A stretch of 63,268 nt of DNA, filler included, from Trichosphaerium sp. ATCC 40318 (Eukaryota > Protista > Tubulinea): the NCBI GenBank assembly GCA_038496445.1. It is 3 parts of 3 records of this genome, joined end to end, with 100 filler letters (N's around TTAATTAATTAA, not from the genome) between each part and the next. Parts side by side here need not be neighbours in the genome. Positions count along the whole stretch, not along the records: positions 15,653 to 39,274 come from JALMLS010000241.1; 2 more parts are not named here. One strand, 5' to 3'. Both the position numbers and the translations under genes were made by a program. This document shows, in pieces, positions 1 to 63,268 of this stretch (positions within the stretch are counted from its first letter, which is position 1; the number at the start of each line of letters is the position of its first letter). The notes below the pieces were generated by a model, which worked only from the letters and a program-made list of their open reading frames with translations, searched no databases and had not been told where the DNA came from.

Positions 1-585
1 TCATTTCTAGCCTTTATAAAGGGTTTTGGGAGTTGAACCCAGTACGGAATATAATATTATTTAGCACCCTATCCAGCATTCCTTGTTTGACTAATTTTCT
101 TCTGCAAAAAAGATTCCAGCAACAAAAAAAAAGGCGATAGTAATTAGATTTCCTTTACCATCTGGTAAGGATAGTGACGTCAATACTGATAATCTGGGTA
201 TTGTCAATTATCAAACAGACTTTTTGGGTACATATATTACTCGATGAAGACTTACACATGCTTCTGCTGTGGTTTAAAAAGAAGTCTGTCTGACGATTTT
301 ATTACATTGTGTTCTTTCTTTTTGTAATCCTGTTTTGTAGCTCTCCTGCCTATGACCTTGTACACTACTCAGAGCTTACTAAAGAAAACGGATACTTGGT
401 TTTTACATTAAAACGGAGGCTTTTCAATACAATTAAAGGTGGTTTCTGGACTGTTTGTATTATAAACAAAGAAAAATTATTACATTGCCCTCATTGCCTC
501 CAAGTAAGTTTCTCAATTTCCTTCAAGTCATCATACTCCTGTGCATTGATCTTTATAAGCACCCATCCTCTTACAGCTGTATAGG

Positions 586-2900
586 CAGATAATACTCTTA
601 AAAAACTACAATGCAATGACTGTGGACATCATGCATTTTTATTGCATTCAAAAACCAAAAAGATTCTACTTAAAACTTTCCATAAGATGCTAACCAGTAC
701 GTTTTTGGTTTTCGTTTTCAGTTCATATAACAATGCCTGTTGCTTTATTAATACTAAATCATCTTGCTTAGCGACTGACGACTGGTTTTGTCCTCTATGC
801 TATAACTCAGAGTTACATGACAAGAAGAACCAGTCTGTGTCAAAAAACGCAAAAAAGTCTTCACGGGCACAAAAGGCAGTGGCAAAAGGAAAGACTCATA
901 TTGGTGCAGGACAATCTAACGCTGGCGTGTACGTTCTAGAATTTAACAAGGAAGAATGTTACTGTTCATAAAACCCTAATTTTTCTGAAGAAAGGAAAAG
1001 TGCCGGGTAGTGCCTCCTCATCATGTTGGTTCCATTCCTGGTGTCTTAGTCGGATCTCACTACAGATATAGAGTTGAAGCATCTCAGGCAGGTGTACATA
1101 GACCCCATATGAAGGGTATTGCAGGACGTAAAACTGTACGATGTGACTCTTTATGTGATCTATTATTCAATTCTATTTTTCTAGTTTTTGCAAACAGTAT
1201 TGCGTCTTCTGCGAGATATGAAGATGATACTGATTCTGGATACGAAATAATTTATACTGGTGAAGGAGGACGCGATTTATCAGGAAATAAGCGCTGTGGT
1301 GCGCATACCAAGGCTCAAAAGGTACACTAAAGACAGCGATGTTTTTTTCTGATTTTTTTCAAGTTTAAAGGCGCGAATACAGCCTTGGCACTAAACTGTG
1401 CAAAAAAGAATGATTGTACAAATGATAATTGTATTTGGGGCGAAAAACCTATTTGTGATGATTGTGCAGGATGTTGGAAAGAGGGAATACCTGTACAGTT
1501 TTTATTTTCTTTTTTTTTTCTACTTACTCACGCTGATTTTCTGTACTTTAGGTTCGTGTTATACGTGGTTTCAAAGGGGCCAAAACAAAACATCCTCATA
1601 AATATGATCCACAAGAACGTAAGTATCATCATCTTTGCGAAAAAAACCTTGTTTTCTTCTTTTTTCTTGCTTCTTTCAAAGCACTGTTTTTTCTGTCCTC
1701 ACGTTTTCTTTAGTACCCTGATGTTGTACCTAAAAATAAACAGAACGTGTACCGTTATGATGGCCTATACAAGGTAGTAGATTTTTGGAAGGAAACAGCC
1801 GTGCCGGACAGATTGTGTTTTCGTATTTGTTAAGGTACACAACCCGTTTTTGCTGGCATAATCCCTTACTTTTGGTAGGCGTGATGATCCTGAACCAGCT
1901 CCTTGGACACCTGAAGGAAAGGCATATATTAGACGGTATTGCTTAGATCGTATTGGATTACCAACTGGGGTAACAGCTAATGAGTACGACCTTGTTTTTT
2001 TTACTGAACTTTTGTTCCTAATATTTTCTTGTACAGAGCAGAGTTGATTCCAATCAGTCAAACTGATGCATACCTTACTTCCCTAAAAAAAGACAAATTA
2101 GTAGAGCAATCACGTAAACGTAGCAGAGACGATGACAATGATAACGATGCTGACGAACGCCCCAGTAAGAAGAGAAAGATTGAAAAAAGCGACGAAAACC
2201 CAGAAATGTCTGATGATGTAACATGTGTTCTTCCTCTAGGAGATTTTCTCTAACCTTTTCTTTAGTCTATTGAGATAATATTAACAGATTTTGAAGACGA
2301 AGACTTTGACAACACAGAATCTGCTGATGGCGAAGAAGTCAATGAATATGAGAACAATAAAGAAATTGGCATGGAATTTGAATATAATGATGATGTCGAA
2401 GATAATGGCATTGATTGCAATCAAATATTTGGTGACATCATCGCTGAAGATGCAAGGGTGATTGCTACGGACATAAGCAATAAAGATACTTGGAACCAAC
2501 TGATACAAACGCACACACTAAACTGGGAAAATCGTTTCGAATTTTTACAAGCAGCTTTTGATGAGTTCTGTTGTGTCATCTGCCAAAAGCTGGTGTTTGA
2601 ACCTGTGAAGTTGGAATGTACGTCTATATATGCTTGTGCTATTATTAAACGATATCTGTTTGTTAATAGCTATTTAGGTGGTCATGGAAAGCGTATGTGC
2701 AGGTTTGTATAAATAACCTTATTAAGAATACACCATCGAAGGAAACACCTTGTTGTCCGATGTGTAGGGAAGACCTACCTGATATTGATAATATAGAAGA
2801 CAATGAAGCTCTTTACAATGTTATTACAAGATTATTTCATACGATAAAGAAGCCAAGAAGAAGGAGGAAAAAAGCAACTAAAAAAACAAAAAAAAATTGA
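586..2900 (+). CDS. UHRF1/ORTHRUS-like protein (degenerate PHD, SRA/YDG domain, C-terminal RING); multi-exon, 5' end uncertain
   Basis: Exon translations: DDWFCPLC (PHD end); IPGVLVG..YRVEASQAGVHRPHMKGIAG, YEDDTDSGYEIIYTGEGGRDLSGNKR, YRYDGLYKV, RRDDPEPAPWT (SRA); CVICQKLVFEPVKLEC...CPMCREDL (RING); short GT-AG introns. Confidence 0.85.
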
Positions 2901-3133
2901 AAAGTGTTTGAGTTCTTTTGGTAAGTCGCACAATCAAGTTTTTTGGTTCTCTGCTGGTAATGATGTTATTTTTATGTTATGTAAATTTTGTACTATGTAG
3001 CTTTGGTGAGCCGTCCTTGTATTAGTAAACCTAGATGTTAAAAAAAAGTCAAACATTGTTGAAAAATACTCATTGGTTTTCAAAAAGAAAGACAAACAGT
3101 CAGAGGGAGATGGCTTTATTCACTCTTGTACCA

Positions 3134-4478
3134 TTAGCAGTCATGCCAAGTTACTGTAGAGACATTTCTATTAGACAAATCCACATAAACGCTTGCATAC
3201 TCAAACTCACGAGTATAAACCCACGTGTTTGAAACACGTTTTGCTGGTCCTTTTGGAGCTCCAAGTTTACACTTCAATTGAGGATAAAAGTCAACTGGGC
3301 ATGTGTGATCTGTTCCAAAAGGTATGAAATCAGAGATATTCCACCATAGAGAGTATCCCCACCAATGATTCTCTTCAGCAATAAGCAAAAAATACGATAC
3401 AGCATTATTGAAATAATCAGCCATCATCTTCTGTAGTCCCTTTGTCGTTTTAGGTATAGTGTTGTTAGGCCAAGTTTGAGGATGTATAATGGGTCCAGGC
3501 CAACTCTTGATCTCAAGAGTACGATCAGCGTTCTTAGGGGAACCGATGATATCAAAGAGGAGATGCTGCATAGCCTCAGGTTTCATTTTACCTGTCTTAT
3601 GATCTAGGAACTGAAGAATGGCCGTGTGATCAACCATTGATGCTGATGCGCCTTCCAAGTGAAGACTTAGAGCGTAGTCTGAATCTAATGCGTTCATTAG
3701 AGCTATTTGGTTATTACCTAGTTTATCTAGCTCTTCTTGTAATTTTCCTATCATTGCTCCTTGTGCTTTGTTGTGAGCATCGCTTTGCTCTGGTGTTAGA
3801 TCAGGAATTGTCTTATTAGACGTAGGTATATCATCAAGGAAAAACCCGTCGATAGCTATCTTTCCATTGGTAAGTGTTTGTTTGGCTAGATCCAACAAGT
3901 GACCAACAAAGAAGTCGACAAAATCTTGGTTTGTGGGGTCGAACAATGGATAATCTAACAAATGATGTGAGTACAATGCGCACGTGCGAATTTTTTACAT
4001 ACTATCTCTGTACAGAATTTTTCCGTCGTCACCGTGAAGAGACCATTCGTTTTGGTTTTGTAACCATGTTTTTGACGCACTAGAACACTCAACGACTTGC
4101 TGTGCTTCATCTGATTTGTAGTAGAAAATTACTCTGACATTCGGATTAACCGCCTAGAAAAAGTCGTTAACGCTAGTTTACAAAGAGAATGTACTACTAC
4201 TGGGTTACCTTTAATTCTGTTGCTGCTTTCAACACAGCTGCTTCCATTGTAGTACCAACAGCGAAAGATCCAAAGCAATTTCCAAACGTGATAATTTTAA
4301 AGTTTGTTGCCATAAACTTTGTTTGTTCCTCTGTTATCATACCACTTGCGTTCTTACCATGCATGTACAACATATCCGATAAAGTATCCCATGTATGTAC
4401 CCAGGGCTTACATTCGCACGTGTGGAGTAATAGTATACTTGCTATTACAGCAAAAAGACAATAGTGTAGCCTTAGCAT
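3134..4478 (-). CDS. Secreted putative glycoside hydrolase (GHL15/GH168-like), 3 exons
   Basis: Signal-peptide-like N-terminus; WDTL..MLYMHG, LK..NPNVRVIFYY, DGFFLDD, C-terminal LGAPKGPA...VYTREFEYASVYVDL; two short introns join the ORFs. Confidence 0.6.
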
Positions 4479-5772
4479 TGTAGTAACCAAAAAAGACTGC
4501 GTTCTGACTAGGTATGTATTTGTCCGATGTAGACTTTTCGATTACATGTGCCGATAAACTTAAAATGCTAAAAACAAGCACAAAGTCCTTTTGTTGCGTG
4601 TTTCATTCATTGTAAAGCACATATCGATTTTCATTTATACTGGTATAATTTTTATTTGGGCTAAGAACTTTTTTATTGAATACATTACGCCCACAGATAA
4701 CTATAAAGCAAATTATAGATAAAAAGAAAAGTTTGGACAAGAGCTATAAAATTATGAGTTTTCTTAGAATGATTGGTCGGCAACATCGCGTAAATACATC
4801 AATGTTGTACAGATATCTTATCTGAGGTTTGGGTTCTTTGGAATAGGCAAATATTAAACTAACGCGTATTACATGATCGCATCAGAGCAAACTGATCTTT
4901 ATTTTACAAATCATGGACTAGAAATGGTCAACTGTGGGAGGAACGCAATCATCCAAGATAAACTAGATGGAGATTTCAAAGAGTGGTCTATAATGGACAA
5001 TTGATTAATCATTGTCAATACATCATTGGGTCACAAATAGGGGTACATAAGCGGTGATACTTAAACGGCCAATTGAAATATCTTAATTGTAACAAAGAAG
5101 ATAAACTAGATGGAGAGTTATTGTATTACCATCAAAATGGGCAATTAAAACAACAGTCGACTATGTTCAATGGTGCCACAATAGCCCACAAAGAGTGGTA
5201 TGAAAACGGGAATTTGAAATGTACAGTTGAACACACTGGCAATTCTATATTCGGCATCTACTATAATAGTGGGCAGTCTAAATCACATAGGCCATTTAAG
5301 GAAGTTAAGACTTACCACGAGAATGGTCAGCTTAAGAAAATATGGAGTGTATATCGTGGAGAGTATTATGGTGAGCTAAAGGAGTGGTCAAGTGTTTTTT
5401 TTTTTTAGAATAAGAGGCAGCGCGCTAGCGCCTACTTTATTACATAGGTTGTGTTACATTGTTACGGTTTACAAGATAGAAAAAATAAAAAACCAAATTT
5501 ATTTTTGCAATAGGATCCTTCTCATCAGTATAGTTTTGTATCACATAAATAAAATGATTAGGACTGAATTGTAATTAATTGAGTTAAAGGGAAAAAGGGG
5601 GGTTTGGGGGCGGAGCCCACCATGAAGGGGGTTGGGGGGAAGTCCCCCCAAGTAAAAGGAGTATCTATTAAATTAGGCTACCACACACTAAGCTGCGGTA
5701 ACTAGGTATAGGGAGCGCAATCGGCTCCAAATTTGCAACGCAAATTAGGAGGGTACGCGACCCTTGGTTGTA

Positions 5773-8700
5773 TTAATTATATATTGAACCTATTCTATGG
5801 ATGGGTTTGGAAACTCTTCGATCATTAGTAGGTGTTAAAAATTGACTTAATACAATTGTACCATCTGGTAGTATATCATCTACTCCGCTACCAATCGCAA
5901 AAGCTGGTGTATTTAACTGTAATCTTCTAAGACTTTTCTGTTCTTTGATAACCTCTGAGTAATCCATTTGAATATGACATTTGCTTCTATTTGTATTCCA
6001 TCTGTTTGTCTCTTCGTTCTTGTAAATCCAATCAACATCCTTTATAGTTCCATTATATTTTGCTATGATCATCCAATATATAAATTTATATCTAATTTGT
6101 TGACCTGCTAACCACTTACCTACCGGGACACCATGTTTTATATCATTTCTAATTATCCACGTGATTGCTAAAATAATGCCTATTTCCAAAAGGTGATGTA
6201 CTGACTTACAATTCTGTAGTGATTCTTTAAGTGATATATCCGGTGAGCAGAATGTCAATAGATCATATATAACCTCCATTATCTTGCTAGGTATCGACCA
6301 GTCATAAAATATTTCTTCGTGCTTCTCAGGAGGAAACGCATCTTTTTTATGTGTAACGGGAAGACATCTCATAATAAATCTCCATAATATATCTCTAATG
6401 TAACTTACACCTTTAAATTTGTTTAGTAGCTTGAGTATCATTGAGTTAAGGATAAAATTTTTCCTAAAATGAGGTTTTAAACGTGGAATGATTTTCTTAC
6501 GTAAAATATTCATAAAAAATTTTACTTTTCTGAATTTGTTTTCTGGTTTTATGTTAAATGATTCAAAAGAAACTCGGCACAAAGAACTTAGCTGTGACCC
6601 ATCTTTCCATGCCTGTGAATATATTGTATCAATCGCCAAGTGCCGCTCCCACAACGATGCTTTAAATGCGTTGCTTATTTGCGCAATCGAACTGAGAGAA
6701 AAACCTCCCAAGGGGAATGGAAGTGACAGTTGCGTCCAAGATACACGACAATAGACCTTCTTCTTGTCAAAGACACGTGATACATCCCAAAGAAACCAGT
6801 TGCACACATTGATAATTTTGGCAGTTGCACTAGGAGGGATTGAAAGAGGCCTGGTGAAGTAGATTAGTTGAGATTGAGCATACGATTTAAAAACATTGAT
6901 TTTTTGTCGAATTGTTTTACACAGCGGCTTCCACTTTACTAGTTGTACTGTTATTTTGTCTATTGCTTTGTTCCAATCAAAATTCAAGCCATCATCACTC
7001 AAAGTAAAGCCGAGATATCTGATACTAGTACCTGTATCGAACACTTTACTTTTATCATTATCCAAGCCTGAGATGTTTGCTTGAAAGCATTTCTTTTCGT
7101 TAATCTGAAGACCAGTTGCTTTTCCATATCTTGTTAACCAATAATTCATTTCATCAATATCATCTATGGAGCTAGCTAATAATAACAGATCGTCAGCAAA
7201 GAACAGGTTTTTAAGCCAATTCTGTAGACTCATCTCGGCACCCTTGATATAAGCTTCATGATTTATGATCCAGTTGAGCGGTTCCACCATTAGTGCGAAG
7301 AAATAAGGGCTTATAGGATTTCCTTGACCTGTACCTCTCTTTGTACAAAAGGTTTCTTTGCTAACGACATTGTTGATTCTTACTTGAACATCTAATTTGA
7401 GAGCTTGAACTAACATTTTAGCAATCTTGTCAGAGAATCCTATTTTTGTTAGGAATAATTTTAGCGCAATATGGCTACAGGAATCGAAAGCTTTTTTGAA
7501 ATCATATGCAATCATCCTCAACCATTTTGAATGCTTCTTGTTGTAGGCTATGGTTTCTAGAGCAGCTATGACATTATCAACAATATCCCTTCCTGGTATG
7601 AAACCGTTCTGGGTTTTGAGGATAATTTTTGACATGAGAGGTGTCAAGCGATTGTAGAAAACCTTCATTAAAATTTTGTAATCAACGTTAGTAAGAGTTA
7701 TAGGACGGTAGTTAGCCATCAATTTGGGATCTCCTTTTTTGAAAATAGGAATAATCGTACCCTTACATAGAAACTGATCTACACAACCTTGTTTGATAAA
7801 TGTATTAAATAGACTTGTAAGTGACGGAACAAAAGTTTCCTTCATAGATTTGTATACGCACGCTGATAAGCCATCTGGGCCTGGAGCTTTATTAGAAGGC
7901 ATGTTGTTTATTACTTCTTCTATTTCTTCTTCTTCAATAGGAACATTTAGTTGTTCTTCCAATTCTACAAAGGACTTAGGTTTCCATAAACTACTTACTT
8001 GGTTAAGGACTTCTTCATCTATTTTAAGGTCGTCGTATAGATTTTTATAAAATCTTACACTTGTTGAAAGTATTTCTTTTATATCTTTTGAAGACGTGTT
8101 GTTCCATGTGCACTTTAGTTCTTCAACTATTCTAGCGGAATTTCTGCCTTTTAATATCCTCGTTAGCTGAGCAGATGGTATTTCATTGTGTTTGTCTTTA
8201 TCGATAGATGCCGCCACACAGGTAAATTCTTTCTTTTCTTTGGTGAGTTTATTGTATTCTAATAGGTCTTTCATAGTAGCTGTGTGTTTATTTGATAGAG
8301 TCGCTGCTAGCACATTGATTCGTGCGTTCTTTTTGAATAATAGATTGCGTTGATTTTTACTAAATCTAGTTATTAGTTCATTCTTATCACATACATAATC
8401 GCTTGGAGAAGGACCAAATGTTAAATCACACGTTTTAGTGGCTTTGTGTACTTCCTTGAAAAGAACTGGATTAATGCGAAAAGGACGAGGGAGTCGAGGA
8501 CCGAATTCAAGAGAAGCAAGTAAAATCGAGTGATCAAGTTCAAAAATTGGCATGTCAAAAACTTTGAATGATTTTAGATTAGGAGATAACGTTTTAGAAA
8601 TTAATAATAGATCTAATCTACCTCCTTTTTCATGTGTAGGCAGTACTTTGTGGAACTTTACCGCTGCATCAATAAATCCTAATTGTAGTAATAATGCGTA

Positions 8701-9114
8701 TGTTTTAAGTGCCTTTTTATTCTCTAGGCGTAGATTAAAATCACCTGTGATAATATCGCAATCAGCCACCGCTTGAAAGACTTTAAGCCAAAAATCATTT
8801 GAGCTGTTAGATTTAGCATATATGGTTGCTATTTTTAATTTAACTCCATTGCATTCTATCTCTGCTACCAGAATTCGACCATCTACAGAATTAAGTAATA
8901 TCGGTTGTTTACCTCTAACTGCAGTTAATGCTACTCCAGTGCCTCTCCCTTCATCTGTATGTACCGTTTTACGCCTATGATCTTGAAAGACATTTGTTTC
9001 TGTAGCACAAAGAATATTGCACTTGAGATTGTATGCCAGTTCTCGTACCTTGTCAAAATTACTGAATCCCCTTATATTAGCTGTAGCGAGTTTGATACAC
9101 TTGTTTTTACTCAT
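5773..9114 (-). CDS. LINE ORF2: APE endonuclease + reverse transcriptase (1113 aa, intact)
   Basis: APE motifs TANIRG, TET, TGDFN, RLD, DHS; RT motifs KAPGPDG, NYRPITL, DFKKAFD, QGNPISP, FADD, YLG. Confidence 0.97.
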   Translation of the reverse strand: MSKNKCIKLATANIRGFSNFDKVRELAYNLKCNILCATETNVFQDHRRKTVHTDEGRGTGVALTAVRGKQPILLNSVDGRILVAEIECNGVKLKIATIYAKSNSSNDFWLKVFQAVADCDIITGDFNLRLENKKALKTYALLLQLGFIDAAVKFHKVLPTHEKGGRLDLLLISKTLSPNLKSFKVFDMPIFELDHSILLASLEFGPRLPRPFRINPVLFKEVHKATKTCDLTFGPSPSDYVCDKNELITRFSKNQRNLLFKKNARINVLAATLSNKHTATMKDLLEYNKLTKEKKEFTCVAASIDKDKHNEIPSAQLTRILKGRNSARIVEELKCTWNNTSSKDIKEILSTSVRFYKNLYDDLKIDEEVLNQVSSLWKPKSFVELEEQLNVPIEEEEIEEVINNMPSNKAPGPDGLSACVYKSMKETFVPSLTSLFNTFIKQGCVDQFLCKGTIIPIFKKGDPKLMANYRPITLTNVDYKILMKVFYNRLTPLMSKIILKTQNGFIPGRDIVDNVIAALETIAYNKKHSKWLRMIAYDFKKAFDSCSHIALKLFLTKIGFSDKIAKMLVQALKLDVQVRINNVVSKETFCTKRGTGQGNPISPYFFALMVEPLNWIINHEAYIKGAEMSLQNWLKNLFFADDLLLLASSIDDIDEMNYWLTRYGKATGLQINEKKCFQANISGLDNDKSKVFDTGTSIRYLGFTLSDDGLNFDWNKAIDKITVQLVKWKPLCKTIRQKINVFKSYAQSQLIYFTRPLSIPPSATAKIINVCNWFLWDVSRVFDKKKVYCRVSWTQLSLPFPLGGFSLSSIAQISNAFKASLWERHLAIDTIYSQAWKDGSQLSSLCRVSFESFNIKPENKFRKVKFFMNILRKKIIPRLKPHFRKNFILNSMILKLLNKFKGVSYIRDILWRFIMRCLPVTHKKDAFPPEKHEEIFYDWSIPSKIMEVIYDLLTFCSPDISLKESLQNCKSVHHLLEIGIILAITWIIRNDIKHGVPVGKWLAGQQIRYKFIYWMIIAKYNGTIKDVDWIYKNEETNRWNTNRSKCHIQMDYSEVIKEQKSLRRLQLNTPAFAIGSGVDDILPDGTIVLSQFLTPTNDRRVSKPIHRIGSIYN

Positions 9115-9117
9115 AAT

Positions 9118-9819
9118 TTACACAGATCCCAGCCAACGCGAAAACGACAACACCGTACCTGCTAAAGAAGAGACAATCCATGAGGAACGCCAATTGGAAA
9201 AAATCTTAACACAAGCAATCACGTAAACTATAAACCTGTTTAACACGCAGAAAATGACATTAGACAAAGAGAAAAATTGTGGTATGAACCGGCAATAGGA
9301 TATAGAAACATTCATGTAAAATGTACACGTGTAATTACAAGCTGTGGAAAATTCTAAAATTTTGGAGATTTCCCTGGATGCGAAATGTGTTATGATAATA
9401 AAACACGAATTCAAATATGTTTTTTGTAAGTTCTTTTTTGGTTTGAAAAGTATATAGGTATTGTTTATAGAGTCAGAAGCAGGTTGCGTGAAAAAATTAA
9501 CCACTGTCCCTATCAAAGTTGCAGACATGATATTTATTCTGTAGTAGCACTCGTACATGTATACTACCCCAGTTTGAGGGTAAAATAAATTTGAATATCC
9601 AACGTCGTCTGGTATTGTATTGTTCTTTGTATTATATCTATGATGTATTATGATGTGTTTACGGCGTTCTAGGATGTGTTGACTATAAATTAATGTGTAG
9701 CTTGTAAAATTTAAAGTAGGCATAACCAGCACTACCGTTATTCTAACTAGCGTAACATAATAGTTAGAACGTAAAATAGTGAGGAGGTGATGCAATCCCC
9801 GCGCAGTTAAGGCGGGCTC
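9118..9819 (-). CDS. Putative LINE ORF1 of unrecognised type
   Basis: Frame open from the first base of the element for about 233 codons; in frame with ORF2, separated by TAA-ATT-ATG. Confidence 0.4.
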   Translation of the reverse strand, partial: EPALTARGLHHLLTILRSNYYVTLVRITVVLVMPTLNFTSYTLIYSQHILERRKHIIIHHRYNTKNNTIPDDVGYSNLFYPQTGVVYMYECYYRINIMSATLIGTVVNFFTQPASDSINNTYILFKPKKNLQKTYLNSCFIIITHFASREISKILEFSTACNYTCTFYMNVSISYCRFIPQFFSLSNVIFCVLNRFIVYVIACVKIFSNWRSSWIVSSLAGTVLSFSRWLGSV

Positions 9820-10129
9820 AAAGGAGTGGTCAAGTGATGGTAAATTAGTTAAAAATGAATATTATGGGCCCTTTTGGTACATATATTGGAGGCAGGCATT
9901 TTGGTTGCACTGCCTGTTGGTTTGTTTGATTTCTTACCTTTTGTGGTGCTATGTGAGTTAATAAACTATGATTTAATTTAAGCCATCGCTTGTACTGCTT
10001 GTGTGTGTTTTTAGCTTTTTGCCTTTTATTGTATTCAAAGAACTTGAACTATATATTGATGCGGAAAAAGGTATTGGGTATTGTAACTTTTGTTTTATAT
10101 CTGGTAGAACCATTAGACAAAGTTGCAGC

Positions 10130-10360
10130 TTGTTTCATCTTTATCACCTTTATACTGTAATATTAATTGAATAAACGCAACAAGTGATTAGACACCTTCA
10201 TCTGTAATGCAATCACAGTAATTTAGATCAATTGGATAAAACCCAGTTAGTAACTTTTACACCTACATCTGTGACTGAAGCGTTGGCAAGGTTGATTGTA
10301 TGTACACCTTTTAATTCTTTGACACCTTCATCCGTGGCTGATGTGGAGTTAAGGTAAATC
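10130..10360 (-). pseudogene. Leucine-rich-repeat gene remnant
   Basis: Translates IYLNSTSATDEGVKELKGVHTINLANASVTDVGVK and DLNYCDCITDEGV, with frameshifts. Confidence 0.6.
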
Positions 10361-11374
10361 TTCACGCTGTCAGGTTAAATTAATCATGCATCAACAAGTA
10401 GTTTTGTACAAGCACACGATTGTTGAGACTGAAAATACACTATATTTGTACAACGTGCCTACATGTTGTGAAAGTAGCTGTAAACGCACTTCGATATTTT
10501 TCTCGCCTCCGCTTTGGGGTCCTTGCTATGTTATAACCAAGGGCGTACAGATTGATATTATGCAAACTACAGCGAGTACTAAGATGTAATAAGCTCACTG
10601 GAGAAACGCGACACCAGTCATTCATAACTTATTCTCAATGGCATGTTTTTTTGTGACACGTGATTTACCAGACGTTTTTTCAGAAACGGAATTGTTACAC
10701 ATGATAAATAAACGCTTGTGACGTGTGAAAGCTTGTATTGGGACTTCAATAACAGATGATAGGATAAAAGGACTAAAGTCTTACATACCTTTACTCTTAG
10801 AAATACTTCTGTTACACACATTGGCAAAATCAAGTGCTGTTGATATTAATGACCCGCAAGATAATCAGTAACAAGCACTGTATCAAATGAACCTGTAGAC
10901 ATGTTCTCGTGTTAAAGAGGTGCATACAGATGAGACTTCATTTGCATGGAAGGGTATCATTCAGTAATGTTAACTTATTTGCCACCATCGCCTTTATAGA
11001 ACAAGCTAATATGTAAATGTCAGGCATGCTTACCAAATCACATAAACGTCGGTTCACTTTAATTAGATAGCATGACAACCACTAGTAAAAACGCAAGATA
11101 GATATGACAGGATAGTAATAGAGTAGTCAGAAAGAACTAAGAAATCCGGATGTGATCAACAGGTTGAGTTGATTTTAAACGAAAGCGGTTTGGTAATACA
11201 ATGCAACTAAAGGCTCCAACATGCGAAATGAAAGTTCTATTTTGAGTACTTTGAGTGCACATGCTCTATTATCCTTTGTACTGCTACTGGTACCCATTAG
11301 GTATACGTTCCATAAAGGAAATGTTTTATTTTTACTTGCAGTACAAGCGATGGCTTAAATTAAATCATAGTTTA

Positions 11375-12494
11375 TTAACTCACATAGCACCACAAAAGGT
11401 AAGAAATCAAACACGCCAACAGGCAGTGCAACCAAAATGCCTGCCTCCAATATACGTACCAAAAGGGCCCATAATATTCATTTTTAAGTAATTTACCATC
11501 ACTTGACCACTCTTTTAGCTCACCATAATACTCTCCACGATATACACTCCATATTTTCTTAAGCTGACCATTCTCGTGGTAATTCTTAACTTCTTCACAG
11601 TCTCTTTTCAAACTACTTAGCTTGTGACTGTTAATCTGTCCAGTATAATAATAGGTCATACGTTCATGTTTAAAATTGCGGTAGTCATCTATTTCCTGTA
11701 CTACCATGTTGTTGTTGGCATAGAGGCAGTTTTTTACAAATACTTGGATGCCATTGAGGATAATCAACTGTTGTTTTAATTGCCCATTATCATGGTAATC
11801 CAATAACTCTCCATCTAGTTTATCTTGGATGTAGTGACCATGTTTCTTAAGTTGACCATTTTTATGCCAAAACTTAAACTCTCCTTCACGTTTACCTTCT
11901 AAATAATGACTATGTTCTTGTAAAATACCAGTGTTCTCATTATAACACTTGTATTCTCCTTCTCGTATACCGTCTACATAGTTACGTTCCTCCCATAGTT
12001 GACCATTTCTAGTCCATTTTGTAAAATCCATGGTACTTACCATTTTTATAATTGGAATGTTCTATCAACACAGTTGACCCTTTGTAGAATTGCCACTCCT
12101 TATACTCTCCTTCTATCTTACCATCTTTGTAATAACACCTCATCATGAGATTGCCATGAAGCCACCTTTTGTTAACTCCATGTAGTTTACCATGTCTCCA
12201 ATTATCTTCAGCCTAAGTTTTTATTACTTTCTTAAAAAGGTAATACAAGAAAACCAAAAAACAACTTCATTCTCTTACCCTGTGTCTTGGCGTATTTTGT
12301 GTCCATGGTAACCTATATGTCGTCCACTTACCATGTTTTCTCAGCTCAGAATCGAATCTTGTCATCATTGCGGCGTGTTTTGATAACAGAGGATACACTT
12401 TATAAATGTTGAAGTCGTTATCAATGATATCAAGCTGTAGCTCCACAGGAAGGTTCAATAAGTGGCAAATAGGCAGTTCCGAAGCATTTGTCAT
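11375..12494 (-). pseudogene. F-box-like + MORN2-repeat gene with C-terminal hydrophobic tail; frameshifted between about 12045 and 12300
   Basis: LLNLPVELQLDII N-terminus; repeats such as WHKNGQLK and REGEYKCY; C-terminal AFWLHCLLACLISYLLWCY. Confidence 0.75.
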
Positions 12495-13898
12495 CTATTT
12501 CTTGCAGTTAGCGTAGTTTTACGTTAAAAGCGCTTACTTTTGCTTTGTTGGTATTTATTAGGCGTCGCTTAGTCTTTTGATAGGTTTTGAGATGGTTTGG
12601 TTAATGGCGGGAACAGAAATATTCAACTTGACATTTAGTTGACTTTACAGTTGTTGATTGATTGAAGGTCAACTCTACATTTTTACGACTTTGTTTTGAC
12701 ATGTTAAGTTGATTTATTGAAGCTCGATGCTACTGGTAACTACCAACGAAGCCACAAAACCTTGAAGAAACATCTAAACAAACATGATACCGTGACTGTT
12801 TGTGTAGACAAGAGGTTTGTTGTAGCCTTGAGGTTCTGAGGAGATGTCGCCATCACATACCATGATACACTTAGACCGGCCGCTCCAGCATCCTTCGTTT
12901 CTGGCGTAAGCTAGTTGACACTATTTCCTTTCAACTGAATATAATACCAAAATACGCGCACTACCTGAGAAAAGAAGTTAGCACCTGCAAGACTTCTTTG
13001 AATCTATAGTGGACTAACACTTGCGTACAAATACCTATTGAATACTCTGAACTTCCTTGATACTGTGGGTTTGATACAAACGAGATTTGAGTACCAAACG
13101 TGTCAGAGTAGCTACTACACCAAACAGTATTCGGGTAGCCACTTGCAACATGCATAGTGGAACTAGACGCAATATTCATGCTAGAATATTAATAGATGAA
13201 GACAGCGAATCATAGCTGTCACGTGTTTAATCCTTTTTGCTGAATAGCCGAGATTGACTTTAGAAGCAAGCGAGATTATAAGCTGCTAGGCTTCAGTGAA
13301 AGTATCAGAACACGTGCATATTCGAGTTTTCGTGGATAAGTGCAGCTGACAACATTGTAGAACGCTACATTCAAATTTGTTAAGTCTCTCTACTGATACT
13401 AGCAGTAGTAACAGTTTGAAACATGTTTGCAAAGCAGCACATGTTATGGCTTGCGTTGGTACAACAAGGACTGAATTACAATTGGTTGAAAAATCAAGGA
13501 CTGCGATTGAAACAGTGTAGGAATGAAGACGTGCAGTATATAAAAAATGTAGCACACAGAAGATCAATTACAACAGCTGTAAGTTAAGGTATAGTAGTGT
13601 TTATAATCATTTGATGGCTACAACATTCTAAAAAAAGCGCCAATTCTTGCTAGATCGTCTGACAATGACAGCACATCGCAATGGTCAACGTTTCAGAATA
13701 GCTATTCATGAATGTAAACTTGTTTTCGCAACAGCAGTTTTATTTCTCTTTGGTTTTAATGCTTGTGACTTTACAACAGCAATAGTAAACTCAGTGTTCG
13801 GACTATAAAATTTATTTGCTAGCAGCACGGCTTCAAAGTTTAACATTTCAAGGCAATCTTTTGGACAACGTGAGATTGTATACAAACAAACGTACAAT

Positions 13899-14690
13899 TT
13901 AGACGTCTTCCAGCTTTGATCCATTAACATAAGTCCAATGACGTTCCAATATACCATCACGATTCCATGTCTTATATTCTCCATGTAATTTACCCTTGAC
14001 AAAATAACTACTCTCCTTCAATTTACCATTTTTATGCCAAGTCTCATACTTCCCTTCTCGTTTCCCATTGACATACTCACTGTGTGATTCAGGTTTACCA
14101 GTATCATACCAAGTGTTCGAATTGCCTTCTAGTAATCCATGTAAGTAAGTACAGTTTGCCTTCAATTGGCCGTTAGCATGCCACTGCGTGAACTCTCCTT
14201 CTCTCTTATCTTTAACATAGTTTTCCTTAGCTCTCAGCTGCCCATTAGAGTGCCACCTTCTGTGCTCTCCTTCATACTTCCCATTGACGAACTGGAAGTG
14301 ATTTTTAATTTGACCATTCTCATGCCAATCCTTTAAATCTCCTTCCAGTTTACCTTTAACAGTATAAAACTGAGACCATAATTGACCGTTGTAACTCCAA
14401 GATAAACTCTCTCCATCGAGTACACCGTTATCATAATAATCCTTTCCCCACATCTGCCCATTATCGTAGCATTTTATACATTCACCATGTTGCTTTCCGT
14501 TGAGGAAATGGAACTTACGAGATAATTTACCTTTTCTGTATTTCGTCCATTTTCCTTGCTTTTCAAGGTTCTCATTAAATCGTGATGTAATTGCGGCTTG
14601 TTTTGATAATAAAGGCCATTTAATGAATAAATCGTGATCATAATCTGTTATATCCATGTGTAGCTCTACTGGAAGGTCCAGTAGACGTTT
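13899..14690 (-). CDS. F-box-like + MORN2-repeat protein, intronless (start uncertain)
   Basis: In-frame LLDLPVELHMDI followed by about nine G.LEGE...WH.NGQLK repeats. Confidence 0.8.
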   Translation of the reverse strand, partial: KRLLDLPVELHMDITDYDHDLFIKWPLLSKQAAITSRFNENLEKQGKWTKYRKGKLSRKFHFLNGKQHGECIKCYDNGQMWGKDYYDNGVLDGESLSWSYNGQLWSQFYTVKGKLEGDLKDWHENGQIKNHFQFVNGKYEGEHRRWHSNGQLRAKENYVKDKREGEFTQWHANGQLKANCTYLHGLLEGNSNTWYDTGKPESHSEYVNGKREGKYETWHKNGKLKESSYFVKGKLHGEYKTWNRDGILERHWTYVNGSKLEDV

Positions 14691-15552
14691 ACCATAGACG
14701 AGTTTTTCCTGGTAAAAGTAATTAGTTCAACATATTTAAAACAATTACGGCCTACGGTATGTTGTTCACCCAACATCTGTAACATGCTAGAAACTAAAGA
14801 CTTGATTCGTTGAGTTGTTACAGAAATATGGATGAAGAAAATCACCCTGCTTACTTTAAAAGACTTTACAGTAAAATCTTTCAATGAATTTTGTTGTAGC
14901 AGACTTATCAGTTTCTTTGATGTTTATGGTAAACGTATGGTTATCTTTTAGCAGACGTATTATTTGATTTGGTCACATAATAACGAGACCACTTATCCAC
15001 ATATTATGGAAATTATATAAAACGTTGTAGCTGCTACTAAAACATTTACATTTATTGTAAAACTCTTTTAAATCATCCATGTGTATCGTATGATAAGGCG
15101 TTTTACTAACAGAATGGAGTCCAAGTACTGGTATCCAGCATCTTCTCATATGCTAGTGCTTGAATACGTAGAGGTTGTCTTGTTGGAGCACTTGGTATAT
15201 CTCTTGGTTTTAATTGTATCATTTTTTGTCCTGTTATCCTTTTTGCAATCTCTTTACGGTCTTTTACTGGAATTCCTTTGATTTGAGACAAGTCCAACTA
15301 AACACGTGAGATCAAAGCACAAACCAAAATGGTAGGAATGAAATGATGGAGTTACCTTGGTGAGATTAATACAGTGCTCTTCAATTTGTTTCAGTGTGAC
15401 TTGAGTGATGGATGTACTTTGAGACTCAAACATAATAAAGAACAAAATGGGAAACTTTCAAAAGTTCTTTTGAATGATTTGTCATTGAGTTTACTGTTCC
15501 CGTCAAGCAACAGTGTCTTGAGATGACACATTGGTTGATCACCCCATTTTAT

Positions 15553-15652
15553 NNNNNNNNNNNNNNNNNNNNNNNNNNNNNNNNNNNNNNNNNNNNTTAA
15601 TTAATTAANNNNNNNNNNNNNNNNNNNNNNNNNNNNNNNNNNNNNNNNNNNN
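15553..15652. other. Artificial contig linker (N44-TTAATTAATTAA-N44)
   Basis: N run with a six-frame stop cassette. Confidence 0.97.
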
Positions 15653-18600
15653 GTCTCCTTTTCTTTTTCTAATACATTCAACACCTGTTTCACACTATGG
15701 TCTACTTCAAATGAGTAATCTTTATGCCATAATGACACTGCTTCCATTCTTCGTGATGAGTATTGATTAATACTATCATCCGATATAGCATTTAACTCTT
15801 CTTGTGCCCACGGAGCTCTTGTCAGTGCATCCGCGTCTGTATGGGTGACACCCTTTTTATACACTAACACGAAATCAAATTGTTGTATTTTTAACAGCCA
15901 CCTTGCTAACATAGGTCGAGGATTGGGTAAATCCTGTAAATATTGTAGCGGTTTGTGATCTGTGTATACAATCAATTTGAATTTAGCAAACGACAGGTAT
16001 CCTCTAAACTCTTCTAACGCTAACACGATACCCAACATCTCTCTCTCAATGGTGGAATAATTCTTCTGTGGTTTAGAGAATGTCTTGCTGAAATATGCAA
16101 TGACATGTTCTCTTTTACCATGTCTCTGTACTAACGTTGCACCAGCTGCTACATTGGAGGCATCTACATGAATTTCAAACAGCTTTGAGAAGTCTGGATG
16201 CTTCAAGATAGGTGGTGATGACAACAGGTCTTTGATTTTCTCATAAGCCTTTTGTTGTTCTTTACCCCAGTACCACTTGATGTCTTTGTTCCGTAATCGA
16301 TTGATCGGTTCTACAATCTGTGCGTATTTCGGTACAAATTTGCGATAATACCCTGTAAGGCCTAAGCAGCGAGCTACTTCTTCTTTACTTGTAGGTCTTT
16401 TCGCTCTTTGTATTGCATCCGTTATACGAGGATTTGTAGATATCCCATCAGCGCTCACGATATGGCCCAAAAACTCAACTTGATCTTTAAATAAAACTGA
16501 TTTCTTCGCCTTCAATTTCATGTTATGTTCCTCCAATCTCTTGAACAATAATTTCAGGTGTACTAGATGTTCTTCAAAGGTATTACTGAACACTATAATA
16601 TCGTCGACGTAACAAAGAGGTGATAATAATATAATGAGCAACCATACAGTGAGTACGTACACTGCTTTGACAGCCCTCCCTTTAACTACGTCTGCTCCCT
16701 ATTTTTCCCTTTTCATATCTACCCTATCCTATTTTTTATGTAGATTTCAAAAAAGTTGGTTTGGTCAAATTTAGTCAAATACACACGAAATTATCTAACT
16801 TTTTTTATTTTTTAGTTTGGTTTTTTTACTTTATATTGTAGATTTTTTTGTTGTTTTATTAAATTGTTTGAGTTATGTAGTTGGTCCTATAAGTCTTACT
16901 TTCTGTTCTTTCTAGCCTTTCTTTTTCCTTTTTTACCCTTGGTGGTTTTTGGTAGATCAATTATTGTACCTTGCATCTTTTTGGTTCTTAAATCTTTGGC
17001 TTTAGGACATGGAGGTAATATTGGCTTCACTATTTCATTTTCTTCCAATAGCTGCTCTTCTGTATATAACAAATACTCACTTGAAGTCATCATATATGCT
17101 GGATATTTAGGCTTGTAACTTTCTTTTGATGCTTTGTCATGGGTCCTTAACAAGCAAGTAGGAAATTGTATAATTGTACCATCTTCTTTTTTCCAATAAT
17201 GACCAACACATTGATAACAATCTGCATATTTAACTCTGTTGTGACATCTAAAAAAAACAATGTTAACATCATTTAAAAAACCCTTTCACTTACATTTCTC
17301 TATGAGCATTCATAAATTCAGGCTCCAATGTTTGATGCCAGGGATTCACACACCAACCATTGCCACATTTATGAGAATAATGTATATCTCCTCTTTCAAA
17401 CTCATTGAAAAACACCCATTTTCCTCTTTCTCTGTCATACACTTCCATATCAAAAAAGTACCAGAACAAAAACTGCACAATGTACATAGAAAGCCTGGTT
17501 TGCATACTTGACCAATCAACCATAGGTCTATTACCCTCTGCACAAAACTTGTCACTTCTCCAACATTCATGCTTGTTGAGTTGGCAGTCAGGAGAAATTT
17601 TGCATTTTAATCTCCAACCTTCTATTTGATCTACACCGTGGGTACCTTTTAATATGTCCACATGTCCTTTTGTCAAAGCTCTGCAGGTCTTGACTCTTTT
17701 GGTTTTTTTATCTCTTTTCAATTTAGTGAATACAGGAGAGAACATTTTGCTTCTAAACTCATCTACATAATCAGAGTGTATTGTTGGCAAGGTATAATCT
17801 CTTGTACTAGAAGGGGTCTTTCTTTTGGCAGGAGAAGAGACAGACCTCTTTCTTTTTTTTGGAGAGGCGGATTTAGATCTGGTTCTGGAAGCAGGTAGAG
17901 ACATGATGTTGCAGTTGTATAAAAGTAAGTTTTATGGTATATAATAAAATTGATATATGTGGAATGCAACAGTAGTAAAATAGAAATGGGAATTTTTAAG
18001 TAATCCACCCTGTTTTCCTATGGGAAAAGTAGACGGAAAAACTCTTCCTTAATTCCCATTGAATTTATATGAAATTCCATAAGTATTACCCATAGAATTC
18101 TTAAAGTATTACTTTTGGAATTGTGTATGTATTTTATATAGAATTCTCTATGTATTCTTTATAGCATTTCTTAATGTATTTTTTGTAGATTTCAATAAAA
18201 AATACTTTTTCAATTACACAAAATATTTGTACTATTTCGATACTTTGGTTCAGATTTAGTGCAAAGTCATTTTATTTATTGATCATAATTTCATTACAAA
18301 ATACAAACATCCTAAATAACACGTACAAGTTAAATACATCATGTCTTCATAAACGAAAGAAGTAATTTGATCGCATTTGGTTTTGAGAGCCTGAACAATT
18401 GTTAATGCGTTTGTAAATGCTAAATTAAGAATGCGTAGGGTTTTTTGATAAATTAAGTGGAAATAAGCTTTAAAAACAACGTACTTGGAGTTAATGCTTT
18501 AAATACATTCTTTAATGGTGTAATAAGGCTGTTGCAATGCTTTAATCATCCTAAAACAGATAAGTAAGAGATATTTATGTTTAAGTGATTTTCCAAACCA

Positions 18601-21600
18601 CCTAAAACGTGTTCTCCGTTACTTTTTGGATTAACGCACTTTAACCTGTACCATTGGTTTTTGCACCTTTAATAATAGCATGTGGATATTGTTCACTAGA
18701 AAAACCTATGTACCTAAGGTGTCGATGGTTTTTTGCAAATATAAAACTAAACCCTAACCCTAACTTAATTTGTACTTTCATAAACCTCAACCCTAGCCCT
18801 AACCCTAACCCTAACTAAATTAGTACATTATTTGGTGGATTTTGTACAATAATTCTGAAAATTCTGTATTTAAGGGAATATTATGGTAATTCTATCAAAA
18901 ATCCCGCTATAAAAAAAAATAAAAATAAGAATTCTTCACAAATTACCTTAAAAATCCCTAAAACAAAGGAATTTAGTGGGATTTATATCCAAAATCCCGT
19001 TTTCATTTTACCACTGAAAGTGGTACACAATGTGGAATGGAATGCAAAATGGTACACAATGTGGAATGGAATGCAAAATGTAGAATGCAAAATGTGGAAT
19101 GCAGAATGCAGTGTGGTGCACAATGTGGAATGCAGTATGGTGCACAATGTGGAATGCAATATGGTACACAATGTGGAATGCTCAATGTGAAATACAAAAA
19201 GAGACACAATGTAGAATGCAAATAAAGAATAAAAAAAAAAAAAAAAAAAAAGAGAATAAAAAAGAAATGAAAAAAGAAGTGTTGAGCAAGGAGTTAATAC
19301 CTAATATACAGCGCTCATATTTATACACCAGATAGCTACAAGCATAGAGAATAAACTGCAAAAAAAATGAATCAAAAAGGAAGGATAGGGTAGATATGAA
19401 AAGGGAAAAATAGGGAGCAGACGTAGTTAAAGGGAGGGCTGTCAAAGCAGTGTACGTACTCACTGTATGGTTGCTCTATTATATTATTATCACCTCTTTG
19501 TTACGTCGACGATATTACCTCAAAGACACGTCTGCCAGAGTAGGCCTGACAACATCAGGTTCATATGTCTTTGGAAAGTTGCTTGCGCATTCTTAAGACC
19601 AAAGGGCATACCGACGCACTCGAACAGACCCCACTCTGTGGCAAAGGCTGTCTTATCAGCATCATTTGCATGCATTCGGATCTGCCAATACCCGGAGATT
19701 GCATCAAACGTACTGAAGAACTTAGCTCCAGCCAGTGCATTCATTAGATCATTTACTCTTGGTAACAGATGTACGTCCTTTTTCGTCACCTTGTTGAGTT
19801 GTCTGAAGTCAATGCAGAATCTCCATTCTCCATTGTTCTTTTTAACTAACACAACTGGTGAGGACCACTCTGATTTGGAGTACTTGATCTGTTTGTTCTC
19901 TAACATCTTTTCTATTTCTGCTTTTGCGATTTCTCTTTGTTTTGGGTTCATTCTTCTGTACGGCATACTAACCGGTCTTGTGCCTTTGTCAACAGGTATT
20001 CGGTGTTGTATTCCTTTAACCGCTCCTGTTTCCTTCAATGAATCAACAAATATGTGTTGGTAGCTCGCCATGAATTTGAAAGCTTGCAACTTTTGTTTCT
20101 CAGTGAGTCGGTTCCCGTTGACTTTGAATCTCTTTTGAGCTGCCTTGACATCTTCCATTGTTACATTTGCACACGCCCTTGCTATGTCTTTCTTTTGTTT
20201 AGCATAGTCAAAGTTCAATGAGCATACTTCTTCTCCTACACCCAACGCAGCAAAACTCGCAATGTTATACTTCGCTGGTATCCTCCTCTCTACATTACTC
20301 GGGTTCATGACATGCACTCTAACCATTCTTTTCCTAGCTCTGTCCACTGATCGACACAGCTGTAGACCCAGGTCATTCAATAATGCCGCATGTCCACCTT
20401 TATCTTCCAGTCTATGTGGTTCTACTATACCCACTTTTTCGTTGACTGGAATAGATAATTTGGCCACGAACGTACATTGTGAGTAAGCTGGTATCTTAAC
20501 AGCGTTAGTTGTCAACACGTTAGCAAACTCTGTCCTTCTATCATTCACTTGAGTACACGTGATAGGTGTCTCATCACCCTTGTAGTTGTGCAACAACAAC
20601 CGACCATAATCCAAGCACATGCCCCATCTCTTCAGCATTGTTGTTCCTAACAATATCTTGTACTTGAAGTTGTTGATGACAAAGCATGTCACAGGCATAG
20701 GCGTCTTACCGATCGCAATGGTTAACTTGATCACTCCCATCGATGGTATTTGTTTGTTATCTGCTGTGTAAATAGGTGGTGATGTCTTAGGTATAATACT
20801 TTTAGTCAGTCCCAACCTTTTTACCAGTCTTGAATCAACAATACACATGGATGCTCCTGAATCCATCAACGCATTAACTCTAACACCATTTACACTCATG
20901 TGTGCCTTTGTAACTGTATAATGAAATGCTTTGTTCTCACTCAACTCCTCACACATGTTCAAGAAATTCGCTGAAGTAGACAAGTGACATGACTGATCAA
21001 CTGAGGCCTTATACCAAAAACTTTTATTATCTCTTCTACTTCTACTCTTACTTCTACTCCTACTCCTGTTACGACTCCTATCACGGCTTCTCTCGCGACT
21101 CCTCTCACGTCTCCTGTCACGGCTTCTGTCACGGCTCCTATCACGGCTCCTGTCACGCCTGTCGCACCTACCATGTCGGTCGCGATCATCTCTTCTATCT
21201 CGGCGATCTTCCTCATCTCTGTCGTATCCATCATCATCTTCTTCACCATCTACATCCATCGCGTTCAGTTGTAGTCGCGTAGGACACACATCTTGAAAGT
21301 GCCCAATGCCTCCACATCTGTAACACTTGATGTTGATACGTGGTCTCGGTTGAGAAGGTCTACGATATTTGTCAATCTGATCTTGACCTTTGTAGCCTCT
21401 CCTTTTACTGTAGCCACTGTATCCACCATATCTGTGACCACCACCATGTTTACTGTGACCACCACCACTGTCTTGATGTTGTTGATCACGCCACTGTGCT
21501 TGTTGAGCATTGCGGTCATAATCATCCGTACATCTTCTCTTCGTGTCTCGCTCGTCATCATTGTCGGAGCCGTTTCTCTTCGTTGCCACCGAGTTGAGCG

Positions 21601-22534
21601 TCTCTATCCTTGATTTCTCTATCGCCGCCTTCAATCGTTTGCGTTCTTCATCTTTCCTCTTCTGTTCTGTGTCGCCCAGCTCCTTCTTATATGTGTACCA
21701 AGATGCTATCTTGTACACTGCAGCCATGGACGTATCTTGCAGCTTTTCTTTAAGCGTATCCACAATATACTGTCTCATCTCTGTACCAACACACTTCAGA
21801 AACGCTGTTGCCTTCTCCTTGTCGGTCATCATCGCCTTATCCGCCAAACTGAGAAAGTATTCATAAAATTTGGATACATTCTGGTTTTCTTGGATACACA
21901 TTTGAGCTACTTTCTCTTTAGCTCACATCATGTTGACCACCGTCTGGAAGCTATCCAATAAACTATAGATTGCCAATGTGTAATTCTTGTTGAACTTCAA
22001 ACTCCTGATGACTCGATGGGCTCGTCCTTTTATCCGAGAGTGTAGTACATACACGCATGCTTCTTGATTGCATTTGAACGTTGTACAGTACCTTTGCATC
22101 CTCGCCAAAAACTCTTCCAACTCTCCATGATCGTTGGAAAACACCTCAATGTCGGTTATCTTCTTACATCGTTGTGGTGTGCGATCTTTCTTGTACCAAT
22201 CCACTCCAACCGGTTTTTCTTCGCTGTCGTAGACCAAATGCGGCATCAAGCGTAAAACGGTGTTACGTTCTACATCATTGATATCCGTCAGTGATTCTAA
22301 CCGATCTAAGCGCCTTTTCTCTTCTTTCACACTATTTAATCTTCCTGACCTTTCCGATGATGAAGCTGAGCTACTGCTGCTCTCATCCGGTGTATCAGGT
22401 CCCTTCTCTTCCTTTTCTCTGTTGTCCTTTCGATCTTTGTGTTTACCCTTTTCTGGCTTCTTTTCGCTTTCTTCTTTGCCCTTTCCTTCATCCGTATCAC
22501 TATCCTCTTCCCCTTCTTTTTCGGAGCTTTTGGT
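15653..22534 (-). repeat. 6.9-kb inverted duplicate of 23382-30264 (probable fold-back chimera)
   Basis: All ORF coordinates mirror with sum 45917 and give identical proteins; the only difference noticed is a 1-bp homopolymer indel near 22510; runs into the contig end. Confidence 0.95.
16896..17904 (-). CDS. His-Cys box homing endonuclease (mirror copy of 28013-29021)
   Basis: Translation identical to the + strand copy. Confidence 0.8.
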
Positions 22535-23100
22535 ACTAAGTGTTTGAATCTATTCGTGTTAGCTTCAATAGTACGATTAGTATTGCGTGTCGTACCCAAC
22601 TTGTTGTAAGACTTCAGGAGGAGAAGCAGCGTGTGATTCAATAAAGATCCAAACTTGCCTCAAAAAAGCTTCAGCACCAGAAGCGTGCACTGCAAAGGTA
22701 CCAACTCCAACAGCTGCGCTTATGCCGCCAGTAAGAACACCGACCTAATGTGGGTTAGTTTTTTGCAGCCACGTTTTTGCATAAGTAAGTTAAAGATGTC
22801 GCGTGTCGTTTTAGGTTTCAAAAAAACTTGTGATATTTTTTTCACCACTAACACGTGGCATAATTACAAGAGAGTGCATGAACAAAAAAATGGACAAAGA
22901 AGCGTGTACGTACCACTGTGCCTGTTACTACTTTTATGGTGGCGTAGGAGTGAATTGTTATTGTCATACTTCCATCCGAAGCCGTTGTAAACGTTGCTTT
23001 GAATTCAGGCTAAACGGACATTAGACACTCTACTCAATATGCCTTTACTGATAAAGGCGCTACGAACGCTTTGACTTTTTTTTTTTTCCAATAACTATTA

Positions 23101-23191
23101 TGTAAGGAGTAAATAATGTAACTTAATGTACATGAGCTCACTTAGAGGAGAATAAATTAGTTGATATCACGTGACGGTTTTAGTCTTTACA
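23101..23191 (+). repeat. 5' LTR (91 bp)
   Basis: TGTAAGG...CTTTACA, identical to 32237-32327. Confidence 0.95.
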
Positions 23192-23194
23192 TTT

Positions 23195-23212
23195 TGGCGA
23201 CAGACGCGTAGA
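23195..23212 (+). promoter_or_regulatory. Primer binding site (TGGCGACAGACGCG...); tRNA identity not determined
   Basis: TGG-initiated sequence 3 nt after the 5' LTR. Confidence 0.7.
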
Positions 23213-23220
23213 TTTGAACC

Positions 23221-26200
23221 ATGTCTAAACGGGGAAGTAAAAAGGAGAAGAAATCAATTTATGTACCTAAGAAAAAGCAAGATGATATTGAAAAGGAGAT
23301 GTTAGAAGAGATAGAAGCGGCAAAAGATAAGAAGGAACGTCGAAAGGGAGATTCAAATAGTGAACAAAAACTAAAAGGGAAACCAAAAGCTCCGAAAAAG
23401 AAGGGGGAAGAGGATAGTGATACGGATGAAGGAAAGGGCAAAGAAGAAAGCGAAAAGAAGCCAGAAAAGGGTAAACACAAAGATCGAAAGGACAACAGAG
23501 AAAAGGAAGAGAAGGGACCTGATACACCGGATGAGAGCAGCAGTAGCTCAGCTTCATCATCGGAAAGGTCAGGAAGATTAAATAGTGTGAAAGAAGAGAA
23601 AAGGCGCTTAGATCGGTTAGAATCACTGACGGATATCAATGATGTAGAACGTAACACCGTTTTACGCTTGATGCCGCATTTGGTCTACGACAGCGAAGAA
23701 AAACCGGTTGGAGTGGATTGGTACAAGAAAGATCGCACACCACAACGATGTAAGAAGATAACCGACATTGAGGTGTTTTCCAACGATCATGGAGAGTTGG
23801 AAGAGTTTTTGGCGAGGATGCAAAGGTACTGTACAACGTTCAAATGCAATCAAGAAGCATGCGTGTATGTACTACACTCTCGGATAAAAGGACGAGCCCA
23901 TCGAGTCATCAGGAGTTTGAAGTTCAACAAGAATTACACATTGGCAATCTATAGTTTATTGGATAGCTTCCAGACGGTGGTCAACATGATGTGAGCTAAA
24001 GAGAAAGTAGCTCAAATGTGTATCCAAGAAAACCAGAATGTATCCAAATTTTATGAATACTTTCTCAGTTTGGCGGATAAGGCGATGATGACCGACAAGG
24101 AGAAGGCAACAGCGTTTCTGAAGTGTGTTGGTACAGAGATGAGACAGTATATTGTGGATACGCTTAAAGAAAAGCTGCAAGATACGTCCATGGCTGCAGT
24201 GTACAAGATAGCATCTTGGTACACATATAAGAAGGAGCTGGGCGACACAGAACAGAAGAGGAAAGATGAAGAACGCAAACGATTGAAGGCGGCGATAGAG
24301 AAATCAAGGATAGAGACGCTCAACTCGGTGGCAACGAAGAGAAACGGCTCCGACAATGATGACGAGCGAGACACGAAGAGAAGATGTACGGATGATTATG
24401 ACCGCAATGCTCAACAAGCACAGTGGCGTGATCAACAACATCAAGACAGTGGTGGTGGTCACAGTAAACATGGTGGTGGTCACAGATATGGTGGATACAG
24501 TGGCTACAGTAAAAGGAGAGGCTACAAAGGTCAAGATCAGATTGACAAATATCGTAGACCTTCTCAACCGAGACCACGTATCAACATCAAGTGTTACAGA
24601 TGTGGAGGCATTGGGCACTTTCAAGATGTGTGTCCTACGCGACTACAACTGAACGCGATGGATGTAGATGGTGAAGAAGATGATGATGGATACGACAGAG
24701 ATGAGGAAGATCGCCGAGATAGAAGAGATGATCGCGACCGACATGGTAGGTGCGACAGGCGTGACAGGAGCCGTGATAGGAGCCGTGACAGAAGCCGTGA
24801 CAGGAGACGTGAGAGGAGTCGCGAGAGAAGCCGTGATAGGAGTCGTAACAGGAGTAGGAGTAGAAGTAAGAGTAGAAGTAGAAGAGATAATAAAAGTTTT
24901 TGGTATAAGGCCTCAGTTGATCAGTCATGTCACTTGTCTACTTCAGCGAATTTCTTGAACATGTGTGAGGAGTTGAGTGAGAACAAAGCATTTCATTATA
25001 CAGTTACAAAGGCACACATGAGTGTAAATGGTGTTAGAGTTAATGCGTTGATGGATTCAGGAGCATCCATGTGTATTGTTGATTCAAGACTGGTAAAAAG
25101 GTTGGGACTGACTAAAAGTATTATACCTAAGACATCACCACCTATTTACACAGCAGATAACAAACAAATACCATCGATGGGAGTGATCAAGTTAACCATT
25201 GCGATCGGTAAGACGCCTATGCCTGTGACATGCTTTGTCATCAACAACTTCAAGTACAAGATATTGTTAGGAACAACAATGCTGAAGAGATGGGGCATGT
25301 GCTTGGATTATGGTCGGTTGTTGTTGCACAACTACAAGGGTGATGAGACACCTATCACGTGTACTCAAGTGAATGATAGAAGGACAGAGTTTGCTAACGT
25401 GTTGACAACTAACGCTGTTAAGATACCAGCTTACTCACAATGTACGTTCGTGGCCAAATTATCTATTCCAGTCAACGAAAAAGTGGGTATAGTAGAACCA
25501 CATAGACTGGAAGATAAAGGTGGACATGCGGCATTATTGAATGACCTGGGTCTACAGCTGTGTCGATCAGTGGACAGAGCTAGGAAAAGAATGGTTAGAG
25601 TGCATGTCATGAACCCGAGTAATGTAGAGAGGAGGATACCAGCGAAGTATAACATTGCGAGTTTTGCTGCGTTGGGTGTAGGAGAAGAAGTATGCTCATT
25701 GAACTTTGACTATGCTAAACAAAAGAAAGACATAGCAAGGGCGTGTGCAAATGTAACAATGGAAGATGTCAAGGCAGCTCAAAAGAGATTCAAAGTCAAC
25801 GGGAACCGACTCACTGAGAAACAAAAGTTGCAAGCTTTCAAATTCATGGCGAGCTACCAACACATATTTGTTGATTCATTGAAGGAAACAGGAGCGGTTA
25901 AAGGAATACAACACCGAATACCTGTTGACAAAGGCACAAGACCGGTTAGTATGCCGTACAGAAGAATGAACCCAAAACAAAGAGAAATCGCAAAAGCAGA
26001 AATAGAAAAGATGTTAGAGAACAAACAGATCAAGTACTCCAAATCAGAGTGGTCCTCACCAGTTGTGTTAGTTAAAAAGAACAATGGAGAATGGAGATTC
26101 TGCATTGACTTCAGACAACTCAACAAGGTGACGAAAAAGGACGTACATCTGTTACCAAGAGTAAATGATCTAATGAATGCACTGGCTGGAGCTAAGTTCT

Positions 26201-26397
26201 TCAGTACGTTTGATGCAATCTCCGGGTATTGGCAGATCCGAATGCATGCAAATGATGCTGATAAGACAGCCTTTGCCACAGAGTGGGGTCTGTTCGAGTG
26301 CGTCGGTATGCCCTTTGGTCTTAAGAATGCGCAAGCAACTTTCCAAAGACATATGAACCTGATGTTGTCAGGCCTACTCTGGCAGACGTGTCTTTGA
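23221..26397 (+). pseudogene. gag-pol 5' part: Gag, CCHC zinc knuckle, RD/RS repeat, aspartic protease, N-terminal RT; in-frame TGA at 23992-23994
   Basis: ORFs 23221-23994 and 24016-26397 are in the same frame; CYRCGGIGHFQDVC, LMDSGA, WRFCIDFRQLN, MPFGLKNA. Confidence 0.92.
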
Positions 26398-26695
26398 GGT
26401 AATATCGTCGACGTAACAAAGAGGTGATAATAATATAATAGAGCAACCATACAGTGAGTACGTACACTGCTTTGACAGCCCTCCCTTTAACTACGTCTGC
26501 TCCCTATTTTTCCCTTTTCATATCTACCCTATCCTTCCTTTTTGATTCATTTTTTTTGCAGTTTATTCTCTATGCTTGTAGCTATCTGGTGTATAAATAT
26601 GAGCGCTGTATATTAGGTATTAACTCCTTGCTCAACACTTCTTTTTTCATTTCTTTTTTATTCTCTTTTTTTTTTTTTTTTTTTTTATTCTTTAT

Positions 26696-26897
26696 TTGCA
26701 TTCTACATTGTGTCTCTTTTTGTATTTCACATTGAGCATTCCACATTGTGTACCATATTGCATTCCACATTGTGCACCATACTGCATTCCACATTGTGCA
26801 CCACACTGCATTCTGCATTCCACATTTTGCATTCTACATTTTGCATTCCATTCCACATTGTGTACCATTTTGCATTCCATTCCACATTGTGTACCAC
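26696..26897. repeat. Subterminal minisatellite, about 24-bp unit TGCATTCCACATTGTG(T/C)ACCA(T/C)A
   Basis: About 8 full or partial tandem units read directly. Confidence 0.9.
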
Positions 26898-27102
26898 TTT
26901 CAGTGGTAAAATGAAAACGGGATTTTGGATATAAATCCCACTAAATTCCTTTGTTTTAGGGATTTTTAAGGTAATTTGTGAAGAATTCTTATTTTTATTT
27001 TTTTTTATAGCGGGATTTTTGATAGAATTACCATAATATTCCCTTAAATACAGAATTTTCAGAATTATTGTACAAAATCCACCAAATAATGTACTAATTT
27101 AG

Positions 27103-27170
27103 TTAGGGTTAGGGTTAGGGCTAGGGTTGAGGTTTATGAAAGTACAAATTAAGTTAGGGTTAGGGTTTAG
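27103..27170 (+). repeat. Interstitial telomere-like TTAGGG repeats inside the element
   Basis: TTAGGGTTAGGGTTAGGGCTAGGGTTGAGG ... TTAGGGTTAGGGTTTAG. Confidence 0.85.
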
Positions 27171-28012
27171 TTTTATATTTGCAAAAAACCATCGACACCT
27201 TAGGTACATAGGTTTTTCTAGTGAACAATATCCACATGCTATTATTAAAGGTGCAAAAACCAATGGTACAGGTTAAAGTGCGTTAATCCAAAAAGTAACG
27301 GAGAACACGTTTTAGGTGGTTTGGAAAATCACTTAAACATAAATATCTCTTACTTATCTGTTTTAGGATGATTAAAGCATTGCAACAGCCTTATTACACC
27401 ATTAAAGAATGTATTTAAAGCATTAACTCCAAGTACGTTGTTTTTAAAGCTTATTTCCACTTAATTTATCAAAAAACCCTACGCATTCTTAATTTAGCAT
27501 TTACAAACGCATTAACAATTGTTCAGGCTCTCAAAACCAAATGCGATCAAATTACTTCTTTCGTTTATGAAGACATGATGTATTTAACTTGTACGTGTTA
27601 TTTAGGATGTTTGTATTTTGTAATGAAATTATGATCAATAAATAAAATGACTTTGCACTAAATCTGAACCAAAGTATCGAAATAGTACAAATATTTTGTG
27701 TAATTGAAAAAGTATTTTTTATTGAAATCTACAAAAAATACATTAAGAAATGCTATAAAGAATACATAGAGAATTCTATATAAAATACATACACAATTCC
27801 AAAAGTAATACTTTAAGAATTCTATGGGTAATACTTATGGAATTTCATATAAATTCAATGGGAATTAAGGAAGAGTTTTTCCGTCTACTTTTCCCATAGG
27901 AAAACAGGGTGGATTACTTAAAAATTCCCATTTCTATTTTACTACTGTTGCATTCCACATATATCAATTTTATTATATACCATAAAACTTACTTTTATAC
28001 AACTGCAACATC

Positions 28013-29021
28013 ATGTCTCTACCTGCTTCCAGAACCAGATCTAAATCCGCCTCTCCAAAAAAAAGAAAGAGGTCTGTCTCTTCTCCTGCCAAAAGAAAGA
28101 CCCCTTCTAGTACAAGAGATTATACCTTGCCAACAATACACTCTGATTATGTAGATGAGTTTAGAAGCAAAATGTTCTCTCCTGTATTCACTAAATTGAA
28201 AAGAGATAAAAAAACCAAAAGAGTCAAGACCTGCAGAGCTTTGACAAAAGGACATGTGGACATATTAAAAGGTACCCACGGTGTAGATCAAATAGAAGGT
28301 TGGAGATTAAAATGCAAAATTTCTCCTGACTGCCAACTCAACAAGCATGAATGTTGGAGAAGTGACAAGTTTTGTGCAGAGGGTAATAGACCTATGGTTG
28401 ATTGGTCAAGTATGCAAACCAGGCTTTCTATGTACATTGTGCAGTTTTTGTTCTGGTACTTTTTTGATATGGAAGTGTATGACAGAGAAAGAGGAAAATG
28501 GGTGTTTTTCAATGAGTTTGAAAGAGGAGATATACATTATTCTCATAAATGTGGCAATGGTTGGTGTGTGAATCCCTGGCATCAAACATTGGAGCCTGAA
28601 TTTATGAATGCTCATAGAGAAATGTAAGTGAAAGGGTTTTTTAAATGATGTTAACATTGTTTTTTTTAGATGTCACAACAGAGTTAAATATGCAGATTGT
28701 TATCAATGTGTTGGTCATTATTGGAAAAAAGAAGATGGTACAATTATACAATTTCCTACTTGCTTGTTAAGGACCCATGACAAAGCATCAAAAGAAAGTT
28801 ACAAGCCTAAATATCCAGCATATATGATGACTTCAAGTGAGTATTTGTTATATACAGAAGAGCAGCTATTGGAAGAAAATGAAATAGTGAAGCCAATATT
28901 ACCTCCATGTCCTAAAGCCAAAGATTTAAGAACCAAAAAGATGCAAGGTACAATAATTGATCTACCAAAAACCACCAAGGGTAAAAAAGGAAAAAGAAAG
29001 GCTAGAAAGAACAGAAAGTAA
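28013..29021 (+). CDS. His-Cys box (His-Me finger) homing endonuclease, 320 aa; exons 28013-28623 and 28670-29021
   Basis: 46-nt GTAAGT...TTTAG intron; spliced product ECW...SHKCGNGWCVNPWHQTLEPEFMNAHREICHN...CYQCVGH...PTC matches the SHxCx4CxNPxH-E-N-R-C pattern of I-PpoI-family enzymes; basic NLS-like termini. Confidence 0.88.
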
Positions 29022-29304
29022 GACTTATAGGACCAACTACATAACTCAAACAATTTAATAAAACAACAAAAAAATCTACAATATAAAGTAAAAAAACCAA
29101 ACTAAAAAATAAAAAAAGTTAGATAATTTCGTGTGTATTTGACTAAATTTGACCAAACCAACTTTTTTGAAATCTACATAAAAAATAGGATAGGGTAGAT
29201 ATGAAAAGGGAAAAATAGGGAGCAGACGTAGTTAAAGGGAGGGCTGTCAAAGCAGTGTACGTACTCACTGTATGGTTGCTCATTATATTATTATCACCTC
29301 TTTG

Positions 29305-32071
29305 TTACGTCGACGATATTATAGTGTTCAGTAATACCTTTGAAGAACATCTAGTACACCTGAAATTATTGTTCAAGAGATTGGAGGAACATAACATGAA
29401 ATTGAAGGCGAAGAAATCAGTTTTATTTAAAGATCAAGTTGAGTTTTTGGGCCATATCGTGAGCGCTGATGGGATATCTACAAATCCTCGTATAACGGAT
29501 GCAATACAAAGAGCGAAAAGACCTACAAGTAAAGAAGAAGTAGCTCGCTGCTTAGGCCTTACAGGGTATTATCGCAAATTTGTACCGAAATACGCACAGA
29601 TTGTAGAACCGATCAATCGATTACGGAACAAAGACATCAAGTGGTACTGGGGTAAAGAACAACAAAAGGCTTATGAGAAAATCAAAGACCTGTTGTCATC
29701 ACCACCTATCTTGAAGCATCCAGACTTCTCAAAGCTGTTTGAAATTCATGTAGATGCCTCCAATGTAGCAGCTGGTGCAACGTTAGTACAGAGACATGGT
29801 AAAAGAGAACATGTCATTGCATATTTCAGCAAGACATTCTCTAAACCACAGAAGAATTATTCCACCATTGAGAGAGAGATGTTGGGTATCGTGTTAGCGT
29901 TAGAAGAGTTTAGAGGATACCTGTCGTTTGCTAAATTCAAATTGATTGTATACACAGATCACAAACCGCTACAATATTTACAGGATTTACCCAATCCTCG
30001 ACCTATGTTAGCAAGGTGGCTGTTAAAAATACAACAATTTGATTTCGTGTTAGTGTATAAAAAGGGTGTCACCCATACAGACGCGGATGCACTGACAAGA
30101 GCTCCGTGGGCACAAGAAGAGTTAAATGCTATATCGGATGATAGTATTAATCAATACTCATCACGAAGAATGGAAGCAGTGTCATTATGGCATAAAGATT
30201 ACTCATTTGAAGTAGACCATAGTGTGAAACAGGTGTTGAATGTATTAGAAAAAGAAAAGGAGACGGAACATATTAACTGGTCGGAGTGTCAGGCAAAAGA
30301 CCCTGAACTTACAGCATACATCCAGTTTTTAACTAAAGGAAAAGTCCCTCCATATGTCATGAAACAAAAGAACTTTAGAAGAGACGTGTTTGTTACCTTC
30401 ACTCGTAGATTAAAATATGACATGGATACAGGAGTACTGTACCATGTTAATAGATCACGAGGAGGGTTCGGAAACAAAGCACCATTACAAATAGTTGTAC
30501 CACAAGCTTTACAGCCATACATACTTCGACAATGTCATGATTTGCCTTTTGCAGGACATCTAGGATTTGTGAAGACATATGCTAAAGTAATACAACGATT
30601 TTATTGGGCAGGTGTATATTCAGACACAAAGGAATGGTGTCGTACATGTCGTTTGTGTCAGAGAGGTAAAATATCACGATTACCAAAACCAGGTTTTCTA
30701 GTGAATTTTCCGATACTGGAACCGATGCAATTGGTAGCTATGGATATTGTTGGACCCTTACCAGAGACACGTAAAGGCAACAAATATCTACTGGTGATCA
30801 CAGATCACTTTACTAAATGGGTAGATGTGTATGCAATACCTAGACATAAAGCAGTAGACGTAGCACCAATATTTGTGAAAGAGTTTTGTTTTCGGTATGG
30901 TATACCAAATAGAGTGTTGACAGATCAAGGAGGTGACTTTACAGGAGACCTCATGAAAGAAGTGTTCAAAATACTACGAATTGAAGGTAGTAGAACAGCA
31001 GCTTTCCATCCACAGACAGATGGACAGGTAGAAAGATTTAATCACACTCTAGTAGAAATTCTCAGAGCATTTGTTAATGAAAAACAAAATGACTGGGACT
31101 ACTGGGTACCATACGCGTTATATGCATACAGAACAGCAGTCCACCATGCAACTGGATATGCTCCATATGCAATGATGTTTGGCAGAGAACCCAGGTTACC
31201 CATAGATATGATATCTAACGAAATCATTGAGATTGAAGATAAATACAACATGGGTAATTGGGCAGAAGTGTTAGCACATAGATTGCGTTATGCATACCAA
31301 ATAGCGAGAGAACACATCCTCAAAGCTAAAAAGCAACAGGCGAAGTATTACAATGAACGAACACGTCATGTAAACTTTAAGCCAGGGCAGTTAGTGTATG
31401 TATTCGTACCTCAGGTGAAAGTAGGACAAAAACAGAAGTTAGCAAAACGATGGAGAGGTCCCTATGAGATTTTGGAGTTGATGGGTGCTAATACAGCATT
31501 GATCAATCTACCAGAAGCTAGTAGAATGAGTCGTGTCATTAACTTCAGACGCCTAAAACCATACATTGACTCATTTTTGAGACCGGAAGGGGCTCCGGAC
31601 AAAGATGAAGTAATGCGTAAGTTTGAAGGCAGAGAGGTAGAATTTCATGACCAAGACAGGAGTGAGAACTTCGTTGATGAGGAGGAGAGAGTATTAAGAG
31701 AGTCAGGAGATGAAATTACAGCCACGAAAGAGCTGACAAAGCAGATAAGAAGAGTGACGCAAGAAGATAAAGAGAGTAGGGAACCAGTAAAGGACTCACA
31801 AAGAGGATATGAACATCGGATAGACATCCTTTTAGAGCTATTGCGAGATGTGTTGCAATCAGCCAGGATAGTAACTAAAGATGATAACAAATCCATTGTG
31901 AAAAGTTTGATTGATAAAGGTAGCCCTTACATGCGAAGCAGTAGCACGCAGAAGGAGCTATTATCACAAATGTCCAAGTGTAATACAAATGGGAGTTTTA
32001 TTAAGTGGTTACAGAGGATTATAAAAGAAGAGAAAGAAGTGTTTAAAAGAGAGAGACGTTTACGAGACTAG
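29305..32071 (+). pseudogene. pol 3' part: RT (YVDD onward), RNase H, integrase (HHCC, DDE, GPY); no chromodomain seen
   Basis: YVDD, FLGH, DAS, YSTIERE, TDHKPL, H..AGH...CRLC, MDIVGP, TDQG, ERFN, WRGPY. Confidence 0.95.
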
Positions 32072-32218
32072 ATATAAATTGACCTCCATATTTATGGTTT
32101 AATGGTTGCTAAGGGTTTCCAATATCTCAGTCAAGTAAACAGCAAAGATAGAATTACGTGAACCAAAGAGTCATCTAAAACTGATGGAGTTCAACACTCT
32201 CACGTGAGGACACGCTCT

Positions 32219-32233
32219 AAAGAAAGAGGGGAG
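32219..32233 (+). promoter_or_regulatory. Polypurine tract
   Basis: AAAGAAAGAGGGGAG, 3 nt before the 3' LTR. Confidence 0.85.
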
Positions 32234-32236
32234 TTA

Positions 32237-32327
32237 TGTAAGGAGTAAATAATGTAACTTAATGTACATGAGCTCACTTAGAGGAGAATAAATTAGTTGA
32301 TATCACGTGACGGTTTTAGTCTTTACA
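32237..32327 (+). repeat. 3' LTR (91 bp)
   Basis: Identical to the 5' LTR. Confidence 0.95.
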
Positions 32328-33099
32328 ATTACGCACTCGAAAATTTACATGGGCGCCTTTCTTGCGAGCCTCTACAGTATACATTCTGTTTTTGTTTGTT
32401 ACCCGCCAACCGTTGGCTTGCATCCATTTTGAAAGGTCGTGGCCGGGGTGAGCTTTGTTGTATCCGGTGTACTTTCTTGTTTCTCGCAAATTGTAGACGT
32501 CCGTCATTGTGTTGTTAACCTAATATGTAGAAAATGCAGAAAACGTTTGAAAAGTACGCAAATTTCCAGTTGTGCTACACAGAAAAGCTGTTATTGGCGT
32601 TTGGCGTACCGACATCTCGTTGTTGAGACATAAAAAAAGGAGTCATTTCTTCCCACTTTTAAAGGAAAAGATCTTTCTACCGATCTTTTGACGTACGTGA
32701 CGCAACAATAGTAACCTGAATTACCCCTTCCAATGCAAGTGCACCCTGAATAAAATATGAAGTCGCATATTTTTGAGATCTCGATGTCTCTTTTTCACTG
32801 ACATTCATCTGACTTCGGTGTTCACCAATTGAACTTTTTGGTCATGTGAGTTTACAGTACTATGTTGTGGTACTGTTTGGACTGTTGCGCGCAGTTTTAA
32901 ACGGCTTTTGCGTTTAAAAGGTGTAGAACGAACTACGCTCTATCCCTAAATGGCCTCGTTGCTTTCACAACGAATTTTTCAGCTAGACAACAAAAACGGC
33001 CAGTAATTGTAAAGTGCAACTTTTGCTTTGTAGCCACAAAAGGGATCCGTACTACCTATTTGCAAGCGTGCCATATTATCGAAATAAACGAAAACGCAA

Positions 33100-36000
33100 G
33101 TCAAAAAATGGTCGTTGGTGGTATTAAAAATAGAAAACAAATTACAGTAAATGGAGTGCTGAAGCACAAGTTGATTATAATATGTCCAATTCGAATCAAG
33201 AGAAGAAACAACAGCAACTTGCAGTTTCTGGTATGTTTGTATTCCAATAAGATGTATCATAGTCCGTGGCTAACGTGTTCGTACAGTTATAGAAGCTCGA
33301 GGGCTATCTGGCAAGAAACAAGCCGGTGCGTACAAAAAAACCCAACTACGAGTAATTTTCGTTATAACCCCTTGCTCTAACACGATTTAGCGTCATGCAA
33401 TCCATTTTGTGTAGTTACATGCGGTAAAATGCATTTTAGAACGAAGGTAGCTAATCAAACCAACAAACCCGTTTGGAAGCAGCGATTTTTCTTGTACGTA
33501 TACGCCAAGCCTCTCGTGGTTTGTCTTTCAAAGCAATCAATTCCAAAAGCGAGAAAATGTCAACTTGAAGAAAACAAAAAGCAGAGAATTGTTGTTTGTA
33601 AGAATTTATACTACAAGCCTTTTCTATGAACACCACCCGATTGCATGCGCTTGTAATAATTTTTACTGACTGGTTGTTATTTTTGTAGCGCTGAAGACCT
33701 TGCCAAAAAAGACCAAACTCTCCTCGTTTCTGTATGGAATGGCGAAAGTAATTTTATGGGTCAAATAGAGTGCGCTATTTCGGAATTACCGGTAGAAAAC
33801 CCTGTTAAAGGATGGTACGAATTGCAAGGTCGGAATTTAGATGAGAAAGTAAGGGGTAAATTGCATCTGGAAGTGCTAATGAGCGATATGGTATGTATAG
33901 AGTGTTTGTGAGCGCCAAACGGCCGTTTTTCGTGAAGTGTCACAAATATCTTTTTTTTCTTTTATTCTCATTTTCTAACAGTCCAATTGTAGAGCGGTCG
34001 TAGTGCAGCGCGTAGCAAGGGTGTTACCATAGATACAGATGGTGGTGCTTATGGCACTAGTGGCGATGAAGGTAAATATTTTTCCTTTTTTTTTTTTTTT
34101 TTTGGAAAACTCTTTCGTAATTATTTTTGGCTTATTTGTTACGTAGCATCTGAAGGGGTTCAGGTTGCTTCTGCAGGTGGTACACCACGTAAAAGTAAAA
34201 AGAAATCAAAAAAAGATAAGAAAAAGTATAAACGTGGCAAGTCCAAAAGCAAGATCAAGAAATTGCGAATATTTAAACCTACAGGTATACCACTTATTTT
34301 TTTAACCCCTGTTTCTAACAAGAGTTTTTGTACAGAGTCCCAAACAGCTTCTACACGTTCACGTTCGCGTGCTTTCACAGCACCAACAGAGGGGTCTGCT
34401 AGAACTGGCACCAATAAAACTGCACATGCGGGTCACGATACTGATGGCGCAGGAGATACAACTGACGCTCATGAAGATTCTGATGATTCATCCTTCTCTG
34501 GCGATAAAACAAAAAAAGTAAAATATGACATGATGACACCTACTGCTCTTTCCGCGTACAAAGCCAAAGTTGATCAATTAGAACAACAACTCAAGGATCA
34601 GCGCTATTTATATGAAGAACAAAACCAATTAAAGGAAGAAAAAATAGCTAGGCTCACCACTGACCTAGAGAAGGAGCAACAACGTAACAACACCTTGAGT
34701 GTACGGATAGGATATTTTGTCAATGGCGTTATTTTTGCTTACGCAGTTCTGCTTAGAATAAGCTAGCACTTAAAGTGAAGCTCATCAGGGACTTAAAAAA
34801 TCGTACAGAAGAGTTACGCACTGAAGTAGATGAAGTGAAGCGTACTAGCATACATATAAGACGTGATTCGCTGCGTAAAGCGTCTTTGCGAGGGTTAGTA
34901 ATAACTAGTATTATTGGTTTGTAGTAAAAAAAAATATAACCGTTCGAGATAGGGTTCCACGTGATATCAACTCGTACTCGCAAGCTCATCCAGACTCAAG
35001 AATGTTACAAGAGCAGATTAAACGCGAACAAGAAACAACACGTAGTGTTGAAAAGCGATTGTTTGAAGTTATGGATAAGTACAATGCTCTAGTTGATATA
35101 ACCAACGAAAAAGCGCGGCAAGAAAGCATGCTTATGGGTAAGGTTCTCAGCCTAGAGTCAGAGCTTTCCATTGTACGTATTTCACATTTATTTTTGTTTT
35201 GTTTTCTTTTTGTTTTTTTTTTGGGGTGTAATTTGTTGAGTTAGGCACGAGAAGAAATTGAAGGAACTAAATACAAGCTCTCAACCAAAGACAAAGAGCG
35301 CATACAAAAAATATTCGATGACGGGCAATTGGCATTGCGCTCAGAGCTTGATGTGTCAAGAAAAGTACTTGGGCTTTTGTTTTTATTGAAAAAAAGCACC
35401 TCTCTATGGAACCCAGAGACTAACACACTATAGGCTCTAAGGCGTGAAGTAGCTTCTCTCCGAGCAGATACGCGTGAACCTGCAGCGCCTCGCGTTATTG
35501 TATCAGGGGCAAAACAACTGCGACCTAAATCTGGATTTGGTCCCACTGGTGGTATATCAGCTTATCACGTACACACGCCATTTTATATACCGCTATTCGT
35601 TGCGTGTTAAACTAACATAGATGTGTTTATAGGATGGTAGTGTGAGCGATAGTGGTCGTGTGGTGCACTCTGAAAAGTATATTATGCACCTGAAACAACA
35701 ACAAGAGACTCTCCAACAAAACTTGGAGTTTTTACTCAAAGAAAAGAATGAATTAGAGCATAAAAACGCTGGCATGTCAAATGAGTTGAAGCAATATAAG
35801 GTCATGGAGAGCGCTCGTTCTATGAAATCTGCTAATGGGAGTTTGTCTGATAGCATGCTAGATTCTGCACGGTACACTTTGTTTAATGAGCCTTAATGCT
35901 ATACGCTTTTTTTTTTGGTTCTTAATTTTCTTGCTTAATCACGTTATAGTCCTGCAGATGTTCGCGGCCGTAAGCTAAAGGCTATACCTATAAAGAATGA

Positions 36001-36467
36001 AGATAAGCGCAACAGGGTAAAGAAGCGCTTGGGTATGGGTATCTCTGCTAAGAGTACGTGCAAAAACTAATCACTTAGTATTGTACAAGCTAATGGTTTG
36101 TGTTAGTTAAGCTTGGCAAGAAAAAGCCTAGTGTAAAACCTAATGAGTCAGTACCTTGGCGTAAAACTCCAGCTACGATTGAAGACGATGAGCCTATTCT
36201 GCGACAGGGTAATCGTGTTGATTGGGATGTTGTTAGAAATGAAGCAGTATGTGCTATGAATCCAAAATGTGTATCTAACATAATGTGCTTAGTCGTACTG
36301 GTCTGGTGATGATTTCAATGACAGTGATGCAGGTGGGTATAGTAGTGGAGGTGCTTTTTTGGTGCTGCCAAAAGCATCTGATGAAGCATTTTCAGAAGAG
36401 TTTTCAGGAAGTGAAGAATCTGAAGAAGATGGCCGACTTTATGGTCGGCGATAGGCTTCCTATGTAG
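33100..36467 (+). CDS. C2-domain + coiled-coil protein, multi-exon (ends approximate)
   Basis: IEARGL, NPFCVVTCG..FRTKV..QTNKPVWKQRF, LLVSVWN..FMGQ, GWYELQ...VRGKLHL; long heptad-rich exons downstream. Confidence 0.7.
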
Positions 36468-36784
36468 TTGAGTACTTCACTTGTAATATTAGGGACTTTG
36501 TACAATAAAAAACACACATGCTGCTAATGAGTTGTTTAATAATGGTACTAATAATAACATTGATAGTTACATTATTTGTAAACAGTTGTAACAACTTTGG
36601 TTGTTAAACATAGCCTTAAATACAATTGCATACACTTACAAACCTTGCAGTATTGTAGTTGCTGTTAAGTGAAAGTACACAAGGGTGTAAAAAAAAAAAA
36701 TAGCCCAAAATAACCTTAAATGACATATTAAAACCTTGAACTAAGTAACATTTATTTTCAATAATCAGCAGATTCATGGTATAT

Positions 36785-36901
36785 CCTAATGATAATTAGG
36801 GTTGTAAACCTAACCCTAGCCCTAATTTACATTAGGGCTACAACCCTAACCCTAAATACAAACTAGGGTTCGTGCCCTAACCCTAATCGATATTAGGGCT
36901 A
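36785..36901. repeat. Telomere-like CCCTAA/TTAGGG cluster in mixed orientation
   Basis: AGCCCTAAT-TTAC-ATTAGGGCT and CCCTAAT-CGAT-ATTAGGG hairpins; CCCTAACCCTAA. Confidence 0.7.
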
Positions 36902-38709
36902 AATGATGTACATCTAAGGTACCACTACAAAGGTGCCAAATGTTTTAGCAGATTCTGACTCTTGAGAATACCCTTTGAAAAAATAGAATACTTTTTCTTA
37001 TGTAAAACACTGCTGCGATGTTGGTAGAAGCAACTAGATTTGTGTCAGTGGCATACATGCTGAGATAGCCATTTTTGGGGTCTTTTTTTTGCTTTTGGCA
37101 GCCAAAATCCAGCTGATTTTCATTTGATAGAAGTTTGTATGGGGGCCTTGATTACAATAATGCCTATGTCAACCTTAAATATGCACTTGTATGTAATTTT
37201 AGTCATAGATCATGATGCAACCAACGATATTGCCATACGTGCTCACCATGTAAAGTTATTAATACATACGTTGCTTTCATCTTTTCTTACAACGCGTTTT
37301 TGCATGTAGTCACGACCATGTGCATTATGAAAAGGGCGCTAATTTTGTGTGCGGTCGTAATATTTAGCGTATATCATGGTACAAATGTGTATTTTGGTGG
37401 GTGGCATATATGCGATTCGAAACTGGCGAATTGTGAAAATTGACAATATTTTTTTGATTTTGGATTGCTCACCACCATACCCCAAGATACTTTTTGTCCC
37501 CAAATTCATATTGGCCAATTTAGATCTATGCATGAGAGTATGGGAAGCAAGATGATGTAAGAATTTTTTACCTACATGCCATAATAGATTTTTGGAATTT
37601 TTTGGGATTTGGCCTGAAATATGTTGGCTGTCTTTACCTATGGAGGTAGCTGTATGGCATACTCCTAATTTAGGCCAATTTTGCGAGCTAGTCACAAATC
37701 TTCGTGTGATTTCAAAAATATAAAATATATGTTATTTGGCAAAATAATTGGATTTGCAGGCATTGATACTTGATTGCTAAGAAATGCCAAAAATGTTGAT
37801 TTTTCCAACATGTTCTCCAACCCCCCCTTGCTCCTCCGCTATACCATATGTCTTGTTATATGCTTATCACATGGTTATTAAGCCATATTTACATGGTGAT
37901 AAAACTCACAATGTGATTCAATATAGTGATAGAAATTAAATATTTTTTGCCATTTTATGGCTTAGGGTTTAAGAGTATGTACCAACTGTATTTTTTTGTA
38001 CATTACTCTACCCTGTTGTAAAATTTTTTCGATTTTTTAGGCTTTTTTTTATGTTTTTTGCACATACAATCTCCCTGTAGGGTTACAGCAAGATAGGGTT
38101 TTTTACAAACCCAGGACCTCATCAACAATCTTGCAAACTGTCAAATTCTCATTTTTTTCTTATTTTTTTAAAACAGGCGAAATTTCCGGTACACATTTCG
38201 AAACACGAAATTTTCCTGTCTATTTCTCAACGCGATTATTGGGAAAAAAAAGCCTCATTTTACTTTTTTGACTTTTCATAAATCAAGGATGAGCTCAGAT
38301 GAAGACCTCTCTCTCATAAACATTGAGTTTTCTGATGAGAATGAGCCCTCCAAAGAAGCTGATGGTAAGCCCAGGCTCAGGAGGAAGAGATTACTAGGTA
38401 CTAACCTCTTTTTTACTCTTTTTTTTTTTAAAAACCCCCTTTATTAGTCTTATTTTAATTTTTAAAGACTAATAAAGGGGGTTTTTTTGCTTTTAAATGG
38501 TTTTTTCAAAACCCCTAATTTTTTAAATAAATTTCGAAAAAAAATGACGGTTTTTGTACACGGTTTTCATGTGTACGATTTTTTCGTTACCATGCGGTTT
38601 TTTTGCATGGTAGAACCAAACCCAAATGAGAGTTTCGTAACACGCAGAACGCGTGTGTGTTGTTTTTCATTTGGTTTTGGTTCACATTGTTTTATTTTGC
38701 TTTAATTTT

Positions 38710-39235
38710 CAACAGCGAGCTTGCCGCGGCATTAGAACACATATATCACGTGTTCGCATGTCGCGCTAGTTGGCGGTTGGTTTTGGTACACAATTAAATT
38801 GTGTACTTTTTTTTTAATTTTTTTTTTGTTGTTTTGCTTTTTTTACAGACTGCGAGCTCGCTGTACAATTTTAAACACGCTTTTTACGTGTTCGTACATG
38901 ACTGCGAGCTCGCGGTCGGTTTTTGTACACATAAAAAGTGTCTACTTTTTTAAAAACCGTTTTTTTTTTTGAAAGTCTTGCTTTATAACTGACTGCTTGC
39001 TTGGTATATGGTATACAACACATGTTTATCGTGTTCGTACCTGACCTCGAGCTCGCGGTCGGTTTTCGTACACATAAAAAGTGTGTACTTTTTTAAAAAC
39101 CGTTTTTTTTTTTGAAAGTCTTGCTTTATAACTGACTGCAAGCTTGCCGTTGTGTATGTAACACGTTTTTAATGTGTTCGTTTCCGACCGCGAGCTCGAG
39201 GTCATACTTTCCGCACGGAAAAAACGTGTTTGTAT
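38710..39235. repeat. About 143-bp tandem repeat (3.5-4 units)
   Basis: GAGCTCG anchor at 38906, 39049 and 39192; two units nearly identical. Confidence 0.85.
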
Positions 39236-39274
39236 ATTTATTTAATGTGCCATCTTCTAATTACTCTTTTTAGC

Positions 39275-39374
39275 NNNNNNNNNNNNNNNNNNNNNNNNNN
39301 NNNNNNNNNNNNNNNNNNTTAATTAATTAANNNNNNNNNNNNNNNNNNNNNNNNNNNNNNNNNNNNNNNNNNNN
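39275..39374. other. Artificial contig linker
   Basis: N44-TTAATTAATTAA-N44. Confidence 0.97.
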
Positions 39375-40477
39375 GTAAATGTACAACAATTTTAGATCGA
39401 TGTGACAGCTTACACCTGTTTAATAGGCTATTGTAACATCTAGAGATACAAGACCTTGGGAGAGCTTATATGATAATAAACAAAGTGTCACTGGTATGTA
39501 GCTATATGTTTTTAATGGAATACGATCTAATATGATTAATTAGAAGTTGTACAAGAACGTATTGGTATGGGATTGTATGTCAATACTGCTATGATAAATC
39601 ACAGTTGCGACCCTAATACTACTATCACTTACAATGGCACTCTACTCTCTATACGATCTACTGTGGCTATTCAAAAAGGTGACGAAGTATACCACTGTTA
39701 TGGACCTCGACACGGACGTCACACTAAACAAGAGCGACAGTATGGTATTTATTCCTAATTAACTTAACATAACTTAAGGACGATTTTGAAAGAAAAGTAT
39801 TGCTTCGGATGTGCTTGCACTGCGTGCACAGCATCTGAACAATCTATAATTTTAGATGAAGTATCAGAGACATATGCTCAAACTCATAGACGTATGTACA
39901 TACAAAGACAATACAATATTAACTAATTCCTTGTAGAACTTAAAGAATAACAATGAAGAAATATCAAATATTTGTAGTTCAGCGAATGCCTTTCTTCAAG
40001 AGAAGCATGCAAAGCTACAACCAATGACTCATGCTAAACTCTTAGATGCCTTAGGTATGTACTATAATAGGTGCAGATACTTATAACTTATTAGCATATG
40101 AGTATGCATGTAAGAGTAATTGGAAAAAAGCTTATGGAGCATGCCGACAATCACGTGAATTACTTCTGAAATTTTTGATAAGAATGCAGTCGAACTTGTA
40201 CGCTCGCTATTTACCAGGCTTAGTGGTTTTACTAAAGACTTATTCTTGCTTTAGGTTGACGTGTCCGTACGTACAGCACAACTAGCTTTCAACTCAGGAA
40301 TGAGAGATGAAGCGAAAACGTAAGTAGTTTTGGATAGATTTTTTTATTTGGTGCTAATTTTCTTGGGATTACAGGCACACCGAGTATGCTATTCATCTTG
40401 TGAAGTTGCACCACGGAACAAATCACCCAGATTGGCCAGTTTTAGTACAAATGAATGAACGTCTTAAGTTGTCTTGA
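39375..40477 (+). CDS. SMYD-like SET-domain lysine methyltransferase, 3' part (5' end lost in the gap)
   Basis: GLY...MINHSCDPN...IQKGDEVYHCYGP...ERQ..LKEKYCFGCACTAC (SET and post-SET). Confidence 0.85.
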
Positions 40478-40536
40478 AAGAAGAAGAAAAGAGAATAAAA
40501 GGAACACATTGTTTAGCTTGAAACAAAAAAAACGAT

Positions 40537-42165
40537 TTATTCAGCTAGTTTTTTGAGACTTCCATTTGCAATCATCTCCTTGGTATGAATACCAGAGTCC
40601 AAAATGATGCTCTCAACAAGTGCCATTGGTGTTACATCAAATGCAGGATTAAATGTCTTGGCTTGTGTAGGTGCCCATGTTGTACCAAATGCTCCACGAA
40701 CCTGTATTTAAATTTTAGTTTGAAAAAAGAAAATAATTCTTGAGCAACGACGATACCTCTTCTGGTTTTCTCATCTCGATTGGGATATCAGCACCAGTTT
40801 GGCATTTAAAATCGATAGTAGATACAGGAGCTACTGGATGGAAAGGTACTTTATGGTAGTTTGCCAATACAGCAACAGAGTATGTGCCTATTAAAGGTAA
40901 GAATTTTGGAAGATTCAAAAGAAATATTTACCGATTTTGTTTGCGAAATCTCCGTTGATAGCAACTCTATCAGCACCAACAAAAATGCGGTCAATCTTTC
41001 CTTGAGACATGAGCATACCGGCCATGTTATCAGCGATGAGCGTGTAAGGAATACCTTCTTTCTAATGGAGGTGTCAATAAATCAATTTTTCTTACAGATT
41101 TGTTACCTCCAATTCGTATGTTGTCAAACGACCGCCTTGAAGCAAAGGACGTGTTTCATCTACGTACACGTGGATATTTTTCCCTTGTTTGTGACACTCA
41201 CGGATTACACCAAGGGCAGTACCTAACACAATTAATCAAACCACAAACCAAAAAAAAAATTAAATAGGGTCGGTAGTTCCTAAAAAAAGTTCGCAAAAAA
41301 GTAAGAAAAATAAAAAGGGATTCAGTTTTGTTCACTAAAGTTTCCCTTTGTTCCTACACCACTTGAAACAATACTAACACTCTACGTGGGCACACTATAC
41401 GAATAAATTTTATAGACGTGTAGCCACCACGTGACCAACATTTTAAACCGTTTTTAGTCGTACCAACACCAATAGTAGCAAGTGAGCCAGTGTTACAATG
41501 TGTCAAGATGTTATCGCCTATTTTGATAGTGTTTTAGCAAAAACTGTCATTTAAACCATGTACAAACCTTCTTTAACCAATGAAGCGCCGAACTTTGCCA
41601 TCCTAAGAGCGTTAGCTTTCTTTCTTTTTTTTCTTCGTTTTACAAGTGTTTTTTAACAATTAACTTACTTGGAGCACATCTCTTGCTCTTTATCTTTGAT
41701 GTCGTATGCGATTTTTACGATATTAGCCGCAGAGAAGTCTTTTTTCTCGCAACCTACTTGAGAAACCAAATCACAAGCGTACATGAGGTTTACAGCAGTT
41801 GGGCGTGATGTCTTTAAGTAAGCAGCGTGCTTTTCAATGTCTGCCTCTTTTGGGTGCATGCGCACAGCTTCGTGAGCTAGAATCATAGCGGCACAACATC
41901 CAATCATTGGTGCGCCTCTATTGTACGATGTTAAAGAGGATTTCGTAGTTTTCTCAATTACCTGACACTCAAGCGCTTAATATTATTCCACATGTCCTCA
42001 ATGGTCTTAACAACCAACCAGTTCTCTTCATTAGGTATTTTGGTTTGATCCAGAACCTTTAAACAGTTTTAGGATCTTTTTTACTTAAAAGCGTTAAATA
42101 GATACCTTGAGTACTCCTTGTTCAACTTTAATGCCAAATTCGGTATAATCAGGAAGAGTGGCCAT
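40537..42165 (-). CDS. MRI1: Methylthioribose-1-phosphate isomerase
   Basis: [74 protein letters not shown]. Confidence 0.95.
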
Positions 42166-42247
42166 AGTAAATGAAAAATTTTCACTTAGACGATTACAGA
42201 CTTAATTGTCAAATAATCTTAAATTTGCGCTTTGCTACACTATAACA

Positions 42248-43765
42248 ATGGAGGAGCATACGTCTTGGTTGACTGGAAAGTCGTTTCTAGTGACAGGTGG
42301 TGCTGGTTTTCTAGGTAGACATCTAATACCTTTGGTATGCGTTTGTATAGTATTTACGAGCGTTCGATAATTAATTAACGACTTTTGCTAGTTGCTTGAT
42401 GCTGGGGCATCTGTAAGCGGTACAATACTATAATATCGTATTATAAAGCCACCATTGGTGTAACTCGTTGTAGTTTACTCCCGTACTGCAACCGCTTGTA
42501 AAACGCTCCCACAAGCTGTACGTTTAGTCAATGGTTCTATTCTAGACTATAATACACTCCTCAAAGTGCGTGTAACAATGTAAACTACTTTGCTTCGCTT
42601 TTTGCCAACGTGGTTTTGCAAAGGCTTGTGCTGATGTTGACGGCATATTTCACTTGGCAGGAGCTGTTGTACATTCTAGATTTGGCAGATCACATTCCAC
42701 AGTATACAGGACAAATGTTGATGGCACCTTAGTGGTGATGCGTGTAGCTGCAAAGGTTGGGTAAGGGCGAGAAAGAAATTTAAAAGATTGTGCTCACAAT
42801 GTTACTTTAAAGATGTCGCGTTGTATATGCATCTACGTCTGGTGTAGTAGGATGCTTTTATGATCCTACAAAGATCGCGACAGATTCTAGTAAATACTGC
42901 GAAAGCACAGTTCGCAATTGGCCGTACGTAATGCAGTAGAAACTGTTTTTTGTTCAGAAGAAAATTTGAATTATTGACATTGTTAATGATTTGTAGTTAT
43001 TACCATTCGAAAGTAGTGGCAGAGATGGATGCATTGAATTATGCTGAAAAGAATAAAGTACATTTGGTTGTACTAAGACCTTCTCAAATATTAGGACCTG
43101 GTGATCTTGATGTGAGATCAACAGGCTATATTTATAAATTCCTTTGCAGGAAAGTTCCTGTAATTCCTCCTGGTACAACATACTGCTAATCACTAAAATT
43201 AGCATTCTCTCACTTCCTCTCTTAGGTGGAACAAACATAATAGATGTTCGCGATGCTGCAGAGGCTTTTAGGTACGTCACGTGATATTGAAATAAATCAC
43301 GTGCTTTTTATTATTCTGACTGATTAACCCTCCTAGAAACGCTATGGTTGTTGGTAAACCGCTTAAAACGTATCTAATCTCTGGGGCAAATCACTCACTT
43401 CGTAACGTCTTTGCAATGATATCTCGAGTTTCGAACATCAAACCACCTCGGTTTGTTATTCCAAGGCGTGTTCTTTTGGCTGCTGCTAGTGCGCTTAGCA
43501 CTGCAGTACCAAGGGTGTACAGTAAGCGAATATTAAAGGATGTAACACCGCTGATATTCATACTTTAGGTAATCCTTCACTTGGCGATAAAGATCCTGTT
43601 CGATTAGAGATGGCATGTCATTTCTGGTATGTGAATAGTTCAGAGGCTGAAAAAGATCTTGGTTTAAGACCACGGAATACACAAGAGACGATACGAGATA
43701 CAGTTGATTGGTTACAAAACCAAACACATTTATGGCCCAACGGTGTTCCAATGGCAAAGTTGTGA
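42248..43765 (+). CDS. NAD-dependent epimerase/dehydratase (extended SDR, HpnA/DFR-like)
   Basis: LVTGGAGFLG, GIFHLAG, VVYASTSG, YYHSK, LRPSQILGPGD, IDVRDAA. Confidence 0.88.
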
Positions 43766-43944
43766 GTGTACCTATCGCAATAAAAAAATAACCCTTGTAC
43801 GATATCAGCTTGGCTTTTTTTTCTACTGATCTTGTTGTGGAATAAAACTAGAATTTGCACGTGCAACGAGTGACGAAGTTTGACCTGTCATTGTGTAGCA
43901 CAATAATCACTCTCTAAACTTAAAACAGTGACAGTAACCTATCA

Positions 43945-45664
43945 ATGGCATTAAACGTCATGCATCTACCGCCTGAGATGCTCCAGCGCATACTGGGCTA
44001 TGACATGGTATTCATGACTTCTTTAACAACTTGTAGACTATTTCATGATGTAATCATCAGTGCACCGTACTTCAAGGTGCGTGCAATTATATCATAACGC
44101 GAACAGCAGATTTATGCGATTTTAAGTAACGTTAATTTTAATACGCCTCAATACCTGTCTGATAGTTCTTCTGTAGTTCAACAGCTCGATTGAAGCGTTT
44201 AATAAAGATTATAAACATGGTTTACAAAAGTTTGACGCTATGGGCTTTGGAATAGACTCACCAATGCTTGCTGAGTTTTTGATACGCGTGGGAAAGAACT
44301 TAGACCAAGACCAATTTGTGGCATGCCTAATGAACCATGTGCGTTTCTTTGTTTTTGGATGTCAGTCAGCTTTTTGCCTAAAACGGTTGATGATGTCCTT
44401 CAATTATGTTCTCAATATGGCACTCCATGGGTGGCACTGAACTGTTTTAAATGACAGCACCTTTTTGCAATGGAATCGTAGTTGCTCATTGGTAGAAAAC
44501 GTGTTGTCGTGACATATTATTGTTATTGCTTTTTTCTTATTATTTTAGAGGTCTGTGCTTGGCTTGATTTTATCACGTATTGACTTTAAAGATCGAAGTA
44601 TAGTACAAGCTATAACAAGCGTGTGTAAAATCATAAAATTACCAGAATACGCTCATGAGATTCAGGTGTAAGTACTTTCAAGATGAAATCTAAAGGTTTT
44701 TTTTTTCTTGTGTTCTTGACATAATGTCATTGTCATATTCATTTCTTTAGGTTTTTTCAGCAGCTTAGCGAAGAATACTTTTATCAAAACCCTAATATAT
44801 ATCCAGATACTGATACTGTATTCGATTTCTTATATAGTGTGGTACATTTACCTTCCTAAATTCCTTTTTATAGCAAAAAAGAATCTTCGCAGACAATTTT
44901 TTTTTGAAGAAACTTCTTATCTTAGGTTTTTACTCAACAAGCTAATCAATACAACATTGTCTACATACAATTATTAGCTGATTTCAAATACTAGGTGTCG
45001 CTTAATACAAGCTTACACAATATAAATATTGGCAAAAAGTATCAACTGACAAAACAACAATTTTTTCGGCAGCACAGTACACAAACTAGATATGAAAGTC
45101 ACATAAAAAACTAACCACCAATCACTTTCTTCACATCTAATTTTTAAACAAGGTCCTGAGCTAAGGTTTCAATACTTACAGGGTTTGTAGGGTCCACACA
45201 AACGCCTTCCTGAAGGATTTACAGATAAGCTGTATGATGAGGTCAAAAAAAAGTATTATTTATGAGCCAAGTATATCATGGTCAGGTATCTTGACTATAT
45301 CATACAACAATAACAAGTACAGTACTCACAGTTTTTATGCTGTTGTGATGTAAGAAGAGGTAATATAGAAGTATCCACTAATTCCCTAATATATCTTGTT
45401 TGTATTAAACTAAAGGACATGGTTGTTGAGGTAGCAATCTTTTTTGAACTTTTTCTCAGACACACTGAGTGCGTAAAAAGTATGACTTATCAATGATAAT
45501 AGGTAGGTAAAAAGACTATTATATTGAAGTGTAAGGATAACGAGAAAAAGATAGTTTTGATAAAGAAGAGAAAGAAAAAAAGACTTTCTAAGATTACACT
45601 TATGTTTAATACTTTGGTATTGTGTGCTGATTGTTTTAAAAGTATTAAAGAATGTTGTATTTGA
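43945..45664 (+). CDS. F-box + Sec7-like domain protein (FBXO8-like architecture)
   Basis: LPPEMLQRIL; FNKDYKHG; IDFKDRSIVQAI...KLPEYAHEI; LNTSLHN...TKQQF; KLYDEV. Confidence 0.7.
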
Positions 45665-46269
45665 TAGTGTCTCTTACTTGATAGGATAGTATGGACACCA
45701 GTGAATATCCATGTGATTTACATTTGTGAGAGTTTGGGAACCTGCCAACACCTTTTTATGCCAATCAGTTATGAGTCTTGGCATATGGATTGACAATAAG
45801 ATACAATAAGCATCTCAGGTGTTTCACAACCCCTTGAAGTATTGAACAAACAACAACAAAACATGACGAGTATTGCACAAATAATATTGTGACTTTTTTT
45901 AACTAACATGACGTCATTTATTACTCTTACATGTTAACACTTTTGCCACTATTAGTTTTGAATATTGTACTCCAGCAAGTTGCACGAGATTGATCACAGA
46001 AGTTTCTGACAAGTTACCAATGAAATTAAAGCCATGTCAAATGGTAAGGCCTATTTTTGAATCCAAAGTGATGTTTGTGATATTAGCCAATATTTTAGAT
46101 GTACAACTGAGTGCATGGTAAACAATGAAACATATTGTAGGATACATAATAACTTCAACATGAGTTTCATAGATGCGTTGCCTATACGAAGACCATGGTC
46201 TAGCTAACAGTGTACCAAATCAATCATTAAGTGTCAATACGGAATGAATTGCCAAAAAAAAATTCAAAG

Positions 46270-46383
46270 AACTGCCATTTCATCTAATAAACCACCAAAG
46301 GCCGGTGAGGTCATGAAGAACCCTACACTTGGCGCGACATTTCGCGCTCTAGCAAAGGACGGCAAAGACGGCTTCTATAGGGT
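46270..46383 (+). pseudogene. Isolated gamma-glutamyltranspeptidase-like exon fragment
   Basis: PKAGEVMKNPTLGATFRALAKDGKDGFY followed by a GT donor; no other exons seen. Confidence 0.55.
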
Positions 46384-46589
46384 GAGTTGCTACCAGTACT
46401 GCGTCTTTTTTTTTTGTGTTTTTGCAAATACACAATGTTGTTTTATTCATTGAAGAGTACTCGCTCAGTGATGTCAAATATCGTTTTTACTCACGATGAG
46501 CACTAAACGTAAAAGCTCCCCTATCGCAAAAAAACAAGAGGTACCACTTGTCACGTGTTTATTTAACCTCAAACTTGAACGTAGACGAA

Positions 46590-46854
46590 AACTCATGTAT
46601 TGGACCTTCCATTAGAGCTACTACTTGATATTATTGATTTAGATAATGAAATTTACATAAAATGGCCTCTTATATCAAAATATACAGCAACAAGCACAAG
46701 GTTTGATAATAACTTGAACAAACATGGAAAATGGACAAAACACCCAGTACCAAAATGGAGGCGGCGATGTAAAGAAAATGAAGAACACATTGTGTGGTTT
46801 AACGGTGGTCAAGTGTATTTTAATTTTGACTATCAAAATAGCCAATTCTTGTAA
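46590..46854 (+). pseudogene. Truncated member of the F-box-like/MORN2 family
   Basis: LDLPLELLLDIIDLDNEIYIKWPLISK...TRFDNNLNKHGKWTK matches the N-termini at 12494 and 14690. Confidence 0.7.
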
Positions 46855-47063
46855 AAATGTAAAAAAAAAACCAAAGCCAGTAACAATAATAATTAACGTT
46901 CTCTATGCAACAAGAGTCCGAGTTAGCATATGCCATTGCCACGTCCTCCGTTCATTTGTTACTTTTAAGCTTAATGCTAGGTAAAATTTACTTACTGCTT
47001 GTGAGGTGCGAGCAATGACTTATTAGTCGTTAAAAGTCGCCAAATCGATAACTATCAACAAAT

Positions 47064-50000
47064 ATGGCAGAGGAAACGCGTACTCCTGTTTTCTTCAATG
47101 AGCTTCACTATGAAGATATGCTTTCAGATCAATTTGAAGGTAACCTAAACCGACTACAATTGATAAATCACGTGACAAATCTTTTTTCCAAAAAGGTTTC
47201 GAAATCGCCGCTCCAGGTGGTACAAACTTGAAGGGATGGTCAGTTTCGCTTTATGGAGGTACGTTACCAAAATACCGTTAAATCACAACGGAGAAAAAAG
47301 ATCCTCAGCTTTCTCTTGTGTTACTCCGTCCGTATCTAGCATATTCTTATCACGTGCGCGTCTAGGTGCCGATGGTAAGGTTTATAAGACGGTAGAACTG
47401 AAAGGACTTGTACCTGATTTACAAGTACGTTGAGTGTAATGACACAAAGCTAGATTGTTCTCTTTCCTAATCAAAACCAAGAACGGTTTCGGAGTACTCT
47501 TTTTTTTTGTAAAAGGCATCCACGACGGTACGACCACGTTTTTTCCATCACCAACGCTAATGTTTACCACAAGGATCATCTAATGGCGATGGTATGGCTC
47601 TCGTAGATAAGAGTGGTAAAGTCCGACAATTTTTGAGCTACGAAGGCGCTTTTGAGGCTACTGATGGTAAATTACTTCTTGTGAAAGATTTGGTAACATT
47701 TTTTAGGTCCTGCAAAAGGAATGACCAGTGACAAGATACCTGTCGCCGAATTCGAGTGGTCTCACCATGAGAACTCTCTTCAACTCCAAGGCAAAGGTAG
47801 TTGCTACGAAGATTTCGAATGGAAAGGTCCAGTAGACTCTACTCCAGGCGAAGTTAACGGTGAACAAGTATTCGGTACGGTTTTATCAAGGTTGTTTCGT
47901 TATTAGCTTATTTTTGCCTTCTCAGAGGGCGTTCCAATCTCCGCTCCAGAACCTGGTCACGTGACTCTTGAAACTTTCACTGGAATTAATCGTGAATCGC
48001 ATCATACCACTGATTATGTTAATAAGAGTATGCTCATACTGAGACGTGCTAATACTTTCCAACTTGGGTTCAAAACAAATCTTGGTACGAAATTAGCATT
48101 TAACTTGTTTTTACGCTTCTTTTTTTGACTCTTAGCCACTGCTTTATTAATATTGTGTATATAGAACCTAGTGCACTTACTATTGTACTGACTGTATTCC
48201 CTGAGACTAGCGAACAAGTCAAAATCAAGGCATGAAGTCACATTCGTTTTATTATTAATTCTCGAAAAGGTGTCAGATGCAAAACCAGAAGAGTTGAGTA
48301 AGACAGAGTGGGCAGCTTTTGTGAAAGAAAAGTCAGATGATGGCTTCTTAGCAATGGTCAGGTACACAAAACGACAGACGTAAAATTAAGTTACCCTAAC
48401 ACAATTTTTCTCTGTCAGTATTCCCGCCAATGCAAAAATCGGACAATACTCACTCTCTGTAACAAACGGGGATGTAACAGACGAATCAACTCATCCCGTT
48501 ATCGTTCTATTCAATCCATGGAGTGAAGATGATGGTGTATATATGGAAGATGACTCTTGGAGAACTGAATACGTTCTAAACCAGGAAGGAGTTGTTTGGG
48601 TACCTTTAAAAAAAAAACATATCATTTTCAGCACGTTGCTTTGCTAACACATTTCTCAAAAGCAAGGAAGCGAATGGGTTAAAGTACCTCAAAGATGGCT
48701 TTATGCACAGTTCGAGGAGTTGAGTGTTTTAGCATGCTTGAAGCTTGTTGAAATGATACCTCTTGAGAATCGTGGAGATCCTGTTTTATTCTCGAGAAAA
48801 TTAAGTGCTCTTGTTAATGTTCAAGATGAGGGTGGAGTACTTGTAGGAAACTGGAGTGGTACGTCATCTACCTAATGGGTTAGAAAAGTTAAACTTTCGT
48901 TAGGTAATTATGCCGATGGCACTAAACCAAAGGCGTGGGTGAGTTCACATCCTATTTTGGAACAGTTTTATGTAAGTGGCCAAGGTGTTAAGTATGGTAA
49001 GCTTTTAACTATTATCTTTTTGAGTTTATCATGTATTGATCATTATATGTAGGTCAATGCTGGGTATTTGGTATGTTTAGTATGTAAGTGTTTCTAAGTA
49101 TACTTACATTGTTTCAAGCTGCCGTATTGCGTTCGGTCTGTAGGTGCCTTGGTATTCCATGCCGTCCAATTACAAACTTTAACTCAGGTTCCCAAAACAT
49201 TTCTGTATTATTTTCGCTTACTCCTTTGTTTTTTAGCGCATGACACCTCTTTTGATAGAGGTATCGAGTATTATTTTTATCGTGATGGCGATGGAAAGCT
49301 TGTTCAAGACAGTTCTGTCACATCTGACTCAATTTGGTACTAAGCTACAACTTGTTTAAAGGTTTTTTCTTATTTCTTTAGGAACTTTCATGTGTGGAAT
49401 GATGTCTGGTACAATATCGTTGTTGACAAAGTGCTTGAGTTTATTAATAATGTATAGGATGCGCAGACCTGATTTACCTTCCGGATATGGTGGATGGCAA
49501 GCACTAGATTCGACACCACAGGTATGCCTGGTTGAAACTAAAGAAGTTTTTTCAAACACATTCGTTTAGGAAAAGAGTGAAGGCATTTTCCAGACAGGAC
49601 CTTGTCCTATTACCGCTATAAAAGCAGGCGAAAAGGATAAATCTATCAAATACGATTTGGACTTTATATACGCTGAAGTAAACGCAGATGTAAAGTACGG
49701 TCATATCATTTAGTTTTCTTAGAATTGTATCTGACTCAATTTAAGGCACTTCGCAAAGGGAGAGAGTGGTGAGTATGAACTCATAAAGGTAGAGACTACC
49801 AAGGTACGTTTTTATTACATCTGTTGCGGAGGTATGTAAATATATATGTAGGTTGGTCAATCTCTGTGGACTAAATCTGTTGGATCTTTTTTGAAAACTT
49901 TTGCAACATCTCAGTATAAGTACAAAGAAGGCTCGGCTGCAGAACGTGCAGTACACCTTGATGAAAACAATGGTACGTATTTTAATCTCATATGTTATCG

Positions 50001-50939
50001 GTTACAATCACTAACATCTTAATTTCTACAGAAGCTTTCACTGTTACGTTTGATGTCGATCACAACAAGGTTAGATAAAAATACGAATAAAACAAGAAAA
50101 ATAGTTGACTTCTCAAAAAAGGTTGTTGGTGAAGACTTCGTTGTCAAGATGAAACTCAAGCGTATCAAGACTGAAGGAGCTGTTGATACAAACGTAAAGT
50201 ACGTCCTCAAACTAAAAAAATACAAACCTCAATGACAGAGGGAGACAAAAAAAAAAGCAATTCTGAACTAATGTTCCATCCTTTAGTGTCACCTTCAGCG
50301 CTTACGCTGTTTACTACACTGGAAAGCCTAGAAGTAGTTTTAAATCAGAAAATACTAACCTTACTATCCCTGCTGATGGTTCCGAAGTTGATTTCTCTGT
50401 GCCTATTACTGTGAATGACTACTTGGCTCTTCTAGATGATGACCATCAAATGAAGTTTAACGTTTATGTTCTTTCGGAAGATAAGAAAGAAACAGCACTA
50501 CAATCTCTTGATTTTGACCTTGATAACCCTGTGATCAATATCGAACTAGAAGGTGTATCAGATTTGACAATAAACGAAGGTAAACACAAAAACCAAGTAC
50601 TCTCAGATTGTTAACAACAGAAAATTCTAGGTGACAACGTAAATGTTAATGTTTCAATGAAAAATACACTTCCTGTTGCACTCACAGGTGCCACATTTAT
50701 TGTCGAATGTCCTGGATTATTGAAGCGTAAAAAAGTCACTATTTCAGATGTATCCCCAGGCGCTGATGCAAAAGCAACGGTAGCTGTTAAGGGTAAGAAT
50801 CAATTGAGCTTTTTTTTAAAGTTGGTTCTAAAGTATCTTTTTTCTAGCGACAAGGAAAGGAAAGCTTGATTTGAATGTCACGTTTGATGCTAAAGAACTT
50901 GCTCCTGTTCATAGAGATGTTGATGTAACCGTGAATTAG
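47064..50939 (+). CDS. Transglutaminase (TGM-type) with an N-terminal bacterial lamin-tail-like domain
   Basis: [28 protein letters not shown] (catalytic Cys), TNFNSAHD, WNFHVWND (His), [11 protein letters not shown] (Asp), C-terminal beta-barrels. Confidence 0.93.
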
Positions 50940-51928
50940 TTTGACGAGTACAACTCATCGGTAAAGAAAAAACTTTTAAAATAAAGAGTTATTTTCAGAA
51001 ACACTTGTAAGCTGTAAATCTCCAACTAAAGTTTATAGCGTTTGTTTATTAATGTGTTTTGACAAAGATGTTGTTGGTTAAGGCCTGCTAAACAATGAAA
51101 AAACATTGAAGCTAGGTTCAGTAATCAGCGATATAGCTGTTTTTGGTTGTTTACAAAGTTCTAACTAATGCGTAGTAGCTTATAACGACTTGTTGGTGTA
51201 TACCCGGTTTTGACCCAAAGTGAAACCATAGCAAACATGGAAAAAATGCGGATTGAGATGAAGGAATTAGTTTAGGTTCTTGGTTTTTTTTGCATTTTTA
51301 GTTAAACTCTTTTTCCCACAGTCGTTCAACGTCTCTGTATTGCTTTTTGAGCGTAGAAAACGTTGTTCGATATTGTCTCACGTTAAGTGCCTCAGTTTTT
51401 TAGGTAGTAACCGGAAAAATGCGCAAAATAAGTGAGTTTGTTTATTCACAGGTTGAAAATAAAAACCAAGAATTTTTGACTTGTAGCGACTCCAGACGAA
51501 ACAGCCAGTGTTAATAGGGACTGTCACAAATACTGTTTAGTTAAACCTTTATGTATACCCAATCCAGATCTTTATTGCCACCGATGATAACCCAACGTAA
51601 GGGCAGCATCGCTTTTGAGACAGTTTCGAAAATTATGACATTTTTAATTTAATTTATTATTTACGGATTACGAGAATCATTGAGACGTTTTTACTCACCT
51701 CAGAACCGTCCTAACTTTAAATTGCTACTTTGAACATTTAGCCAGTATTCTATACTTAGAGTACGTAAAAAATTTTTGCGATTCGTTCTTGCTGTGCCGA
51801 GGAAAAGTACCGCAAAGCAATTTTTTTACAACAAACTTTTCAAAAATGTCGGAATTTCTGAATGTGTTAGGTAAGTTCATTGTATTCAACGTTGCACTAC
51901 TCTATGTTATTCTAAATACCTAAATGGT

Positions 51929-53893
51929 ATGCAAAAGAGTAACTACATGCCTTTGTAAGTTTTCCCGGGCAAGGTTACTGTGTCTTATTATAACTGGTAC
52001 GATTGTAATTCTTAAAGCTACAAAACGTGTAATAGCGAAAATACAAGCGTCAGTATGGTTAACAAAAGGCTAGGAGCGATATTCATTATATTCCAATTTA
52101 TACTGGTTGAGGGACGCAGTGCCACTTCCTATGAGCCCAATGCAAGCACAGGTACGTATTTTTGTAGTTTTAATATCGCTGTGAAACAATAATCTCCCTA
52201 AAACGCACTTACACGCTATTTTAGCGCAAATACTTGAAAGAGGACTAGAAAGAACGCCCATAATTAAAAATATCCTTCATTTCATGCGGTTCATCTCAAG
52301 ACCACTATACGACAGTACGTCATGATATTATCTGTCAGAATAAAATAATTAAACAAATTCTATTTAACCACTAACATGGTTTCAGGTCAAAGTTATGATG
52401 ACTGGCACAAATTCTCGTATAATCCCACTAACCTACCCGAAACTTGTACAAAAAATGGGTGGGCAGTGCGCAAAGACAGTGTCAAGTTGTACGATGCCTT
52501 CTTATTCAGTCACGTGAGTGTCACGTGATGATATTCTTTTTGCAACACAACAAAAAAGCAATTGCTGACTCTGGTGTATTAAAGGAACTTGATATCTTGG
52601 AGATTCGGCTTAAGGAACTATATGACATAGTTGATTTTTTCGTAATTACTGAATCCAAACAGACATTTTCTAAGCAAGGTGACGTTGACTACTTTAATTT
52701 TTTTCGAAAATTGCTTATTTGGGTTTTTTTGTAAAAATGTTTAACAATAATTATTAGGCCAGAAAAACTTGTTTTTTAACCTTACTAAATCTACGCGGTT
52801 TAAAAAATATATGCCAAAGATAATTCATCACATTACAGAACCGGGTGGTAAGTTACAAATACAGACTTAAACCAAGTTTATTCCCAAAATAGGATCTTTA
52901 TTTCTTGCCGAAGCCAAGTCCAGAAATTCCCAACAACAAGGATTAATGGAGGTACAAATCACCTCAATATGTGGTATACTCATACCTAACTAGGCTGGTA
53001 TTAAACCAGGTGACATCGTTTTTTTAAGTGACGTTGATGAGATACCAAGAAAGTCTGCATTAAAATTATTTAAAACATGCTCTCAGTACGTTTACTCCTG
53101 CAAGTGCTTACCTATAAATACCTAACAATCTATTAGGTTTCCTAGCATAGTATACTTCTCTTTGCGACATTATATGTATAGTTTTGTTTACCCTTTGGAG
53201 TATCATGTAACAGGCAAGAAAAGATTGAATGTTTGTTCGCCGTTTTCTTTGTACTTAGTTGTTTGGTGTAGGAAAGGTTATCACCTATACATCAGGTGAG
53301 AATTACATGGGTCGTGTTAAAAAAGGTAATGGAAATATGTTACTTAATGCGGGGTGGCATTGTAGCTTCTGTTTTAGGTGCGTACTAGTTAGCTATCTTT
53401 TTCCTCTCATTTTTCTTTTCATCTTCTTTTTTTGACAATATTCTAGATACTTAGATGATATCACACATAAACTACAGTCATATTCACATAGAGAACGATA
53501 CAGAAAGTATCATGAGAATCTCAACTTACTCCAGAAGAAGATACAGAATGGGAACTTTATTTATGACTCAGTACGCCTTTTTTTTTTTTTTGTGATTTCA
53601 ACACATCCATGATAAGCATGTGACTCAAGTACTCATCTTTTTTCTTTAGTGGCCAGAAGCCTTCAGTTTTAAAAACATTTGGAGCCTTTGGCCGCCTTTT
53701 AGAAAGCACATTAGTGATGATGTGCCTATCGCTGTTAACAAAGACAAGAAAAACTTCGGATTCCTTAATACAAAGGTACACGACTTTCACGAACACGTGT
53801 TTTTGTTTACAACTGGCGCAGGAATGCATACGTGAACGTCATAATCCTATCACTTACTGGGATGAAATGTATCCTCAACCATATAAAAAGTAA
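51929..53893 (+). CDS. GT17 beta-1,4-N-acetylglucosaminyltransferase (MGAT3-like); start approximate
   Basis: YDAFLF..ELDILEIRLKELYDIVDFFVITES, SDVDEIP, AGWHCSFCF, KLQSYSH. Confidence 0.9.
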
Positions 53894-53999
53894 GAAATAA
53901 AAAAGATTGTATGATTTGTAACCATTTATCTCCTTTTCATTATCAATACCATAAGTAGGAAAGCGTTAGTATTGATGTATCACACTGTGGGTGGTATAA

Positions 54000-54978
54000 A
54001 GTGAGTTGAGTTCAAACAGACGGTGGAATTACAAGAACATTTGTTTTATTTATCGACTATTAAACAATTGAGATACTCCATTTGCTATCATAGTAGCCCA
54101 TGTAGTATTCGCTCTGAACGAATCACCTGTCAAAGAACGTAAAGGAGATAGATCAGTGAACTCTACAATAGGTATATTCTTAACCCAGAAAGGACCATTA
54201 ATCGATAAACAAAAAGTTGTCAATTTTCCTTACAAATATCTTTCCCAGCAAAGTTCAATGAGAACGGATAGAACTTAACTCCGTACAGACCCATTGCATA
54301 ATCCATTAAATCAGCTAACCCGGCAGAGTTCTTATTAGCAAAACCAGCTATGAAGTTACCTCTAAATCCATCAACCTTCATTCTTTCATATGTTTTGGTA
54401 AAAGTGTTGCAAACGCTTCTGGTATATTTGCTGATCCAAGTGTATTATTATAATTAGCTATCTCATCTAAGTTAACTCATGTTATCTTATTAACATGTGG
54501 ATAGTTTTCAACGAAATAAGTAGCTGCAGGAGGAAGTAATTTTCCGCAAGAATCATCAATAAAAAGTAAAAAGATTCCTTGTTGGTTTGCAAGAATTCTT
54601 GCGATTTCTAGAGCTGCTCCTATTCCAGCAGCGTTATCATCAATGCCCAGGGCTAAGAGCTGCACCTGCACTACCTGTACAGCGTGGCTGGTAGTGAACC
54701 ATCAGAATAGCCATTTCGCTTTTTATAGAACCAATAAGCAATAATGTTCTTAAACGGCCTGTTTGTATTGAAGGTTTGTATCCGAGCTTGTTGAGTTGAT
54801 TAATAATGTATTGTCTGTTATTGGCTACAACTCTTTGGAATCCAGCGTCGCCAGGGCATACTGCATCGCTTGAAAGCTTTCTTATTGTATTGTCTATATA
54901 CGACTTTCGTACTTGGCCGAGAGCACCGCAATATAAGCAAAGGGTTACAATAGCACAAAGTGCAAGTAGATGCGTCAT
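54000..54978 (-). pseudogene. Secreted M28-family peptidase-like gene, apparently degenerate
   Basis: Signal peptide; SPG/GIDDNAAGIGAALEIARILA; frame disruptions. Confidence 0.55.
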
Positions 54979-55515
54979 CGGAATTGTATTCTGAGACTAC
55001 AGTCTAAGTGCAGTTTCCTTTTTTGAAAGCGCTTAACACGGGCAAAACTTGTACCGGGATTTAAAGGCCAAATTCGGTTTCAATAAAGTGTGTAATAGTA
55101 AAGAATGGAATTGTACTGACAGGAAATACTTGTTATGTTTTGGATCTATGGTTTTTGGGATAATACAGAGGCTACTCAATACCAGCTTAAAATTAGAAGA
55201 AACGCTGAAGTTCGCGTTTTCTTCATTATTTCTGGTTTAGTTAGATACAACATTTGTCGCCCGTATCTCGGTTAGAAACAAGTTCAGCAATAGAGGACTG
55301 AGTTGGAAAGAAAAGCCGAAACCTTGCGTGTGGTGCTATTACTTTCCGCCTTTTGTCACTTTTTGTGCTTGAATACACTGGTACATGATAGTTCTGCATT
55401 GTGTTGTATGGTGATGCCAACATAACTTAATACAAGCGTAAAACATACGACTACCTTGTTAAACACTGTATTGAATCAAATTTACAAATAAAGTACATAG
55501 TGTAACTCCCGTTTA

Positions 55516-58500
55516 TCAACAACGTTCAAACATCTTCTTTAATGAACTGGAAGTAGCAATTTCATAAATCGTGCCTACAAACACAATTAAAAACAAAAAG
55601 AACTTTAGACCAAAAAAGTTCTCAACAAAAAACCCCAACATACCATCAGTAGCCCATCGTTTTGGAGGTACAAAATTCTCTTTAAGAAGCGGGAAGAATA
55701 TATTACGTATTGCATTTTTGTATTTCTACGCGTGTATAAGTAAGCAGTTGAGTTTCTTTTGTTTTAACATACCTTGGAGTCATTCTCGTCTTGAGGTAAA
55801 TGTACCTTGTAGTACTCAGCAAACTCTCTAGCACAAGTATCATAATACTCCTTCTCATTTTCCCAATCAACCTGTACAAATAAATTAATCGCGTGATTAG
55901 AGAAAGAACCAAAAACGAAAATGTCAAAAAGCGTACACCAATACCAAGACGTAGTACAAAGTTAGACAGAGCTGCAACAGAAGGAATATAACCTTGAAGA
56001 ATCAAAGGTAAACTCTTTAAATTGCCTTCCTCGTCAATATCAATATTCCAACCAAGTTCTAGCATCTCCCGTCTATCAATAAGCATGCTTTTTACATACT
56101 AGTAATCACAATTAGTTAACAACACGTGCTTGAACATCTGCAAAGAAGGTGGACGTACATCAGAAATATCATGGAGATCATCTCCTGTAAGTTCTCCTTC
56201 ATGCTGAGTCATAGAAGGATCAGCAGTGATAGCAGTTTTACATAGTTCATAAATGGATAAGCTATGAGACAACTCTATACGCTAAACAAAATTAAATTAA
56301 CCAAGTTGAAGGACATAAACAAGAACGTACAGTGAAACGTCCAAAACACTGTAAAGCAGTTTGATAAACAAGTTCGTGAACTATATTATCCGCATTACAC
56401 ATGTAAATCTTTCCTCCTTGTTGAACAACAACAAACTCGTCATCTTTATCAGGAACAATACTAATATAGAATTAACAAGCAACCAGAATTACTCTCAGAC
56501 AGTAAGTGTTAATGCACATACCCAACAAAGTGGTGGTTGCAAAATACATCTGTAAGTTTTTTATGACCTTGCTTTTTGACGTCCTGAATACTCTTTAGTT
56601 ATTCCATTGATATTGTAAGCTGTATACCTCTAGCAACTCTTGTACACAAGGTACCTCAACTTTTTTATCTTGAAGTTGTCTTTTTGGTACACTTGAATCA
56701 GATTTCTTTGTTGTTTTGCGCTTCTTCTTTGCAGGCCCGTCAGGCGTAAAGTCATCATCATCTGCACCGCTTTGATAGTCAAGCATACTAAAGGCTAGAT
56801 GTGAGTATGAATAACCCGAAATCTATACTAACGATAGTTGGCGCTTCTTAGAGGAAGCTGGAAAAGGCGAAGCTGTATCATTGGATACATGTTTGGCTGG
56901 TGATGTTCGTTGAATCGGTACTGAGTTACGTGGAGAATTGAACGGTAAAGCTGGTTTTTGTGGTGAAGTCACAGGACTTCTGTGTCCAGTTGTGGCAGGT
57001 ATTACCTAGTGATAGGATTAAGGCATTGCAGAATTATTATTAAAAAAATCAAAGAAATACATACGGAAGGATTAAATGGCCTCGAAACGTCAGCATTTTT
57101 GAGCTTCTCTATAATCGCATTTCTGATCTAAGAGGATTTTGTTATTCCCTTCAAAAGAAGATAGTATCGTACAATATCAATGATTCCTTGTTCATGAAGA
57201 AATCGAACCTTTAAAGCTTGCATTAGAAAAGTCAAAAATGTTACTTTACATTTACATACCTCTTCTTTAGCCGGGTGGACATTTACATCCAAGTGGCTTG
57301 GTTCAAGTTGTAGACTTATGTATACGAATGGATGTGATCCACGTGAAATGTAACTTGAGTATGCTGCGTCCACGGCGCGTTTCAGTGGTTTACATGATAC
57401 CAAACGATCTTGTTGAAGAAAAAAGTCAGTACATGAAACCCTTAACTGATTTTTGAACTTCTAGTGGCGTACGATTTATAAAAAGAACGAAGCAACTCTT
57501 CTTTGATGAGTATTCAGGCTTTGATAATCTGGCATCAACAGAAAACTTAAGTTTTTTATCTTCGATTGCAATCGTCAATATTGATTTTGATAGAGCGTGC
57601 CCAAACAATGTTGCAATATTATCAACTACTGTTAGACCTTTTCTTGTATGAATATCAGCTTTATTAGTACCACTCTAAATAAAATATTAAATATTATAAA
57701 TCCTTTGGGCACGCAGCATGGTGGGAAACCAAAAAGACTTTTTTTCTTTATTGATTTTTACCTTTTTTAGAGTGAACCCAACACCAGTGTTGTGTAGTGC
57801 ATATCGTTGTATTACATCAAAAACCTTTTTATATTGCGTCGTTTCATTCATACCACGCCGTCTTGATGTTGCATTATAAAACAGATCTTCAACCTGTTTC
57901 ACATAAACACGTGACCATCAAAAATAATAAAACAAAAAGATTTGAGCATACCTGAATCATTGTGCCTATTTTACCATGTGTCGGGGTTGGTTTAGTAGTC
58001 ATCTTTCCATCTTGGTATACTGCCCTTTAATAGTACGTTAGCGTTATGGGGTTTCATGCGCCACAGACAACACAATCCCAATCAGACAAACAACGGTTTT
58101 TTTTTGAATCGAAAAATTGAGTTTTGTGGTTTTACTCACTTTCATGATCACGTACTTGAATGCCGTTTTTTGATCCTTCGTTGCTGATGTTATGGTGACT
58201 CTAAGAGACATTTCAACTTTTTTGAAGAAAAATTACGTTTTTAATTAACGAGTACCTTGCTACATGACTAATACTGGCTAAAGCTTCGCCTCTGAACCCA
58301 TAAGTGGCAATACTTTTTAAATCGTCGATTACTTTTAGCTTGGAAGTACAATGACGCTCGCAAACCATTGCCAAATCCTCTTTCTACGCGCTATTATGCC
58401 AGCCAAGTACTTAATACGCACTTTAATGCCACCACCATTATCTGTTAGTTTAATAAGTTTTAAACCGCCTTTACTTAATATAACACTAATATTGGTAGCC

Positions 58501-58616
58501 CCAGCATCAATAGAGTTCTCCAGCATTTCTTTTACAGCATTTTGAGGTGCTCTTATAACCTCACCAGCTTGAATACGTACAACGACGCTCTGATCAAGCC
58601 TCTTTATGCTAGCCAT
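55516..58616 (-). CDS. MLH1: DNA mismatch repair protein MLH1
   Basis: IQAGEVI...[43 protein letters not shown]; diagnostic C-terminal FERC-stop. Confidence 0.97.
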
Positions 58617-58951
58617 GTTGTAAACAACGCAAAAGTGAACGTATATTCCACGAAGAGAAAAAAAAATAATTTTGACACGAAATGACTTTTGTGGTTTTGG
58701 GAAGATCAAACCAGAGTTTTTTACGCTTGGAAACCAACCTAACCTTTCCTTGGAAGATAATATTATTATTTTAGGCTACAAATGTACAGTTTTTGAAAAA
58801 AAATTAGTTGAAGTTCCCAACAAGAGATTAATAAGTAACATCAAGAGTCTCGATAACGATCTCTGGAAGAACGGCGTGAGTCTCGATCCCTACGACAAAA
58901 ATACATTAATATTTTAACAAAAAAAAATTAAAAAGAATGCAAGGCGTCAAA

Positions 58952-60502
58952 TTAACTTCTCTGTATGTACCTCGAGTAATCTTTACTATCTCTACGATAA
59001 TCATCACGTTTATCGTATCTAAACAATAATTAGACTCAATTTAAACGCAATAGTAACTAAGCAATGAAATTTCTTTTATAAAAGTCTTACCTATCCCTAT
59101 CTCTGTCCCGGTAACCACGATCAGACCCTCTAGAACGACTATCATAGCCTCTATCATAATCGCGTCTATCTCTATCACTTCTATCATAATCACGACGATC
59201 GCGTGACTCTCTATCTTTATAGTCTCTATCCCTTTCCCTACTGTCTCTATCTCTTGATCTACCATCTCTATACTTTCTCTCTTCCTCCTTCTCACGAAAG
59301 TACTCACGATTAGCTGGAGACGATGATGACTCAAGTAAACTCTTCCCACTAGATTCTTTAGGTTGCGCAGGTCTTGGTGGAGGATCAGGAAGATCTGGAA
59401 GAGTTGTAGGCTTTTTTTCGTAATGCCAACTTGGATCAGGCAAAACTTTACTATTTTCAAGCGCCTCAGTTTGTAAAAGTAATTGACGCCTATCTTCACA
59501 TATTTGTTCATAATTCTGAAGTGCTATGCTTGTCTCCAAGTCTTGATCCAATAGCTTCAAATTAACTCTATGTAGCTCTTGATCAGTGTCTATTTTCTTT
59601 CTGTGCAAAGACAATAACTACAAAAGAGGCCAATTAGTAAAGATCTAGATACATAAAGGCAGAAAACAGCTTATTTGAGCTTAAAAAAAGCTGGCGTTAA
59701 GAGATAGTTTCATATTGGAGGGAAACTTTTTTGTAGAATCAAATAAAACGCCATAGAGTTGAGTTTATGTCCGTTTTGACGATAGTTTTTGCTCATTGTT
59801 ACCAAAAAAATGCCATAAGTACGTAATTTTAATTAAATAAGCGCCCATGGCGTTATTCAGTTGTAAACGATAAAGTTGTAGTTTGGAATATTTAAATCTT
59901 TTTCAAAAAAAACGTACCTCGTCTTCACAGCGATTAATTTGGTCTGAACTGCGGGATAGTATTCTATGGAGCTCTTTCATTGCTGGCGTGATGCTTTCGG
60001 GCAAAAGGCCATCTAAAGTTACTTTTGGCCGTTTTTAACAGGCGCTCTACTAGCGCTTCCACTACTCGTGGATAGATTATGTGCAGAATTGTCGCGAGAA
60101 TTACTGTAGCCTCCTTTTGGAGACGAGTTAGCATATCTATGGCGCCCATAATTGTTTCTATCGCCATAAGATTGATAATGGCCTGATTTGTGCTGGTAAC
60201 TTTGTGAGTGCGCGAAATGCGACGAAGGCCTCCCTTGATTATCGCCTGAGTGGGAGTGGTAATTCTTAGCGTGTCCATTAAAAAAGGGGAGTTTCTGTAG
60301 GGACCATAGTGTGATTGGCCAGAATTGCTTCTATGACCGCTATACGAGTTGCCCTGCGGTCTACTACCAGAATTTCGTTTATTGCCGTCCCTGGTTTATT
60401 GGTTAGTCGTTTTGCAAATTCAACAGCAGACACGTACCATTGCCTTCTAGAATTATCGTAGTGCGTGTTTCGGTCGTTGTAGGGATGATAACGAGCACTC
60501 AT
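58952..60502 (-). CDS. Low-complexity RD/RS-rich protein with short coiled coil (possible RNA-processing factor)
   Basis: MSARYHPY start; RDRDSRERDRDY repeats; GT-AG introns. Confidence 0.55.
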
Positions 60503-60595
60503 TGGCCGCTCAAAGCCTCTGAAGTGTTAACACCAGTTTTTTGCGCCACTTTTTTGTGAGTCAATAAAAATCGTGTTGTTTTCGAATAATGTTGG

Positions 60596-63268
60596 ATGAA
60601 ACGTAAAGCAAGGGTCTTGACGGTGGCCCAGCGCGTAAGCGATTGTTGTCTGGTGATACGAGCGCGTTAAAGATAAAAGAAGCAATTATTGAACTAATCA
60701 TAGATACTAATGCTACATCTGTTACAGAGCGTCATCATGGTACAATTATTGAGTACTTTTAATTACCAAATGTAACGTGTCATGTAGAAACGCCGTTCAT
60801 TAGTTCGGCGTTACTTATAGATGAGATAAAAGCGAAAATAGACTTGTTAAAGGACGAAAATTATCAAGGATCAGCTAAACTAACCTCAAAACTTTTAATT
60901 GAATGGCTACAACGCGCCAAGGTGTCATATATCTACCATAATTTTATTTTAACGCCAAAACAGGATAGTTCAGAAAAAGATGTCATTGACACCGTTAAAA
61001 AAGTCCAAAATGTGCACAAACCAAGTCGTAAGGCATTCTTGGAGTATGCAACAAATTCAGCAGCGCCTCTTGTAAACGTACAATTGCTTATAGCGTTACA
61101 CAAGTCAACAGACTTATTTTTCTGAGGTTCGATTTTTAAACAAAATAAGTTATTTGCAACGTTCTAGTGGTTAACCTTCGTATCAAAATTAGGGAATACT
61201 TTTCAAGAATAGACAATAAAACTACATCGTCACTTGTAGATAATTTACGTGACTTGTCATCCAACCAAGGAGCGTTTAGAGGTGAATAATATTCAATCTT
61301 TTTTTTTTTTTTTTTAATTAATGTGTAGAATTCCTGAGCATTCTTTTGACTGTATTATCTGAGAGGTTCTTGAGTAATTCACCTATATTCGCTTACATGT
61401 ATTTTTGATTAGGGAGTCTCCTATTTGCACCCGCATTCTTGAAGAACTTGTAACGATTGACTTTATACAAGAATCCAAAAGTAAATCATTTATTTTTGCT
61501 CTTCATCTTTACTTATATCTTGAAAGATAACACCACAACTCTTTCAGTCCTACAACACTTTACTAAAATGGACGAACAAAGTGTTAAACCTTGGTTCCAC
61601 CACGTATTGCACAGTATGCTTCAATCAGGCTACAGCACTCCTTTAACCAACAGTAAGCATTTACCTTTTTTAAAGTATAAAAAAAAACCAAACAAACAAT
61701 AATACTCATCTTGATTAGGTATCTCAGAGGACGTAGACTTGCCTAAAACTCTAAAGAAAGTACTGAGAGAGCTGATATCATATTTCAAGCCTCTGGTAAT
61801 TTTTGAGGAGATTCAAAAAGCGTTAACAAGAGGAATAACTTCATCTTTCTTAATGACAAGATATTTTCTTGAGATCTTAATGCGTGAAGCCCCATTAAAG
61901 TCATTGAAAGCATCTAAGGCTCTAATATGTAGTATAGCTACTGATTCAGTTGCTTTAGCAGATAACAGAAAGATGGCAGGTATGTTAAGCTAAACAATTC
62001 CAAGCTTTGTTTACTGATGTGTTTGTAGATTGTATCAAGTTACTTGAGTATATCACAACGTGTAATTCAGATGATGCATGGAAACCCCAATACAGTTCTT
62101 GGTTTCAAGTGCGTTCGTTTACATTGTACTTAAGGTTGTAATAACAGTATTAGTACTTGTTTGTAGATGCAGAAACAAGCGTTGTTAAAAATAAGAAAGG
62201 ACAACAATTTTTATCTGATGTTTTGAACCATTTAGTTCAAACAACACCGACTCCTTTTCTTCGTGTATGTTAATATCTTGGATTGTATTACTTATTGATA
62301 CTTACATGTTTATCAAAAGGCTAATATTAGAGCATTTCAAAACGTGAAGACCCGTTGTATAAAACTTTACAGAAAATCTGCTCAGAACAAGCTCCTTGAT
62401 CGTGGTGATGAGTCTCAAGTTTGTTGGTGAGTATAGATACCGACAATCTATTTATTATACTAAAACTGCTTAGAATCACCAGATGCGTATGTTGATGCAT
62501 TCGTGGAGCTCTGCAAAGTACGTAATAACATCTGTTGTTCGTCTAAGTTTGGATTAGGAAAAAGTAGTACCCAAAGATCTGCATACTTTGCGACTTTTTA
62601 AGGCCAATTATTTCTCCAATATTTTCTTACCTGAGTTGCTTAAACCCGAACCTCTTGCTTTCATAAAGGGAACGCCAAAATACGGTCTCAATACGCTAGC
62701 AAACCAAAAGGTAAAGCCAAAAACTCGTTGGAAAATATTGACACTTTTAGTACATAAGTCGTGAGCTTTTACTAGACTGGAACAAGTCTTGTAGAGCTAT
62801 GGATATCAATAATGTATGCGTTAGCGAAGAAGGAGTTATTGATATTCTTGAGAGCGTTTTAAACAATTGGATAAAGCCCAAAGACAGCTTATCGAAGTAG
62901 TCAATGAAAATGGTAAGCTTTTTCTTAGTTTTTAGTTAATGTCTAGAAGGCGCTCCAACATCTATATCTGGTTGTATATAGAATATCGAAGGCAGTATTG
63001 CGTACTCTCGAATTACCTAAAGAAGAACAGTATGCGGAACAAGAAGTCGCAATCGTGAATAGAACAACACGTGTTCTATTGAATACGTTTCACAGAATTG
63101 TAAAATCAAAGAACCTTTCTATCAAACAACATGATAGGTATGGTATTTTTGATATCCTTAATTTAGTATTACTTATTGCATTGTTACAGGGCAACACATT
63201 TGTAGAAAATTTATTTTATTCGACATCCAGCATTGCAAAGAACTTAGTGAAGAAGATTCAAAGTATTA
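60596..63268 (+). CDS. FANCA-like helical protein, multi-exon, runs off the window
   Basis: YSSWFQ.LF...KKGQQFLSDVLNHLVQTTPTPFLR and VPKDL...LFKANYFLQYFLPELLKP recall, from memory, two consecutive FANCA N-terminal blocks (YGDWF...[48 protein letters not shown]). Confidence 0.55.

What the first reader, a model, noticed from the sequence alone, without database searches (positions are those of the whole stretch)
26385..29311. The 5-bp TSD is the exact centre of a 19-bp symmetric site
Seen: the reconstructed empty site is GACGT-GT-CTTTG-TT-ACGTC, with perfect 5-bp inverted arms placed symmetrically around the duplicated CTTTG (chance roughly 4^-5 for a given spacing). Insertion separates the two arms, which would make the occupied allele immune. 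Known: His-Cys box enzymes act as homodimers on pseudo-palindromes, and the Naegleria enzymes (I-NjaI group) recognise about 19-bp partly symmetric sites and leave 5-nt staggered ends. Inference: the element's own nuclease made the break into which the element was inserted.
Basis: partly seen in the sequence, partly recalled or inferred. Interest (0 to 1): 0.88.

Follow-up and report, generated by a model that had tools for sequence, protein, structure and literature searches.

The report
Nuclease cassette inside retrotransposon RT gene
A 2.9-kb inverted-repeat element whose only gene is an I-PpoI-type (His-Cys box) nuclease sits in the catalytic-motif coding sequence of a young gypsy-type retrotransposon. 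The 5-bp duplication and partly symmetric site are real, but a single insertion cannot show that the element's own nuclease made the break.

Summary
GACGT (26385-89) and ACGTC (29307-11) flank two copies of CTTTG (26392-96, 29300-04).

Removing the insert and one CTTTG restores a 1715-aa pol ORF. The restored ORF has the spacing that 102 of 106 homologues show (FQR-x16-Y.DD), so the duplication is real.

The symmetry is weak:
- Only 6 of 9 pairs match.
- It occurs at about 0.2-1.3% of local positions, depending on how freely it is defined.
- The duplication can also be read as 6 bp (TCTTTG), which moves the centre by half a base.
- Palindromic motifs centred on the duplication are general for DDE transposases and integrases, so symmetry does not point to a homodimeric nuclease.

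- The inverted repeat is 143 bp, and its outer 22 bp at the left end are an inverted copy of the RT flank on the right. The left junction is therefore complex.
- The locus lies in a 6.86-kb perfect palindrome, so the second copy in the piece is not independent.

The nuclease gene is intact: 320 aa, one 46-bp intron, and the full His-Cys box pattern. No other insertions could be retrieved.

Verdict: a plausible new variant, a His-Cys box nuclease cassette targeting a retrotransposon RT. The mechanism is unproven.

The parts
23101..32325 (+). Host Ty3/gypsy LTR retrotransposon. It has identical ~92-bp LTRs (TG..CA) within 23098-23194 and 32234-32330, a 4-bp flank repeat ATTA, gag from 23221 and pol from 24016.
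26385..26396 (.). Left half of the reconstructed site: GACGT GT CTTTG. It codes for Q-T-C-L of RT; CTTTG is the left copy of the duplication.
26397..26399 (.). AGG (AGGT if the shared T at 26400 is counted). It repeats the first 3-4 nt of the element end and sits between the duplication and the flank-derived segment.
   Evidence: read directly from the sequence
26400..26421 (.). 22-bp exact reverse complement of the RT flank 29300-29321, including CAAAG and GACGT. This is host-derived sequence inside the left inverted repeat.
   Evidence: (I2, 40 nt at 100%)
26422..26542 (.). Left terminal inverted repeat proper (AGGTGATAATAAT...). It differs from the right copy by a 1-nt indel.
26698..26912 (.). 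Degenerate 12-bp tandem repeat (GCATTCCACATTGTG-like), preceded by a long T run. Non-coding.
26901..27681 (.). Non-coding stretch with TTAGGG-like repeats (27100-27170). It is the only part of the element found in public runs X1 and X2, at 95-99% identity.
28013..28623 (+). Nuclease exon 1. It includes SHKCGNGWCVNPWHQTLEPEFMNAHRE.
28624..28669 (+). 46-bp spliceosomal intron (GTAAGT...TTTTTTTTAG).
   Evidence: Splicing keeps the Asn+6=Cys spacing seen in the intronless transcript P0002.
28670..29021 (+). Nuclease exon 2: second Cys/His cluster, FPTCLL motif, Lys-rich tail and stop codon. AATAAA lies at 29057-29062.
29180..29299 (.). Right terminal inverted repeat proper (...ATTATTATCACCT).
29300..29321 (.). 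RT flank that is mirrored at the left end. It holds CTTTG (right copy of the duplication), TT, ACGTC (right arm) and the palindrome CGTCGACG, and codes for (L)CYVDDI.
15653..22513 (-). Perfect inverted copy of 23404-30264, cut by the edge of the piece. It contains a second, non-independent copy of the element at 16596-19517.

Best explanation
The element is a selfish cassette of 2903 bp (26397-29299). It is bounded by roughly 120-bp inverted repeats and carries one gene, an intact I-PpoI-type His-Cys box nuclease.

Proposed mechanism, all of it inferred:
1. The nuclease recognises the DNA that codes for the W..CL.YVDD core of this retrotransposon family's reverse transcriptase.
2. It cuts with a 5-nt stagger across CTTTG.
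3. The cassette enters the break by break repair. In the founding event this was end-joining that kept both overhangs, which produced the 5-bp duplication.
4. Later spread would be by copying from an occupied to an empty retrotransposon copy (homing). The duplication and the odd left junction would then be inherited unchanged.
5. The extra 25 bp at the left junction is a repair scar. A break a few bases inside the left repeat was extended on the other repeat as template, 22 nt out into its flank, and then end-joined.

Shown directly: the insertion, the duplication, the partial symmetry, the nuclease family and its intactness, and the youth of host and insert.
For: - The duplication is proved by ORF restoration and homologue spacing.
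- The only coding capacity is the nuclease. There is no ORF of 55 aa or more outside repeats between 26540 and 28012.
- The His-Cys box pattern is complete across the splice site. Pfam PF05551 is hit. P0002 is related to our protein at E=9e-13, and P0002 aligns to I-PpoI 96-142.
- A 5-nt 3' stagger is documented for I-NjaI, I-NanI, I-NitI, I-DirII and I-DsqI, and a 19-bp partly symmetric site for I-NjaI (PMC9548176).
- The target is the most conserved stretch of a multicopy gene, as is usual for homing endonuclease targets.
- Symmetry is at about the 1% level.
- No intact site is left in the occupied locus.
- The messy left junction, templated from the other end, looks like break repair rather than clean transposase chemistry.
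- The host's own integrase makes 4-bp, not 5-bp, duplications.
- Identical LTRs, near-identical inverted repeats and intact ORFs indicate a recent event.
Against: - There is only one independent insertion. The copy in the palindrome is a duplicate.
- Inverted repeats plus a target duplication are the hallmark of DDE transposition, and palindromic target motifs centred on the duplication are general for such enzymes (PMC3276498).
- Homing leaves no duplication. 3' overhangs need unusual processing to be duplicated.
- The duplication may be 6 bp.
- Nothing shows that the inverted repeats have a role in nuclease-driven mobility.
- The structure prediction of the homologue failed (pLDDT 38), so dimer or fold evidence is lacking.
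- The assembly around the locus is suspicious because of the perfect 6.9-kb palindrome at the edge of the piece.
Confidence: 0.4

Rival explanations
1. The element is a non-autonomous inverted-repeat DNA transposon, inserted by a DDE transposase encoded elsewhere. The 5-bp duplication is the ordinary product of staggered strand transfer. The partial palindrome reflects the two-fold symmetry of the transpososome, or chance. The nuclease is cargo or an accessory, as in KolobokP.
For: - It has 143-bp inverted repeats and a 5-bp duplication.
- Palindromic target motifs that extend beyond the duplication are found for all TIR and LTR families studied (PMC3276498, PMC2577343).
- There is precedent for a His-Cys box-like nuclease carried by a DDE transposon (KolobokP, PMC9587614).
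- There is precedent for TIR transposons that target multicopy genes (Dada, PMC3706591).
- Diverged copies (95-99%) of part of the element exist in public runs.
Against: - There is no transposase gene in the element.
- The ends (AGGTG...) and the 5-bp duplication match no superfamily that I could name with confidence (my own knowledge, not tested).
- Landing in the single most conserved RT motif is an odd coincidence for a non-specific transposon.
- The left junction is not a clean strand-transfer product.
Confidence: 0.3
2. This was a one-off capture. The cassette was pasted by end-joining into a random break in this retrotransposon copy, or into its cDNA, unrelated to the nuclease's specificity. 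Any further copies arise by segmental duplication or by hitch-hiking on retrotransposition. The symmetry is chance.
For: - The symmetry is only about 1%-level and was chosen after the fact.
- The complex, templated left junction is typical of error-prone end-joining.
- The only second copy seen is a segmental inverted duplicate.
- The element's CpG observed/expected ratio is 0.33, against 0.76 in the host retrotransposon, which suggests a different history.
Against: - A precise 5-bp duplication matches the stagger of this enzyme family.
- The intact nuclease gene and near-identical repeats suggest an active element rather than debris.
- The position is in a highly conserved motif.
Confidence: 0.2
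3. It is an assembly artefact. The odd left junction, and possibly the inverted repeats, come from misassembly of long reads, as may the 6.9-kb perfect palindrome.
For: A perfect 6861-bp inverted repeat runs to the edge of the piece.
Against: - The insert has coherent biology: an intact spliced gene, a poly(A) signal, and exact restoration of the ORF on removal.
- A 25-bp segment that exactly mirrors the other junction is not a typical consensus error.
- The palindrome has an 890-bp unique spacer, unlike fold-back reads.
Confidence: 0.05

Closest known systems
Nuclear His-Cys box homing endonucleases of group I introns (I-PpoI; I-NjaI, I-NanI and I-NitI; I-DirII; I-DsqI)
   Same: - The catalytic and zinc-binding pattern is the same: Ser-His, Cys-x4-Cys, NP.H, Glu, Asn, Arg, then Cys at Asn+6 and a second Cys/His cluster.
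- The gene is interrupted by a small (~46-50 bp) spliceosomal intron and carries its own poly(A) signal, as in several myxomycete genes of this family.
- The target is a conserved multicopy gene.
- The 5-bp duplication equals their 5-nt stagger.
- The 19-bp partly symmetric site resembles that of I-NjaI.
   Different: - It is not in a group I intron (no ribozyme found) and not in rDNA.
- It is flanked by long inverted repeats and a target duplication.
- The insertion destroys the host ORF instead of being spliced out.
- The protein is longer (320 aa) and very diverged: phmmer finds no PDB hit for exon 1.
KolobokP DNA transposons (PMC9587614)
   Same: It is a eukaryotic mobile element outside rDNA that carries an I-PpoI-like His-Me/His-Cys nuclease. 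The nuclease is proposed to contribute to the element's propagation.
   Different: KolobokP also has a DDE transposase, long terminal direct repeats and TTAA duplications. None of these is present here.
Target-specific TIR transposons such as Dada (PMC3706591)
   Same: Inverted repeats, a short duplication, and insertion at one position of a multicopy conserved gene.
   Different: Dada encodes a DDE transposase and targets small RNA genes. Here there is no transposase, and the target is a retrotransposon RT.

Membership tests
His-Cys box (I-PpoI-type) homing endonucleases | The beta-beta-alpha-metal active site with catalytic His (H98) and metal-binding Asn (N119) | tested here: met
   SH at residues 177-178 and N at 199, in the pattern SH.C.{4}C.NP.H.{3}E.{4}N.{2}R.{2}C. 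P0002 aligns to I-PpoI 96-142. Our protein matches P0002 at E=9e-13.
His-Cys box (I-PpoI-type) homing endonucleases | Two zinc sites built from eight conserved His/Cys residues | tested here: inconclusive
   The equivalents of C100, C105, H110 and C125 are present. Exon 2 supplies further Cys/His (ADCYQCVGH...FPTC), but with spacing different from I-PpoI and P0002. The C41 equivalent was not assigned. The structure model failed.
His-Cys box (I-PpoI-type) homing endonucleases | Pfam PF05551 match above the curated cut-off | tested here: met
   Exon 1 alone scores 27.9 bits against a cut-off of 27. P0002 scores 52.6 bits. Caveat: PF05551 also covers I-HmuI-like HNH enzymes (PMC5714182). The Cys at Asn+6 distinguishes our protein from those.
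His-Cys box (I-PpoI-type) homing endonucleases | Encoded within a nuclear group I intron in rDNA | tested here: not met
   The Rfam scan of 26300-29400 found no group I intron. The host gene is a retrotransposon RT.
His-Cys box (I-PpoI-type) homing endonucleases | A homodimer that cuts a pseudo-palindromic site and leaves a 4-5-nt 3' overhang at the insertion site | not testable with these tools
   Only indirect evidence: the 5-bp duplication and 6 of 9 symmetric pairs.
Class II TIR DNA transposons | Terminal inverted repeats and a target-site duplication | tested here: met
   143-bp inverted repeat, of which about 121 bp is element-proper. 5-bp (or 6-bp) duplication.
Class II TIR DNA transposons | A DDE (or other known) transposase, either in the element or in an autonomous partner | tested here: not met
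   There is no such ORF in the element. A partner elsewhere in the genome could not be searched for.
Class II TIR DNA transposons | Multiple copies at different loci, each with its own duplication | not testable with these tools
   Collection scans found nothing. Public runs hold only 26901-27681.
KolobokP | Long terminal direct repeats, TTAA duplication and a DDE transposase alongside the nuclease | tested here: not met
   No direct terminal repeats, a CTTTG duplication, and no transposase.

The most novel reading that the evidence does not exclude
The His-Cys box nuclease is the element's only mobility enzyme and acts like a restriction-ligation transposase.

- In an occupied site, each junction keeps one half-site plus the central CTTTG.
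- Cutting both junctions would release the cassette with 5-nt 3' overhangs that are cohesive with a freshly cut empty RT site.
- It would also leave donor ends that religate to a perfect empty site.
- The 'target duplication' would then be carried in the overhangs.

The element would be a hyperparasite that moves or homes among retrotransposon copies and inactivates their reverse transcriptase.
Probability: 0.08. Interest if true: 0.9.

Novelty: new variant of a known kind. Interest (0 to 1): 0.55.

Why it matters
Nuclear His-Cys box endonucleases are known almost only from group I introns in rDNA. One exception rides on a DDE transposon (KolobokP).

An intron-less cassette aimed at the YVDD-coding core of a multicopy retrotransposon would be new in two ways. 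It would be a new niche for homing endonucleases, namely a selfish element that parasitises and disables another selfish element. It would also be a new natural nuclease with a defined ~19-bp site.

Whether the element spreads by homing, by end-joining or by a borrowed transposase is directly testable. That needs the remaining copies in the source genome and a simple cleavage assay.

Tried and rejected
- **Looking for other insertions or empty sites.**
  - Exact-match scans for a 27-nt repeat core found nothing in metagenome, genome or viral collections.
  - A protein-pattern scan of metagenomes found nothing.
  - The word-indexed protein search with exon 1 found nothing.
  - The exhaustive phmmer search gave one true relative, P0002. 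A further search added P0124. Both sit on short transcript-like contigs without flanks.
  - Public runs X1-X3 hold only 26901-27681 and show no junctions or joints.
- **Retrotransposon relatives.** They are only ~35% identical, so no empty site at the DNA level is available. They were used for spacing only.
- **Structure.** The AlphaFold model of P0002 from a 3-row alignment was unusable (pLDDT 37.7), so no fold search was run.
- **Rejected: the element spans 26400-29321 and supplies YVDD itself.** The frame runs on across 29321/29322, and there would otherwise be a TGA and no YVDD.
- **Rejected: the insert is a spliceosomal intron of the RT.** An in-frame TGA lies before the only plausible 5' splice site.
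- **Rejected: a second gene or transposase lies in 26540-28012**.
- **Rejected: the 143-bp tandem repeat at 38818-39246 is related to the inverted repeats**.
Full report
**What is there**

The finding lies inside a Ty3/gypsy LTR retrotransposon.
- Its two ~92-bp LTRs are identical (within 23098-23194 and 32234-32330) and it has a 4-bp flank repeat ATTA.
- gag starts at 23221 and pol at 24016.
- Pfam places RVT_1 profile positions 1-141 at the end of the ORF that stops at 26397, and positions 150-205 at the start of the ORF that resumes at 29297. RNase H and integrase follow.
- Between the two halves lie 2903 bp (26397-29299) of AT-rich DNA: GC 32%, CpG observed/expected 0.33, against 0.76 for the retrotransposon.

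**The observation**

I tested whether CTTTG is truly duplicated.
- Joining 26396 to 29305 gives one uninterrupted 1715-aa pol ORF reading ...FQRHMNLMLSGLLWQTCLCYVDDIIVFS.
- Among the 123 proteins held at that point (120 of them RT homologues), 106 matched the F[QEC][RKS]...[YF].DD pattern. Of those, 102 have exactly 16 residues between FQR and Y.DD and share GL.W..CL.Y.DD.
- The reconstruction has the same 16 residues and the same pattern.
- The duplication is therefore real, and the insertion lies within the codons for C-L-C, immediately before YVDD, which is the most conserved stretch of the enzyme.

**How strong is the symmetry?**

- Six of nine positions around the central T are complementary. 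The next outer pair is not.
- I scanned all 13,793 centres in the non-redundant local sequence. The exact configuration (5-nt arms, spacer 2) occurs at 0.22% of them. Arms of 5 or more at any spacer 0-6 occur at 0.95%. Six or more of nine pairs occur at 1.3%.
- This is unusual, but it is a post-hoc statistic on one site.
- Both CTTTG copies are preceded by T, so the duplication can equally be read as 6 bp TCTTTG. The site is then off-centre by half a base. The 5-bp reading rests only on the A/T pair at the tips of the inverted repeats.
- The right arm also overlaps a perfect palindrome, CGTCGACG, that codes for YVDD.

1. The inverted repeat does not stop at the duplication.
   - Arms 26400-26439 and 29282-29321 are 100% complementary, and 26441-26542 pairs with 29180-29281. 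The total is 143 bp with one indel.
   - The outer 22 bp on the right (29300-29321) are RT coding sequence, (L)CYVDDI, in frame with what follows.
   - The 22 bp at the left (26400-26421) are therefore an inverted copy of host flank.
   - The left junction reads ...GTCTTTG | AGG | TAATATCGTCGACGTAACAAAG | AGGTGATAAT....
   - This is a normal-looking junction (CTTTG|AGGT) interrupted by 25 bp that are the exact reverse complement of the right junction.
   - As a result, both ends of the element abut the same half-site (GACGTAACAAAG|AGGTG).
2. The locus lies in a large perfect palindrome. Positions 15653-22513 are the perfect reverse complement of 23404-30264: 6861 bp, zero differences, cut by the edge of the piece. 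The second copy of the element in the piece is part of a segmental inverted duplication or an assembly artefact. It is not a second insertion event.

**The gene**

- The only coding capacity is one gene: exon 1 at 28013-28623, a 46-bp intron (GTAAGT...TTTTTTTTAG), exon 2 at 28670-29021, and AATAAA at 29057. The product is 320 aa.
- Exon 1 hits Pfam PF05551 above its cut-off.
- The spliced product contains SHKCGNGWCVNPWHQTLEPEFMNAHREIC. This is the pattern Ser-His, Cys-x4-Cys, Asn-Pro-x-His, Glu, Asn, Arg, then Cys at Asn+6, and it spans the splice junction.
- An exhaustive phmmer search of 1.8 billion representatives found only three hits. One of them, P0002 (328 aa, from a metatranscriptome contig), is a true full-length relative. 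P0124 is 83% identical to P0002.
- P0002 aligns to I-PpoI residues 96-142 with Ser97, His98, Cys100, Cys105, His110, Glu114, Asn119, Cys125, Cys132, His134 and Cys138 all matched.
- The KolobokP supplementary alignment of His-Cys enzymes shows the same pattern.
- PF05551 also covers I-HmuI-like HNH enzymes (PMC5714182). The Cys at Asn+6 and the downstream Cys/His cluster place this protein with the I-PpoI group.
- The second zinc cluster has different spacing from I-PpoI, and the structure prediction failed (pLDDT 38). Full membership therefore rests on sequence motifs alone.
- No group I ribozyme is present.

**Background facts checked**

- PMC9548176 states that nuclear homing endonucleases are His-Cys enzymes that act as zinc-coordinating homodimers and leave tetra- or pentanucleotide 3' overhangs.
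- It lists pentanucleotide overhangs for I-NjaI, I-NitI, I-NanI, I-DirII and I-DsqI.
- It cites Elde et al. 1999 for a 19-bp partially symmetric I-NjaI site.
- It also reports that the I-DsqI site has no detectable symmetry.
- It notes that small spliceosomal introns of 47-51 bp and poly(A) signals are common in these genes, as here.

**Why the inference is not secured**

1. There is one independent event. Every attempt to retrieve other copies or empty sites failed.
2. Palindromic target motifs centred on, and extending beyond, the duplication are a general property of TIR transposons and LTR elements, because their enzymes also act with two-fold symmetry (PMC3276498, PMC2577343). Symmetry does not discriminate between a nuclease and a transposase.
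3. Inverted repeats plus a duplication are the classic signature of DDE transposition. Recombinational homing leaves no duplication, and duplicating a 3' overhang requires end-joining that preserves both overhangs.
4. The duplication length is ambiguous (5 or 6 bp).

**What favours a break-repair origin**

- The element has no transposase.
- The host integrase makes 4-bp duplications.
- The target is exactly the kind of site homing endonucleases choose.
- The left junction is not a clean strand-transfer product. It is a templated insertion copied from the other end.
- The simplest account of that junction (inference) is this. A break 3-4 nt inside the left repeat was extended using the identical right repeat as template, 22 nt out into its flank. 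It was then end-joined to the retained AGG(T).

**Verdict**

A non-autonomous transposon moved by a transposase in trans is the close rival (about 0.3). A one-off capture into an unrelated break comes next (about 0.2).
- The object itself is an intact His-Cys box nuclease cassette outside any intron or rDNA, lodged in the catalytic core of a young retrotransposon. I found nothing like it in the literature searched, so it is a new variant of a known kind.
- The decisive data are the other copies in the source genome and a cleavage assay.

Noticed in passing
window 15653-22513 vs 23404-30264: There is a perfect 6861-bp inverted repeat with zero mismatches. It has an ~890-bp unique spacer that holds the 5' LTR, 587 bp of upstream flank and the first 183 bp of gag. 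The left arm runs to the edge of the piece. It is either a very recent inverted segmental duplication of the retrotransposon plus insert, or a contig-end assembly artefact.
   Followed up: partly
window 26901-27681: This is the only part of the element present in public runs X1 and X2, as short contigs 95-99% identical. It is non-coding and contains TTAGGG-like repeats. Coverage ends ~40 nt after an AATAAA at 27638. It may be a separate repeat family or a transcribed non-coding unit inside the element.
   Followed up: partly
window 26397-29299: The element is strongly CpG-depleted (observed/expected 0.33). The host retrotransposon is at 0.76 and the downstream DNA at 0.95. GC is 32%. This suggests a different evolutionary or methylation history.
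   Followed up: no
window 38818-39246: There are three tandem copies of a 143-bp unit (78% and 62% identity to the first) at the right edge of the piece. They are unrelated to the element's inverted repeats.
   Followed up: partly
window 23195-23220: A putative primer-binding site TGGCGACAGACGCGTAGATTTGAACC lies 3 nt after the 5' LTR. A polypurine tract AAAGAAAGAGGGGAG lies before the 3' LTR. The LTRs are unusually short (~92 bp).
   Followed up: no
L001 1-1198 and L002: The only clear relatives of the nuclease (P0002 and P0124, 83% identical to each other) come from short transcript-like contigs with 5' UTR and a poly(A) signal. One is from a JGI metatranscriptome and one from SRA run SRR14039914. 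An expressed, intron-free form of this gene family therefore exists in an unidentified eukaryote.
   Followed up: partly

What the first reader, a model, noticed from the sequence alone, without database searches (positions are those of the whole stretch)
26397..29299. Transposase-free TIR element encoding a His-Cys box homing endonuclease, inserted at a retrotransposon RT active site
Seen: a 2.9-kb unit with ~113-bp TIRs and a 5-bp TSD interrupts the gypsy RT within the codon before YVDD. Its only gene is a spliced 320-aa protein with a complete His-Cys box, and I see no DDE transposase, recombinase or group I intron core. Known: His-Cys box enzymes (I-PpoI, I-DirI, I-NjaI) are characterised as passengers of nuclear rDNA group I introns, and homing endonucleases tend to target highly conserved sites. 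Inference: this may be an undescribed class of endonuclease-driven mobile DNA that homes among the copies of an LTR retrotransposon family and destroys RT, acting as a hyperparasite or a de facto anti-retrotransposon system. The alternative is a non-autonomous DNA transposon carrying the nuclease as cargo.
Basis: partly seen in the sequence, partly recalled or inferred. Interest (0 to 1): 0.95.

Follow-up and report, generated by a model that had tools for sequence, protein, structure and literature searches.

The report
Nuclease-only transposon splitting gypsy RT
A 2.9-kb mobile DNA with inverted-repeat ends, whose only gene is an intact I-PpoI-type (His-Cys box) nuclease, sits one codon before the YVDD catalytic motif of a young gypsy retrotransposon; this single locus cannot show whether the nuclease put it there.

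Summary
Positions 26397-29299 are a discrete insertion with 113-nt terminal inverted repeats (TIRs) and a 5-bp duplication (CTTTG). It splits the RT of an otherwise open gypsy element (23101-32327, identical 91-nt LTRs) one codon before YVDD. Its only gene is a two-exon, 320-codon His-Cys box nuclease (Pfam PF05551) with every catalytic and zinc-binding residue.

- The left end carries AGG plus a 23-nt inverted copy of the right flank, which looks like a repair scar.
- A ~1-kb MITE-like element is nested inside the insertion.
- The piece is a fold-back. A mirror copy of gypsy plus insert lies at 15653-22535, so it is not independent evidence.

KolobokP DNA transposons of animals already pair an I-PpoI-like nuclease with a DDE transposase (Kojima & Bao 2022).

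I found no other copy in any collection, so site specificity is untested.

My best reading (about 0.5) is a transposase-less copy of a TIR DNA transposon carrying the nuclease as an accessory gene. The nuclease-driven reading stays open (about 0.3). The 5-bp duplication equals the 5-nt stagger of several His-Cys enzymes, and it sits at the centre of a GACGT-N9-ACGTC dyad.

This is a new variant of a known kind, of moderate interest.

The parts
23101..32327 (+). Host element: a Ty3/gypsy LTR retrotransposon. LTRs at 23101-23191 and 32237-32327. 4-bp flanking duplication ATTA. Primer-binding site TGGCGACAG... just after the 5' LTR and a purine tract before the 3' LTR. gag ORF at 23221-23994.
   Evidence: Searches show identical TG..CA LTRs with ATTA on both sides. 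One search shows the domain order zf-CCHC, aspartyl protease, RVT_1, RNase H, integrase zinc-binding domain, rve, SH3.
24016..26396 (+). Left half of pol: zinc knuckle, protease and RT Pfam positions 1-141. It ends ...W-Q-T-C-L and then runs into a stop codon formed at the junction with the insert.
26392..26396 (.). Left copy of the duplicated target, CTTTG (6 bp, TCTTTG, if 26391 is counted).
26397..26422 (.). Junction scar: AGG followed by a 23-nt exact inverted copy of 29299-29321, the right target copy plus the next 17 nt of RT (the codons for L-C-Y-V-D-D-I).
   Evidence: This is the only match of the insert to anything else in the piece.
26423..26535 (+). Left terminal inverted repeat, 113 nt, starting GGTGATAATAAT...
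   Evidence: It is identical to the right TIR apart from one extra A at 26440.
26638..26902 (.). T-rich tract and a 12/24-nt tandem array (GCATTCCACATTGTG...). The array resumes at 27949-27961, after the nested element.
26903..27948 (.). Nested MITE-like element. Its ~26-nt imperfect inverted ends are CAGTGGTAAAATGAAAACGGGATTTT and CAGTAGTAAAATAGAAATGGGAATTTTT. It is flanked by TT, interrupts the tandem array and holds short TTAGGG-like runs at 27102-27167.
28013..28623 (+). Nuclease gene, exon 1. It has a basic N-terminus (SPKKRKRS..PAKRK), the CW..FC motif and the core Y-S-H-K-C-G-N-G-W-C-V-N-P-W-H-Q-T-L-E-P-E-F-M-N-A-H-R-E.
   Evidence: PF05551 at 27.5 bits; 34% identity to P0002, E = 9e-13. 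I-PpoI aligns on S-H-x-C...C-x-N-P-x-H...E...N..R..C.
28624..28669 (+). 46-nt spliceosomal-type intron, GTAAGT...T-rich tract...TAG, in phase 2.
   Evidence: Intronless homologues (P0002, P0004) run straight through this point. Their FPKCLL motif matches FPTCLL in exon 2.
28670..29021 (+). Nuclease gene, exon 2. It holds the second zinc-site residues (C-x8-C-x2-C-x2-H...C) and a basic C-terminus (KGKKGKRKARKNRK), then the stop codon. AATAAA follows at 29057.
29187..29298 (-). Right terminal inverted repeat, 112 nt.
29300..29304 (.). Right copy of the duplicated target, CTTTG.
29300..32071 (+). Right half of pol: C-Y-V-D-D-I-I-V-F-S..., RT Pfam positions 150-205, RNase H and integrase. The 8-bp palindrome CGTCGACG lies at 29308-29315.
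15653..22535 (-). Mirror copy of 23382-30264: gypsy from within gag to integrase, including the whole insert at 16618-19520. It is cut off by the start of the piece.
   Evidence: one homopolymer difference in 6.9 kb, with an 846-nt loop between the arms.

Best explanation
The insert is a copy of a terminal-inverted-repeat DNA transposon of undetermined superfamily. It has no transposase of its own and carries an intact, nuclear-targeted His-Cys box (I-PpoI-type) nuclease as an accessory gene.

This is the gene combination already described for KolobokP, but with different ends, a different target duplication and a very divergent nuclease.

Inferred steps:
1. A transposase or integrase supplied in trans recognised the 113-nt TIRs.
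2. It made a 5-bp (or 6-bp) staggered cut in the target and joined the element there. This inactivated a recently transposed gypsy copy.
3. Later, or during the same event, the DNA broke exactly at the left TIR boundary.
4. The freed 3' end paired with the other TIR, copied 22-23 nt on into the right flank, and was rejoined to the left flank. The flank still held the first 3-4 nt of the element (AGG/T). This left the 26-nt scar.

The nuclease probably makes a sequence-specific double-strand break that benefits the element, as proposed for KolobokP. Its target is not shown.

Shown: the anatomy, the protein family, and the intact catalytic and zinc residues. Inferred: the trans-acting transposase, the repair history, and any role of the nuclease.
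For: - TIRs of 113 nt are identical but for one indel, and they abut a 5/6-bp direct duplication. This is the signature of DDE-type integration. Classical homing gives neither feature.
- The scar starts exactly at the TIR/duplication boundary, where a transposase cuts. It is a templated inverted copy that the TIR pairing itself explains.
- KolobokP is a precedent. It pairs a DDD/E transposase with an I-PpoI-like nuclease in animals, has non-autonomous families of 1.7-3.3 kb, and its nuclease does not dictate the integration site.
- No ribozyme is present, and there is no other ORF in the insert.
- The locus is a transposon nest: gypsy, this insert, and a MITE inside the insert.
- The nuclease family membership is sound.
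Against: - No transposase-bearing relative and no second independent copy could be found, so 'non-autonomous' is an assumption.
- The insertion point is not a random-looking site. It is one codon from YVDD. The duplicated pentamer is the exact centre of a GACGT-N9-ACGTC dyad. Five of 8 pairs are symmetric (background 3.1%), and the outer four pairs are all symmetric (background 0.7%).
- Five bases is the stagger made by I-DsqI, I-NjaI, I-NanI, I-NitI and I-DirII.
- An intact 320-codon gene with an intron, nuclear-localisation-like tails and a poly(A) signal is more than one expects of dead cargo.
- The ends and duplication match no superfamily that I could test.
Confidence: 0.5

Rival explanations
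1. Nuclease-driven element. The His-Cys box enzyme itself cuts unoccupied gypsy RT genes at the dyad around CTTTG with a 5-nt 3' stagger. The element then enters in one of two ways. It is copied from an occupied gypsy copy by break repair (homing between paralogous copies). Or a free copy is captured by end joining, which keeps both overhangs and so gives the 5-bp duplication. The effect is selective inactivation of a retrotransposon family.
For: - The catalytic and zinc residues are complete, and the gene looks expressible.
- The 5-bp duplication equals the pentanucleotide overhang of five characterised His-Cys enzymes.
- The duplicated bases are centred in a dyad, as expected for a homodimer.
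- The target is the most conserved motif of a multicopy sequence, which is the classic choice of a homing endonuclease.
- The scar at the left junction is the kind of product that synthesis-dependent break repair can leave.
- Both gypsy copies in the piece are occupied, though this is weak evidence.
Against: - Long perfect TIRs have no role in homing, and no homing element is known to have them.
- Homing by recombination leaves no duplication.
- Symmetric targets and 5-bp duplications also fit DDE enzymes.
- In KolobokP the nuclease does not set the insertion site.
- The two occupied copies are mirror images of one locus.
- The choice of 'remarkable site' was made after the fact.
- No cleavage data exist.
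Confidence: 0.3
2. Captured or decaying cargo. The nuclease gene was picked up by a TIR element (Pack-type capture, or an internal-deletion remnant). It plays no part in mobility, and its position in the RT is chance.
For: - TIR elements often carry captured host fragments.
- Homologues (P0002, P0004, P0007) are seen only as ~1.2-kb mRNA-like contigs with no TIRs, so they may be ordinary cellular genes in their hosts.
Against: - The gene is complete, with promoter-like TATA boxes, an intron and AATAAA, and no disabling change.
- His-Cys box genes are otherwise known only in mobile elements.
Confidence: 0.12
3. The insert spreads as a passenger of the gypsy element. The interrupted gypsy is retrotransposed by proteins from intact copies, so occupied copies multiply with no activity of the insert itself.
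For: - The gypsy has identical LTRs, a primer-binding site and a purine tract, so it could be mobilised in trans.
- The insert's gene lies on the same strand as the gypsy.
- Two occupied copies lie in one piece.
Against: - The second copy lacks its 5' LTR and the start of gag, and it joins host DNA in a fold-back arrangement. It is not a retrotransposition product.
- The 46-nt intron is retained.
- This would explain spread but not the origin of the insert.
Confidence: 0.05
4. Assembly artefact: the insert or its TIRs are a product of mis-assembly.
For: The piece contains a 6.9-kb fold-back with an 846-nt loop and a homopolymer discrepancy. This is typical of chimeric long reads or amplification chimeras.
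Against: - The insert lies wholly inside each arm.
- It has its own TIRs, duplication, gene and nested element, and it splits an ORF cleanly.
- A fold-back cannot create these features.
Confidence: 0.03

Closest known systems
KolobokP DNA transposons (Kojima & Bao 2022, PMC9587614)
   Same: Both are eukaryotic (animal) DNA transposons that carry a small I-PpoI-like His-Cys box / His-Me finger nuclease with the S-H, H, E and N signature. KolobokP has non-autonomous derivatives of similar size (1.7-3.3 kb). In both, a nuclease is proposed to add a break-repair route to ordinary transposition.
   Different: KolobokP has a DDD/E transposase, long terminal direct repeats of ~450 or ~660 bp with short 11-18-bp TIRs, a TTAA duplication, and no target preference. 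This insert has no transposase, 113-nt inverted termini, no long direct repeats, a CTTTG duplication, and a position in a conserved catalytic motif. Its protein is 320 aa with long basic tails.
His-Cys box homing endonucleases of nuclear rDNA group I introns (I-PpoI, I-DsqI, I-NjaI, I-DirI/II)
   Same: The Pfam family (PF05551) is the same. The catalytic His and Asn and the zinc ligands are conserved. The genes have small spliceosomal introns (47-51 nt in myxomycete genes, 46 nt here) and AAUAAA signals. Most members make 5-nt 3' overhangs, which matches the 5-bp duplication here (PMC9548176).
   Different: The known enzymes sit inside self-splicing group I introns in rDNA of protists and fungi, and they spread without TIRs or duplications. 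Here there is no ribozyme, the target is a protein-coding retrotransposon gene, and the element has TIRs and a duplication. Sequence similarity to I-PpoI is marginal (E = 0.14-0.37 with a 3-sequence profile).
Non-autonomous cut-and-paste TIR elements and MITEs nested in LTR retrotransposons
   Same: TIRs, a short target duplication, no transposase, nesting within another transposon, and a break-repair footprint at one end.
   Different: Such elements rarely keep a complete, apparently functional nuclease gene. A 23-nt inverted copy of the opposite flank fused to one TIR is unusual.
Polinton/Maverick-type and integrase-mobilised DNA elements (from my own knowledge, not tested here)
   Same: Long TIRs (100 bp or more), 5-6-bp duplications, and 5'-AG...CT-3' termini. 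Under the 5-bp reading this insert begins AGGT and ends ACCT.
   Different: There is no polymerase, integrase, capsid or ATPase gene, and the element is only 2.9 kb. The resemblance rests on the end dinucleotides and the duplication length alone.

Membership tests
His-Cys box nucleases (Pfam PF05551, zf-His_Me_endon) | Profile match at or above Pfam's gathering score | tested here: met
   Exon 1 alone scores 27.5 bits against a cut-off of 27, E = 4e-6. The domain is split by the intron, so this is only half of it. The homologues P0002 and P0004 score 52 bits, and exon 1 matches P0002 at E = 9e-13.
His-Cys box nucleases (Pfam PF05551, zf-His_Me_endon) | Catalytic His (I-PpoI H98) and metal-binding Asn (N119), with S97, H110 and E114 | tested here: met
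   S177-H178, H190, E194 and N199 of exon 1 align to these residues in the profile-to-I-PpoI alignment. They also fit the signature listed in PMC9587614.
His-Cys box nucleases (Pfam PF05551, zf-His_Me_endon) | Eight Cys/His residues forming two zinc sites | tested here: met
   First site: the upstream C of E-C-W, with C180, C185 and H190. Second site: C205, C214, C217/H220 and C235, across the splice junction. The spacing of the second site differs from I-PpoI by an insertion of about 14 residues.
His-Cys box nucleases (Pfam PF05551, zf-His_Me_endon) | beta-beta-alpha-metal fold | tested here: inconclusive
   Two AlphaFold runs on homologues with shallow alignments gave pLDDT values of 36 and 32. 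These are unusable, so no fold search was made.
Group I intron homing endonuclease genes | Gene lies within a self-splicing group I intron in nuclear rDNA | tested here: not met
   No Rfam family is found in the piece. The flanks are RT coding sequence.
Group I intron homing endonuclease genes | Enzyme cleaves the unoccupied allele at the insertion site | not testable with these tools
   This needs protein and a substrate. No unoccupied gypsy copy was available in the window or in the collections.
Homing elements in general | Precise insertion without target duplication or terminal repeats | tested here: not met
   There is a 5/6-bp duplication and 113-nt TIRs.
KolobokP | DDD/E transposase in the internal region | tested here: not met
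   The only gene is the nuclease. No other ORF exceeds 54 aa outside the tandem repeats.
KolobokP | Long terminal direct repeats (~450 or ~660 bp) with short TIRs | tested here: not met
   The termini are inverted, not direct. The longest direct repeats in the insert are 36-nt tandem units.
KolobokP | TTAA target duplication | tested here: not met
   The duplication is CTTTG or TCTTTG.
KolobokP | [quoted passage not shown] | tested here: met
Cut-and-paste TIR DNA transposon (non-autonomous copy) | Terminal inverted repeats abutting a target-site duplication | tested here: met
   The left end has 26 extra nt between the duplication and the TIR.
Cut-and-paste TIR DNA transposon (non-autonomous copy) | Several copies at different loci, and an autonomous relative with the same TIRs | not testable with these tools
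   The source genome is not in any searchable collection. Exact-protein look-ups and TIR pattern scans found nothing.
Ty3/gypsy LTR retrotransposon (the interrupted host element) | LTR pair with a flanking duplication, primer-binding site, purine tract, and the order gag-PR-RT-RH-IN | tested here: met

The most novel reading that the evidence does not exclude
The His-Cys box nuclease is the element's own mobility enzyme. As a homodimer it cuts the GACGT-N9-ACGTC dyad that overlaps the codons just before YVDD of this gypsy family, with a 5-nt stagger at CTTTG. The TIR element is then installed by break repair or end capture. It would therefore spread from copy to copy of a retrotransposon and kill each RT. 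That would be a DNA parasite of a retroelement and, for the host, an anti-retrotransposon drive. It would also be the first homing-type element in a nuclear protein-coding multicopy target, and the first with TIRs.
Probability: 0.27. Interest if true: 0.9.

Novelty: new variant of a known kind. Interest (0 to 1): 0.55.

Why it matters
If the ordinary reading holds, this is a second, structurally unrelated lineage of eukaryotic DNA transposon that has recruited an I-PpoI-type nuclease. It also adds a very divergent branch of PF05551. Only one eukaryote-like relative (P0002) turned up among 1.84 billion representative proteins (a word search added P0004), at 34% identity.

That would suggest that pairing a site-specific nuclease with transposon ends is a recurring strategy and not a KolobokP oddity.

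If the nuclease does select the RT site, the element would show homing outside organelles, rDNA and inteins. It would be a natural nuclease aimed at the catalytic core of a retrotransposon family, and a new tier of parasite-on-parasite conflict. It would also offer a compact natural enzyme with a defined 17-19-bp target.

Either way, the left-junction scar is a clean natural example of an inverted repeat growing into its flank by TIR-primed synthesis.

Tried and rejected
Searches for relatives of the nuclease:
- Word-index homologue search with exon 1: nothing.
- Full HMMER scan of 1.84 billion representatives with exon 1: only P0002 is a real relative. The other two hits are bacterial or phage multi-HNH proteins.
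- Search with P0002: only P0004. Cluster members P0007 and P0008.
- All of these sit on ~1.2-1.4-kb mRNA-like contigs with no genomic context and no TIRs.

Searches for the source genome:
- Search with the gypsy gag-PR-RT half to find the source organism: the best hit was only 44% identical, to a pseudoscorpion RT.
- Exact-protein look-ups failed for the exon-1 ORF, gag, the 793-aa left pol ORF and the 891-aa right pol ORF.
- Metagenome scans with a protein profile and with a TIR 31-mer found nothing.
- The TIR 31-mer is absent from prokaryotic genomes and viral contigs.
- A viral-contig scan with the profile gave three weak, short matches (27-44% identity), which I did not examine further.

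Structure:
- PDB sequence search with exon 1: nothing.
- With a 3-sequence profile, I-PpoI appears only at E = 0.14-0.37.
- Two structure predictions were unusable, with pLDDT 36 and 32, so no fold search was run.

Ideas rejected:
- KolobokP membership. The ends, the duplication and the transposase test all fail.
- The mirror copy as a second independent insertion. It is a fold-back of the same locus.
- The idea that the 23-nt inverted flank marks an earlier stay at the same site in the opposite orientation. The AGG between the duplication and the copy does not fit the gypsy flank.
- TIRs derived from gypsy sequence. Only the 23 nt match.
- A copy of the target half-sites inside the element. 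None was found.
Full report
**What is there**

The piece (15653-39274) contains a complete Ty3/gypsy retrotransposon at 23101-32327.
- Its two LTRs are 91 nt long, identical, and of TG..CA type. ATTA flanks both sides.
- A TGG-type primer-binding site follows the 5' LTR, and a purine tract precedes the 3' LTR.
- The domain order is gag, zinc knuckle, aspartyl protease, RT, RNase H, integrase.
- The RT is split. Pfam RVT_1 positions 1-141 end at 26396 and positions 150-205 resume at 29300.
- Within the window I see no other stop or frameshift in gag or pol. This was therefore a young copy broken only by this insertion.

**The insert**

Positions 26397-29299 are bounded by the direct repeat CTTTG (26392-26396 and 29300-29304). 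Counting one more base gives TCTTTG. The insert carries inverted termini.
- Local alignment shows that the inverted repeat runs from 26400 to 26535 against 29321 to 29187. It has a single 1-nt indel and no mismatch.
- Its outer 23 nt on the right (29299-29321) are not element sequence. They are the duplicated bases plus the next 17 nt of RT, the codons for L-C-Y-V-D-D-I.
- The left end carries 26 extra bases: AGG, then an exact inverted copy of the right flank.
- A local BLAST of the insert against the rest of the piece finds this 23-mer and nothing else apart from low-complexity matches.

**Interior of the insert**

- After the left TIR come a T-rich tract and a 12/24-nt tandem array.
- The array is interrupted at 26903-27948 by what looks like a nested MITE. 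It has ~26-nt imperfect inverted ends, and TT flanks both sides. The array motif resumes at 27949. This nested element holds the short TTAGGG-like runs.
- No ORF longer than 54 aa exists between the repeats and the nuclease gene.
- Rfam finds no RNA family anywhere in the piece, so there is no group I intron.

**The gene**

- Exon 1 (28013-28623) and exon 2 (28670-29021) are joined across a 46-nt GTAAGT...TAG intron in phase 2. This gives 203 + 1 + 116 = 320 codons.
- Exon 1 alone reaches Pfam's gathering score for zf-His_Me_endon (PF05551).
- A full HMMER scan of 1.84 billion representative proteins found a single real relative, P0002. It is 34% identical over 101 residues, pairwise E = 9e-13.
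- P0002, P0004 and P0007 score 52 bits on PF05551. They occur only as ~1.2-1.4-kb mRNA-like contigs from environmental samples, P0007 in seven of them.
- These relatives are intronless and run straight through the position of the intron. Their FPKCLL motif matches FPTCLL in exon 2, which supports the splice model.
- A profile of the core aligns to I-PpoI (E = 0.14-0.37) on S-H-x-C, C-x-N-P-x-H, E, N, R and C. In window numbering these are S177, H178, C180, C185, H190, E194, N199 and R202, then C205 as the first codon of exon 2.
- This is the signature that PMC9587614 gives for the I-PpoI group.
- Both ends of the protein are strongly basic. TATA-like boxes lie upstream, and AATAAA lies 36 nt after the stop codon.
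- Structure prediction failed for lack of alignment depth.

**The second copy is not independent**

- 15653-22535 is the reverse complement of 23382-30264, with one homopolymer difference. An 846-nt loop separates the arms. The loop holds host DNA, the 5' LTR and the start of gag.
- The left copy lacks an LTR and joins host DNA abruptly.
- This is a fold-back: a real inverted duplication, an amplification chimera or a read chimera. It says nothing about how often the RT site is occupied.

**What is already known**

- Kojima and Bao (2022, PMC9587614) described KolobokP. These are DNA transposons in seven animal phyla that encode a DDD/E transposase plus an I-PpoI-like nuclease. They include non-autonomous families, and the nuclease does not appear to choose the insertion site.
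- This insert fails every structural test for KolobokP. It has no transposase, no long terminal direct repeats and no TTAA duplication.
- From PMC9548176: His-Cys genes in myxomycete introns carry 47-51-nt spliceosomal introns and AAUAAA signals, as this gene does. I-DsqI, I-NjaI, I-NanI, I-NitI and I-DirII cut with a 5-nt 3' overhang, whereas I-PpoI leaves 4 nt.

**Weighing the mechanisms**

For a transposase acting in trans:
- Long, near-perfect TIRs abut a short duplication.
- The scar begins exactly at the TIR boundary.
- The scar is neatly explained if the DNA was cut at the left end, leaving AGG(T) on the flank. The freed 3' end then paired with the other TIR, copied 22-23 nt into the right flank, and was rejoined. 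This is inference.

For the nuclease choosing the site:
- The duplication is 5 bp, the usual stagger of this enzyme family.
- The pentamer is the exact centre of a GACGT-N9-ACGTC dyad. Five of 8 pairs are symmetric (3.1% of background positions reach this), and the outer four pairs are all symmetric (0.7% of background positions).
- The site is the most conserved motif of a multicopy sequence.
- The gene looks fully functional.

Cautions on both sides:
- Symmetric targets and 5-bp duplications also suit DDE enzymes.
- The 'remarkable site' was chosen after the fact.
- End capture at a staggered break could also produce a duplication.

One locus cannot separate these readings. I put the accessory-nuclease transposon at about 0.5, the nuclease-driven element at about 0.3, and the remainder on inert cargo, passenger spread with the gypsy, and artefact.

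**Limits**

- The source genome is not in any collection I could search. Copy number, site specificity, unoccupied sites and an autonomous partner are therefore all unknown.
- The host is unidentified. It looks like an animal: the closest RT is 44% identical and comes from a pseudoscorpion, and a multi-exon coiled-coil gene lies downstream.
- The contig is not human-like.

**Verdict**

The element is a new variant of a known kind, and a genome-wide census of this element is worth doing.

Noticed in passing
window 15653-22535 versus 23382-30264: A 6.9-kb inverted duplication (fold-back) with an 846-nt loop and a single C4/C5 homopolymer difference. The left arm is cut by the start of the piece and joins host DNA at 22535/22536 without an LTR. 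It could be a real inverted duplication or a chimeric long read or amplification product.
   Followed up: partly
window 26903-27948: A MITE-like element nested inside the nuclease element. It has ~26-nt imperfect inverted ends starting CAGTGGTAAAAT / CAGTAGTAAAAT, TT on both sides, internal GGGATTTT/AAATTCC-type subterminal motifs, and short TTAGGG-like arrays at 27102-27167. It splits a 12/24-nt tandem array.
   Followed up: partly
window 36790-36900: A cluster of TTAGGG/CCCTAA-like motifs in alternating orientation within apparent host intron DNA. It resembles the telomere-like stretch in the nested MITE and may be a related small element.
   Followed up: no
window 38773-39246: A tandem satellite with a 143-nt unit (about 3 copies, 62-86% alike). 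It runs to the end of the piece.
   Followed up: no
window 34263-36310 (+): Several open exons encode coiled-coil sequence, probably a multi-exon host gene. There are only weak Pfam matches below cut-off (Asd-4, SOGA, TPR-like). It did not identify the organism.
   Followed up: partly
L001, L002, L006-L011: The only relatives of the nuclease (P0002, P0004, P0007; 83-100% alike among themselves) occur as ~1.2-1.4-kb AT-rich, intronless, mRNA-like contigs. P0007 is identical in seven environmental samples. This points to an expressed gene of some common, unidentified eukaryote. In L001 the reading frame is open upstream to an ATG at position 28, so the called 328-aa product is probably N-terminally short.
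   Followed up: partly
window 26453-26470 and 29251-29268: Each TIR contains a near-palindrome, CAGTGAGTACGTACACTG, with the perfect 8-bp core GTACGTAC. Its function is unknown. It could be a protein-binding site.
   Followed up: no
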